Origin: Zygnema circumcarinatum SAG 698-1b
Taxonomy: Eukaryota > Plantae > Zygnematophyceae
Reading direction: 5' to 3'
Length of the DNA: 64,000 nucleotides
Assembly (NCBI GenBank): GCA_037447605.1
Contig: CM074806.1
Coordinates: 2,294,001-2,358,000 of the forward strand
Positions 1 through 64,000 of this stretch are shown here, piece by piece (positions within the stretch are counted from its first letter, which is position 1; each line of letters starts with the position of its first letter). The notes beneath the pieces were generated by a model that saw only the letters and a list, made by a program, of their open reading frames with translations, was not told the DNA's origin and made no database searches. The position numbers and the translations under genes were made by a program.

Positions 1-3000
1 CCCACGCTCTCTTCCCCCTCCTGTAACTTGCCTACCACACCTGCTGAAACTTGCGCTACTCGAGAAGATGCAAGAGTTCCATTGAAGCTATCCACCTGCT
101 CTGCCTCTTTTCTTTCCGCCAACTCTTCATGGATGCTTCGGCTTTCGTCAGATTTTCGCGGTAAGCCGGCTTCCCCCTCCGCATCCTCTTCCTTCGGAAT
201 ATTACTATGTGGAACGACAACTTCTTTACCTGCATCACTTTCCTTAAGGTTATCCTCGCCATCAACATTTTCCTCCTGTTGAATGCCCCTATAATTAGCA
301 TCTTCACTCGTAAAATCACGTTCCCGATTCCAAGCATCACCCTGTGACGAAACTGCTATGTCCGTTCGAGATGAAGATCGGAAAGGTGTGCGCGCATCAT
401 CAGCCCTGGCTTCTCTATCTCCATTATCTCCATTATCTCCATTCTCTTCCATATTGTCTGCGCCCTCAACCTTAGGTGATGCTTCTTCATACAGCAATAT
501 TGTCGATGGCAACTTCACAACGTGCTTCATCACCTCCGCTGCATCCTCCAGAGCGACCCTTTCAGAATTTCTCATATCTACATCCACTGAACCTTCACCT
601 GCATTTTCCAAGCCATTTTTCAGGGCAGATTTCCCAGGGGAAGGACTCCTTTGGACCTCCTCAGGACTTTCAAAACAGTTGGTAGCAACATCCCGAACCT
701 CAGGCAAAGTCACTTGAATTGCTGGAGGGGAAGGACCGGAGTTCCGACCACTTTCTTCTTCATGACCATCTTCTCTGGTTCGCACATTTTGTTCGGTGTC
801 ATTCAGGTCCTCCACCACCTTAACGATATCCTGCACAGAGGCCATGGCTGCCTTTGTATGGTCATGAACCTCCTCACCTCTATGTATGTTTAGGTTGTCC
901 GCTCCTGTTTCCTGATTCTCTCCAATCCCAAAGGACGTATCCATACAGGTAACTTTTTCCGTCAAGAAAGGAGGCCCGTTGTCCATTGACATCGCTAGCC
1001 TTCCTTGCATCTCATTTTCTCTCTGCTCTCCCACTTCTCCAATCATTTCGTCTTGCGAACCCACGTGCTCGGACTTCTGTTCAGCCTCATCAACATCCTT
1101 CGGCTTACTTTCAGCTGGTTCATTAATGTTCATTGCACTCGTCATTGCTGGAGTTTTGCGCCCTTCCTGTGTACTCTGTTTTGTACTTCCTGTAGGCGTT
1201 TTCTTGAGATCCTCCTCATTCAACACTGCCAAGGGAGTTCCACGAACAGATTTTACTGGGGGACGCGCCCGTGTGCTCTTCCTCGCAGACCGTGGCAGTC
1301 CTGGCAGAACGCTGAAATCCTCTTCATCGCTGGATTGCTCCATCAACTTGGCCCTCTGAGTTCTCGTCAGAACACCCGCTCTACGCGGTGTCGTTACTCC
1401 TGCAGATTTGCTAATTTTCCCTTTGACAACCTCAGCAATTTTGTGATCAGTTGCACCCTTCACATCCATGTCTTCCGAATGACTCGCTTCTGTGGGCTTA
1501 CCTTTCTCTGAATAACAGCCATTGCCACTCTTGTCGTCCAGAGTTGCCGCATCAGTAGCATTGTCCGGCTTAGTGACGGAACCGGATTCTTGATCCTTCG
1601 CTCCCACCTCTACACCATGAGCCGAGTTCATTGGGGTATGCATAACCACATTTTCTTTCTCTTTTTTTCCACTATCTACGACCCAGGCATCAAGGGATGC
1701 TTCCGACTTCGACCCCCCTTCACCACCATTGGCTGACGGTAAAGTCAACATCAAGTTTCCATTTGAGCCCTGTTGAAGTCCTGGGACAACATTATCCTCA
1801 CTTTCTCGCGGAGATAGTGCTGAATCTAAACACTTCGCTGAGCCCTCTGCTGCAGCTGCTTCCAGACGCTCCTCCAGTTGCTGCCTAAGTGGTGGACTGC
1901 CGTCCTTAAGAACGTCAGAACCATTCTCTTTACTGTTCGTAAGGATGACTGCGTTACTACTCCCAATGGCGTCATCCAAACTTCCAGGCACATCTCCAGA
2001 ACGAGAAACTGCAGCCTCTGAGTCCCCAATAGTGAAAGGCATCGGAGTATAGATTGGAGTGTCTTGCATTCCACCTTTCTCAATATGCACTCCCCTTCGA
2101 CCCGAGAAATAAGAAGGGAATGGAGAATTGTTGTTTGAGAAACCGCTCAACTTCAAGTCGCTTATTGGTTCCCCTGGTGTTCCTTGTGTGAAGATCGGAG
2201 GGCTTTGAGGTCGTCCAAATTTCTTGCCTGAAATGATATTTCCACTCTTTGCTACTTGCGTAGCCGTCGCTGCGTCCGATTGCTCCTTGCTAATAGACTT
2301 CATGGCCACTCGAGCAGCTTCTTGTGATATTTTTGTCTTCACATGAAACTTCGGTGTGCCCTCTCTCAAGTTCTTCTCTCCACAGAAGTTGCACTTGTAT
2401 GAAATGTCGTTCACTCGGCGCACTTGTTTCTCATGTTCTGTCTTCAGGTGTCTGGATTTGTCTTGCCCTTTACGCTTGATCAGACGAACAGAGCAGCTGA
2501 CACCTGGAAGCAGTGGCGCCTCACACCTGAAAAATGAGAGGCGAGCATTTATGGCAGGGACAGAGGCAATGGACTGCTCTACAATCAGATGTCAAGGGAG
2601 AGGGGTCTTAATGCAAATTTGCAGCACACTCTGCAGTTGAAAAAAAAAAAACGGCGTACGTCTTTGCTGTGAATAAGACTGACAACGTGTAAGTTCAAAT
2701 TCGAGCATACTCCGAGCAAGCAATGCAATGCAATGTAAAAAATGCGACAACTTCATATATTCAAACAGGAAGGACTAAGTCGATTGCCACCGCTGACAAG
2801 GAATGGATCATGCTTTAAAATCAGCATCAACACCGGAGGCCCTAGTTCGATGAGGTACTTTCCCTTTACGCCGACTTACCAGGAACACTTACTAATGAAC
2901 TAAATATAACTTCTGAGCCTCTACCTACCACACCATAACTTCTCCAATCGGCAACCGAGGAACAACCAAACAGACGAAGTCCAAAGCCCGTATCATCTGT

Positions 3001-3362
3001 TCATTTCAGAATCATCCACTGCATGTCGACAAAACATAGACAGCTAAACACGCATATCCATATGACGCGTGAACATCCAATCCAAATTAAACCGACCAAA
3101 ATTCTGAGCCTGAAGCTTGAAGCCCTTCTCGCCCTGCTGACGACGCGTGTCCTCCCACGCACCTCTTGCAGGAGCCCTCCACAGCCGCCCTGGGTGGCTC
3201 GACGATGTTCTTCTCACAAAGCTCTCTGCAGACGACCCCCAGAGAGGCTGCGAGAGGAGGCGAGTGAGTCAGGAGGGCTTCCGCCGCGCTCCACAAGAAC
3301 CTTCCACGCAGCTGCACTGGCGTTGCGGGGGCACTCGCTGCAGCTCGAAGAGGCGTTCCCAT
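1..3362 (-). CDS. RNase P/MRP Rpr2/Rpp21/Snm1-family zinc-finger protein with long acidic/low-complexity C-terminal extension; 3' partial. Exons 3362-3163 and 2526-<1
   Basis: Exon 1 MGTPL...LRGRFLWSAAEALL...GSCK(R) ends at a GTGCGT donor; the TTTCAG acceptor at 2527 restores frame, giving CKRCEAPLLPGVSCSVR...ISYKCNFCGEKNLREGTPKFHVK (two CxxC pairs typical of the family). No minus-strand ORF in this phase is closed in the ORF track, consistent with an open frame running past position 1. Confidence 0.82.
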
Positions 3363-4616
3363 GCACCGTGCGGATCAGGCCGAGGAAAACGGGAGCTGAG
3401 AGAGCTCGAGCTAGCGAAGGCAGTGGGAGGGAAGCCGCTAGAGGGAGAGAGAAGGGAGGGGGAGGGGGAGAGGGAGCAGGCGGCCGCGCAAAAGGCGGCG
3501 GGCATGCCCACATTTGAATTCGGAGCCGAGCGGAGGTGCGCAGTGACGTGACGGAGCTCCATGCGTCCAGTTCGCCGTTTAACGGCGCCAGCACGGTAAC
3601 AGCGAAATCGAACGTGTGAGGGGCCCGGCGGGCGGCCGTACTCCAATTCGAGGCGGGGCGGGCCGATGTGACAGTTGGGGCGGGCCCTGCGCGCTGCGCG
3701 CCGAATCTGCATGCCGCGTATCCACGCTCGGGGAATGGCCGTGCCGGCCGTTGCGCGAAGGGATGGGCCACTGCTCCGAATACAGCAAAGCTTTAAGGGG
3801 ATATAAGATATGAAGAAGTGCGCATGGTCTATGCAGACCACATGACTACACTTACCAGAAAGATGAACGCTCGTTTTGCTTCGAAGCCTGATCCTGATCC
3901 TGAGTTCTATCGGGTGCAATACAAATAGTATATTGTTCAAAGGTGTCAATACCAAAATGCAAAACGCACGTCAAAAAGCTGGAAACCGGAGAACCGTACA
4001 CCTTTTTGTTTGGACTTGGTGTAAGGAACTGGCCAAACGCCGCATGCCTGTATCCAAACAGCGAGGATTCCTTTCAAGTAGGGCGTATCAACCTTTGACA
4101 TTTCCCTTCGAGTTTTGTTTCGAATGCATTACTTTCGGCTCTCACCTTGACAACCTATTTCGCAGAAATAACGTGTACAAATACCATTTCTTGGGAAAAT
4201 GTCAAACACTGACACACCCTTATCCAGACACCCGAATCCGCAGATTCATTCTTGATCACAGCTTAGTTACAACCATGTTCACACACGGCTTCAATGTAAC
4301 AATGACAATGACATCGACTCGGTGCAAGCCAGTGTGGCGGGCTCGTAATCACATCCTTCCAAAGCGCGATCGAGCCCGCCACTGGCACTAGAGTTACAGC
4401 GACGTGCCACCCCCCCCGTATTGCACGCGAGCTGTCGCTTGCAGTGAGCGCCCCCCTTGCAGGTCGGCGGCCCTTATAAGCAGTACTGCAGCACTCTCTC
4501 TCTCTGCAGCCGCATGTCCAGCCAGTACCCCCCCCCCCCCTCCCCGCCCTTATGCCTCGAGGCACTCATGGCCTCCAAGCTTCAGTTACACCGAGCGGAA
4601 CAGCAGCTGCCCAACT

Positions 4617-7600
4617 CTATGCGCCACACGGATTTCCGTGCGGTCGTTTCAGTACCCGCTCTGCCCCCCCTCCATGTTCCGATCCCTTCGGGGCCGGAAC
4701 GGACCTCTGCGCGGACTCAAAATTTGGCGAATCAGTTCCCGTATCTTCCACGTCACCTGCCAGCATAGCATCCTCTGATTGCCCACCGACCTTCGAGCTG
4801 GCGCTCCCCGATTGGCCGCTCGCATCTCCCTCGCATCCCATTGGCCCGAGATGGTCCCGCGCCGCGGCGCGCAATCCCGCGTGAGATCCTGCGTATCCCG
4901 GCGGCGAATGGCGCGCCGCCAGGTGTCCCGCCGCGACGACGGGGGGCGGACACGTGGCGCCGTTGCGCGGAGGGTCGAAGGCGAGCGGGAGGTACTCCGC
5001 CGTGTCGCACGCGAACCGCGAGTTGCGGAAGTGCTCCTCCAGCGCCGCGCGGCCCTGCCGCCCGCGCACATGGAACCACGCAGCCAGTTAGTTACACGGC
5101 GGACCGCATTTCTGCAACAGGACAGGCATTTGGCGCATGGAACGAGGGTGGTGTACCTGCACGCGCGCGTACGTGACCTGGCACACTTTGCGCGAGTTGA
5201 AGGCCTCCCACTGCTGCGCGTGGAAGGCGCGGTAGAGCCGCCGAGTCGCCGCCACGCTCGTGAAGTTCACGAAGGCGTACCCCAGATTGCACCGATTCCT
5301 GCATCATCATCATCCTCACGCCCAGCCCTAATCAATGCATGCATCACTAATGTGCCGCGATGCACGCATTGGCCACACCACAGCAGATGGCGGGCGGCAG
5401 GAAGGACGAAAGGGGGGGGGGGGGAGGAAGAGGGGGCGAGGGGTCGCGGAGCTGACTTGAAGTCGATGGGCAGGTAAACGAAGTCGTAGGCCGACTGCGG
5501 CTCCGAGTCGTCGTCCTGAATGGCGCTGTTGACGCGCAGGCAGTGCTGGTCGAGCAGCGCGAGCAGCATGCCTTGGCTGTACTTGTTGGGGATGTTCTTC
5601 ACCATGAGAGTGGTGCGCGCGGCCCCCCCGCTCGCCTCCGCACTCTCCTCGTCGAAGGCGTACTGCGCCGCCGCAGCCTTTGCTCCCACGCCGCCCTTGA
5701 ATCCGCCGTTGCTGCTCGCTATGATCCGAACGCCACGTGGCGAAATCTGCTCCCCCCCTCCATGGCCGTTCCTATGCTCCCTTCCTAAGTACTCCGCCCC
5801 TCCTTCCAGGTCATACCCCGCCTTCCGCCTGCCCTTGTCTCCTAGTGCGCCCCTGCCCCCTCCGTAGCCTCCCCCTCCCACTCCCCCTCTGCCCCTCCCC
5901 CCCCCACCCCCATTCACACCCCTCCCGCCAACTCTTGCCCCTCCATGCTGCCCCCCTCCCATGCCCCCATTCCAGGGGTGCAGACTGCGCCCTCCCTGAC
6001 CTCTCCCATTCATGCCACCGTCTCCAACACTTTGAGGATGCGGAAAGCCCCCCTGAATGGGCCCATAGCCGGCCCACATGAAGCTGTGGGCCGGCGGATG
6101 GCCCATGGGCGCTGCTCCATCATGTCCCCCCGGCCATGCCATGATGCCGTACATGGGATGCAGCATGGGCTGCCTCAGCACCTGCTGCTGCTGCTGCTGC
6201 TGCTGCTGCCTGCCCTCCCTGAGCCTCCTTGCGAGTCCCCCCGGGCGCGAGAACTCGACCTTGACCCTGCGGCCCGCGAGCGGGCGGCCGTCCATTGCCT
6301 GGAGGGCGCGGGCCGCGTCGCGCACGTCGAAGAACTCCACGAACTTGTGCTGCTTCTTCAAGGGGGTCTCGCGGACCTCCTTCACGGGGCCTGCAGGGAG
6401 GCAGGCAGGCAGGCAGGCAGGGACAGGGGGGAGGTGAGCTTCAGGTTATCGGAGAGTTTTAAGGCAAATCTGCAATACAATTGAGGGTTTCGTTTGCAGT
6501 ACAAATCCCGTGGCAGAGGGTAGTTCAGTGAAGTTGGAGTAGAAGGTCATGTTCAGAAAAACTATATTTCAGTGATGACCTTCTGTATGGCATTCTATTG
6601 ACTCATTATTTGTAGTTATGCATCTGATGTACTTCACCTCATGCGCACCCTCTTTTGCCTCTCACACTCTCCCTCCCCCTGTCTACCTCTCCATTTTCCT
6701 CTCTCCTCCCTCTCTCCTCTCCAGCCCTCCCACCTCTCCCTCCTCGCTTTCCTTCTCACTCGCCTTCCCCCCTCCTCCTCGTCCCCTCTCCCCTTTCTCC
6801 CTCGTCCCCTCTCCCCTTTCTCCCTCGTCCCCTCCCTCCCCTTCTCTCCCACCTCGAAACAATCTCGAAATTGACATTCCCTCCTGATAAACTACTCGAT
6901 AACCCAGCCTTGTCTCTGGCCTCCTGGCGAGCCCCCCCCCCCCTCCCGTTCCCTCGCACCTACCGTGCACTTCAAAGGCCGCCCTGAGGTCCTCCAGAGG
7001 CGTCCCCGGGTCGAGGTTGAAAACCACGAGCGTGCCCTGATTGTGCGCGCCCTCTCCCTCTCCCTCTCCCTCTCCCTCGCCCGGCGGCGCTGTGCCGCTA
7101 AACTGCGCCCACACAGCGCAGCCGCCGACCAGGCCTCGCCCGCCCCCGCGCCTCCTCCCGCCTCCTCCTTTCACGTTCCCTCTTTCACCTTCGCCTTCAC
7201 CTTCGGCTTCGGCTTCAGCTTCTGGCAGGGTACACGACTCCGCTGTTGCGTCTCCATTCATCGGCCCAGTGTGAGGGCATTGAGAAGCAGCCCCATTCTC
7301 GTCTGTGTCCTGTTGCAGCAGCAGACCTCATCTGCCAGTCAGGACAGTCGCAAGGACTCTAGGCTTCCAGCATTTTCACGGTTGCAAAGGGAGGAAAAGG
7401 AAGAACCGTGGATTAGACGTGAAAGATTATTTTCCGGAGGAGGTGATGGAGGGAAAACGAAAGCTGTGTTCCCTACAGTGGATGCTGCCTACCTTGACGT
7501 GTGCGGCCTCCTCTCCCTCTCCCTCTCCCTCTCCCACTCCCTCTCCCTCTCCCTCTCCCTTTCCCTCGCCCTCTCCCTCTCCCTCACCCTCACCCACTCT

Positions 7601-10413
7601 CACTCTCACTCTCACTCCCACTCCCACTCCCACTCCCTCTCCCTCTTCCTCTTCTTCTTCTTCTTCCTCTCCCTCTCCCTCTCCCTCTCCCTCTCCCTCT
7701 CCCTCTCCCTCTTCCTCTCCCTTCCCCGCCCCCTGGAACGCGCTCTGCAGTGCGCGCAGCGCCGCCTGCGCGTGGCGGAGGTCGAAGAAGTGGACCACCG
7801 CCTGACCCTCCGCGCGCGCCCCGCCGCTCAGGGCCCTGCCACGTGTCCACCCCCCGGTCGGGCCTGTCAGCCTTCGCATCCCCCACTGCTGCAGGGAGAG
7901 GGAGCTATGGCGGCCAAGGGAGGCAGAGGCAGGCCACTACCACACGCGCAGAAGCTCAAGGGAAACTTCTTTCTCTTCTATAAGTGAGGATGGGGATAGG
8001 GTAGTCAAAATACGGAGCGCGGAAAGGTCTATCTTGCTGAGGATTTCTATGCATCGGAATTTGAGGGTTCGAGCCTAAAATTCATCTGGATCTGGTTTGA
8101 ACCTGACAGCGCACACGGAGCGTTCTGATGCGACCAGACCAAAAAGGACCAAAAAGGACCAAAGAAAATTCCGGCAATCCAAACTAGAATCTGTGTAACC
8201 CTGCGCTAGTAGACCTTGTTGGAGAGCACCAGGCTCGACATGTGTCTGGGTAGTCAACATTTGGGTGGGGCTTTGATTCAAGAAAGGATGAGGAGGTTTG
8301 GCACTAACTTATGCTCCTGTTAATCTTAAGTAGGCATCCCAAAACCCCATCCTGCTGACATGGAAGCTTACAATTTCAAGGATTATCCTTTTCACCTCTT
8401 GTCGCGAATTAAAAACCAAAAAGGTGTGGGAAATACCGGCCGTTTCTTAAGCTCAGTCAGTTTGTGACAAGTCACGTTGGATTTCTGCTTGCTTGGGAAA
8501 TGGTAAAAAATGTCCATGGACTACACCTTCACCATCTATCACAATGAGAGAAAAAAAATGTGAACCTTGAAGGTTGCCCAATGTGAATTAAACTTTTCCT
8601 ACTCCATTGACGGAAACGGAGCCCATTCTCAAACGCGGAAACATAAATAAAAAACATCTAGATAGATTCCAGGTCTGTCCCCCTAATCTGCAATGGAAGA
8701 AATTCTTGAAGAGATTTTAGGGGGAAGATGGAGAGAAGACATCGACAAACAATGGAGCAAAAATCTGTCTGAGCGAAACTGCCTCAAAACGGAAATGCAT
8801 ACGCTTGTTGCCTGAAGCCGCTCGAGTTCAAGAAAGAACAGCGGCGGACAGAAAAGGAAAAGCAGCTGCTAACACTTCAATAATTCACATTGCCAGCGTG
8901 GGACATCGAGCTGCAAAAACCACACTGTTTGGAGAACGGTTCAACCATGGTTAACGTGGAACACCTGCAGCAAATGGTTGACTCGCTCATCTCTAGAGGC
9001 AACCACTCGGGTTCCTTTAGCACAACAAGCCAGCGATTGTCGACACATTTCACTTCCTACCGATGAAATTTCCTTCCGCGTCTGCACACACAAACACACG
9101 GCAAATCCAGAAACTGGCCGGGAAGTAAGAAAGTACCTGACCGGGCCCCATCGCTCCAAATCTTTCTTCAGTTCTGCGTCGCTCAGTTCCAGAGGCACTC
9201 CCGTCAGCAGAAGCGCCCGCGACACGTGGTCCCTCGACGCGACAGGTGGCGCTCCTCCATTGGCCGATCCCGCAGAATCGAAGGGCTGACCGACGCCAAA
9301 GGCTGCCCTGGGCGGCGGCCCCCCCATGTGATGCATGCCCTGCGGTGACATCATGGGTGCAGAGAGCGCTGCATGCATGAGTTCCGGAGAGCCCATATGC
9401 ATTCCCTCCCAAGGGGGGGAGGAGGAGCTGCCCATTGCAGGGAAGCCCATGACACCTGCGCCTCCGCTGTACATGGGCATGACCGTTGACGAGTACAACT
9501 CGCCCGAGCTGTACATGACAGCCGCCATATCTTGGGGGTATGCAAGGTGGGGGTCCATGAACGCGAGGTGGGAGGGAATGATGAAGGGAGGAGGGAGATG
9601 TGGGGAGGCGGAAGGAGAAGGAGAGGGCGTAAACTCCCGAGCGTGAGGGTCTAAGTGAGGCAGGTCATGCGAGGGGAGAACTAGTGGGAGAGACATGCGG
9701 TGCATGCTCACGTTAGAACCGAAGCGCACGTCCATCATGCTCTGTCCCTGAAAAGGCATGCCATTCACATACGCGATGGGGCTTCCATGGCGGTCTGTTC
9801 CGTTGCTGTAGACTCCACTCTCTATGCATTCCCTCTCCCCTACCTCCGCAGTCTCTCTATACCCCACTCTCTCGTCCGTGTACCCCTGCCCTTCACTCCT
9901 CTCCCTTCCTTCAGCTCTCCATGCAGCGTTTGCTACTTCAATCCCCCCTTCCTCTCCCTCTCCCTCTCCCTCTAACTCTAACCGCTGCTCCCCTCCTGCA
10001 GGACCGCAGTTTTCTTTCCCCAACGTGAGTGCGGCGGTTTCTTCTTCTCTCAACTCTCCTCTCTCCTTCCCTTCTCCATTGCTACCACTGTCTCCGCCGT
10101 AGCTCTCCACCATTCCCTCTTTGCCAGGCTTGCCAGCTGCCGCCACTCCATTCGCCATTGCAAGCGGCCCTCTTTCATCCGCGCACTTCCTTGCACTGTG
10201 AGCGGCACCTTCAGGGACACCAGACATCAGTGGCGCCCTCGCAATCTTGAGCCCCTTCTCCACCCCTGCACCGAGGCTTTCACCTCCTCCGCTTCCCAGC
10301 CCCATTTTCAGAATTCCTGCATAGCCGAGACCTAACTTGCTCGGCAGAGCTTCTGAAGTGCTGTGCGGCGAGACCACCTGCACTTGTGCGACGGATATCT
10401 TCTTGCCCCCCAT
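4617..10413 (-). CDS. TEL: TERMINAL EAR1-like / MEI2-like RNA-binding protein with 3 RRMs. Exons 10413-9137, 7835-7493, 7309-6964, 6390-5457, 5298-5157, 5054-4617
   Basis: RRM1 [10 protein letters not shown]...WGPVR...[10 protein letters not shown]; RRM2 [11 protein letters not shown]...[26 protein letters not shown]; Mei2-type RRM3 [15 protein letters not shown]...[24 protein letters not shown]...[19 protein letters not shown]...HFRNSRF. All five GT-AG introns are phase-compatible. Confidence 0.92.
6640..6850. repeat. Polypyrimidine (C/T-rich) low-complexity tract in TEL intron 3
   Basis: Nearly pure C/T sequence with recurring ccctcgtcccctctcc units. Confidence 0.8.
7511..7725. repeat. (CTCTCC)n / (CACTCC)n hexamer microsatellite inside TEL exon 2, encoding poly(EG), poly(VG) and poly-E
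   Basis: Direct reading; the ORF 7427..7879 translates it as GEGEGE...EEEE...GVGVRVRV...GEGEG. Confidence 0.9.
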
Positions 10414-11636
10414 GGCCTGCCTCTCCCTCCTCCCAAAACGTCCCTCTGCAGAACGTCTTCACTCTGCAGCAGCTGCGCCGCTTCCACCCTATGCATGCGT
10501 TCCCTCTGCCTCCCTCCCTCCCTCCCTCCCTCCCTCCCTCCCTCCCTCCCTCCCCCTTCACCCGCAGAGGAGCCCCCTTCCCTCCCTCCCCTCACTACAG
10601 GCAGCTGCTCGCTCTCCGCCGATGTGAGTCTGCCACGTGGTTTACCGCGCTCCCAGCGCTTGCTTGCGCCGAGCGACGCCACGTGTCGCCCTGCCAGTCC
10701 CTCCTCCCGGCCGCCTCCGCGCAGTGCAGTGCACCGCGAGCAGGGGCGGCGCTTCCTTCCCTCCCTCCCCCCGAGGCCGCCCCACTCTCGCTCGCGCTCC
10801 ATGCCGTCAGTTGCGACGGCGGCCGCCCGCAAAACCCTCGGACACCTCTCCGCCGTCCGATCGTCACCTCCGCCACGTGGCGCTGCCCGGCGGCCGCGAA
10901 TGTTCGTCGGCGATCCGGTCCGCCCGCCCGCGCCGCGTGGCGTAGGGCCCTTCCCGCGCAAGCCTGCACGCCCCGCCTGGCTCCGGCCGCCTTGGGGCCG
11001 TCGGATTACGACATCGGACGGCCGCCCGCCGCCGCCTGCAGGGGACCGCCTACGGGAAGTTGGCTGCCTGGATTCCACGCAACCCGATTTTGTTTGGAGG
11101 GGCCGGCGGCCAATGGCGCCATACGGACGGAGATTCCCGGATCTGGAGGGGAACCGCCAGCGTGGCGGTCCAAGGACTTCAGACGGCCAGCCAAAACGTT
11201 TCCAGCTGCCCGTCAGGCCCGGCGGGCTGTCCGGGCATCCATCGCGCGCCTCTCGGGCAGGATAAAAAAACTTTTGGCGGTCCTTGAAGGGGCGGCCTTT
11301 GGGAGTCGATTTTTGTCGCTTGCGGGGATCTGTCCGCCCTGCGGATGAGGTGGTCCCAAGCGGCGCGTGCTGACGCGGCGGGGCCCTCGCTGCGATTGGC
11401 GGCTGCTGACGTGGCAGGAAGCCGGGCCTGTCGGCCGCCGACACGGCACCTTCGTGGAGGCTTCGTCAGCGACCGCCGCTTGGCAGTCAGCGCGCGCTGC
11501 CGGGCCGGGGCTGCGCGCCACGTGGCGGCATCGTCCGGAGCGTGCAAGTGGCGGGCGTGGCACGCGCGCGCGTGCGGGGACGACGGGAGGGAAAGAGGAA
11601 GGGGGAGATGCCCGCCCGCCCGCTCTCTCGGACGCT

Positions 11637-12365
11637 GCCTATGCCAGGCCATGCCATGCCATGCCATGCCGGGCCATCCCATGCCAGGCCATCCCATGCC
11701 AGGCCATGCCATGCCAGGCTATGCCATGCCATGCCAGGCCATCCTATGCCAGGCCATGCCATGCCAGGCTATGCCATGCCAGGCCATGCCAGGCCATGCC
11801 AAACCATGCCAGGCCACCCCATGCCAGGCCATGCCATGCTAGGCCATGACATGTCATGCAAGCCATGCCATGCCATGCCATGCCATGCTAGGCCATGATA
11901 CTCCATTGGCACACCTAGTTGGACCATTGCAGAGCGTTTACAAGTACCGATCTGGGTGAGTTCACCGCGAACACAGAGATTGTTTCGCGGAGGTTTCAGG
12001 CCATGCCATGCCAGGCTATGCTATGCCAGGCCATGCCATGCTAGGCCATGACATGCCATGCAGGCCATGCCATGCCATGCCATGCTAGGCCATGACATGC
12101 CAGGCTATGCTATGCCAGGCCATGCCATGCCAGGCAATGCCATGCCAGGCCGTGCCATGCCAGGCCATGCCATGCCAGGCCGTGCCATGCCATGCCGGCC
12201 ATGCCATGCCATTCAGGCCATGCCATGCCATTCAGGCCATGCCATGCCATTCAGGCCATGCCATGCCAGGCTATGCTATGCCAGGCCAGGCTATGCTATG
12301 CCAGGCCATGCCATGCCAAGCCATGACATGCCATGCAGGACATGCCATGACATGCCATGCCATGG
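11637..12365. repeat. GCCAT/GCCAG pentamer-based satellite (common 15-mer ATGCCAGGCCATGCC), interrupted by a ~100-bp unique segment at about 11899-11996
   Basis: Direct reading; it generates spurious MPGHA/CQAMP ORFs in several frames. Confidence 0.95.
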
Positions 12366-13339
12366 AGCGAGGGGACGGGGCGCGGAGGCGCAGCGGCGGG
12401 TCGCCATCATTGCTTGCTGTTCATAATTTATATGTCGGATATCCAACAGTCAGAAATTGCTGCGTTGTGACACGTGGCGTAGCCAAACAAATTCTCGCAC
12501 GAGGCGATCCAATGGTCAGAAAAGAGTCCCGTGGGTGGCCAATCCAACGGACGAGGCTCCCACATCCCGCACGCGGCAACACGGCAGTAGCCTGTCCTCC
12601 CAAGTCCCAGGGCGCGAGGCACCATTCAGGCAACACCCGCCACATGGACACTCGGGGCACTGAATGACTCCTTCAGGCTCGACGGCTCCCCAGGAGAATG
12701 TTGAAGCTGTGCTGAGTTGAGTTGGCAAGCTGGCAGCAAATCACACAATGGCCCCATCTCACATATGCACAGTATCCATTGCAGACATCGACATCAGCGA
12801 GTGCGCATTCAGAGACGGACATTCAATCCTTCAATTTGTAAGATGTACAGAAGGAAGTTTTTTGCCACTGTGTTTGTAACTTCGAACAATGCAAACTGTA
12901 CACGTTTACTTCAGATGACTTCGATCAAATCTCCCAACTTTAACCAATAAATGGGTTGCAAGAACCTTACCAGCCCCTATCTCCCTCCAGCTTGAAACGT
13001 ATCATCTAAGTAAGACAGCAGGACAATAGCCTGAACTTAACTGCTCTGACCTCTTTCCTGGTCTTCTCCTCCTCGCCAACTTTACAGACGCACCGTCCCA
13101 TCAAATGTACACTGAGAACCCGACATGTTTACATAATATCTGACAATGAAGCTCTTAAACAGAAAGGAAGGGTTGGGAAAAAGGAAGAGGCAGAAAACCT
13201 GCCAGTAGATGGTGATACAGCACAGACACACTGACATAATAGCTCGCACTGCCATAAACACCATTAGTAAGGGACCTTTATGCGACACAAAATGCTGAGA
13301 GGGACGTTGATATGCCTAAGTCAAATTTGAAACTCCGGC

Positions 13340-16300
13340 TTATCGTATTGTCCCTTGTAGGTTTGCACCCCCCAAGTTTGCTCCTTCCAATATCTGTCGG
13401 TCAAAAGGAGCGAAACAGGTAGTGGATAAAATAAGCCGAGACATCCTTGAGAATCAAAAAGCATAACGAGGCAGACAGGCACTCCCTTGCAGTCTGCTTA
13501 AGTCACGACGAAAAAGAGCCGATTCAAATCAAGTTCCATCACCTTTGCGAGAGTAAATTTTCGCACTGACATTACGTCCAAGGACCATATCTGATTACAA
13601 TCGATAGTGAACGTTCCCCAGCAGGTATGGGTGGAGGGAGGCACTCACTGTGTCTCGAAGGTCAACGTCTCGCAGGTATGCGCGCTGCAGATTTGCGCCT
13701 TTCAAGTTGGCTCCGTTCAACGTTGCAGTCTGTCCATCAACTCCCCCCCAAACTGCAATAGGATGAAGAACTCCAAAGAATTGTCTCCTAAACGACAGAG
13801 AAGGCAATCTCGTCATTAAGTTGTTCTTGCCAATCCAGAGTCACCCTGAACAATGATAGGAAAAGGACTCGGAATATGACGGCAGGGAAAGATAAAGCAC
13901 AGAGGAGCAGGAAGGGACAACGGCGACATATTCGCACACCTTCAAATTTGCACCTTCCAGGTTGGCGCCTGACAAGTTAGCGTTGCTGAGGTCAGCGTTC
14001 TGTGGTAAGCCCCACACAGATCAGGTCAAGGGAAAGGAACAGGAGAGAAAGGATGACAGCGATTGGGAGAGAGAGACTGAAAATGGGAGGGACAAAGCGA
14101 AGGCGAATAATGGAAAGGAAGGGTTGGTAGATAGCCGAGTCTTGGCACTTAAAACCAGCAAGAATTGCGCTGCTACAGCAAAATCCTCAACAGCATCTAA
14201 ACAAGCAGAAAGAAATAGCTGGGAAATCAGTGAGTATACTGACCTGCAAGTGAGCTGAGCGCAGATCTGCTTCCACAAGACTTGCCCCCTCGAGACATGC
14301 GTCTGTGGAGAGCAGCGGCGTGGGAGGTGGTCAATATTCCACAGAGAGTTCAGTGCACCTCCCCATGAGAGGGCTTGCCTTGATGATGATCGGACTCAAC
14401 CACAGGAGAAGTTCTTCCATCTGCGGCTCGCTTAAAGCTGGGTATTGCTTGGTTTTAGTTAAGCGCGAGTGTGAAATATTGTAGGCTTTTCAGGTTCTTT
14501 AGGTTGTTGCATTGACCTCCCGGTTTTTCATATTAATGGATGCAAGTAAAGGACGCTCACCTTGCATGTTGGCAGATTGCAGCGACGTGCCAGCTAACAT
14601 CGCCCCACGAAGGCTTGCCTTTTCAAAATCACATCTGACCCAGAATGCTCGCGGTCCATGCTGTCATTGCAAGTCTAAGAGGAAACTACTTCCTAAGTGA
14701 CAATCCCATTATGTCCCCTATCTTCGCCAGTTGGAGTCAACCTTTTTGGCGACTGACATCCATAAAGAACTTTACAATACATACAGTCCTCGGACTACTA
14801 AAGCTTCAAGAAGAGATTCAAGTTCTCAAACATTCTTGGGAGACTTTAGAAAGGGTGGGCCAGGTCAATAGCATGATGAAAAAAATACGAATGGAAAACT
14901 GCCAGGCCATACAATGCTCAACCGTACATGGGAGGAAGAAAAAAAAGATTACTCATTCAGAAGTGCGTTGAGGAAGTTGGATTGATCTGCCTGTGCCTCC
15001 TGCACCAAAAACATTAAAAGCAAGTAGCCTCCATTAGAGCAAGTTGAGAGAAATGATTAAGCTACGGATGGTGAGAGGCATGAGGGACATAATGATAGGG
15101 GAGTGCAGCTCTGATGCAAAAATAGACAAAGTGACTCCCACTCCGAGGGTTACACTGCCCATGCGTATCTATATGTATTTTTTTTTGCCAAACGGTTAAA
15201 CGGAACACTACAATTCGACTTTAGAAGTTACAGATTAAGCAGTTGAATTTTGTGATTGGCCTAGAAAGGTCTAGAACCACATATAAGCAACCAGCCACCA
15301 TCTCCAAAAGCTTCAATGCAATGTGAACACAGTTTTCTCACCCTGAAAGAGGCTTTATGTAAACTTGCTCGAGAGAAAAAAGTACCAACAAGACGAGAGC
15401 AGCTGAAGTCAACTTTATTGAGGTCCTGCCCCCCTTAAGCAACCCAGGTCCAATCCGATACTCATCAGGTCTCTAAAAGTCCATTGTTCAGCAACGGGCA
15501 ACGTGGATACTTTTTTCATCGTCTTCGCGAGCCGCAAGACTACAATGTCACAACGTGGAGATTCCAATTGTCCCAAGCACAGGATAGAAATGATCCATCT
15601 CAAGTACGAGACTAAGAAACAAACACAATCAAGGCAAAACCTGAAATTAAAAAACAGTACTTTTGACTTTTTCCGACTTAGACTTTTGACTTTTGAGTTT
15701 TTTAGTCAAAGCTACAAAACAAGGAGAAAATACTCTAGAGTAGCATCAATGACATGCTGAACTTAATACTACTACACACAAAACAATCCCGACCTTGACC
15801 TGTCTCTCTGTCTTGTCAATGCCTTTCTATTGTCGAGATCACACGAGCGTCTCACCAGCCTCGAGAGATCGAGTCCACTCAAATTGACCCCGCGAAGACG
15901 CACACTCGCGTTCTGAAGGCATTTCACCACCTGTTGCAGCAACCCATCACAAAATCGCATTATCATCGCCGCCATGCAACCTGACAGCAAAGAAGTTCTG
16001 ATCACTCATAGCTACAAGCACGTGCGGCACAGACCCACACAATCTCTACCTGAGGCATGCACTAACAAACATGCCACCAGCCATCCGCGTGCGTACAACA
16101 AATAAATTCTAAAAGCCTTCTAGCTAATCTGCTTCTTCCCAAGGGCTCAGCAGCGAAAGTACCTCTTTTCGAGTGAGCTCAGGCAAGTCTTCATCTTCAC
16201 TGTCTCTTCTAGTCGCTGCTGTTAAAGCATTCATAAACTCCTGCAGAAAGTTACCCAGCCAAGACCAGTCACTTGCAGTAAGGGGCTGCACTTCTGATTG

Positions 16301-18673
16301 AAGGAAAGAAGCCTCTAGATTGTGGAATCCAACATTTAACAATACAAGATTTCCAGAATCTGTACAGATGGGGAAAAGCGATTCGCCAAGTTTTTTCTTT
16401 CGAGAGTTCTTTGTGAAAAAGTAATGCAACATTCACGATGCTTCAGGCCAGGTCCAAAGCATACGATCATAACCGACAAGCCTCCCATTCAGAACATCCT
16501 TTTCCCAGGGTAATCCAGTTTGCTCTTCAGCAAAATTCGACATCATGTCAAGCCCATTTACCAGGAGAAATCGATTGGGCATTTTCAGTAGCAAAAGTTA
16601 GTCAGATTTGGGATTTCAACAATTGTAACAATGAGAGTAACCTCCAAGTAATCACGATGCAAGATAGCAATTGGAAAAAGATACTGAATCTGCATTTGAA
16701 GGTTGGGATTGAGCCAGTGTTCCCAGTACCCCATGTACCTGAGCATCATCTCCCTGCTCTTGTGATCTGCCACAGTTACCTTCACTACTTTCCAGCTTTG
16801 GTTACCAATGCCTCGAGTGCTTACTTCAACTCTGTTTACGAATATCTGCCCACACACAGATAGCCTTCTGGAAGTATCCCACACATTTGGCTGCTCACCC
16901 TTAGTTGGAAAAACTCCGCCTCACGATAAAGTTCATGGTAAAGCGGGCCATCCACCAATGGCACAGTTCCATCACGCAGCCAGTTGAGAATGTGCCGAAA
17001 GTGAGTGCCATCTCTGTCGATGAACACAGTCCCCTGCATTCAAACAGGTGTTTGTACTACAGGCACCTGAATTACTGGGCAGTTAATCTACTTCAACCAT
17101 GATTCACAAAGACTTACAAAGTTGAAGAATTTCTCCGCTTTCCATTATTCCATCACAAACAGGATTCAAGAGCAAAGATTACTTCCAGCTATGCACCTTC
17201 AAGCATCAACATGGGAATGCCGAGAAGCCGTCGGACCAGAAACGACATTTTGTCCTGTTTTATTAGACATTCACTAGATGCGTGGTCGGCTGAACTTATA
17301 TTAAAGAAGACAGATTGTCAGCCTGATGCACTCACGGGTCAATCATAAAACTCAACATACAATAGGCACAAGAATTCAGGTACCATATTGATCCACGCCC
17401 ATCCCCCATCATGTTTTGGCGGGAGTGAAATTGATGAACTGGTTAACATAATTAGTGCGCCCCCTAGATTTACTGAGTGATTAGTGAGCATATGCCTTTT
17501 AACCAGCATCAGCCATACCAAAAAGAGTGTGATTCCTTACTGTTTCCGGATCAATATTCACGTGATGTCGACCACTGAACATTGCGCAAAGCATCGACTC
17601 CGTGTCTCGTAGCATTAACGTGTCCCTCATAGTACAATGAATTACTCCCCCTGCCCAAAATCAAGCCCTCCCAACTAACAAATTACAAAGAAAAATCTCT
17701 GGAGCGGACAGTTAACTGTTTTGCATCAGTGCAACAAAAGACAAAGCACTGACTGAACAAGCACAAGCAGCAAAGCACATCTATCCTTGGACAACTCCAG
17801 TGCTCGGCCAGTTCACTCATGCTGCGCATAATTCGGAACTCTCTGCCTATAAAATCTGGAGTGCTTTCCAAAAGCCACAAGGTTGCACACACAACATATC
17901 TAGACCAAAAGGTTCGGGCTATTCCAGTTTCCAACTTTCTTGTGTACGTAAGCAATCGGCAAGACACGTTGACAGGATAGGCATCAAACGACACAATTTT
18001 CCTCTTGAGGGGAAAAAACCGATTAACTTAGGATAGTCCACAAAAGGTTGAAAGATGAATGACGGAACATTGCAAGGGATTCGTAAATTGTCAGAAAATT
18101 GAAGAAGCAGTCCGAATCTGCGCAATGTGACAAATTCCTGGCACTGACTCGCCATTACTCAACTTCTCAAGGTATTGGGAGCTCTATGAGAAAGTAACGG
18201 ACTGAGTTTTTTGACAAGTAGCCAGAAATACATAAGTAAATCCAGACCACACATAGGTGAACATATAATTATGAGCTGCTGCTGTAAACAGAGTGCGAAC
18301 CTGTTTGGGAGGATAGTGGAGTCGAGAAAGGACGACAGTCTAACAGCTAAAGCCTTGCGAGGTGAAGCCCAGCTAACTGTAAGGTAAGCGGGTTCTAATG
18401 GTGGGGATGATAGTCAATTGGGCAAGAACGATGACAAAATCCAAAATTAATGGGCTTGATTGCAATGTTTACAGTGTAAGAGTCGCCGACGAGACATTCC
18501 AGAAGGGGCATTCAAATGCCATACCTCCTAATTTCAATGCGTCTCCTCACTCATGCGCCACACAACATCCAGAACTTCTCTTGCCTGCTTGTGCCCTATA
18601 CAAAAGCATTTAGGAACTGACCAACATCGAGGCGCAGCTTCGCAGGAAGCTCCTGACCGTTAGCCTGCGTCAT
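13340..18673 (-). CDS. FIP2: FIP2-like BTB/POZ (KCTD-type) plus pentapeptide-repeat protein, about 12 exons (approx. 18673-18622, 17650-17541, 17033-16899, 16240-16163, 15930-15856, 15425-15342, 14999-14953, 14634-14561, 14302-14244, 13999-13940, 13729-13649, 13393-13340)
   Basis: MTQANGQELPAKLRLDVGGVIHCTMRDTLMLRDTESMLCAMFSGRH...GTVFIDRDGTHFRHILNWLRDG...LYREAEFFQL, then A(N/D)LxG pentapeptides (NADLSNANLSGANLEGANLK, GANLKGANLQRAYLRDVDLRDT), ending ILEGANLGGANLQGTIR*. Confidence 0.9.
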
Positions 18674-18970
18674 TACTGCTGGAATGCGATGACCGCCCTT
18701 CTTCTCTTCCGCCCGAGTCGACTGATCTGAGTTGCACGATTACCCTCTGCTGCACGCAAGCGTGGCAAGCGGCAGGCAGTCCCGCTGCAGGCCCAGGCCT
18801 GAACCGCCCTGCGCGGGCACGAGCAGTTTAGAAGGGCAAGGCACCCTTGTCCCCCTCACGACCGTACGGTACGGTTCCTCGGCTTCCTGTCATCCTGTGA
18901 CAGCAATCCTGTCAACTGAGAGGGTACGGTCTGCATTCCGTGTACAGTCAGCAGTCCTCATATTTTCCAC

Positions 18971-19847
18971 GGGTAACTCTACTGCACCCCCGCGTTTTGT
19001 CTTTCGCACCCCCGTTTTGAAAATCTTTCCTGCCCGTTTTGGTTACCCCCCAGTTTTGAATATTTCGGGAAAAAATCTTTTTCCCGCCCCTTTCGTCCCC
19101 TCCGCTGCCCCCTGTTGCGAAACGCGATAAAACGTATGCTCATTCGTTTATGTCCGCGGTTGCCTTTTAACGGTAAAGTTTATGGGTGGGTACCGGGAGG
19201 TGTCGAGTTCGGTTGTTTTCATTCCCCCTCCCTTCATTATTTTTTGGACATTCCATCCCCTCGTTTTCTCCTTTTCACTATTGACTTCCAACAATGTGCG
19301 ACAAAAGAAAAGGGGATTTGCATTGGTCTCAAGATGGTGAGGCCATCAAATAAACATGGACAAAGTCAGCATGGGAACCACAAGAAATTAGTCGCAAATG
19401 AAACAAGCACAAAATAAAAAAGCTAGGGACAAAAAACTAAACTAAGCTTAAGTACAAAAACGCAACCTTAAACACAACTGCAAAGGTCACCAATGTTGGG
19501 CAACTGTTACTCTCTGTTTTCAGGTTACCGCTAATTAAGGCAAGATCTTAAATTGTGGCCTGCTTGCTTGCAATTGGAACATTTTTTCCCTTCAACGTAC
19601 TCGAAATAGCTCTTGTCCCGGCTGATTGCCAAACTGCGCGCGCCAGGAGGTCGGCCTCGTTCCTTCATAACCGGGTGAAGGTTTTGCAACTGCAATGGTT
19701 CGAGGGGGGGCAGCGGAGGGGACGAAAGGGGCGGGAAAAAGATTTTTTCCCGAAATATTCAAAACTGGGGGGTAACCAAAACGGGCAGCCAAAATTTTCA
19801 AAACGGGGGTGCGAAAGACAAAACGCGGGGGTGCAGTAGAGTTACCC
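18971..19847. mobile_element. Mutator-like (MULE) non-autonomous element, 877 bp, ~140-bp TIRs, 9-bp TSD ATTTTCCAC
   Basis: GGGTAACTCTACTGCACCCCCGCG... (18971-~19111) is inverted at ~19708-19847 with only a few mismatches. The left TSD is at 18962-18970; the right TSD is displaced to 25061-25069 by the next insertion. Confidence 0.9.
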
Positions 19848-20359
19848 ATTTTTATAGATCCGTATTATACACTTTGAGGTTCGATACAATGTATAATACA
19901 GTATTAATACTGTATTATACACTGTATAATACCTTAACGCAACTGTTAACAGCCGTACAATGAGAACATAGATCCGTACGGAAATTAGGTACGGAATGGG
20001 TGTACGAACCTGTACGGACCAAGTCACACGTGTTGAGTGTTTGGCAAGTGACGTGACTTGGCAAGTGCTGGAATTTCAATATTATAATCAAATTTTGTTC
20101 AACTAACCACGAAAATAAAAAAAACAACAGGCTGCGGATCAAGATCCTCGTGCGTTGCCTTTTTATAGAAATGTCTTCGAACCTTAATTATGTGAAGTGA
20201 ACTGAAACGGAAACTGATCGAACACATAAGCTGTTTAATTTTGTGTTCTGTTCAGTTGCGCGAGGTGCGATTTAACCAATTAGAATGCACCACGTGGCCA
20301 CTTTTAACACGCTGCGACACATACCCTATTTACAACAATACGTCCCGTAAAACATTCAA

Positions 20360-20812
20360 AACGAACGCTGTCGTACATAGAAAACGACACGTGGCAATGA
20401 CAGAATGGGAGCGCGATATACCCCTTTTTCTGCGCATTCGATCCAACGAAACGCACAACCAATCAGGACGCGCGACGTGGCAACGTCAGACTCGCGGCAA
20501 CTATACCCCATTTTCATTAAATCCATCTTTGACAACCTAACCGAATCCGTACGCCACATAAAACATCAAAATCGAACGCTGTCGTACGTAGAAAACGACC
20601 CGTGGCAATGACAGAATGGGAACGCGATATACCCCATTTTCTGCGCATTCGATCCAACGAAACGCACAACCAATCAGCACGCGCGACGTGGCAACGTCAG
20701 ACTCGCGGCAACTATACCCCATTTTCATTAAATTAATCTTTGACAACATAATCGAAGCCGTCGTACGGATCAAAACGATGACTAAGCTTTTGCCTACGGC
20801 AACGCAAAAAAG
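20360..20812 (+). repeat. Two tandem ~211-bp units; a third diverged direct copy lies at ~24728-24953
   Basis: Shared core CGCGATATACCCC...GCATTCGATCCAACGAA...CGTGGCA.CGTCA.ACTCGCGG...TATACCCCATTTTCAT. Confidence 0.85.
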
Positions 20813-22971
20813 GGAGGTTAGATTTGTACCGTGATGAAGTGACAGAAATTCCACGTAGCTTGGCACAGCAGAAACCAACGACGTCCAAGCCGAACTGAAC
20901 GCAAATGATCAACGAACAAAACTATTTATTAAGTCACATCAAATAAGGCTGTCGTAACAATGGATTCGGCAACGGCTACCGTTTGTCAAACTACAAATAG
21001 AGCTGTTACGTATCTGTCAAACACGACACGGTACGTTAGAGCGGTTTTTAATTTGACCAACACGATGACCGTTTCGGGCGTTGTCAACCGAACCATTCCA
21101 AATCTTGCGTGTCCATAGTTTGACAACACAAGCTGTTACGGTTTACCAACACATACCGGTACAAACATCCCGTTTCAAGCATTGTCAACCGACAATCACA
21201 ATCCTGCGATTACAAAAATCGTACAAAAATGGACCCACATCCTCGTCCACAACGATTGTCCAAATACAGCCGTTTCGTGCCAGTACGGTGACGGCGACGG
21301 TTGACCTACCGATTGCCCTCCCGTTGTAGATCCTTTGACCGTCAGGTCTCTTTCGCCATTTTCCGGCTGCCGTCCGTACAGCCGTTCGTTCAGATTCGCG
21401 GACCCACGCATGAGTGGTCCACATGGCACCACTTGATTCGTAGCCGACATTCGGAGGCGACTCCACTGACGCTTCTTTCCGCCGCTTCGTTCGTCGCGCG
21501 GGCGCGAACAAAAATTGACGGAAAAGGAAAGTTACGAAAGTCAACAGGCCAACCGGTCGGCCGCGCGTCGCATCTGCGCGTCGTATGCGCGTGTCGCATG
21601 AACGACGTCGCCGGTGTCGCACGCGCGCGTCGCGCGGGCGCGACACGGCTAGTCCACCCGCCGAACGCGGTGAACCCGCTAGATACCTCTAGCGCTGACA
21701 CACGACGGTGATCCGGCCACGTGGCGAACCGCCACGGGCTAGCAAGAGCCACGCGGCGTCTCGCCACTGGCCAGCCCTGCTTCACGGTTATTGTTCCGCC
21801 TTTCGGCGGCGCCGCGCGCGCGGGTCGGCCGCGCGTCGCATCTGCGCGTCGTATGCGCGTGTCGCATGAACGACGTCGCCTGTGTCGCACGCGCCCGTCG
21901 CGAATTTTGCACCGTCCGATCAGCCACTATTGATTCATGATGACGTCAGCCATCCCTCGCTGCGAGACACCGCGTAGTCGTGACGCCGCGTGGAGCCGCG
22001 CGCCACGCGTGCCGCTTCGGGCATTGTCAACCGACAATCACAATCCCGCGATTACGAAAAACGTCAAAAAAAGAGAACCGACATAGAGCCAAATAGAGCA
22101 GTTTCGTCCCTGTACGGGGACGTCGACGACGTTTCGATGACGAAACTGCTACGGAACAACAGCGATATCATCTTCCCCTATTCTGCACCACCTCCAGACT
22201 TCCATTTCTTACACTCGCCTGTCTAGCTGAAGAGTTGCTGGTGGTGCTTGCTGCCGTTTTGTTCCGAAATCTACCGTAACCAACACTTATGTCGCAGCAG
22301 GAACATGGAGTGTGGTGAAAGGATGAGGAGGGCCCTTTGGATGGCGCCCACTTGGAAGGGAGGAGGCCTTTGAAGGGGGAGGGGGCAGCGCCATGGAACG
22401 GGAGAGGGGAGCGGCAACGGAGGAGGAGGGGGAGGGGGAGGAGGAGGAAGAGGGACGAGTGACGGGTGCTGAGGTTTTCTTTGCGTCCACGTCCTCGGAG
22501 AGGTGAGGTTGAGGGCGAAGGGGAGGTTTTTGCGTTGAATTTGGTGTTGAAGGAGGGAGGGGGTTGGCATGTGTGAGTGAGGGAAGGCAGTGTAACCAAC
22601 ACTTATGTCGCTGCGAATTCTCTGCCTTTCTGCTGCTGCAGCTCTTGCTGCATTTCTTCCTACCAGAGAAATGCGAAAAACCGAAAAATAATGATTGGTG
22701 GAGGAGGAGGAGGAAGGAGGAAGGAGGGAGAAGGAACATGGAGTGTGGTGAAAGGGACAATGGTGGANNNNNNNNNNGTGTCCGTCAATCAGTCAGTCAG
22801 TCGGTCGTCGGCCAGTCTGTGAGTTAGTCGGTTTGTCGGTCGGTTTGTCGGCCAGTTCCTGTGTCTGTCCGTCAGTCTGTCGGCCAGTCCGCCAGTCCTC
22901 TGGACTATAAAGACTTTGTCTGTCGGCTAGTCCGCCATTTTAAAAACCTCTTATGTGGAATTTTCGATTAA

Positions 22972-23268
22972 GATAAGGTTTGTATCTATAATTATTTTCA
23001 TATGTAAAATGACAAATAACCATACTTTGATTTCTGAAGGACCCAGTCCTGGAGATAACGAAATTCCAAAACACCGATAAGGTTTGTATCTATGTTTATT
23101 TTCATATGTAAAAAGACAAATAACCCTAATTTGATTTCTGAAGGACCCAGTCCTGGAGATAACGAAAATCAACACACCGAAAAGGTTCGTATCTATGTTT
23201 ATTTTCATATGTAAAATGACAAATAACCGTACTTTGATTTCTGAAGGACCCAGTCCTGGAGATAACGA
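22972..23268 (+). repeat. Minisatellite, about 3 x 104 bp
   Basis: TTTGATTTCTGAAGGACCCAGTCCTGGAGATAACGAA occurs three times at ~104-bp spacing, and the intervening sequences are also near-identical. Confidence 0.9.
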
Positions 23269-26200
23269 AGATCGGAAAGAGCGGAAATCGTCAAACTTGG
23301 AAATCCGCATCAAAACAGGTTCGTACTTCAATTTCTCATTCCTCCCACTTTTATAGTTTTCAGAAAGACAGAAGAGTTGTAGAGGTAAACCGGTAGGAAG
23401 AATGGTAGAAGACAGGAGGAAGAAAAGAAAGAGAGAGAGAGAGCTTTTACCTTTTTTTTTTTCCTTTTCTTTTTCTTCTTTAATAATGTTTTAGTTTTTT
23501 TCCATTATGTGAGTGTCGGCGTGTGTGTGGCTATGTCTGTATGTTTGTCTGACTGTGCGCATTCTTTTATCTGAAAATAGAAAAAAAAAAAAAACAAAAT
23601 AATATTACAACAGAAGGCCTAATGTTGTAATAATGACATTGTTTTTTTTTTTTTCTCTGCGAGTGTTTTTGTGTGCGGCAGAATTTGCGTGTGTGATTTT
23701 TCTACAAATAAGAAAAAAAAAAAAAAAAANNNNNNNNNNAAAAAAAAAAAAAAAAAGGAAACAAACTACTACACATAGGGCCCTATGTTGTATAGTTTTT
23801 TTTTTTTTTTTTCGACTGTGATGATGTTTGTGCGTGTCTCAATTTGCGTGTTAGACTAAAAAACAAGGGTTTTTATGATTTCTTAGACATTTTCTATTTA
23901 CAAGATTTTTAGGAATTTTAAGATTTTTAAGGTTTTACATATTTAGGTTATTATTTAGGTTTTTTAGAAATTTTATAGATATTTTAAGCATTTTTAGCGC
24001 TTTTACAATTTTTTTAATCTTTCAGAATTTTTACAGTTTTTAGTCAGTCCGTTAGCTTGTCAGTTTGTCGGGAAGTCTGTCAGTCTGTCCGTTAGTCAGT
24101 CATTGTCTGTCGGACGGTATGTGTGTCCGTCTGTCGGTCAGTCACATGGAGTGCGGGCAGTCTGCTTGAAGTTAGTGGGTTTACGTAGGTGGGTTTTGTC
24201 GGCCAGTTCGCGTGTCACGTCCCGTCGGTCAGTCGGCTAGTCACCGATCCTACAGACTATAAAGACTTTGTCTGTCGGCCAGTCCGCCATTTTAAAAACA
24301 TCTTACGTGGAATTAACGATAATATAGAAATTGAAAACATCGATAAACATAAAAAATTATTGGCAACGTGGCAACACTTGATTGAATAAAATAAGACCCA
24401 TTTCCTACAAAAAATCAAGAAAACACGCAACACCCACGTCGCAATCTCTGACTGGATAACACGTATACCACATTCCGTTCCACAATCCAAAAAAAAAAAA
24501 AAAAAAAAAATTTTTTTTTAAACCACACACAAACGGCGGCGAATGATGTGTCTCATTACGTCGTCAAGGCTAATGTCAATATTTCGATTTTTCCCATTTA
24601 GGCTACGTGGCAACCACCGACTGGATAAAAAACATACCCCATATCCTACAAACGATCCAAAAAACACCACAATACCAGCGTGGCAATTTCTAACTGGATA
24701 AAAGCATAACTGAATAGCGTTTCGTTTCAGCGCTGTCGTTGAAACGAAACGTAATATAATACATAAATACGCGATATACCCCATTTTAACGCATTCGATC
24801 CAACGAAGCGCACCAATCCCGAGGACAGCGGCGTGGCAGCGTCACACTCGCGGAAATTATACCCCATTTTCATCAAAATCATCTTTGACACCTTAATCGA
24901 ATAATCGTACGGATGAAAACGATGACAAAGCTTTTGCCTACGGCAACGCAAAAATACGTTAAATACATTAAAAATACACTGTATTTTTAAAATGTTGTAT
25001 AATACGCATGTATTATACAGTGTATTAATACACGCGTTTGATACATACGGATCTATACCCATTTTCCACCCTGTACAGTGCGTCCCCAAGAAATTCGCCC
25101 CGATTTTGCCGAAACCACCTTTTTGTACGGTAACTCTGTGTTATCCGTACTAACCGTACTATCCGTACCCCTAAAACCCTAGAACCCTAGAAACTGTAGC
25201 GTAACGGAGCTGCGTTCGACGGATCCGCGTCCGGTCAGTTGTACTTGACATATTCATATTCAGTGTCACGGACCGGCATAATCCAGGAGTTGCCGACGGA
25301 GAATGCGCAAAGGCGGCGCCATGTGTTGGCGGCCGCGGGCAACACACCATCCGGCAAAGGCGCGCACCGGAGCGCCCGCATAATACCGCCGATTATGCGT
25401 TTGTTGACCTGCTCCGAGGAAGTCTCCCGCGTGAAGTGATCAAGCCTCTCACCGGTGGCGGTTATTGTCAGAGGCCCATCCACCGCTAAGACTCAGGATC
25501 TCTTGTCGGTGATAAGTAGATGGGATGTCAGTGATGCAAGTTTGTCTTTTAGTGCTGGGCTTAGTATTTATATTTGTTGTGTGGTTTGTTGTCTTGTTCT
25601 TCTCTTCTTCCTCTTCAGTTCCAGCAACAGATGCTAAGTGTGAGAGAGAGAGAGAGTTCCATGCCATAGATAGAGAGAGAGAGAGAGAGAAAGAGTCTTC
25701 GTGCTGATAGCATTTAGACGTCCTATTCAGCCCAGCTAGACAAAGATTTCAGTGAGAAGATCCTTTCATTGTAATGACTATCCCGATAACATTTGGGGTG
25801 ACTTTCCAAAATACAACCTTTATCTAAATTGAGTCTGTTTTTCCTTCTTTGTCGCTATGCCAGAAGCTACCATCTTGTTCTATCTGCCTTGCATCCCTCA
25901 ATATTGTGATAACCCGGCCCTAGCTAAGAGACCGAGGAGAGGGCGAGGGGAAAAGGAAACAGGGAAGGGCTCTTTCGCATAGAGTCCGGCCGCGTTGGAA
26001 CATCACCGGGATCCCTACGTCTTCGGCTAGCGTACCTCTGAGAATCTCAGGATCACGGCTCTATCTTTGCCATGAACCTGGGACCAACACAACCCTTCAT
26101 CAGTTTCAGCACGGACGCGCGAGTGGCCGTACAGCACCTGCAACTAGCTCAGCAGTCTCCTCTTAACCCCACTTATCTTGGTATCAGAGCGGAAGGTTTT

Positions 26201-27568
26201 GCAGATCCACGTACCTTGATACGTGAGGCTGCCGATCCTGTGACCCGTATCACAGCCGCCATGGATGAAGAGCTGCAACAAGAGGACAGCAGTCTTCATG
26301 AGTATTCCAGATGAAGACTTGGGACGCTCAAGAAGAAACGAGCGTCCAGGAAATCAAGACGGTCAATTCAACGGAAGGAAAAGCGATGGGAAGGCGAAGA
26401 TAGGCATCACGAAGAACCGCCCTTGATGCGGCACCTTGGCGGTCGACTTCGATTGAAGTACGGCCGACTCATCTGGCGGTGATGGCCGTAAACTCGGCGG
26501 CAGCAATATACGCGCCCGGATGATCAAGCTTCGCGGCCCTGCCCGGTCGGCTGCCGCCCCGCCGGTCACGTGAAAGAGAAGGAGTGCGTTCGAACTGAGG
26601 TCCCCACGCGGCCACGGAAGGCAGAACCCGCGGGATCTCGGTCCGGATGCTTCTTTGCGGGGAGTCCTTCAAACCGCAGCCGATCGCGCAGCGGTCCTCG
26701 GCGAGCAAGGGATTCCTCGGAGACACCCTCACCTCGGCGTTCACAACTTACCCATCCGGCAGCGGGCGGCGGCCCGAGGGGCAAGGCGGAGACGTCGCAA
26801 AAGGACCCTCCGGCTTTTCGCACCAACTGCGGAAGAAGCTGCGTATGAGATCGAGTTTCAGCAAGATGGGAAGAGATGATGACAGCCGATAGCCATGATT
26901 CACGAAAAGAGTGGTGAGGGATACCATGGGCATCATCACTAGAGGTTTCACCGTGGCGGGAAGATCACCGAAGCACAGTACGGTTTATCGCGAGGAGAAA
27001 GCGGCGCCGTAAGCGAGCGAAGAAGCCCAGTGGATCAAGGCTGGCCCTTGGGCTGGAAGAGGCGATCAACTGGAAGCTGTCGAAGCTAACTTTCAGCGGA
27101 TATGCGTCGGCAGCGACAAGGGACACATTCAAGCAAGCTTTGGAACAACGCTGGATTTGAGGATCAATCAGCGTAACTGGCCGACTTAGCTACATAGAAG
27201 TCTTCTGATGATGGCGGTATTGAGATTCTTGGCGTTTAGATGCGCATGGCAAATACGATAGAACGCCCGACTTTCGAAGTTCTCTCTGGTGGTTCGCTTA
27301 AGGCCATCGGCCGAAGGATCTCCACGGATGCGTGGTGCGACAACCCACTGGCCGAGATGCCGGGCATTGTTAGAAAGAGGCGGGCGAATTGAAGGATCAA
27401 GAGAGGCAACCGACATGCGACCACATTACATAGATGCTACGAGATCCGCGACAAGATGGAAGCTCTGCCAGCGGTTCACGAAGACGGGGAATCGGCGGTT
27501 AGCCCTACGCTACATCGCCGGGAACAAGCGGCTTTCTCCATCCACCTTTCCAGGGCGTCGGGCGGCCC

Positions 27569-28237
27569 GTGAGATGCGGCCTCACGGCTATAGCCAGGAC
27601 CAAGCCCCTTCCCCTTTCCCCATACCCTCATGATCCTGCGCATCCCATTGAGCCGTCGGTGAATCCTCACATACCCGATGTTTCTCGTCCAGGATATCGG
27701 GGTCCTTATTCCGATCGCACACCCGAAGAGAGAGAAGCTGCTAGAGCCGATTTGCGCCGTCGGATGACAGAGGCAGGGGTTCCAGAGGGCGTTTGTCTTG
27801 CCTGCGGCCTGAATCATAATCTGCGGCTGCGTTGTGGACCATGGACCTGCACCTTCTGCCAGATCACGGGACATGATGCCCGTGTGTGCATGCGGAGACT
27901 TTCAAGCGAGAAGGCCCGAAAGGGGAAAGAGGCAGCTCCAGGGAGCTCACCTGCAGAGATCACCTTCATGGACATGCTCCCGGCTACTCACACACCACCG
28001 AGAACTCCGGCTCCCTTTAGCTTGCCTCCACCTCCTTCTACCCCGCTTATACCATCACAAGGCGTCGCCCGTTACATACTGCCCCATGGAGTCCCCTTCG
28101 CCCGACAAGCGCGCATTAAAGGCGAGCGTCGGCTGCTGCGCGCCCTTTTCACCTGGGTGCCCATTACAGCCCGGCAGTGCGAATCACCATCAGTGCGAGG
28201 GTGCTCAGAAGCGGGATTCGCCGGAGTACTGCCTTGA
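27569..28237 (+). pseudogene. gag fragment with zinc knuckle(s)
   Basis: CTFCQITGHDARVC (CX2CX4HX4C), preceded by CLACGLNH...C and followed by a proline-rich linker. Confidence 0.75.
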
Positions 28238-29699
28238 GCTCCTATCCACCAAAGCGATCCTCATGCTCATCCCTGCCCTTCCTCCCTGCCAATGCCAGCG
28301 GCACCGGCTCCTCTAGCACGGCTCCGCGATTGCGCCGCACGTCCGGAGGGCGGTCCTCCCTCGCCCCAGTCATCCCTTAGGATCCATGCTGAGGAGAAGC
28401 TGCGGTGATGAGGAGGGGAGCAGCGAAGCCTGACGAGCCCGGCGGCACGGCGTACGGAAGAAATGCATCAGCCGCCTAAGCCCACCGGGCAGCCCACGTT
28501 TCTACCCCAAGCAACCCGATCGTGACCACCCCGACCAGACGGCACGTCACTGATTGAGCATGGTTCATCCGGCTCATGGGAACAAGGCTAAGATCGGCGT
28601 ACCTTGTCACGATTGATCTTGTTTGAGGTACCAGTCTTTGCAGCGTCGGATGCGTAAGCTGGCCCGGCGGTCACGAGGCCACCTGTGGCCTCCACGGTTC
28701 CATGGCACCTCCTCCGGACATCCCTCGTAGGCGAATGCTCCACCACATAGCCCGGCGCCTCTTCGGACCCGGTTAAACTCTCATGCATCCTCTCGCCCAG
28801 TTCCGTTCTTCCTCTGATCCCAGCACCCAGCGTCGCGAATCATTGTCCAATGTATGGCTAAGCAGTCATCAAGCAAGAAAGCCATGATCGACAGGAGCCT
28901 ATCTTGCCTGATTCACATCCAAGCCGATTGATAGCAGAGAGGCTGCGAGGGGTTAAGTTGAACAAGGCGTACCGAGGCCATTCCCGATATGTGGGGGTTG
29001 AGGGGAGCCTACATGAAGGATTGGGCAGTGCCCAAGTGATCATCAGCCTTGGCGAGATGGGAGCCACGGTGAATGCGGTCATCACGGCCGTTGAGCACTA
29101 TTCTATCTGCGGGGCTCAGTTGGCTCATTAGATAGAACCTGCGTCTGACTTTGCTACATGTCGGTGCACTTATCTGGCTGGCCGGGAGACCCATTGCTCT
29201 TCCCATCATCCTCGGTCCCTTGCCTTACCTCCGCCTTCCCCAAACGCCACGCCACGGCGCAGGTCTCCTACCCAGAGATCACCATGTACCATTCTGTCGG
29301 CAGCCCCCATTCTTCCTATGGATCGGCCAATTCTGATACCGATGGCGAGACTTCCCCTCCTGCTCCCCCGAATCCAGCCCTCTGTGCGCCGACGGAGGAA
29401 CTTTTGCCGCCGATGCTTTCATTTTGCGCAGCTTCCCGGCCAGGGCAAAAGCCGGTGATGAAGAGTGGTGGAGATAAGTCGAGATCACGATTAGTGGCGT
29501 ACTGAGACCGATCAGCATTCTCCAGCTTCGCCAAGTCTTTGCGAAATCACCTAGTTTTTAGCGCGACATTCACTTCGACATCGGCAAGACCCACGGTGGA
29601 AGCACCATATAGATGCGAGTGCACCTCCGTGACCATGACTCCCTAAAGCTTTCCGCCCGCTCGGCCGGGCGATGTCGAGCAACCGGTCGATGAAGCGTG

Positions 29700-32018
29700 G
29701 CAGCCCGGCTTGATGGGTGCGGAGAAGGGCCTTAGGCCAGCCACGGCCAGATTACGCCCCAAAGCGGATGGCACACTCGCTTCACGTGAAGGCTATGTCC
29801 CGGAAGCGAATGCCGCCGGTAGGATCGCCTCGTTCTGGGATGTGGACCTGATTCTCCGCGGCGTCTCCCCGAGGACCCGATGGTTCGGCCACTGGACATC
29901 ACGAGATCGCGCCTGGCGGATTCCCCTGCTGACGGGCCGGTATTTGCAAAACGAGGGGGCTGCGCACAGCCACCGCAGCAGTAAGGTGTGACGGTGCTTC
30001 GCTTTAGGCTCCAGGAGTCCAGCCAGACTCACCGGCCGCGTAGCCAGGTGTCGGCCACATCGCGCCTTCTGCTTGAGCTGCCCGTGAATGATGCATCCCT
30101 CACGGCAAGGACTGGTCCTCCCACCTGCAACACATTGACCAAGTGCTTCAACAGCTCATTAGTGCGCGTTTGAAGATTGCACCCAAGAAGTGCAAATGGG
30201 GCCATCAGGAGATCACTCATCTCGGGCACCGCCTCGGCATCAATGGCCTGAAACCATCACTCGACAAGATTGAAGCGATTGCCCTTATGCCGATTCCACA
30301 GACCCTCACTCAGCTCAAGTCCTTCTTGGGGCTCACCTCATTCTATCGCCGGTTCATCAAGGGCTATGCCCTTATCGCATGTCCCTTACATGCTTTGGAG
30401 AAGCACGGAGCCCAATACGAATGGAGCCGAGCGCAGGATTTGGCCTTCCACCCCCTCAAGAGGGCCCTCCTTCAGCCCCCTTGTCTGCATCAATTTGACC
30501 CCACCACGCCCAACCATCTCATTGGCCGTACATTTGGAGTCGGACGGGACTGGGGGCGTGCTTGATCAAGCCTTAGCTTCTGGGATAAGGGAACACCCGG
30601 TCGATTATGCTAGCGAGGGTTTGTTAGGAAGCCGAGACCAAATGCCCGACCCTGCGAGGGTGGCTGGCCAGTGATACTCAGGCAGCAGAAGTTCAAGCTC
30701 TTTACAGCCTACCAGCCCATTATCATTAGGACTGACCACATGCCACTCACTTGGCTGCACATCATGGCTACCCTACGACCTAAGTTTGCACGATGGGTGA
30801 TGAAGTTGGAGGAGTATAATGTGCTCAAGGTCACCCACCGTCCCGGCCGCAGTCACGGCAATGCTGACGGCCTCAGTCGCAATCCTTCGGCTCCCCTCCT
30901 CTGTCACGATCCGGCCGTTCCTGAACCCATCCCTCCACCCACCCTCTTGAACCCTGAGCATCTTCCCATTGAGATTTTTATTGCCGCTCAAGACTTGCAT
31001 GATGTCATATTCGCAGATGGGCTGATCGATATTCCGGCCACGGCCACCACCCTCCATCCCGGCTGGGAGGGGACCCCAACTACCCGGCCACCCCATGCGG
31101 ATCGTAAGGAACTCCTGTGGATGACGATGGTGAAGCTCCTGCTTCCTCCCCATTTCGGCGCCAATGGCGTCCATTGAAACCTCCCTTAGCGCTCACGTCA
31201 CTGACCAGCACATTGCCCCTTGCCACATCCGCGGACACGAGGTCTCGGTATCGCCCAGCGCTGGAGAACTATACTGTTGATGATGAAGGGCAATTCTACA
31301 CTTTCGCCTCCGGCCTTCTGTTCGCTTTCCCCAACGGCGCATGGAAGTGCGGGCGTAAGCACGATTCCGGCCGGCGGATTCCTGCCTTAGCTTGAAGAAG
31401 ATAAGGTAACCCTAGCTGCCGGGAGGCCTTTAATTGTGACCTCCCATGTAGCAGCGGTAGAGCATATCCCGAAACACTGCACCCGTTGCCAGCAGCGGCA
31501 AGCGCTCTGCTCCCCGACCGCCAACCACGGAGATGGGTGAGATCCCATCTGGCGTCGTCGAAAGATTGAACATTGACACCTTTACATCCCCGGCTTCGGC
31601 ACCCCCCTCTGGCTACATTCGGGTCTTCCTAGCCGTGGACAGATACACCAAGTGGGTAGAAGTTCATACGACAGAATCTAAGCATTCCATCCACTCTGCT
31701 CGCCTCCTGACGGCCATCATTCACCGCCACTCTCTACCCTACTCTGTCCACTCTGACAACGGCACCGAATACAAGGGGGCATTTGCCAAGCTCATGCAGG
31801 ACTTCCGCATCATTCACCACACCTCTAGCCCCTACTCCCCCTGGCAGAATGGGCTTGCAGAATGTACCATACAGACGGTCAAGGATGCGTGCGTTCGCGG
31901 CTGCGCGGAGCTGGAGGCGGACTGGCGCGAGGTCATCCCCTCTCTGGTCTTCACGTACAACACCTCTGTTCACTCCTCAGCTTCTCTCCCTCTGAGGAGC
32001 TCCCTCTATGGCCCGTAA
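29700..32018 (+). pseudogene. pol fragments: reverse transcriptase, RNase H and integrase (broken frames)
   Basis: LKIAPKKCKWGHQEITHLGH...QLKSFLGLTSFYRRFIKGYA (RT/connection); TDHMPLTWL...ARWVMKLEEYN...HRPGRSHGNADGLSR (RNase H); IDTF...VDRYTKWVEV...SDNGTEY...SPYSPWQNGLAE (rve integrase). Confidence 0.9.
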
Positions 32019-33132
32019 GCCCGCATTCCCCTTGACACTCCTCTGCTGGAAGGCCCTCTTCTACGATGGCCTTACTCCCCGGATCGGTCGCCAAGCTTAA
32101 ACTCTGGCCTCAAGCTTCAAACCCTAGATTCCATGGCCTCCCACCACCGAGCCTTGCGAAGGCGACAACTCACCGACTGCAGGGGCCCGTATGTGCCACT
32201 CCCGCTTGATCCCTAAGGTGGGTGCCGCGTGTCAGCTCATTTGGCTCGGGAATCTCGCCAAGCCCGACTCGCGGGCTTTTCCATGGTTGGAGCCCCTTCA
32301 TTTGTGGCCGATGCGTCGAGGAAGTCGAGGATGGGCCATCATTTCGAGCCACGACTCTGAGTAAGGAAAAACGCCCGTGACTGGCGTTCTAACTGGATGC
32401 GACGACCGATGCGCCCGTCGGCGTTTCCTCCCCAGCGTGGCGGGCGTTTCTGCGACCCGGCAACCTTGGTCTCCTCATACCCCTGCCATACCCGACTCTT
32501 CATTGGTCATTTCTAATTCCGCCACTTTTGCCGCCGCCAACTTATTCGCTTTGTATCGGCCGTACCGCTGATTTCAATTTAATGCTTACTCCCTCCTCCA
32601 CCTCGGTCTATGAGTACTCCCCATTGCGAATGTCTGGGAAGCCTCCCACCACGGCCACCGACTGCGCCTCCGTCCACGCGTCATCGCGGCTCCTCCCCAC
32701 GCCCTTTGTCTCTCTTCTTCCTTTAGCGCGGCTCGCGATGCGCGGTATTCCCCGGCATGTACTCACGGATGGCGGCGTAGCGAACTTCGTTTAGCGGATC
32801 GCGTCCGTCGGTTGGCCGCGGCATATTCATATTGATGTCACGGGCCCGGCGCTAATCCGGGGAGTTTACCCGACCCGGAGAATGTCACGCAAAGCGGCGC
32901 CATGGTGGCGGCCGCGAACGGCACACCCGTCGGCAAAGCGCACTTTCAGGCGCGCCTTAATGCCGCCGATTATGCGTTTGTTGACCTGTCCGAGAATCTC
33001 AGCGTAGTGAGTCAGGCCTCTCGGTGAAGCTGATTGGCCCAATCGAGAGGCCATCCACTAAGACTTCGGAATCTCATGCGGTGTCATTAGATGGGATGTC
33101 GATGTCTGCAAGTTTGTCTTTAGTCTTTGAGG

Positions 33133-33605
33133 CGTAGCGCTATACATGGGTTGTATGGCGAGTACTTACGTATCAGCGGTTGCCTTTTAATGGTAAAACA
33201 GCGGTGTAGATGCCCAGGGAGGTCACGAGAGTTGAACACTAGCTGCTTGGCGGGGTTCGTTATTAGTATCGAGCCAGGGCCGGTATTTGCAATCCACCCC
33301 AAAAACACCCGTGATCTCGAGCATGAATGCGGATTGGCCCGAGTCGAGCTGATCCAGCGCTATGACCCAGAGGAGTGAGCGTATATTTGGGCATGTGTGG
33401 GAGCTTGAGCAGCCTTTCGTGAAAAAACCTTGGCTAGCATTTCGAGGGCGAGCCGGTTTAGGTGGGGAGAATGTAGCGCTATACATAGATTTAATATGGC
33501 AGTACTTACATCCTTGATTTGCCTTTTAATAGTACCCAAAGCACTGGTGTAGATGCAAGGGAGGTCTGAGAGTTGAACCTAGCTGCGAGGCAGGTTACGT
33601 TACTA
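33133..33605 (+). mobile_element. TRIM-like miniature LTR element (~470 bp) inserted in the Gypsy 3' LTR
   Basis: Absent from the 5' LTR. Direct repeats of ~130 bp (33133-33263 and 33472-33605) both begin (T/C)GTAGCGCTATACAT; PBS-like TAGTATCGAGCC follows the first and PPT-like GGTGGGGAGAA precedes the second. Confidence 0.72.
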
Positions 33606-35600
33606 TGGAAGCTTAGTATTTGTATTTCTTTGTGTGGTTTGTTGTCTTGTTCTTCTCTTCTTCCTCTTGAGTTCGACTAACGGATGCTAAGTGTGAGGGA
33701 GAGAGAGGTTCCATACCATAGATAGAGAAAGAGAGTCTTCTTCAGCATTAGCATTTAGGCGTCCCATTCAGTAGCTAGACAAGATTTCGATTGAGAAGAT
33801 CCTTTCATTGTAATGACTATCCCCAGCCAACCGCTGGCTGGGGTGACTTTCCAAAATACAACCTTTATCTAAATTGAGTCCTGTTTTCCCTTTGCTGTTA
33901 CTATGCCAAGCTACCATCTTGTTCTATCCTGCCTTGCATCCCTCCCAATGACCAATGATAACTAGAAGCCTAGCTAAGAGACTAGCCGAGGAGAGGACAG
34001 GGGAAGAGAGCCCCCAAGGAAGGGCTCTTTGCGCATNNNNNNNNNNCGGTGGGAACATCTTCAGGATCCCTACGTCTTGCGCGTACCTCTGAATCTCCCG
34101 GATCCTGGCTCTATGCTGCAGGCAGACCCACAGGACCAACACAACCCTTCATCAGTTTCAGCACGGACGCGCGAGTGGCCGTACAGCACCTGCAACTAGC
34201 TCAGCAGTCTCCTCTTAACCCCACTTATCTTGTGCTACAAAACCCTAAGACCCGTACTAGCCGTACTAGCCGTACTTGCTGTACTAGCCGTTACGGGCTT
34301 CAGCAAAACTCACCGAATCTTCCCGCACGTGCCGCCGTAAGAGGCGCTCGCTCGTCTTTCCTCCTTTTGGCTCCGATACGACACGATACGATACGATACT
34401 AGACGACACGGTACGATACTGTACGCTATTATACGGTACGATACGTACGGTTCAACATGAACTCTAACAATACCGCCCGTCTATTGGTAACACGAACCTT
34501 CTATTTGCAAAAATCAATATTTTCGCCTCATATTTGCCAAAACCATGGCGAAAATATGAGGACTGTTGACTGTAGTACGGCGGGCTGTACGGTTTGCCTC
34601 GACTGCTTTTGACATGGAACCCCGAGGGGCACTCTGGAGGAGACGTGCGCAGCAGGGCCCAGTGCAGGCACAGCTTCATTCTGGTGTCATTCTGTTTGTT
34701 CGCAGGAGTGGTGTGCATGAAACACGATCTACACGTTTGCGAATGCAATGTAACTGATAAAGAGTTTTGAGGGTGACGAGGGGGAGGATTTCGCAAACGA
34801 GGGAGGAAGGAACAAGCATGAAGGCAAGTGGACGGCCTCATGGTCTCTCCGTCCCCATTCGCTCTCCTCTTCCCCCTTTCCTCCCTGCCCTCGTATCTCT
34901 CAGTGGTCGACCTCTCTCTATTCATCTAGTTGTCATTATTCTTCTCTCTTCAACTGCGTGAGATAATACTTGGGAGAGATTTCACATACGGTTGACCAAG
35001 TTAACCCAAAGAGTGATCAACAGCATTAACAAGATATAGGCGGTATAATAACTTTGCAATAGAGCAAGAACAACTTATTGATCTTCCAAGGGCACGTGGA
35101 GACCTTAAAGCATGTGGAATCCATTGACCGTGTCTGTGCCTGAAGGCTACAACACTTTTAGAGTTTCAGGCCCTGTAGGGTCTTCGGGGTTTCTGAAGAG
35201 TTGCTTTGTCAAAAGTCAAACTCTCAAACGCACCACTTTTTAAAGCAAGAAAAATACTGGAGGCTATGAGAGATTGGTCAAATACAAAGATTGTTCGAGC
35301 AGTGGACATGAGCAGTAGACATAGAAGAGGGCGACTTTAGAAAATGTCAGTATGACAGACAAGTTGGTGAACCTTTAGCCCACACTCATCACGTTGTACA
35401 GAACCTGTACAGGCGGGCAGGTTCCCATGCAGAAAAAGCTTGCTTCTCTCCACGAAAAGAAGACTCCATCTTCATTAGGTGGCAGTACGGATGCATTAAC
35501 ACACTTCTTAATTCTGTCAAATCATACGAAAACCTCCTGAAAGCTGGGCTCCACTCCTCCAGTATTTCCTTAAATAAGCGGCAGGCAACTCCGCGTGGGT

Positions 35601-38153
35601 TCACCAATCAATGGCCAAGTTTCTTGAACTGAAAAGGGCTTCGACATAGGTTATGATGGGAGCTGAGGCATTTACATACTCCTCTGCACATTTTCGCCAA
35701 CTGTCTTCTGCATGCCACAAAACACCATAGAGTAAGAATATTTGCAGCAGGAAAAGCACACGACTGATTACTCGGCTTGTGAATGGCGACTTGTTGGTTG
35801 AATCTTTCAAACAGACTAGTTCACGCAGAATGGGGACAAGACTTCTCAATAAGCACTACTTCCGCTTAGTAGAATAAAGCTGTGCCTTCCTGACCCTCGA
35901 CAGTACTAAGAGAAAATGTTCAACCAAGATGCCCCGGAAAGATTGAAGCAGAAACCGATACAGTGTATGCACGCCAGCATACGCACGTAGCATTCGCCAG
36001 TAGACAGGAGGAAAGCGACACTGAATGCTCTTGTTACAACAAAGAGCTCAGCCAGGTCTAGCCGGTTTAGCCGCCAGGTCACAAAAGTTCTACTCATGAC
36101 TACCACCAGGTAAAATGATGTACATTCTTGGGAGTCCAATCTGGTCATACCCGTTAGCGAACTGCAAACAAGATGTAAAAGTTGCACTTCAATCACAGCA
36201 AAGGCCTGCTTTGCATAGGATAGGAAGTTAACAAGGAAACGGAAAATTTTGAAATGAGTGACGAAGTAGATGATGAATTCTGAATAACAACTCAAGCTTT
36301 CAAACTAAGGGAATGCGAAAGTACAGGGTGTTGAGCCTGGTGTTCAGAGGTATGTACGACAAGCAACTCTCAGTAAAATTTTTAACTTGCGGCAACAAAA
36401 ACTAAACCTTTTGAGTTTTTTCTCAGAGCAGCACGTAACTACGACTCGCACACTCAAAACCAGGGGCAATTTTGAAAAGGACATTTCCAACAAAGGTACA
36501 CGTCTGACAGGGGTGTTCTCGTGAAGAGAGCTGAGGAAACTCAGATAGACAACTTGCGATTACTCCTAAGCCTCCAGCCTCATTTGGAGAACAAGGCTCC
36601 CCGACATAGATTCTGCCCTGAAAAGGAAAATCCGCTGCCTCATGCCAAACCGGTCCAGAAAGGACGGCTGAAAAACTCAACTACTGCAGCAGGAAGTGTT
36701 CGCGAAGTAAAGGTGTACTGACTAGATAGACGAAGCTGCAACACCCGTTTCATTGTGACAAACTCACCGTCTTCCTTTAGCTTCCGAAGAAACGCTTGCT
36801 TTGTTGGCAAAGCCAACATGCCAACTGCCACCACCTTCCGAATCGCCCAGCTATGATATGGTGCAAAAACCTGATCGTAGGCCTTTGATGCGCAATCTTT
36901 GAGGCTCACAGAGCTGCAAATTCAACGGAAAGTTGGAGAGCCTTAATAATACAGAAGTTGTACTTTACACGGATGAGCGCCATCTATAGCCCTTGACGAT
37001 CGACCTGTCTAAACAGCATTGCACATTAACAAAGAAACTAGAAGAATCAACTCACTCATAAACACATTCTTGTGCTCGTGCAACGCTCTGGAAACAGCAA
37101 ATACTTTTTTCAACCCGATGCCTTTGAAAAGAAAAATTACGCTGTTTCACACCATTCGAATCTTTACAGCATTTAGAAGTGGGACGATTCTATTATGCTT
37201 TTACATGCAAGGCTGCTCACCTATCCTCAAGCAGAATCTGAAAGATCGTCCTGTTCAATTCCAAACCGCGTTTCACCCTTAAAAGATTTCTTGTATGGCT
37301 GCCGGGTGTCCTCACAGAGCCGAGCCGCACATCATTATCAACGAGTTCGGGCAACGTCCTAAATTTCTCAGCTGCCCTCCGTAAATCCTTCACCTGCAAC
37401 AATCTAGTCGCATTTCGCTCAATGAAACACAAGGTGAACAAATTTGCCCAATACGAAGTAAATATTGCTATCGTCCCAGAAAAGACATCTATAGGCTTAC
37501 AGCCTGATGAAGACAAGAACCATGGGAAGCAGCATACTGACACAGTTAGCACAAGCTATGAACGTGAATGAGGCAAGAACTTCAGCAGAATAGAGAATTT
37601 CAGATATGAAATTGCTTGGCTTGAATAATTACCAAAAGGGCGATTCTATAATGGAAGAGATGCAGAAGAATCTACAAAATCGCATCGGTTTCTTCAGTGC
37701 TCACCGGGCAACGGATCTCCTCCCTCTTCGACTTTCCTCACTCCAACAACAACATCTTTTACAACGTCAACACTAATTCCCCAAAAAATGCCGTAAACAA
37801 ACAGACATTCCGAAAATCACATCAATCGCTACAGATATCTGAAACAAAGGGAGCGCCTTCGTCACCTTGTCTATATAGTCCCGCCCACCGAAGCTGAATG
37901 CGACCCCTAGTATTTGAAACAATACTGAAATGTGATCGCAGGCTTCAACAAATGGAGCGGTGGCCAGCTCTTCATTTTCCCTATCTTGCCAAGAATACAG
38001 AAGACGTGTGAAGGCAGTTGCGATGCGAGGAAGCGGCATTGTATTAGGAAGTTCGGGAGTAATCGTCGGTTCTGAAATCATCTTATCCAACTTCAAGTCT
38101 TCAACACGAGTTGGCGGTGCGGAAGCCAGCGCATGCTCTCCATTGCTCGCCAT
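35601..38153 (-). CDS. ACD11: ACD11-like glycolipid/ceramide-1-phosphate transfer protein (GLTP fold). Exons 38153-37866, 37393-37220, 36914-36768, 35707-35601
   Basis: LATAPFVEACDHISVLFQILGVAFSFGGRDYIDKV...GSHTRNLLRVKRGL...SLKDCASKAYDQVFAPYHSWAIRKVVAVGMLALPTK...LFSSRNLAIDW*. Confidence 0.9.
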
Positions 38154-39225
38154 GCTCCTTCAGAACTCCAAGTTTCTTTATACCAACTTTTATCACCAGT
38201 TTGACAACTCCAATAACATGTTACAGAAAGAGCAAAAAATCTGTAGACTTTCGCAAGATAGCCCTTCGGAATCTATAAGGATGGAACAGATCGCACCGTG
38301 GAGTCTGTATCTCCGCAACCGACATGAGCGTTGTCTCGCTGCCCCATCTCAGAAGCAGCGAGCAAGGCAATGAGCCCTATTAAAGCTTTTCTCACATACA
38401 CTTTATTAAGCTTCAGCACAGCTTCAACCGGGCACTCCCATAAGCAGCCTGCCTGCTACTCCCGCTGCCTGGCTGCCTGGCTGCCTGGCTGCCTGCCTCC
38501 CGCGAAGGGCCGATCGCAGCAGGAGGCCATCGCACGTCAGGACAGGGACATGGCCTCAGGGAGTCGACCACCGCCGTACGTACCGTGGTACGGTACCCTC
38601 CAGCACTATTCATCCATGCATCAATGCATCCATGCATCCATCCATCCCTCGCGTCGATGGCAGTCGATACGATACGACGATACTTCCTTGATGGCCGACC
38701 GCCGGACCGGGAAACATAAAATAGTGCGCTGGCGCTGCCCAACAAACGGGACGGTATGTTTTTCTGCCTGCAAAACACGCAGAGCCTTAGGGAGACAGAA
38801 TAATGAGGTGCGCCCAGCAGAGGTGCCGTACCGACCGTACCGTACTTGATTCCTATTCCTTGTCGCGTAGGAGCCGCGGGGGCCCGAGCGCGGCCGTACA
38901 GTGAAAGGATCTGGAGGAAGCGCAAGGGCGACCGGGATCTGCGGCCAATGAGACCGCAGCTCGGAACCTCAGCAGGCGCGAGGGCCGTCCGATGCGCCAC
39001 GCGGGCCGCACCGCAGCTAGCAGCAGCGCGGTAGCGCGCGACGCGACGGGGCGTGGCGGGGCCTGGCGAGCCGACGGCCGGCTGGTTTGGTCGGGCCGCG
39101 CCCTCTGGACCTCTGCCGCCGGGCCACGTCGGCGCTGCGGCGGGCGGGCGGGCCGCCATGCAGGCAGGCGGGCAGGCGGGCAGGCGGGCAGGCGGCCCGG
39201 TCCGGTCCGGGACCGGCGCGGCACG

Positions 39226-41155
39226 AATGGTTCGGTGGGGCGGGAATCAATGGTCCAATGGTTGCAGTCATTGGCAATGGTTGGCTGGGAAGCCAGCCAT
39301 TGCATGCAACCATTGGCAATGATTGGGTGGGGCGGGAATCAATGGTCCAATGGTTGCAGTTATTTGCATGGTTGGCTAGGTAGCCAGCCAATGGCTTCAA
39401 CCATTGGCAATGATTCGGTGGGGCGGGAATCAATGTTCCAATGGTTGCAATTTTTGGCAATGGTTGGCTGGATAGCCAGCCAATGGTTGCAACCATTGGC
39501 AATGGTTGGGTGGGCAAGCAATATATCGCATTTTTGCACCAGGATATATCGAGAGGTATAATATCGCGATACATCCAATACTTCCATACCGCTTTATCTC
39601 GCGTAAGTTCCAGAATCGGCCCCTCCGCCAAGCTGCCTCCAAATCGAAAAATTTAAATTAACGTGGCGCCTACTCATTGGTCGCGGTGCGAAAGCTCTTT
39701 ATCTCTAGCCCCGCCTCCGTGCGCTTACCGTGTCCCGCACCACGATGTGCCCACCATCGCTGGACGCCCTTTGATTGGCTGCGCGTGACTTCGATCTCCG
39801 TCTTCGTGGCGCGTCTAGCGACTGTCACGTCATGCCCCTGAATTCGAGCACGTATTGATGTTTGCAGTCGGCCCGCAGGTGCGAGTTCGTCTGTGTGCGC
39901 CGCGTGGCGACTGTGGTCCCATCGAGGCAAAATCTTCCACAGTTCGGACCAGTGGATCGGCAACCATTGAACAACCATTGGATGGCAATGGCTGGACGTC
40001 TACTGGTTGGCAATCAGTCGACTGGTTGCCAACCAGTGGATGCCACTGGTTGGCAACCAGTCGAATGGTTGTTTCGGTCCGCAACCACTGGTTGGCAACC
40101 AGTCGACTGGTTTGGAACCAGTGGATGCCACTGGTTGCAGTGGATGCCACTGGTTGCCAACCAGTGGCATCCACTGGTTGGCAACCATTCGAATGGTTGT
40201 TTCGGTCCGCAACCACTGGTTGCCAACCAGTCGACTGGTTTGTCTAATGGTCCGATCTGTGAAATCTTCTTACGCGTCGACCGTCGTTGGCCGTTGGAGG
40301 ATTCCGCGCCTACCTCATCTCCCCTGTGGATCAGACTGTACGGACGTACAGGTGGCGCCACCGCCGTGGGGGAATGCTGCCGTATGGTGCGCGCGACGTG
40401 ACGGGACGCGCCGTAGGGGGGCTGCCCCTGATCGGATTCGCGGCGACGGAGGACCAGAAAGAATTTCAGCTGCCCTGCCGCCTCTGACCCAATCGCGGAC
40501 GATTGATTTCGCTGGTGGAGCAGAATATACCATTTGAAAGCTGCCCGGAGCCAAACTTGAGCTGCCCGACCGACGCTCACCCAATCGCGGACGTTTGCTT
40601 CGAGGACGGGGCAGCCGAAAACAGTTTAGGGCTGCCCAGAACCAAACCTTCAGCTGCCCGCACGACGCACGCCCAATCGCGGACGTTTGCTTCACTGTTG
40701 CGGCAGCCAAAACCTTTTTCGATCTGCCCGTGGCCAGACTTCAGCTGCCCGGCCGACGCTCTCCCAATCGCGGACGTCCGCGAAGGGTATCCGAACACAT
40801 TCCGGACCAAGGGCTGGACGGACCATGGGTTGGATCAACCATTGGAATGGTCGCGATTTTCAAACCGTTGGTTCCCGATCCAGCCAACCATTGGATCCAA
40901 TGGCTGGTTGGGGACGGAATCAATGGTCCAATGGTTGCAGTCATTGGCATTGGTTGGCTGGATAGCTTGCCAATGGTTGCAACCATACGATTCAATGGTT
41001 GGGTGTGGCGGGAATCAATGGTCGAATGGTTGCAGTTATTGGCAACGGTTGCAACCATTGGCAATGATTGGGTGGGGCGGGCATCAATGGTCCAATGGTT
41101 GCAGGTATAGGCAACTGGCAATTGGTTTTGTATCCAGCCAATGGTTGCTACCATT
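39226..41155. repeat. Composite minisatellite/palindrome complex between the divergent ACD11 and NTF2-like genes
   Basis: GGGCGGGAATCAATGGTCCAATGGTTGCA units at 39226-39515 and ~40820-41155; CCACTGGTTGGCAACCAGT array at ~39950-40245; ~92-bp tandem with CCCAATCGCGGACG at ~40465-40780. Confidence 0.85.
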
Positions 41156-42112
41156 GAGATGGGGAAAAACGGAGAGAGAGAGAGAGAGGGAAAGGGGGAG
41201 AGGGAGTGTGATGGTGGGCCCGGGCATGGTCCCAGCGGGAGATGCTTCCGGACGGAACGCGTGGCACAGCGCGGCATGTATGTGCCTCGCGCAGCGTCGG
41301 CACCGTTCTGTTGCGCTCCGTTGGAGTGTCCAGTTTCCGACTAGGCCATTCTTGAGCGCACAGTTCCCACGACAACTTGGTTGGTCGGACTTCGCGTTCG
41401 ACTCGGCCATGGTTGTGCCATCGCGAGCGATACTCACCATATCCCACCAGGTGTTAAGAACCAACCGCAACCAACTGGTTACTGATTCGAGATTTCAAGT
41501 CAAATCCCCGTTTTCAAAATGCAATTATGGCAAATTGACGTTAATGACGTTACTGCAGGAAGACTATTTTTCGTGGACGTTACTCCGTCGCTAAATGGAG
41601 GGTAGTCATCGAGCTTGCCGACGGCTGCTCTCCGAGTTCCGGGAGACAATGTTGCCATGTTACGTCCAATTTTGAGAACTAGGGAGTAGGGACTCCCCCT
41701 TGACTCATACCATGCGGACCGGACCGTACCGTACTGCGCGGCCTGCCTCCGCCTCTGCCTGCGGCCCTGCTCGCGCGGAGGCCTCCGTAGACCATAGGCC
41801 ATAGGCCTCCAAGCTCCAGTCCTCGCGCGTGCTGGCTGCAGACTCCCCTCGTTGCCTCGTGGAAGCTGCTGCTGTGTTGCTGTTGCTGCAGCTGGAACAC
41901 GGTGGTCCTAGTCTTATGTTTGTGAATTCTCCGAGCAGGAAAGTCGTTTTTTCGTGCACCTTAGAAAGAATTGCATTACCGCAGGGCGATAAGCAATATT
42001 GTTGAGGAGGCAGGGCATTAGGAAGAAAGTTCGTTTGTAGAGGACTTACTGAGACCGCAGGATTGTGGCGTAGTTGTACCACTTTTCTCGTTTGTGTTCT
42101 TTCGCTTTATTC

Positions 42113-45100
42113 ATGGGAAGCTTTTCTTTACTTCAGCCGTTGCCCTGTCCTTCGTCGTTCCTCAGCCCGCCTTCACATCGCCATGCGGAGCTACTGCATG
42201 GGGAGAGTTCGGGCTCAACGCTGCATGCAAGTGCAGCAGCAAAGCGAAGCTCAGCTTGTGGCTTGAGGAGAGGAAATGCGGAATTTATTCAGCGCTCGTC
42301 CGCATGGCGAGGCCTCAATGCGAGAGACTATACTGGAAGGAGGATAGACGGAATGCCAGCTCTTCCGTCGAAAGGATGTATGTCCTTAATCTCTGTTTGT
42401 ATGCTTTGCTGGATTGCCAAGAGATGGAGCTTTTCGTGAAGTTTTTGGTCGATCCCTCTGTGTTTCAATTTGTTCGTATGGCATAAGTTGCATCTTGCAG
42501 TCTGCTTCCTTCTGCGGGATAATTGATTAAGTTCCTCTTTTAGGTTGCCGGCATTTGTTAAACTAGGTCACTGAATAGCGAGAGCTAGAATTTATAGAGC
42601 GTTGCCAGCTAAAACTGCACTCCAGGAAGTTTTGGGCTCAAACTGGTGCGGCTGAAGGATATGAATAATCTGAATGGCTGCATATAATCTGGAATTTTTG
42701 AAGAGTCACCATACTTCTTCACGTCACTGTGACGACAACATATTTGAAAAAACAGATGACTTTTGTGTAGCGACAGTGTTGGCAGTACCGAACAGCTATA
42801 CCCCTAAGCCAACTATGAAACAGAGTTTCCGTCAGAATTAAAAGTGTTGCGCATAGAATAAAACTCCATATGAGTATAGCACGATAACAGTGCCAGACTT
42901 TACCACCAATTACATAATTCAGCACACTCCGGGGTTTTTTTTTTTTTTTTTGGGCGTGTGCTCTCTCTTATTTCTCCTGACTTTAGTTCCGTTAGAGCAA
43001 TAGCTGTCATTATCAGGTGTTGTGAGCAAACTGAAGCAGTAGTAATGTCAGGTATGGATGGGATATGTTATTTCTATCACGTTCCATGACGTGATGTTCA
43101 TATCCTTCATAAACTTACTGGAGAAATGTGTCCTGCAGCTTGTTAGAAGTTCAAATGGATTCGTTGAAAGTGGCAGGGGCGCTTGAAAGTTTGAGGCGTG
43201 CTTAGGCAGAGTCGAAAGACATTGTCGTAACTTCATTCTTTTTAGTTTGACAGGGGAATTTGTTGATTGCGCTCATGTATTTTTGTCATCGCGGCCTTAT
43301 GAAACTAGCAGCATTTCATCTCATGTGGGTGCAACTTGAGTGGGCATCACATTTGTTGGGCTCGTATTGCAACAATCAGTTTGCCTTCCGGTAGTTTCTT
43401 GTCCGTTCGTCTGTACTTTCTGGCAGGTGCAGTACACGTGGCGGGTCCTTGATTTGGATAGACTACATATTCCCCATATTTGTTCACTGATGACATTGTG
43501 AGAGATGTATATTTTGTTTATTTTTGCTGCGAGCAATACGGTTTCCCTTGAGTGGAAAACAAATAAAGGGATTTCAGGAGCACATTTGAGATTGCTTTCT
43601 GTCGTTTCACCCGAAGCCCTTTGCGTGTTCCTGCAGGCTGCCAGGCCGTTAGGGCTGGACCCTCTGAAAGCACGGAAACGGTTGCAACAAGGGAACAAAG
43701 CGGCAGTGCAGAAATAGATAACCTCGTTGGAGGAATTTCTTTCAGCCAACTGTGTGATGATTTCGAGTGTGTGAGCAGCCCTGCAGTTGAACGGACAGCG
43801 AGGCAATTGGCTCGTGATATTATCGACCTGAAGGAGAATCGGCGGCTACTCAGCTGCTATGGCCCCTTCGTGAAGTACAAGGTGAGATTTTGTTACTTTC
43901 GTGTAGAGTTCTGGGTGGCCACCGAGTTTCTAGTAAGAAGCTCAGGACTTGCCTTTCTGAAGATATCATAGGATTACGCAAACAGTTTTTAAAGGAAGAT
44001 CTGGTTCTCCTATGATTGACGAGTGAGCGAAAATTACGTTTAAATAGACGTGATGTAGATATCAAAGTCAAGGGTAAAGGGCAATTGTTAAGCAGTCCCC
44101 TTTGGTAGCTTATGCTCAAACTATTTATGCTGTATGTTTCAGCATATGCTTGTGTCAGTTTGCCCTACGGTAAGAATTGTTGTCAATAACTTTACCAGGC
44201 AGCTCTTATTGATGTGTCGAGTCCTGGCAAAACATGATAAGCTGATTTGTTTGATACGGACAAGCGGCTTCCACCCGTCAGGAGAGGAAGAACTTGGAAA
44301 AATGTATCGTAGAAATTGAACCATTCATGCAGGGCATCTGCCAGGGGTTTCCAGACCTAAATTTGGAAATTCCCTTGGCGTGCAGGATCCCTTGAGGTCA
44401 TTCACTGGGCGAGAAAAGTTCAAGCGGCCCTCCTGGCTGCTGAATGCCATCGAGAAGCCTGAAGCGGTGAGTCAATTGTCGCAGCCTCCTCTACAGCGCA
44501 GTTGGCTTGAACGACAACACTATTCTATCCACAGCATTATTCCTGAACTGGTGTATCATGAGCCGTGGTGCTTTCAGGTTTTGTCTCGACCAACAGTCAC
44601 TCGTTAGAGTATGATGTTTCACGACGCCATCATTTGGCTGTCTGCTGTGCAGACTGTACTACAAATGGTTATGCGGAATACAAGTGAGCTCACGATTCGC
44701 TGGCGAGTGAAGGGGACCTTGCGGCTTGCTGGGGCCTCTATCGTTTCCGGCCCCCTCACTCTGACTGTTCGGTCCATCTACGTGCTGAACCAAATCAGCG
44801 GGCAGGTCACGGAGCAGAGCGACGAATGGGACCTTAGCGGCTCGTCGCCACCTGCCGTTGTGTATTTCTGGTCTTCTCGGCTGGCGTGGACTGTGGCAGA
44901 GACGGGACGTGACGCGAAGGAGGCTGTCATGGGAGTGCAGAAGCTGCTCTCGCAGGGAATGGACGACGGGCCCCAAATATACTCTGATCCGAGGGACCCT
45001 CGACGGGTAAGTTGGACTATTACGCCTACATTGGAAACTCGCTTTTGCTCGTTGGTTTTGCTTTTGGCCGTGCAACTTTGGATGTGGCTGTATGGTGAGC

Positions 45101-45413
45101 GAATGGTTAACTATAGTGCTGAGAAGTTGAGGATTTGTGTTGTCTTGTAGTTTTCTTATGGGCAGTGGCGGTGAGAAAGCGGTACTTGCAGTGAAACTGA
45201 TGGCAGATTTAGAAATTTGCAGTCCTCTGCTCCGAGTAGTGATTTGACGTTGGTCCGTAGGTTTTGCAACAACATCCATTATTTAACTTGTTGGGTCTGT
45301 TTTGTTGTGTGCAGTTTTTTCAGGATAACAATCCAAACAGTGAATTGTATCAGTATGGCCTCCTCCTTGCTTTGGTTTATCTGTTAGTGCAGTTTTTGCA
45401 ATTAGTTTTATAG
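42113..45413 (+). CDS. Plastid-targeted NTF2-like (DUF2358-type) protein with C-terminal hydrophobic helix. Exons 42113-42377, 43636-43881, 44386-44466, 44653-45006, 45314-45413
   Basis: GGISFSQLCDDFECVSSPAVERTARQLARDI...VKYKDPLRSFTGREKFKRP...YVLNQISGQVTEQSDEWDLSGSS...DPRRFFQ...YQYGLLLALVYLLVQFL. Ser-rich N-terminus resembles a transit peptide; the first exon is the least certain. Confidence 0.8.
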
Positions 45414-46584
45414 GTGTTCTGAGGCAGGAGTCTTAAGGCTTAATCAATTTGATTGTGTATGGCTTTCTGCTAGCTTGCATGTGTGAAATTCTGTTTTTGC
45501 CTTTCAATATATTTGTGTACAAGTAAGCTAATCGTGCGCGGGCTGTGCAAATCAAATCTACGAGACGCTCAGCACCATAGGCTCACCTTAAGGCATCGGT
45601 TGTGGATTGTTTCGTGGCCATCACATAAGTTAGCTCTCGTGGTGTGTGGTTTCAAACTTGGCAGAGAGTGCTTAATGGAGGTCATTTAGATCGTTGCTGC
45701 ATTGCGCAGGAGTGGTCCTGGAATTTTCTGCCTACTTTATTGTGTCTCTTTAAGCACAGCGTTGAGCATCGGCTGTTCGCAGGTTGGGAATGGGGAAAGT
45801 GCTTGGAAAGCTGCCTGTGAGAGGAGTTGCAAGTATGTTGGGCGGGAGATTCTGAAGAAATGGGTTATGCAATGAGGTTCAAAGGGTTTTCTCTCAGCAA
45901 TGTGTTTCCTTTGCAAATGATACCTGGAAGCGAGGCCACCGACACACAGATGACAATGCAAGTGAGAAGTTCCAGTGCTCGCAACTACGAAGATCAAACA
46001 GACAATCGAAAGAGAGGCAAGGAACACCACCCTGAGGCGAGGCGGGTATACAGCTAAGGAAAGTTGGAAAACCAATCAACTAAGATCGAATTCAAGAAAG
46101 AAGAATAATAATGACGACCACCCATGTGAATAGCGCTACTTAAAAAATGTGAAGCTGCTACTAGTGAAGTGCTACTACTTCGCTACTAGTGGGATATGAA
46201 GACAGTGGTGGCAAAGGGAAGGTGGAGGGGGGGGGGAGGAGGAGGGAAGGAAGGGAGAAGAGGCAGAGCCCCGAAACTCAGACGTGCTCAATGAAATACA
46301 GTCGTAAGGATACCCTGTGCTGTATGGACAGGCGACATATAAGGTGACTTGATCCCGCCTTGGTGCTCAGGCCATGGATATCGGATGATGGCTCTTGCAT
46401 CCATCCCTAGTGGCGCAACAAACCTTCCCTCGAACAAAGGTCGCGACGAGGAGCTGCCGTACACCCGCAGTCACTCGTGCAGTTGGCCCTTGACCTCCCC
46501 GCAAGGCCGCGGACCGCGGGAGGGACCGCCTAATGCCCAAAGCCCTAAAGGCCGTCAGCGCCGACGGTCGGACGCTGCGACTCG

Positions 46585-46892
46585 TCCACGTGGCGACCGC
46601 GCAATTCCAAGCCTCGCTGTCGCGCCACGCCACGTGGTGCAGTCCGATTGGCCGGTCGCTGACTTGGCGCTTGTCTCCGTTTGCCGCTTCGCGGTGGCGC
46701 CACGTGGCAGCCGCGGCTGCCGTTTTCCAAAAAATCTGCGTAGAAAAATTTACAGAGTGGACCCTCGGGGCGCCAGCTGGCTCGAGGTCGGCACAACGTG
46801 GCGCGGGAAAGCGCCTCCGAGGGGCTGCCTCGTGGCACTGCACAGGCGCGTCTCCGGGACACCATGGCGGGCACAAAGGTCGCCACGTGGCA
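46585..46892 (+). promoter_or_regulatory. G-box/ABRE cluster upstream of the EGY3-like gene
   Basis: CACGTG at 46587, 46631, 46701 and 46884 plus ACGTGGC at 46796, all within ~410 bp of the ATG at 46996. Confidence 0.5.
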
Positions 46893-46995
46893 TCTGCTGC
46901 AGGCGGAGGCTGCCGCTCGGAGGGAGAGGGCGGGGCCGTGAGGGGACTGGTAAGAGGGCTGCCGTGGGAGGAATGGTTTTGTTGCTGAGGAAGCC

Positions 46996-49900
46996 ATGGC
47001 TGCACTGGCAAATGCTTGCTTGCTGCAAGGGGCTCCCCGGCAGCTAGGAGGAGGATGTCAGCTGAAGCGACCTGCTCTGCCGTGCTCCATTTCTTTGCAG
47101 GTATCGTCTTGAGTATTCACATTTCGTTTGGGCCGTCGTATTTTCTTGGTTGGCTGGTGGAAGCCGAGTAACATTGTACTTCGTTGCCAGCATGGTATCG
47201 CTTTCTTTTTTTAAATGCTTGGTGTTCCAAGCTGGTCCTGAAATTTGGATAGAGCCTTGCATTTTAATAAGCTTCTCCAGAGCATGGTTTTCACTTTTCG
47301 ACAGTCCTTTCCTTATGTGCGGACAATTTGCTTCTTCCCACGTTTGCAGCAGGGACCAAATCAGGGATATTTTCCTCAGTTGAATAGAGGGCAGAGATCT
47401 GGAGGCCGGCGATTCAAAATACGCGCTGAATCTGATGACAACAAGGATGGCCGAGCTTCTGTGAAAGACCGGGAGACGAATCCTCCGTCGGACGAGGACC
47501 TGAGGAGGTTCAAAGCTAATCCGTCGATTGAGGCAGCCGTTAAGGTATCTTCGTTTGGCTATATGAAGGCCCGTGTTTCGAATTCTTTGCTTGGAGTCTT
47601 TTTTTTCTTGAAGCCTTTCTTGAAGTCGTCTTGAATTCTTCCTTCAAGTAATTTTTTGTACGGTGTTTGACTTTTGCCTCTGTTTTGCCATTTTGTAGCT
47701 AGAGAAGAAGAGAGCAGAATTACGCCTTGCAGAGATTGACAAGGAGGATCATCCGGGTTTTCTGCGCGGGCTCCTAGCGAAAGCTGTACGGAATGCTGTG
47801 GTCAGGGAGAGAGATCGACTTGAGAGGGCCGAGGAGCAATTTAAGGCCCTAGACTTAAAACAGGTATTCTCTCGCTGGAATTTGACGTAACGAATATCGG
47901 GATTGTCATTAACTGTTCGCTTCATCTCACTACCGCGTAGTCAAGCTCCATCAGCAAAATGAGCTCTAGCTGCAAAGTGACCCATTTGCATATTGTAAGT
48001 AGTCAATACTCTCTTGTGACCACGTTTAGTGTTTGTTCCTTGAACATTTCCTCTGTATTGATCAATCGCGTTTAGGAGGGGCATACAGCTCAAGGAGTGC
48101 TTCGGATATGAGACATTCTTCGCAACCGATGTGCGCCGTTTTGGGGATGGCGGCATCTTTGTCGGAAACTTGCGGCGGCCATTGGCTGATGTCAAGCCGC
48201 TGTTGGAACGACGGTTAAATGAAGCTGCTGGACGTGAAGTTGACGTATGGTTTATGGAAGAAAACACAAAGGACGGTGTGCGGCAGGTAATCTGATACTG
48301 CATTCCCTTACGCTAAGCTCTTTGAATGAATTGAAAATCATGTTTTGTTTGGGACGTAGGACCTTATCTAGCCTATATACATTTGAGACGTCGGAAATCT
48401 GATAGTTCTGGTAACGAAACTCCGCTGTTCCTTTCATGTTTGGTTGTATCCAATCTTGGGAAAACGTACATGCATGGAGTTGGTCGTTCGTCTCCATGAT
48501 CAGTTTGTGCATTTGCGCCTTTTCATTCTGAGATCTGTTGAAATTCGGCGATTGCTTGAGTTATTGCATAGGTTAAGTCGAAGAGCCCTAGGAGAAATGA
48601 GTTGAGCTACGTTCGTTTCTTCAGATGGATTTCTTATCTTCATAGAAGAAATAATATATTATCTTCTCTTTCTTGCCTTTATCATCGGTTGTAACATATC
48701 ATATCATTAGACTTCATGCAGGTCTGCGTTGTCCAGCCCAAAACAGAAGTGAATCTTCAGTTTGACAGATTAAACACTCCGTTCGGCTATTTAGGAGCAT
48801 TGCTGTTGGGAGTTACTACTTTGGGAACAGTCGCAACCATGAGCGGCTTTTTTCTGAGTCCGGATGCCACCTATGACGATTTTGTGGCTCGAGTTCTTCC
48901 TTTGTTCGCGGGTTTTACTACCATCTTTGCGGTATCAGAGGTGCGTTTCTCTTATGCGATAGTGCATAGTTGGATGCCATACGCCATCAAGTTTTTTCGA
49001 CTCTTTAGTTTCTGTTTCTCATCAGTTCGTTGCAGGGTCGTTTGTATGCGTGTCCTGTTAACTGCTAGATTGTTTTCTCTTTCTCTTTGTGTCTCTCTGT
49101 GCAATTTTGTTCAGTACACTCAATGCCTTCCTTCCAGGCTGAGTTCCCTACCCCTATATTGTTGGGCTCATCCGTACCTTTGTTTGGGCTATAACCAGTC
49201 ATACTTTCCAGCCGACCATCCAGCCGGGAAGTGCCTAAAGCAGCTAGCCGCTGTACTGAACAATTTTGTGTTGCATACGGATTTGAAACAGCTGGCTACT
49301 CGTTGGACTGCTGCATATTACGGTGTCAAGCTAAGTCCAACGTTTTTGATTCCGTCCAACTGGACTGGCTGCCTAGGAGCTATAAACAACTTTGAGTCTC
49401 TTCTGCCCAGCAAGAAAGCATTATTTGATATCGCCGCTGCCAGAGTCACCTCAGCCTATGTCACTTCCTTCCTGCTGGCTGCTATCGCCTTTTACTTGGA
49501 CAAGGACTTCTCTGGAGGAGACAATGCATTGTGAGTGCTGTCGATGTAGAATATCGAGTTTTATTTGTTTCAGCAATGTTCAATAAGTTTCAGTGGGAAA
49601 TTGCAATTCTTTGAATTGTACTGCCAATAGAAGTGAGCAACTCAAATTATCATGATTTTTTTGTTGCTCTGTGCATGCCTTAACAGGTATATTCGTCCTC
49701 AGTTTTTCATCAACAACCCACTACTCTCCTTTATTCAATACGTGATAGGTCCCTACAACGATGAGTTAGGCAACGTACTGCCCCAGGCAGTCGAAGGACT
49801 TGGAGTGCCATTGGATCCTTTGGCCTTTGCAGGTCTACTGGGTATGAAAACAGCTTCCTACTTTGGAACTGAATTTCCTCAATGGTCGATACAGAGTTGT

Positions 49901-50429
49901 GGTTATCGTGAAGGGTTTGTCCCTGTATATGCGAGTCATCTGTGTGAAGAATGCTGAGTCTTTACCTCTGACGCCTCCGTAGTTGAATTGCATTATCATG
50001 CACGTGCAAATAGATCTTGCAAGTCGTTGAACTCCTGCAAGGACTACATCTGACATGTGCCTCGTCTCTTCAGGCATGGTCGTGACCGCTCTCAATCTCC
50101 TGCCTATTGGCCGGCTCGAGGGTGGGCGCATAGCGCAGACCATGGTAGGGAGGGGGAGAGCGGCCTTCTTATCACTCGGAACGACCATATCGCTGGGCAT
50201 AGGCGGCTTCAGCGGCAGCGTGCTGTGCTTGACATGGGCTTTCTTTGCGAGCTTCTTCCGCCGGGGAGAGGAAGTGCCGGCACAGGATGAAGTTACCGAG
50301 CTGGGCACAGGACGACTGATATGGGGGGCGGCCCTGGCTATTTTCTGCATACTGACCCTGTTTCCCAACAGCGCGGGTACATTTCCGAGTGTCTTCTATA
50401 CTCCGCCATTTTGGCGGAATGATTTTTGA
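46996..50429 (+). CDS. EGY3: EGY3-like chloroplast M50-family (pseudo)metalloprotease. Approx. exons 46996-47100, 47349-47544, 47699-47862, 48089-48286, 48722-48940, 49291-49530, 49687-49841, 50074-50429
   Basis: ANPSIEAAVKLEKKRA; CFGYETFFATDVRRFGDGGIFVGNLRRP; YGVKLSPTFLIPSNWTGCLG; YIRPQFFINNPLLSFIQYVIGPYNDELGNVLP; GMVVTALNLLPIGRLEGGRIAQ. No HExxH motif seen, as expected for EGY3. Confidence 0.92.
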
Positions 50430-51716
50430 AAAAATAATGAACCGTGAACATCGGTTTGTTTAGCAACGTGTTTTTTGTATAGCGTGAAAGGGCTCCTCTA
50501 CGCGTACCGTTTTGTACAGCTGTCCCAATGGCTCCATTGAGTCAGTTTTGGCAGGAGATGTCAGTGCTCGATGACAAGGTTTTGCGACCAGTTCTTCGTG
50601 GTTTCCCATTTTGATTTTGTCCATGTACATTTGATGGCATCCCCATCGTGAAATCAATGCCACATTCCCGTCCCCTTTTTTCTTTCGCGTGTTTATACTC
50701 GGGGTATGCGTGCATATATCAGAGCGATGAAAACGAGGAAGTCATGTGTAAATTGGTTGTCAGGTTTTGTCCCCCTTCAACACCAGGAACGGCGAAAAAT
50801 TATAACGTCGTTATATGATGCCGACAAAACCATTCGGATGAATGGGGTGCTACTTAGTTGGCTTACGAATATTCACATTCTTAGGGAAGCTTGCAGGATG
50901 ATGAAGTTTGGTAACTTCATCCTCAGCCTTTTCTGCACACACTATTCAGAATCACAGAGAATTTTGGATTAGCGTTGTTATGCTACTGTGCGGCCCAATT
51001 GCAGTGCTTATAACACACAAGCGGACCACTGAAAGCTGGAAGCGAAACCGTATTTCGTTCCCCGTCTAGCGTGTACCGTCCAGCAGGCGGCACGGGCCCA
51101 CTCTGCACTACTGCTCTAGGTTGCCCGTTTGACGCTCAGAGTCCGAAGCTGAAGGCGAGGCTGAAGGTGCACACTGCAGAGGGCGCCGCTGCTCACGATG
51201 CTGTAGGCTGCTTGTGAGCAACTGCGGCAAAGCGGTGCTGGGAGTACTTTGCACACAGTAGGTTACATGCAGGAACAACAAAATTACCGTGTCTTGGTAA
51301 AGGGAGCAGTGCAAGAGACAGCGCAGTTCGAATGTAGACAAAAGTCAGCTTGGATGTGAGGCAAAGTCAAGTTGTCACTTAAAATTTAGAGTCAGGAAAC
51401 AATAGTTGAACCAGCACTATATGAAAGTAGTGCTTAGATTGGCAAACGATTGCAGGATGTGTATAGTAGATCCCTCTACGTGCTACTTTCTGCAAGCCAG
51501 GTTGTTTAAAATCGTTTCAAACTGCAAATTTTGTTCAGACTGTCTGACTTTGCTGCAATTAAGGGATTGCCTAGAAAAAGATTGAAAGTGGAGAGACAGC
51601 CTGAACAACTTTTCTTTTCTTCCGACTGAGCTGTCGTACAGCTATTATCAATTTCCCACACGTAAAACCCCCTTGTGTCAAACCTTTCAAAGTCTCCCAT
51701 TCGCGCAAGTTCAGGT

Positions 51717-51884
51717 CTAAGGTCCCAGCAGCTGATGAAAGGCAGGCCGGGGCTCGGTGTACATGCCTACAAGAATGACAAAGGGCACAAAGCCATAGTG
51801 CGCCGCAACCTTCAGCTTGCGAAGCACCCAGGTGGGCCATTCCTTCACAGCTATTTGCACATCCTCAGACTTTGGCCACGCCAT
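51717..51884 (-). CDS. TOM7: Mitochondrial import receptor subunit TOM7 (55 aa, below the ORF-track cutoff); probable non-coding first exon ending at 53711
   Basis: Manual translation: MAWPKSEDVQIAVKEWPTWVLRKLKVAAHYGFVPFVILVGMYTEPRPAFHQLLGP*, matching the plant Tom7 pattern KEW..W...K.KV..HYGF(I/V)P.VI..GM...P.P...QLL.P. Confidence 0.92.
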   Translation of the reverse strand: MAWPKSEDVQIAVKEWPTWVLRKLKVAAHYGFVPFVILVGMYTEPRPAFHQLLGP

Positions 51885-53710
51885 TTCTTCTCAATGTGGT
51901 CAGACGTGCGCTCTGCGCCGGAGAGTCCAATGGCCTCCTGTAGTGATTTGAAAAGACCTGCAGTCGGAGGAGCTCTAAAGATACCAACACAGATGAAGGT
52001 ATGCGATGGCGATAGGTACCTATTTCTCAAGGAATCTTGAAGCTGCAGCATGAACAACAAATAAAGCGAGTCATTACGATATCACTATGTCATTCAAAAT
52101 CAGCCAGTTACATCCTCTGCACGGTGCCTGTATAGTTTGACAACTGTAAATCAATGCAAACCACAATGGTTGATTGACAAGATCAAGCTACTGCATGCAC
52201 GCAGACACTCAAACAACGGGTTGAGAAAAACCCACTCAAACGTATGCAGCTGATGCTCAGCCCAAAATGCTACATTTTCTTCATCACCGCGCCAAAACAA
52301 GACGCAATATTATGCAAGTGGCTGACAGATTGACAAATCAGCCTAACTTTCAAACATCTGACCGTCAGAGGCTTATTGGATACATTTTTGGAAGGGGGAA
52401 AGGCGAATGAAGCCTGTGGGTCCAGCATTCCAAGCGAAGCAAATAAAGTGAACAAAGTGATACGGAGAGAAATAAAACTGATCAGGACAACACACCAAAA
52501 GAAATCATCAACGAAAGGAGTTTACACTCGACCTACTTAGTCTAATACCTCAGCTTGAAAACTAGTTATGCCTCAGTTCGTTAATGCCGTTCCTATGGGC
52601 TAATAACCTCTCCAATTTTTTCGCTAAATGATTTTACGAAGTTCTTGGCATTTGCGACTGTTCCACACGCAGTTTTGAAAATTCGTATAGATCAATACAT
52701 CGCTCTTCATCCTAGCGTGCCCTTGGGAACCATCACATGATCCGCCCTAAATGCTCCACTGCCTGTGCGAGTCCCTACAGCCTCTTGAAATTGATACAAA
52801 CTATTTTGAAAACTGTACAGTTGTACAATACTAAATGCAATCCAGTTTCGAACCAACGAATAGGGAAATAAAGCAAGGGCTCATAGCCACGAACCTTCTT
52901 CAGAATGCAAAAACTTTGGTCTTTAATACTTCTCTCTGGCCCAATGATTTATCCCTACACTTTTGTTAATCCTGCCGACAGTTCACTAGCAAACACTTCA
53001 ATATTATTCAGCTAGCTCTCCGGAATCAAGTTGAGCTCCTATCCACTAAACAGTTCGTCCAAATTGAACTTCCAGTTAACATACTTTATAATTTGTCAAG
53101 ACTATATTTTCCCTAGTCCAGTACCTGAAATGTGTATGAATCAGATAAACATAATGATTTGATTGCCGTCTATAACCTGTCCCACCCTAAGTGCAATGAG
53201 TACTTGAATATTTTTTTTGCCACTCAAAACGAAGGATTCTAATCCGTTCAGATAGACTGCCTTTGCAAAAGTGCAGCTAGGCATATTTCTTAGGGCAATC
53301 AAATTACCACCATCAAACCCACACCACATTCCCCTTTGCTCATTCTCCCAAACACTTCCAAACCTTGCAACGACTAGTCACGTAACCAGAATGCTTGAAA
53401 GTAAAAGCGCATTCAGAAAACTGATACACCTTCTCTTCAGTCAAACTTGTGTCTAGCACTGAAATTGAGTAACCCTTTTTCCTGCCGCCGACTGGAGTCC
53501 TCGGCACCATTCAGCGCAACACTGAAGCACAATACCTCTCGCCCTACAAGTAAACCACGTGACTGCTATCATCCTCAAACCTCTATCTCTCCCCTCTCTC
53601 TCTGCCTTCACTCCCTAACTTCCTTGTAAGGAAAAGCATCAATCCCACCATGCATGGTCAGTCATGAAACTCTCCCATAGGATCCCAGTCAGCCGTGAGA
53701 GCTCCCTTAC

Positions 53711-54097
53711 CTCCAAAAGGCGCGCAGCCGGCAAGGGCCACGTGGCTCGAGCAGAGCAGCAGCGGTCCACTGCCAGCTCTCCCTCCCTGCCTCCTCCCTC
53801 GGCAGCGAAACCCACTCTTCTTGCTCAGGGATGTGCCCCTACTTCAGCAGTGCTGCGCGCCTAGCATGGTATGAAAGCTGTGCGCCTGATGATACGTAAA
53901 GATGTTGTGCGATTAACCGGATGCATATGTCGTTAAAGCACACCCCAAAGGAAAAGCAGATCTGTACGGGTTTTTTTGGTTGGCGCCACGTGGCAAAAAG
54001 GGCCTTGAGCAGCAGCAAGAGTTCCCGCGCCTGCCTCCTCCCTCGCGAGGGAAGAGTTCTCCCTCCGCCGCAGCAGCGCCAGCAGCAGCAACAGGAG
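53711..54097. promoter_or_regulatory. Probable bidirectional promoter and 5' UTR exons for TOM7 (minus) and OGDH E1 (plus)
   Basis: GC-rich island bounded by outward-facing donors (GAG|GTAAGG on minus at 53711; GAG|GTAATC on plus at 54097), with two GCCACGTGGC palindromes (cores at 53739 and 53987). Confidence 0.55.
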
Positions 54098-54448
54098 GTA
54101 ATCAGCGGGGCTTGTAGGCTGGAACTGCCTAAATCAGCAGCCTAAACACGCAAGTTTTTAAATTTTTTGGAGAGGATTTACCTGCATTTCTTATTGCAAT
54201 ATTCTATTTTGGTGCTGATTTGGATGCCAGCTGGTTTTGTAAGGAGCGTCGGAACTGCTGCACTTGTGCATTTGAATTCAGCTGAATGATAATTTGATAT
54301 TTTTATGTTTTAGACTATCCGAGTGGTCGTGGAATGAAAAGCGCTTGCATTTTGTCCGTCTATGCGCCCCGGAACACGAAAGGGGCATAACTTTTTGTGA
54401 CTCTTCATGTTTGCAGGTGTCTACTTTCTCTCTTCCTTTCTCGTCACC

Positions 54449-57400
54449 ATGTCCTGGTTTAGACTGCGGGTACTGGGCTCGCAGGCCTTAGTTCGCAAAT
54501 CCCGACTTCTGCAACATAATGTCCATCAGAAAGCCTGTCCTTCTCCAATGCCGTTTTCGGGGTATGTTTACTTCTATTTAACTCAACCTTGCTGGCTCAG
54601 CACTTTGGGATGATTTGGCATCTATACTTTTGGACCTGTTGATTGATCTCTTGGTGTTTGCTCCAGCCAGACTGAGGAAGTAGATTTGGAGCTACTGAGC
54701 AGCTTCTTGTCGACTTACTAACAAGCTCTTGGCTGAATATTATTAAGGTGGCAACAAGGTTTGACGACGTCATTCAACTATTCCTTAGGAAAGCAGGAGT
54801 TGCAGTTGTAAATAAGTAACCTGTGTGTTTCCCACATCTCCAAACATAGAACGTGAACAAGTAACGTGAAGCTGTTTTAAAGCTGCTACTTACAGATACA
54901 TGGTGTGTCAGCAGCACAAGTCAGATATGTTCCTGCTTTGTTTCGCTTCGAAAGTTGGCTTTGTTTTTCTTTGAACATGGAATTGCGCGTGTTTTTGCAA
55001 GTGTATGTGCATGGGTGATTTCCGCTCTTTTCAAGTTTAAGATGAGCTTGCCTTCTGGGGAGTCGGAAAAGTGTCCTCCCATTCAAATTTACTGTATTTC
55101 CTTGTTGCAGTCGGCAAACCGTTTGTAAACATGCGAATGGTGATTTTTTCTGAACAGTCCGTGTTTACTCCTTTAGATGAACTACAGTTTTTGCCAGTAA
55201 AAAATCTTGACGTTGAACAGTTCTGTCCATCGAGGTAGCATTATACCTTTTTCTTTGCTTGTCCACTGCCGATGCTACATTTACTCGGCGGGGGCTTGGG
55301 GACCATGGAGCGATAAGAGGCTTTCTAGCTTGGACTATGCTTTATCAACACTAAACATGCCAGAAACACCTAAAAATTCTGAAAAGCGGGTCTTTTGACA
55401 GGCCATGCCCCACCTTTGCGTCTAAGCCCGCCAAAAACCTTTCTTCACTAACATTAGAGTATACGAGATAAGAAGCATTTGTTAATCGTTGTCTTCTGTC
55501 ACATACAGATAGCAAGGGTTTCATATCACTCCTGTTACTGTGAAGCCTCCTTCGCAGCTCTGATGCCTGTTCTGTTGGAGGATCTTGGGAGCAGCAGTGC
55601 TTCAGGGATATTAGCTGCTGGTCGTTATCGATGGTTACCAGCTATCCAGGCTGGCCGTCTTGCTGGCGTTCCAAGATGTTTCCATGGGAGCAGCTCTGTA
55701 ACAGCTCCGGAACCGAAGGCAGTCAAGCTTTCACAACTGACTGATAACTTTTTGGATGGTACAAGCAGGTAAGTTGGCACCAAATTTTGCGCTCGCTTTC
55801 TTCAATTAATAAATCCAAAGCTGGCTGGGCTGCCGCCAGCTCTTTAATTTGGAAGAGTAGACGAATCATCCAACAGTTGCTTTGATGGATTAGCATAGAA
55901 ACAATCCTACATAATGATTGCAAGATCCATTTCTGTACGCACCTACACAAGTTCCAGGGAGGCAAATACGGTGTATGGAGACTTAGCAATTTGAGGTGCA
56001 CTTTCCAGTCAACAAAAAATAGTTTATGGATGTCGTGCTGGGCTGTTGTTTCATGTAAGCTTGAGAAGGATGAAAAGTAATGGCTGGCACCGAAAGCAAG
56101 CCCGATGTCTGTAGAATATGAGACTGGGACACGTGCAAATGAAGCATGTTTCAAGCAATACCGCGAACCTCTCAGCAGACTTGGTGGATTTACGTGTCTT
56201 TGTATTGGGAGCTTTCCTGTTCAATGCATACCGGTTTTTTATGCTATGGGCTCGCCTGCAGTGTGTATCTTGAGGAGCTCCAGAGATTATGGGAGGCCGA
56301 CCCCAAGTCAGTGGATTCATCATGGGACACGTTCTTTCGCAACTTCACAGGACAACACGTTGGTTCTGAAAATGCTCTCTCAGGACAGACAATTCAAGAA
56401 AGCATGCGGCTTCTCTTGCTTATCCGAGCTTATCAAGTGAATGGGCACCTCAAAGCCAAGCTTGACCCCTTGGGGTTGGACGACCGCGTTCCACCAGGTT
56501 GGAGATGTGCCCATATTACTCTCTCCACAACGTATTGATAAGTATTTGGAATGAGGGTCAGAATTTTCTTTTGTTAATGGAATGTCTCCGTTCGTTCCCA
56601 TGATTTAAATGTTATTCCGCCAGGTGGAATGTTTTTTCGGAGCCTGTCTGATAGTAGCTGTAGGAAATCCCTCTGCTTACATACCGGGTGGCTTTAGAAA
56701 CGTCGCAAGTCCAACTAGAGCATAATGGATGTATGATTTTTTGTCTCAAAATTGCATCCAATTGTGACTGCGCAGGTCAGGAAAGAAGGGCCATAATGTT
56801 GAAAGCATTTTGAATTGAAACTGCTTTTGACGATTTAATATTGAAGACTCCTACTTGCAAGCCTTTTGGGCTGACTATAAGCATTTTGCACTACCAGGAC
56901 TCGATTATTTAGGCATGGGCGGGGTACGTTGTAGGAAGCAATGCCGGGACAAGACTACACTTTTTGTTTCTGCATGAACCTTTGCATTCATGGAAGCTTT
57001 CCTTTTGGTTAGCAAAGCGGGGTGAAGGTTGACAGGACTCAAGTAGGTCTTTTTGGAAAAACGGGTCGTTGTGTGTAGGTTTTACTTAAATCCAGGTAGT
57101 GTCCAATTACCAGTCCTTGGGAAGTTGCGAGCGGAGTAGGAGTAGTAGAAACAGATTTGAAGCGACTGAAGAATGCTTCGTAAGCTCTTTTCATCACTCC
57201 AGCAGCAACCCTTACCAACGAATAGGCTTACCAGAATTGTTTGATACTGAAAGAGGACAGGCTTGTCTTACATATTTGACATTGCTGATGTTTATGTTCT
57301 TTTTTCTTTTTTCTCTGTTTCTGGGCAGTGGAACTGGACCCAGCTCTGTATGGATTCACGGAAAGAGATCTCGATCGTGAATTCTTCTTAGGAGTTTGGC

Positions 57401-60400
57401 GCATGTCAGGTTTCCTCTCCGAGAACAGGCCTGTGCAGACATTGCGCGAAATTTTGGAACGATTGGAACAGGTCTGAATGCTAGCACTGTTCTTTAAATT
57501 TTCTTCAGAAGGTTTGAAAAGAAAGGAAAGGTCGATTGCATTTGAATGCACCTTCAAAACAGGTCACCTTGCAATTAGAAGTGGAAAAACTTGGGTAATA
57601 ACGAGTGTTTAAAGCTCTTTGGGCGGTTGCTTCGAGAGAGCATGCAAATAATTGCTAGTCCGTTTGCTGAGTGTCTTGTCGCTATCCAGCTCGTGCAAAA
57701 CAGTTGTATGCTACAGCTGGCCGCCCTCCTTTTCTTGGCTTTTTCCTGGCTTTTCCTATGCCCACGTAACAAGAGAATATGGGCCTCTAAGTCTTACTTC
57801 GGCACTGAACGATACATCTCGAGCAAACTTTTCCGCCTGCTAACTTTAGAGCGTACTCACTGTCCATTTGCTGTGTAAATCCTACACAGACATACTGTGG
57901 GACAATTGGATACGAGTATATGCATATTTCCGATCGTGAAAAGTGCAACTGGCTTCGTGAAGCAATAGAGAGGCCTACTCCGGGCAAGTAAGATTTCAGT
58001 CCTTTTGCCCTGCCTCCTGCTTTCTTCTCGTTGAAAGAACCAGCCTTGGTTTATGCATAGATGCACACCCAGATCAAGTAAAGACGATCCGGCATTTGGG
58101 TTCTGAGGATCGTTTTCATGATTGTTTCAATGCTGGTCCGCCTGTGCCTTCTTCGATGTTATGGGGATGGACCATCAGCCATGATGCTTATCATTAGCTT
58201 GACTGTTCTCATAACAGACAAGCGCTGCTTACTTTCCCATGTGCCCTTTCCACAGTCTTATTTCTAACGGATAGAGACTCGCAAGGTATCACATGACCAA
58301 GCTCATCACCTTTGCGCACCCCTTAACCTTGAGGGGAGGTTTAGGTCTGATGAGAGTCGAAGAAATGCTAGTAGTTACTGGTGAACATTGTATTGTTAGC
58401 ACATAAATTTCGGGAAAGAGCAGTTCATGAAAGTGGTTTGTTGACACGAGTGCCCCACTGAAGATGTATAACATGTGAAAGATCAATCAGGCCATGTTAT
58501 GCTCACTTCAAGAAAATTAAAAACGCTAATCAACTATTGCTCTTATAACTTGGACCTGCATGACCACCATCACCCAGAATCCACCAGCTTGCTTTATTAC
58601 CCCATGACTGAAACATTTTCAATCTCCTGAACCATCTTTTAGTCTAGTTTAATTGGACAAATCTCTGCTTTGGCAATACTGGGTCGAAAAATAAAGTTTT
58701 GTCATTTGTTCCTCCATCAGCTGTCATCGGCGGTTTTTCCTTATCCTCCCTCTTGATCTTATTGATCTCTTTCTTGACGAATAGCTGTCAGAGTGCCGTG
58801 CCATTTCCATTCACACCACTGCTTACTTACAGTTGTTCCTCCTCGTGCTCCGCCTTGTGTGCAGGTATAGCAAAGCCCGAAGAGAAGCAATACTGGATCG
58901 CCTTATGTGGAGTTCAAACTTTGAGACTTTCCTTGCCCAGAAGTGGGGAGCCGCTAAGCGATTTGGACTTGAAGGCTGCGAGACACTCATCCCTGGAATG
59001 AAGGAGATGATTGACAAAGCGGCAGATCAGGGCGTAGAGAGCATAGTTCTGGGGATGCCTCATCGTGGCCGCCTTAATGTCTTGGGGAATGTGGTACGAA
59101 AGCCCCTCCGCCAAATATTCAGCGAGTTCAGCGGCGGGATCAAGCCTGTAAATTCCGCGGACTCCGCCTACGTAGGTAATGGACTGTGCGCACTTTTTTG
59201 CCTGTTGCTAATACTTGCTAAAGACAATTTTTGGCATGTGTAATTCATATGAACAGAAAATCCTAAGTATTAATCAAAGCTAGTCCCATTTTTTGCTTTC
59301 GAGATACGTCCAAGGAGTTTGGGATGCCTGGTGGAGTAACTGATAACCATAATAAGTAACATAGACTCACTTTTTCAAGAAAAAACTCGTGAAGTCTGCA
59401 GTTCTCAAGATCCTTAGTATGTATCCTGTGCTTGCTCTACAAGTTCACAGAGCTGACCTTATGGGCCTCGACGCCTGTCTCTTCGTTCTCGTTCAGGCAC
59501 TGGCGACGTCAAGTATCATTTGGGAACCTCCTACGATCGCCCAACCCGCAGCGGGAAACGCATCCATTTGTCCCTTGTAGCAAACCCCTCCCACCTTGAG
59601 GCTGTGAACCCCGTGGTCATTGGAAAGGTGCGCGCGAAACAGTACTACTCCAAGGACGGAGACCGCACTCGGAACATGGCCGTGCTACTGCATGGAGACG
59701 GTTCATTCTCGGGACAAGGAGTGGTGTATGAAAGCTTCCATTTGCAAGACCTTCCTAATTATAGCACAGGAGGCACTATCCATATCGTGGTCAACAACCA
59801 GGTCGGCGGTTCTTTTGCTTCTGGTTCACTCCTCTTTCTATTTTATGATGTTGATGCTCCCTTGCTTCCTTGTGATTAGCCAATTCACTGCTGACGTATT
59901 ATCATGCGGCAAAAATGCGAGTCTTGTTAGCTTCTTGGTGTGGAGCTGAACTATGGCCATTGAGGCGAACTGACCGATGTTGCATACATCTCATTGCACA
60001 TGTTTGCCAAACTCTACAAGTTGGTGATTGTGCTTTTACATCATCCCCTCGAATATGAACTCAGGTATTTTAAAACTGGAGACAGATCTTGTCTATGGCA
60101 AAGTTTGAATAATTGAAACAGGCTGGTTACAACATTCGTCTTCACTGCATGCTTTTGTTTATCTCCACGTGGCAGGTGGCCTTCACAACTGATCCTAAAT
60201 CCAGCAGATCTTCGCCCTACTGCACGGATGTAGCGAAAGCGTTGGAGACACCGATTTTCCATGTCAACGGTGATGATGTGGAAGCCGTCGTGCATTGCTG
60301 CGAAATGGCAGCAGACTGGCGGCAGAAATTCCATTCGGATGTGGTTATTGACATAGTTTGCTATCGTCGTTTCGGACACAATGAGATTGATGAGCCCTCG

Positions 60401-63400
60401 TTCACACAGCCACAAATGTATCAGGTGAGCACTGCCAGGTTCGCGCAAGTGCTCCGCACTTCTAATGTCGATGGGTATTCTTTGTCAATTTCCTATTCTT
60501 TTCTTTGTTTGCGATTCAGACTTGTGAAACCAATAGTGTTTGGTTGGATTAGGCTTGGTTTTGTTACAAATACCCTAAAAGCCATGATCTGTACTGTACT
60601 GTACTGACTGTACTTAAGTGGTGAGTGAAACATGAAATCTATCAGCAAAGCGCTGCCTTTTGTACGTTTGTTGATCCAAAAGACAGTTTTAGGCCTGCAC
60701 CTGGTATACCTTGTTGCTGTAACTTTCAGTTATGAAAGAGAACTAAAGGCATACTTGTTTCAGAACAGCTGAAACTTCGTGTGAACATCTGTGGCAGATG
60801 TGTCTCAGGTGACAGAAGTTTCCAAAACAAAATTACATTGCAAATCTACTGTTTCCATTTTTTGTAGTTTTGGAAAGCTGCAGTCTGAATGGCAGAAATA
60901 TGAGAGGCCAAGGTTCAATTTAAGTGACTTTGAACAAGGGACTGCGTGTGTTTAAGCGACTTGGTAGAAGAGACCACAAGTATCCATCAGTTCAATGGAG
61001 GCCTGCTGCGTTGACTTTTGCCTTCACTGAGGTTGAATTTCCATACTATGATGGCTGTCCGGACCTGCACTGAGACCAGCACATTATCGCATGCCTGCTA
61101 AATTGTCCAGGTGATTAAGCAGCATCAGCCTGCCCTCGAGATTTATCAGAAGCAGCTTATTGACTCAGGGGTGCTAACGGAGAAGGAAGTCAAATCGATG
61201 GAAGATCGCATCTTCAGTATCTTGAATGAGGAGTACATTGGAAGCAAGGACTATGTGCCATCAACTCGCGACTGGCTATCAGCATATTGGGCTGGGTTTA
61301 AAGGCCCAGAGCAACTGTCAAGGATACGAAATACAGGGTGAGTACTGAACAGAAGACTGCATGTTGGTTCACTTGATCCGGTTAACAAAGGAGTAATCAG
61401 CTAAATAATTGATATCGTGAATTGGCAAACGTGAAACTGATATCGGTCTGATGATCACAGGCATGGACACTCTAAAGGAAAGAAAGAGTCTTTCTTCGAT
61501 TATAGTTTCCATTTATCTTAGCCTGAATCAGTATTTTGAAACTTCAATAGTTGATCCACTGATGATTGTGTCGCAGAGTTAGTGGTATTTTTCAACTCGA
61601 GATGACACCTTATTGAGTATATCAATGCATCTTTAGCGATCGAAATGTGCTTCAGGATTCTCCAGAGCCTGTGATGCAGCAAATCAGGAAAAAACACAAG
61701 CAGTTGAATTGCTGACCTTCGAGGTGTGCTGCTAGGAAGCTAGCATCTGTCATGGGTTTCTTTCTAGCGAGGGAGAAGTGTCGTACTAGTTCGGATAGGT
61801 CCTTCTGAAAAACTGACATTTCGAAAAATGGACTTCAGCTTCCAAGGGCAAAAGATTCTTAGAAGTTTCGGGAATACAGGATCACTTAAGCAACAAGATT
61901 AAGTATACGCTACTGACGTAAGGGGGTCGGTTTTGGCTGAATCTGGTGGCAACTATGTTGGAGGAATGCGTCTGGTTACGCGTCTGAAATGCATGTACAA
62001 GTGCACTTTAGGTGCTTCCGTTTCAGTGATCACAGCCTTCTTCTGTTTGCCATTTTCTGTGGCAGTGTCAATCCCGAAATTCTCAAAAGCGTTGGTAACA
62101 CTCTTGTCACACTGCCGGAGGATTTCAATGCACACCGTGGCATCAAGCGTGTGTACGACGCTCGATTGCAGGCCATCGAATCTGGGAAAGTGTGTCCCTA
62201 TCTATGTCTCTTTCACAAACAGGGCATTTTAGACAGTGAAGGAAAGTGAATCACCAGGTTCTCAAAGTGTACGGTTTGCATTTTAGAATAAAATGCTGAG
62301 TTTGGCTGGCAGGGAATGCTTGACGGCCTTTGTAGTATGTCTATGATGACTGTATGTTTTTTCCGTTAGTCGAGTATCTTCTTGCTCAGTGAAGTGGGTA
62401 CCCTTTCATGAGTGACTGGATGCGATTCTACTTTGGATTCTAGATCTGCTGTTTTTTAGAAAATATACTTTGTCCTCGACTTACGTTACTGAAAGCAGGT
62501 TTATTTGGGTTTCACTGAAAGTAGAGAGAGAGGAGGGGAGGGAGGGCGGTTGAGGGGTGTGAAGGGGAGGGGTAGGGAGAGGGACGAGGGGAGAGGGGAG
62601 ACGGGAGAGGGGAGAGATGAGTAAAGGAAGCGACGAGAGAGAGAGAGACCCTCCCTGCTTGGTTCCAAAAGAGTTGCTTCAGATGGTTTCCTTTTCCTCT
62701 TTAGAGTGACAATGTTTTCAATTTTATGGAAGCAGGGACTGGACTGGGCTGTTGCTGAGTCACTAGCGTTCGCCACACTGCTGGTTGAAGGCAACCATAT
62801 CCGGCTATCAGGTCAGGATGTGGAGCGCGGAACGTTTAGCCATCGACATGCAGTGGTGCATGATCAGAAGAACGGCGGGAAGTACATACCGTTAGATCAT
62901 ATCCTGCCGCATCAGCCGAAGGAGATGTTCACCATCAGCAACAGGTGATAGCATTCCCACTAAGCTCCAGTCCAGCCCTTATGTGAATAGCCTTGGCGGA
63001 GACTCGTCTGATCGTCGTTGCATGCAAGGTTTACTGTCTCATCGTTTTCAAGTGCTACGAGGTTCGTTTCTCAGTATGTGCTCTCGTGAAGTCAGCTCCC
63101 ATTTGCTGTAGTTAGTGTTCCTTTGCCTTTAGTAAGCTGTTTAATCGCAGCAAGCCTGTTTTCTAGCAAATTGTCGGGAGCATCCATAAATGCTGTCCTG
63201 CATACGTGCAAGAAATCATTCTATATCCTCCTTAGGCCGACAAGATACGTTCAAATCGTTTGAGTGATCATTACGCCACATTATGTTTCACTCTATCTTA
63301 CTACCCAGTCTCCACAGCCATTTCAACTGACCTCTTGGGATCATGCTGCTCTATTGTCCCTCTATTTGTGCAGTTCCCTATCAGAGTTTGGAGTGCTGGG

Positions 63401-64000
63401 GTTCGAGCTTGGATATTCAATGGAGAACCCCAACTCGTTGGTGTGTTGGGAGGCACAATTTGGTGATTTTGCTAATGGCGCGCAGGTCATCTTTGACCAG
63501 TTCCTATGCTCAGGAGAGTCCAAGTGGCTGCGACAAACTGGCCTTGTGTGCCTCCTGCCCCACGGCTATGACGGGCAGGGCCCCGAACATTCATCTGCCC
63601 GATTGGAGCGCTTTCTGCAGGTCAGGATCAGGAGCTCCGAAGCAAGTAAAACTCAGTGGCTGACTGGGCAGTAGTGTGTAACATAACCCAGTTACTGGTC
63701 TCTAACGTTTTTTTGTCAATGCTCTGGATACGAGTCTTAAAGAGAGAACATGAGTGGACGGCATGTGATGATCGTCATCCAGCTGATCCTATTGGCCTGC
63801 ACTGCTCCTGTAACTCTGCAGATGAGTGACGACCACCCGCATATCATCCCGGAAATGGATCCAACCCTGCGCCGCCAGATTCAAGAATGCAACTGGCAGG
63901 TGGTCAATGTCACGACTCCAGCCAACTACTTCCACGTGCTACGACGTCAGGTCGGCATCCTCTTCTAGACACCCTAAATTGTTCTGCGCGCACTGGTGTT
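54449..64000 (+). CDS. OGDH: Mitochondrial 2-oxoglutarate dehydrogenase E1 component, 3' partial. Approx. exons 54449-54561, 55598-55768, 56262-56497, 57329-57471, 57890-57988, 58865-59175, 59497-59801, 60176-60423, 61111-61338, 62066-62189, 62736-62944, 63373-63620, 63822-63950
   Basis: [16 protein letters not shown]; [17 protein letters not shown]; [16 protein letters not shown]; [11 protein letters not shown]; [15 protein letters not shown] (TPP motif); [12 protein letters not shown]; [16 protein letters not shown]; [13 protein letters not shown]; [23 protein letters not shown]. Confidence 0.97.

What the first reader, a model, noticed from the sequence alone, without database searches (positions are those of the whole stretch)
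18943..34574. Five-element transposon nest: a ~480-bp MITE expanded to 15.6 kb directly upstream of FIP2
Seen in sequence: removing the layers restores clean junctions. (1) TA-flanked CAGTCA...TGACTG TIR pair at 18945/34572. (2) A 140-bp-TIR element with 9-bp TSD ATTTTCCAC, inserted at the inner edge of the left TIR of (1). (3) A TATAGATCCGTAT-TIR element with 8-bp TSD CCCATTTT, inserted across the right TIR/TSD junction of (2). (4) A Gypsy element with TSD AAAC. (5) A TRIM-like element in the Gypsy 3' LTR. Established knowledge: TA, 9-bp and 8-bp TSDs with these termini indicate Tc1/mariner, Mutator and hAT. Inference: the order is mariner > MULE > hAT and mariner > Gypsy > TRIM; two independent insertions into one tiny MITE, plus two more into those, suggest a hotspot about 270 bp upstream of the FIP2 ATG.
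Basis: partly seen in the sequence, partly recalled or inferred. Interest (0 to 1): 0.8.

Follow-up and report, generated by a model that had tools for sequence, protein, structure and literature searches.

The report
Ordinary five-layer transposon nest
A small mobile element about 270 bases in front of a gene was hit one after another by four other mobile elements and now spans 15.6 kb. The structure is real in the sequence, but stacked transposons like this are a well-known, ordinary feature of plant-type genomes.

Summary

- **Outer MITE:** TA-flanked, 23-bp terminal inverted repeats (TIRs) matching 22/23; 480 bp once reconstructed.
- **MULE-like element:** 877 bp, 142-bp TIRs, 9-bp target-site duplication (TSD).
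- **hAT-like element:** 5.2 kb, non-coding, 13-bp TIRs, 8-bp TSD.
- **Ty3/Gypsy element:** decayed, 4-bp TSD, inserted inside a telomere-like repeat.
- **TRIM-like element:** about 470 bp, present only in the 3' LTR of the Gypsy.

The inferred order is logically forced by the split TSDs. The FIP2-like gene (BTB plus pentapeptide repeats) is on the minus strand, and its ATG lies 272 bp from the nest.

Three things are not shown:
- The superfamily labels rest on TSD and TIR rules alone. No transposase was found and no other copies could be looked for.
- The TRIM has no clean TSD.
- A "hotspot" is neither needed nor testable here. Promoter-proximal insertion preference and survival of insertions inside existing transposons explain the pile-up.

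Only the internal logic argues against a misjoin.

Earlier notes of this scan list other multi-superfamily nests in this same algal genome.

One oddity is new. The hAT-like target site copies a motif that recurs five times inside that element.

The parts
18943..18944 (.). Left TA target-site duplication of the outer MITE
   Evidence: Sequence
18945..18970 (+). Outer MITE, piece A (26 bp). Left TIR at 18945-18967; left copy of the MULE TSD ATTTTCCAC at 18962-18970.
   Evidence: (I7)
18971..19847 (.). MULE-like non-coding element, 877 bp. 142-bp TIRs at 18971-19112 and 19706-19847, 98% complementary.
   Evidence: (I1)
19845..19852 (.). Left copy of the 8-bp TSD CCCATTTT of the hAT-like element. 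It consists of the last 3 bases of the MULE TIR plus the first 5 bases of the MULE right TSD.
19853..25057 (.). hAT-like non-coding element, about 5.2 kb. Perfect 13-bp TIRs, subterminal GTAT(A/T)ATAC repeats, internal 211-bp and 103-bp tandem arrays. N gaps at 22768-22777 and 23730-23739.
25058..25069 (.). Right copy of CCCATTTT (25058-25065) followed by CCAC (25066-25069), which completes the MULE right TSD.
25070..25194 (+). Outer MITE, piece B (125 bp). It ends in telomere-like CCCTAR repeats and the left AAAC (25191-25194).
25195..26178 (+). 5' LTR of the Ty3/Gypsy element. It starts TGTAGC and lacks the terminal 9 bp seen in the 3' LTR.
26179..26190 (+). Primer-binding site TGGTATCAGAGC
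   Evidence: Complementarity to the initiator tRNA-Met 3' end is from my own knowledge.
26191..32770 (+). Decayed internal region. RT end about 30116-30235, RNase H about 30422-30817, integrase core about 31602-31964. Many stops and frame changes.
32771..34239 (+). 3' LTR, ends GCTACA. It is interrupted by the TRIM-like insert and holds an N gap at 34037-34046.
33133..33605 (+). TRIM-like insert, about 473 bp. Direct terminal repeats at 33134-33265 and 33473-33605. A purine-rich tract lies just before the second repeat.
34240..34243 (.). Right AAAC copy of the Gypsy TSD
34244..34572 (+). Outer MITE, piece C (329 bp), with the right TIR at 34550-34572
   Evidence: (I7)
34573..34574 (.). Right TA target-site duplication of the outer MITE
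13598..18673 (-). FIP2-like gene (BTB_2 plus pentapeptide repeats). The proposed ATG at 18673-18671 is 272 bp from the MITE end.
   Evidence: Exons were searched one by one and were not joined.

Best explanation
This is a true nested pile of five unrelated mobile elements, built by successive independent insertions.

1. A 480-bp TA-flanked, Stowaway-type MITE landed in the intergenic space 272 bp upstream of the FIP2-like start codon.
2. Long ago, a Ty3/Gypsy retrotransposon integrated into a telomere-like repeat inside the MITE, making a 4-bp duplication.
3. The Gypsy then received a TRIM-like element in its 3' LTR.
4. Much later, a long-TIR MULE-type element cut into the inner edge of the MITE's left TIR, making a 9-bp duplication.
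5. Later still, a non-autonomous hAT-type element inserted across the MULE end, making an 8-bp duplication.

All the DNA elements are non-coding and must have been moved by transposases made elsewhere. The Gypsy is dead.

The pile-up needs no special hotspot. It reflects two things: the known preference of class 2 elements for promoter-proximal open chromatin, and the fact that in a gene-dense region, insertions into an existing transposon are the ones that survive selection.

Shown: the ends, the duplications and the order of events. Inferred: the superfamilies, the relative ages and the cause of the clustering.
For: - **TIRs and TSDs are exact and unique in the window**. The chance of an exact flank match is about 4e-6 for 9 bp and about 1.5e-5 for 8 bp.
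- **The split MULE TSD is restored only by removing the hAT-like layer**.
- **Removing the Gypsy rejoins a CCCTAR repeat in phase**.
- **The RT-RNase H-integrase order plus a PBS mark Ty3/Gypsy**.
- **The TRIM is absent from the collinear 5' LTR**.
- **Relative ages:** LTR K2P distance is 0.10-0.16 against 0.02 for the MULE TIRs.
- **No other transposon-like repeats occur in the other 48 kb**, apart from one tandem-repeat block.
- **Literature:** TSD rules and the promoter peak of non-coding class 2 elements (PMC3579700); Mu preference for TSSs (PMC2774946); frequency of nested insertions (PMC3903597).
- **Earlier scan notes** list other nests in this genome.
Against: - No read evidence.
- No second copy of any element was seen: none in the window, and zero in two metagenome scans. 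Mobility of each family is therefore inferred from structure alone.
- The MITE TIRs (22/23) look fresher than the old Gypsy inside the MITE would predict. About 2.5% of cases would look this fresh if both decayed at the LTR rate.
- The hAT target resembles the element's own internal motif. Plain random integration does not explain that.
Confidence: 0.78

Rival explanations
1. A true local insertion hotspot: something about this site, such as the MITE's GTAC- and telomere-like motifs or the FIP2 promoter chromatin, actively attracts integrases and transposases of several superfamilies.
For: - Two independent hits fell in 480 bp, while the other 48 kb of the window holds no comparable element.
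- The MITE has about ten times the window's GTAC density and three AACCCTA motifs.
- The Gypsy sits exactly inside the telomere-like run.
- Genic Mu hotspots near TSSs are known in maize (PMC2774946).
Against: - This is one locus, picked because it looked odd, out of more than a thousand scanned windows.
- The two hits are far apart in time.
- The other two insertions went into the 0.9-kb and 9-kb elements already present, not into the MITE.
- Selection against insertions elsewhere in a gene-dense region gives the same picture.
- Other nests are noted elsewhere in this genome.
Confidence: 0.12
2. Assembly artefact: one or more layers are created by scaffold misjoins at the N gaps.
For: - Three N10 gaps lie inside the nest.
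- Nothing in the sequence ties the two sides of the gap at 22768-22777 together.
- The last 100 bp of the two LTRs are 100% identical while the rest is diverged. That could be a polishing or collapse effect.
Against: - The contig sides carry matching halves of exact TSDs and TIRs: 8 bp, the 4-bp completion of a 9-bp TSD, and the 23-bp outer TIR. A random misjoin would not give that.
- The 3' LTR stays collinear with the 5' LTR across the 34037 gap, with about 13 against 15 bases.
- The 23730 gap sits inside a poly-A run.
Confidence: 0.04
3. The hAT-like layer was not placed at random. Its target was chosen, or the insertion was repaired, through similarity to the element's own internal motif (homing or homology-assisted insertion).
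For: - The right end plus TSD plus the next base reads CTATA-CCCATTTT-C.
- The same string with one extra C occurs four times exactly, and once more with a different last base, inside the element, all in the same orientation.
- CCCATTTT occurs only four more times in the other 58 kb.
Against: - It is a single insertion, and the match was noticed after the fact.
- The perfect terminal TIRs with an exact 8-bp direct duplication are what ordinary transposase integration gives.
- No other copies were available to build a target logo.
Confidence: 0.1

Closest known systems
Nested transposon clusters of plant genomes (for example nested insertions in maize and rice MULEs, PMC3903597; wheat chromosome 3B, PMC4290129)
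   Same: Successive insertions of elements into older elements. The order can be read from split TSDs. LTR retrotransposons sit inside DNA transposons. The cluster is intergenic.
   Different: The genome here appears to be a streptophyte alga, according to an earlier scan note that I did not check. The shell is a very small MITE close to a start codon.
Stowaway-type (Tc1/mariner-derived) MITEs
   Same: TA duplication, TIRs of about 23 bp starting CAGT, under 500 bp, non-coding, close to a gene.
   Different: There is no family consensus, no known autonomous partner and no copy number. The interior is rich in GTAC and telomere-like motifs.
Non-autonomous Mutator-like elements (MULEs)
   Same: Long TIRs (142 bp), 9-bp TSD, insertion near the 5' end of a gene.
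   Different: No transposase and no relation shown to any known Mu TIR. The TSD does not fit the weak maize consensus SWNNNNNWS (PMC2774946).
Non-autonomous hAT elements (Ds-like)
   Same: 8-bp TSD, short perfect TIR, subterminal short repeats confined to both ends.
   Different: TATAG fits the YARNG terminal rule at only 4 of 5 positions, and the target does not fit nTnnnnAn (both rules are from my memory). There is no trace of a hAT dimerisation domain. The target copies an internal motif of the element.
Ty3/Gypsy LTR retrotransposons and TRIMs
   Same: TG...CA LTR ends, PBS, RT-RNase H-integrase order and a 4-bp TSD. The small insert has terminal direct repeats and a purine tract.
   Different: The Gypsy is heavily decayed and its 5' LTR end is truncated. 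The TRIM-like insert has no clean TSD and no clear PBS.

Membership tests
Tc1/mariner-derived (Stowaway-type) MITE | 2-bp TA target-site duplication | tested here: met
   TA at 18943-4 and 34573-4
Tc1/mariner-derived (Stowaway-type) MITE | Short TIRs (about 20-30 bp) at both ends; small non-coding body | tested here: met
   23-bp TIR matching 22/23, unique in the window. 480 bp after removing the layers, with no ORF of note.
Tc1/mariner-derived (Stowaway-type) MITE | Multiple copies in the genome, and TIRs shared with a transposase-coding element | not testable with these tools
   The genome is not available. None in the window; none in metagenome contigs.
Mutator-like element (MULE) | Long TIRs and a 9-bp (7-12 bp) TSD | tested here: met
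   142-bp TIRs at 98% (I1). ATTTTCCAC is restored on the right once the hAT-like layer is removed. Rule from PMC10741241 and PMC3579700.
Mutator-like element (MULE) | MURA-type transposase, or TIR homology to an autonomous MULE | not testable with these tools
   The element is 877 bp and non-coding. No genome to search; zero hits in metagenome contigs.
hAT superfamily (non-autonomous) | 8-bp TSD with short TIRs (5-27 bp) | tested here: met
   CCCATTTT on both sides; 13-bp perfect TIR. Rule from PMC10741241 and PMC3579700.
hAT superfamily (non-autonomous) | Terminal YARNG and target nTnnnnAn consensus (from memory) | tested here: not met
   TATAG matches 4 of 5 positions. CCCATTTT has C at position 2 and T at position 7. 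Both are weak statistical rules, not absolute ones.
hAT superfamily (non-autonomous) | hAT transposase or dimerisation domain remnant | tested here: not met
   No Pfam hit in nine of the eleven ORFs of 90 aa or more. The 70-aa-and-longer ORF translations, read by eye, show nothing transposase-like. This is expected for a non-autonomous copy.
Ty3/Gypsy LTR retrotransposon | Two LTRs with TG...CA ends, PBS, 4-6 bp TSD | tested here: met
   The LTRs are collinear. TGTAGC at the 5' end and GCTACA at the 3' end. PBS at 26179-26190. AAAC on both sides. The end of the 5' LTR is truncated.
Ty3/Gypsy LTR retrotransposon | Domain order RT - RNase H - integrase | tested here: met
   RVT_1 end, RT_RNaseH(_2) and rve in that order at 30.1-32.0 kb. 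The RVT_1 and RT_RNaseH_2 hits fall below Pfam's cut-offs; RT_RNaseH and rve pass. The reading frames are broken.
TRIM (terminal-repeat retrotransposon in miniature) | Short direct terminal repeats around a short non-coding core, total under 1 kb | tested here: met
   132-bp repeats, 77% identical by BLAST and 85% in aligned columns. 473 bp in total.
TRIM (terminal-repeat retrotransposon in miniature) | PBS, PPT and a clean TSD | tested here: inconclusive
   A purine tract lies just before the second repeat. No clear PBS. The flanks TGAGG and TGGAA agree at only 3 of 5 positions.

The most novel reading that the evidence does not exclude
The hAT-like family picks targets that look like its own internal motif. 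The 8-bp duplication plus neighbouring bases (CTATA-CCCATTTT-C) repeats a 15-base string found five times inside the element (four exact, one differing in its last base). That would mean sequence-guided homing by a cut-and-paste element, or insertion helped by homology-dependent repair, rather than near-random integration.
Probability: 0.1. Interest if true: 0.55.

Novelty: new member of a known kind. Interest (0 to 1): 0.2.

Why it matters
It matters mostly as annotation.
- The locus gives clean end definitions for three probably undescribed non-autonomous DNA transposon families, and for one Gypsy/TRIM pair, in what earlier scan notes call a streptophyte alga.
- It shows that 15.6 kb now separates the FIP2-like gene from whatever lay upstream. 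Its working promoter must therefore fit in about 270 bp or lie inside transposon sequence.
- It does not change what is known about transposon nesting.
- Only the target-motif coincidence of the hAT-like element could lead somewhere new, and that needs the whole genome to test.

Tried and rejected
- **Sequencing runs:** I did not try further, so read laying could not be used.
- **Metagenome contigs:** scans with the MITE TIR and with the MULE TIR gave zero matches.
- **Exact-product look-ups:** look-ups for an ORF that spans the right MITE junction and for a nearby long ORF found nothing on record.
- **Word-index protein search:** the first exon of the GLTP-like neighbour gave no hit. Orthologous loci in other assemblies could therefore not be fetched to look for empty sites.
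- **Earlier findings by sequence:** blank for the MITE and for the MULE.
- **RNA searches:** Rfam at gathering threshold found no family in the window. ARAGORN called no tRNA in the nest, so the tRNA-like block in the TRIM repeats is too decayed to be called.
- **Rejected reading, LTR end:** I considered that the LTR ends at ...CTTATCT and that TGTGCTACA is target sequence. That reading leaves no TSD and breaks the TGTAGC/GCTACA terminal inversion.
- **Rejected reading, hAT flank:** I considered that CCCATTTT is part of the hAT TIR. The two copies are direct, not inverted.
- **Spliced model:** the FIP2 exons were searched one by one by reference. The joined protein was not built.


Full report
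**Observation.** I read both outer ends and all inner junctions and re-derived every coordinate by script.

- The outer pair is TA + CAGTCAGCAGTCCTCATATTTTC at 18943-18967. Its reverse complement, with one mismatch, is at 34550-34574.
- A search allowing three mismatches finds only these two sites in 64 kb. No shuffle gave any match.
- The repeat finder reports the same pair as I7, and reports the 142-bp, 98% complementary arms of the second element as I1.
- The terminal 29 bases of that TIR and the 13-base terminus TATAGATCCGTAT of the third element each occur only at the two expected places.

**Junction logic.**
- The MULE-like element (18971-19847) has ATTTTCCAC on its left (18962-18970).
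- On its right come ATTTT, then the hAT-like element (19853-25057), then CCCATTTT, then CCAC.
- Removing the hAT-like element and one copy of CCCATTTT restores GTTACCC + ATTTTCCAC, an exact 9-bp duplication.
- The hAT duplication contains three bases of the MULE TIR, so the hAT-like element arrived after the MULE.
- The MULE duplication overlaps the last six bases of the MITE's left TIR, so the MULE arrived after the MITE.
- The LTR element (25195-34239) is flanked by AAAC on both sides.
- After its removal, the MITE sequence reads on through a run of CCCTAR units in phase. This is an independent sign that the two flanks were once adjacent.
- The three MITE pieces add up to 480 bp.

**The N gaps.** Internal evidence is as follows.
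- *34037-34046:* the gap lies in the 3' LTR, which stays collinear with the 5' LTR across it (13 bases including the ten N, against 15).
- *23730-23739:* the gap sits inside a poly-A run with 17 A on each side.
- *22768-22777:* nothing in the sequence links its two sides.
- The left and right parts of the hAT-like element carry matching exact TIRs, an exact 8-bp duplication and the 4-bp completion of the MULE duplication. A false scaffold join would not produce that.
- The ends therefore belong together. The interior length and content are estimates.

**What the layers are.**

*hAT-like element.*
- It has no coding trace. Nine of its eleven ORFs of 90 aa or more gave no Pfam hit. The translations of ORFs of 70 aa or more, read by eye, look non-coding.
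- It is highly repetitive inside, with a 211-bp unit twice, a 103-bp unit three times and several dispersed direct repeats.
- The motif GTAT(A/T)ATAC occurs four times in the first 80 bp and twice in the last 62 bp, and nowhere else in the window. That is the pattern expected of subterminal transposase-binding repeats.

*LTR element.*
- It carries remnants of the RT C-terminus, RNase H and integrase core in that order. This is the Ty3/Gypsy order. The RVT_1 and RT_RNaseH_2 hits fall below Pfam's cut-offs; RT_RNaseH and rve pass.
- It has TGGTATCAGAGC just after the 5' LTR.
- Its frames are broken throughout.
- The LTRs align collinearly but are old. Identity is 85% and 91% in aligned columns for the two parts, K2P distance is 0.16 and 0.10, and there are about 60 indel blocks.
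- The 5' LTR lacks the last nine bases seen in the 3' LTR.

*TRIM-like insert (33133-33605).*
- It is absent from the 5' LTR.
- Its 132-bp repeats are as diverged (K2P 0.17) as the host LTRs.
- It has a purine tract before the second repeat.
- It has no clean duplication.

*Relative ages.* The MULE TIRs differ at 3 of 142 positions. The Gypsy and TRIM events therefore look old, and the MULE and hAT events look young.

**Context.**
- The FIP2-like gene is on the minus strand. Exons searched one at a time match BTB_2 and pentapeptide repeats.
- The proposed ATG is at 18673, 272 bp from the MITE end, with an in-frame stop upstream and a GT donor after the first exon.
- On the other side lies a GLTP-like gene on the minus strand (weak Pfam hit, below Pfam's cut-off). 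The nest therefore sits between the 3' end of one gene and the 5' end of the next.
- The rest of the window is gene-like and holds no other transposon-like repeat. The exceptions are a block of tandem and palindromic repeats at 39.2-41.2 kb and a pentanucleotide array at 12.0-12.4 kb.

**Mechanism and the hotspot claim.**
Typical TIR lengths are in PMC10741241.
- Non-coding elements of exactly these three superfamilies peak in promoter regions in four grass genomes (PMC3579700).
- Mu insertions concentrate at transcription start sites in open chromatin. Genic Mu hotspots are documented (PMC2774946).
- Nested insertions are common. [quoted passage not shown]
- Only two of the four secondary insertions hit the 480-bp MITE itself, at very different times. 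The other two hit the larger elements already present.
- In a gene-dense stretch, insertions into an existing transposon are also the ones least likely to be removed by selection.
- Earlier notes of this scan list other multi-superfamily nests in the same genome, which one follow-up calls an alga.
- I therefore read the pile-up as ordinary. A special hotspot is possible but unsupported.

**One unexplained point.**
- The right end of the hAT-like element, its duplication and the next base read CTATA-CCCATTTT-C.
- The same string with one extra C occurs four times exactly inside the element, and a fifth time with a different last base. All five are in the same orientation.
- CCCATTTT occurs only four more times in the other 58 kb.
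- By my rough estimate, chance gives this at about 1 in 10,000. I noticed it after the fact, and it is a single insertion.
- It could mean a target preference, fossil end-plus-flank copies inside the element, or repair helped by homology.

**A second oddity.** The last 100 bp of the two LTRs are identical although the rest is diverged. Gene conversion or a polishing effect are the obvious candidates.

**Verdict.** This is a tidy example of a known phenomenon.

Noticed in passing
window 19853-25065 (motif at 20502, 20628, 20713, 24776, 24858 and the junction at 25053): The hAT-like element's right end plus its 8-bp target duplication copies a 15-base motif, (C/A/T)TATACCCCATTTTC. The motif recurs five times inside the element (four exact, one differing in its last base), all in the same orientation.
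   Followed up: partly
window 26081-26180 and 34133-34232: The last 100 bp of the two Gypsy LTRs are 100% identical, while the rest of the LTRs is 85-91% identical with many indels. Gene conversion or an assembly or polishing effect could explain it.
   Followed up: partly
window 25070-25194 and 34244-34572 (the rebuilt MITE): The MITE interior holds 13 GTAC cores (6 of them CCGTAC) and 3 AACCCTA telomere-like motifs in 480 bp, about ten times the window density or more. The unique flanks just outside the MITE are also rich in GTACGG.
   Followed up: partly
window 19303-19398 and 50581-50678: A stretch of about 98 bp inside the MULE-like element is 77% identical, in inverted orientation, to a site 31 kb away. 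It may be a captured fragment or a shared older repeat.
   Followed up: partly
window 19153-19177 and 33173-33197: The MULE-like element shares a 25-bp block (92%) with the tRNA-like part of the TRIM terminal repeat. ARAGORN and Rfam call nothing there.
   Followed up: partly
window 39226-41160: A GC-rich block of 92-bp, 66-bp and 43-bp tandem repeats made of palindromic CCAATGGTTGCAACCATTGG-type units. The only ARAGORN call in the window (tRNA-Ala, 40097-40189) lies inside these palindromes and is probably false.
   Followed up: no
window 12000-12364: An array of 74 copies of the pentanucleotide GCCAT, just downstream of the FIP2-like gene.
   Followed up: no
window 3200-11450, minus strand: Long ORFs with RRM_2 and RRM_1 hits suggest a Mei2-like RNA-binding gene.
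   Followed up: no
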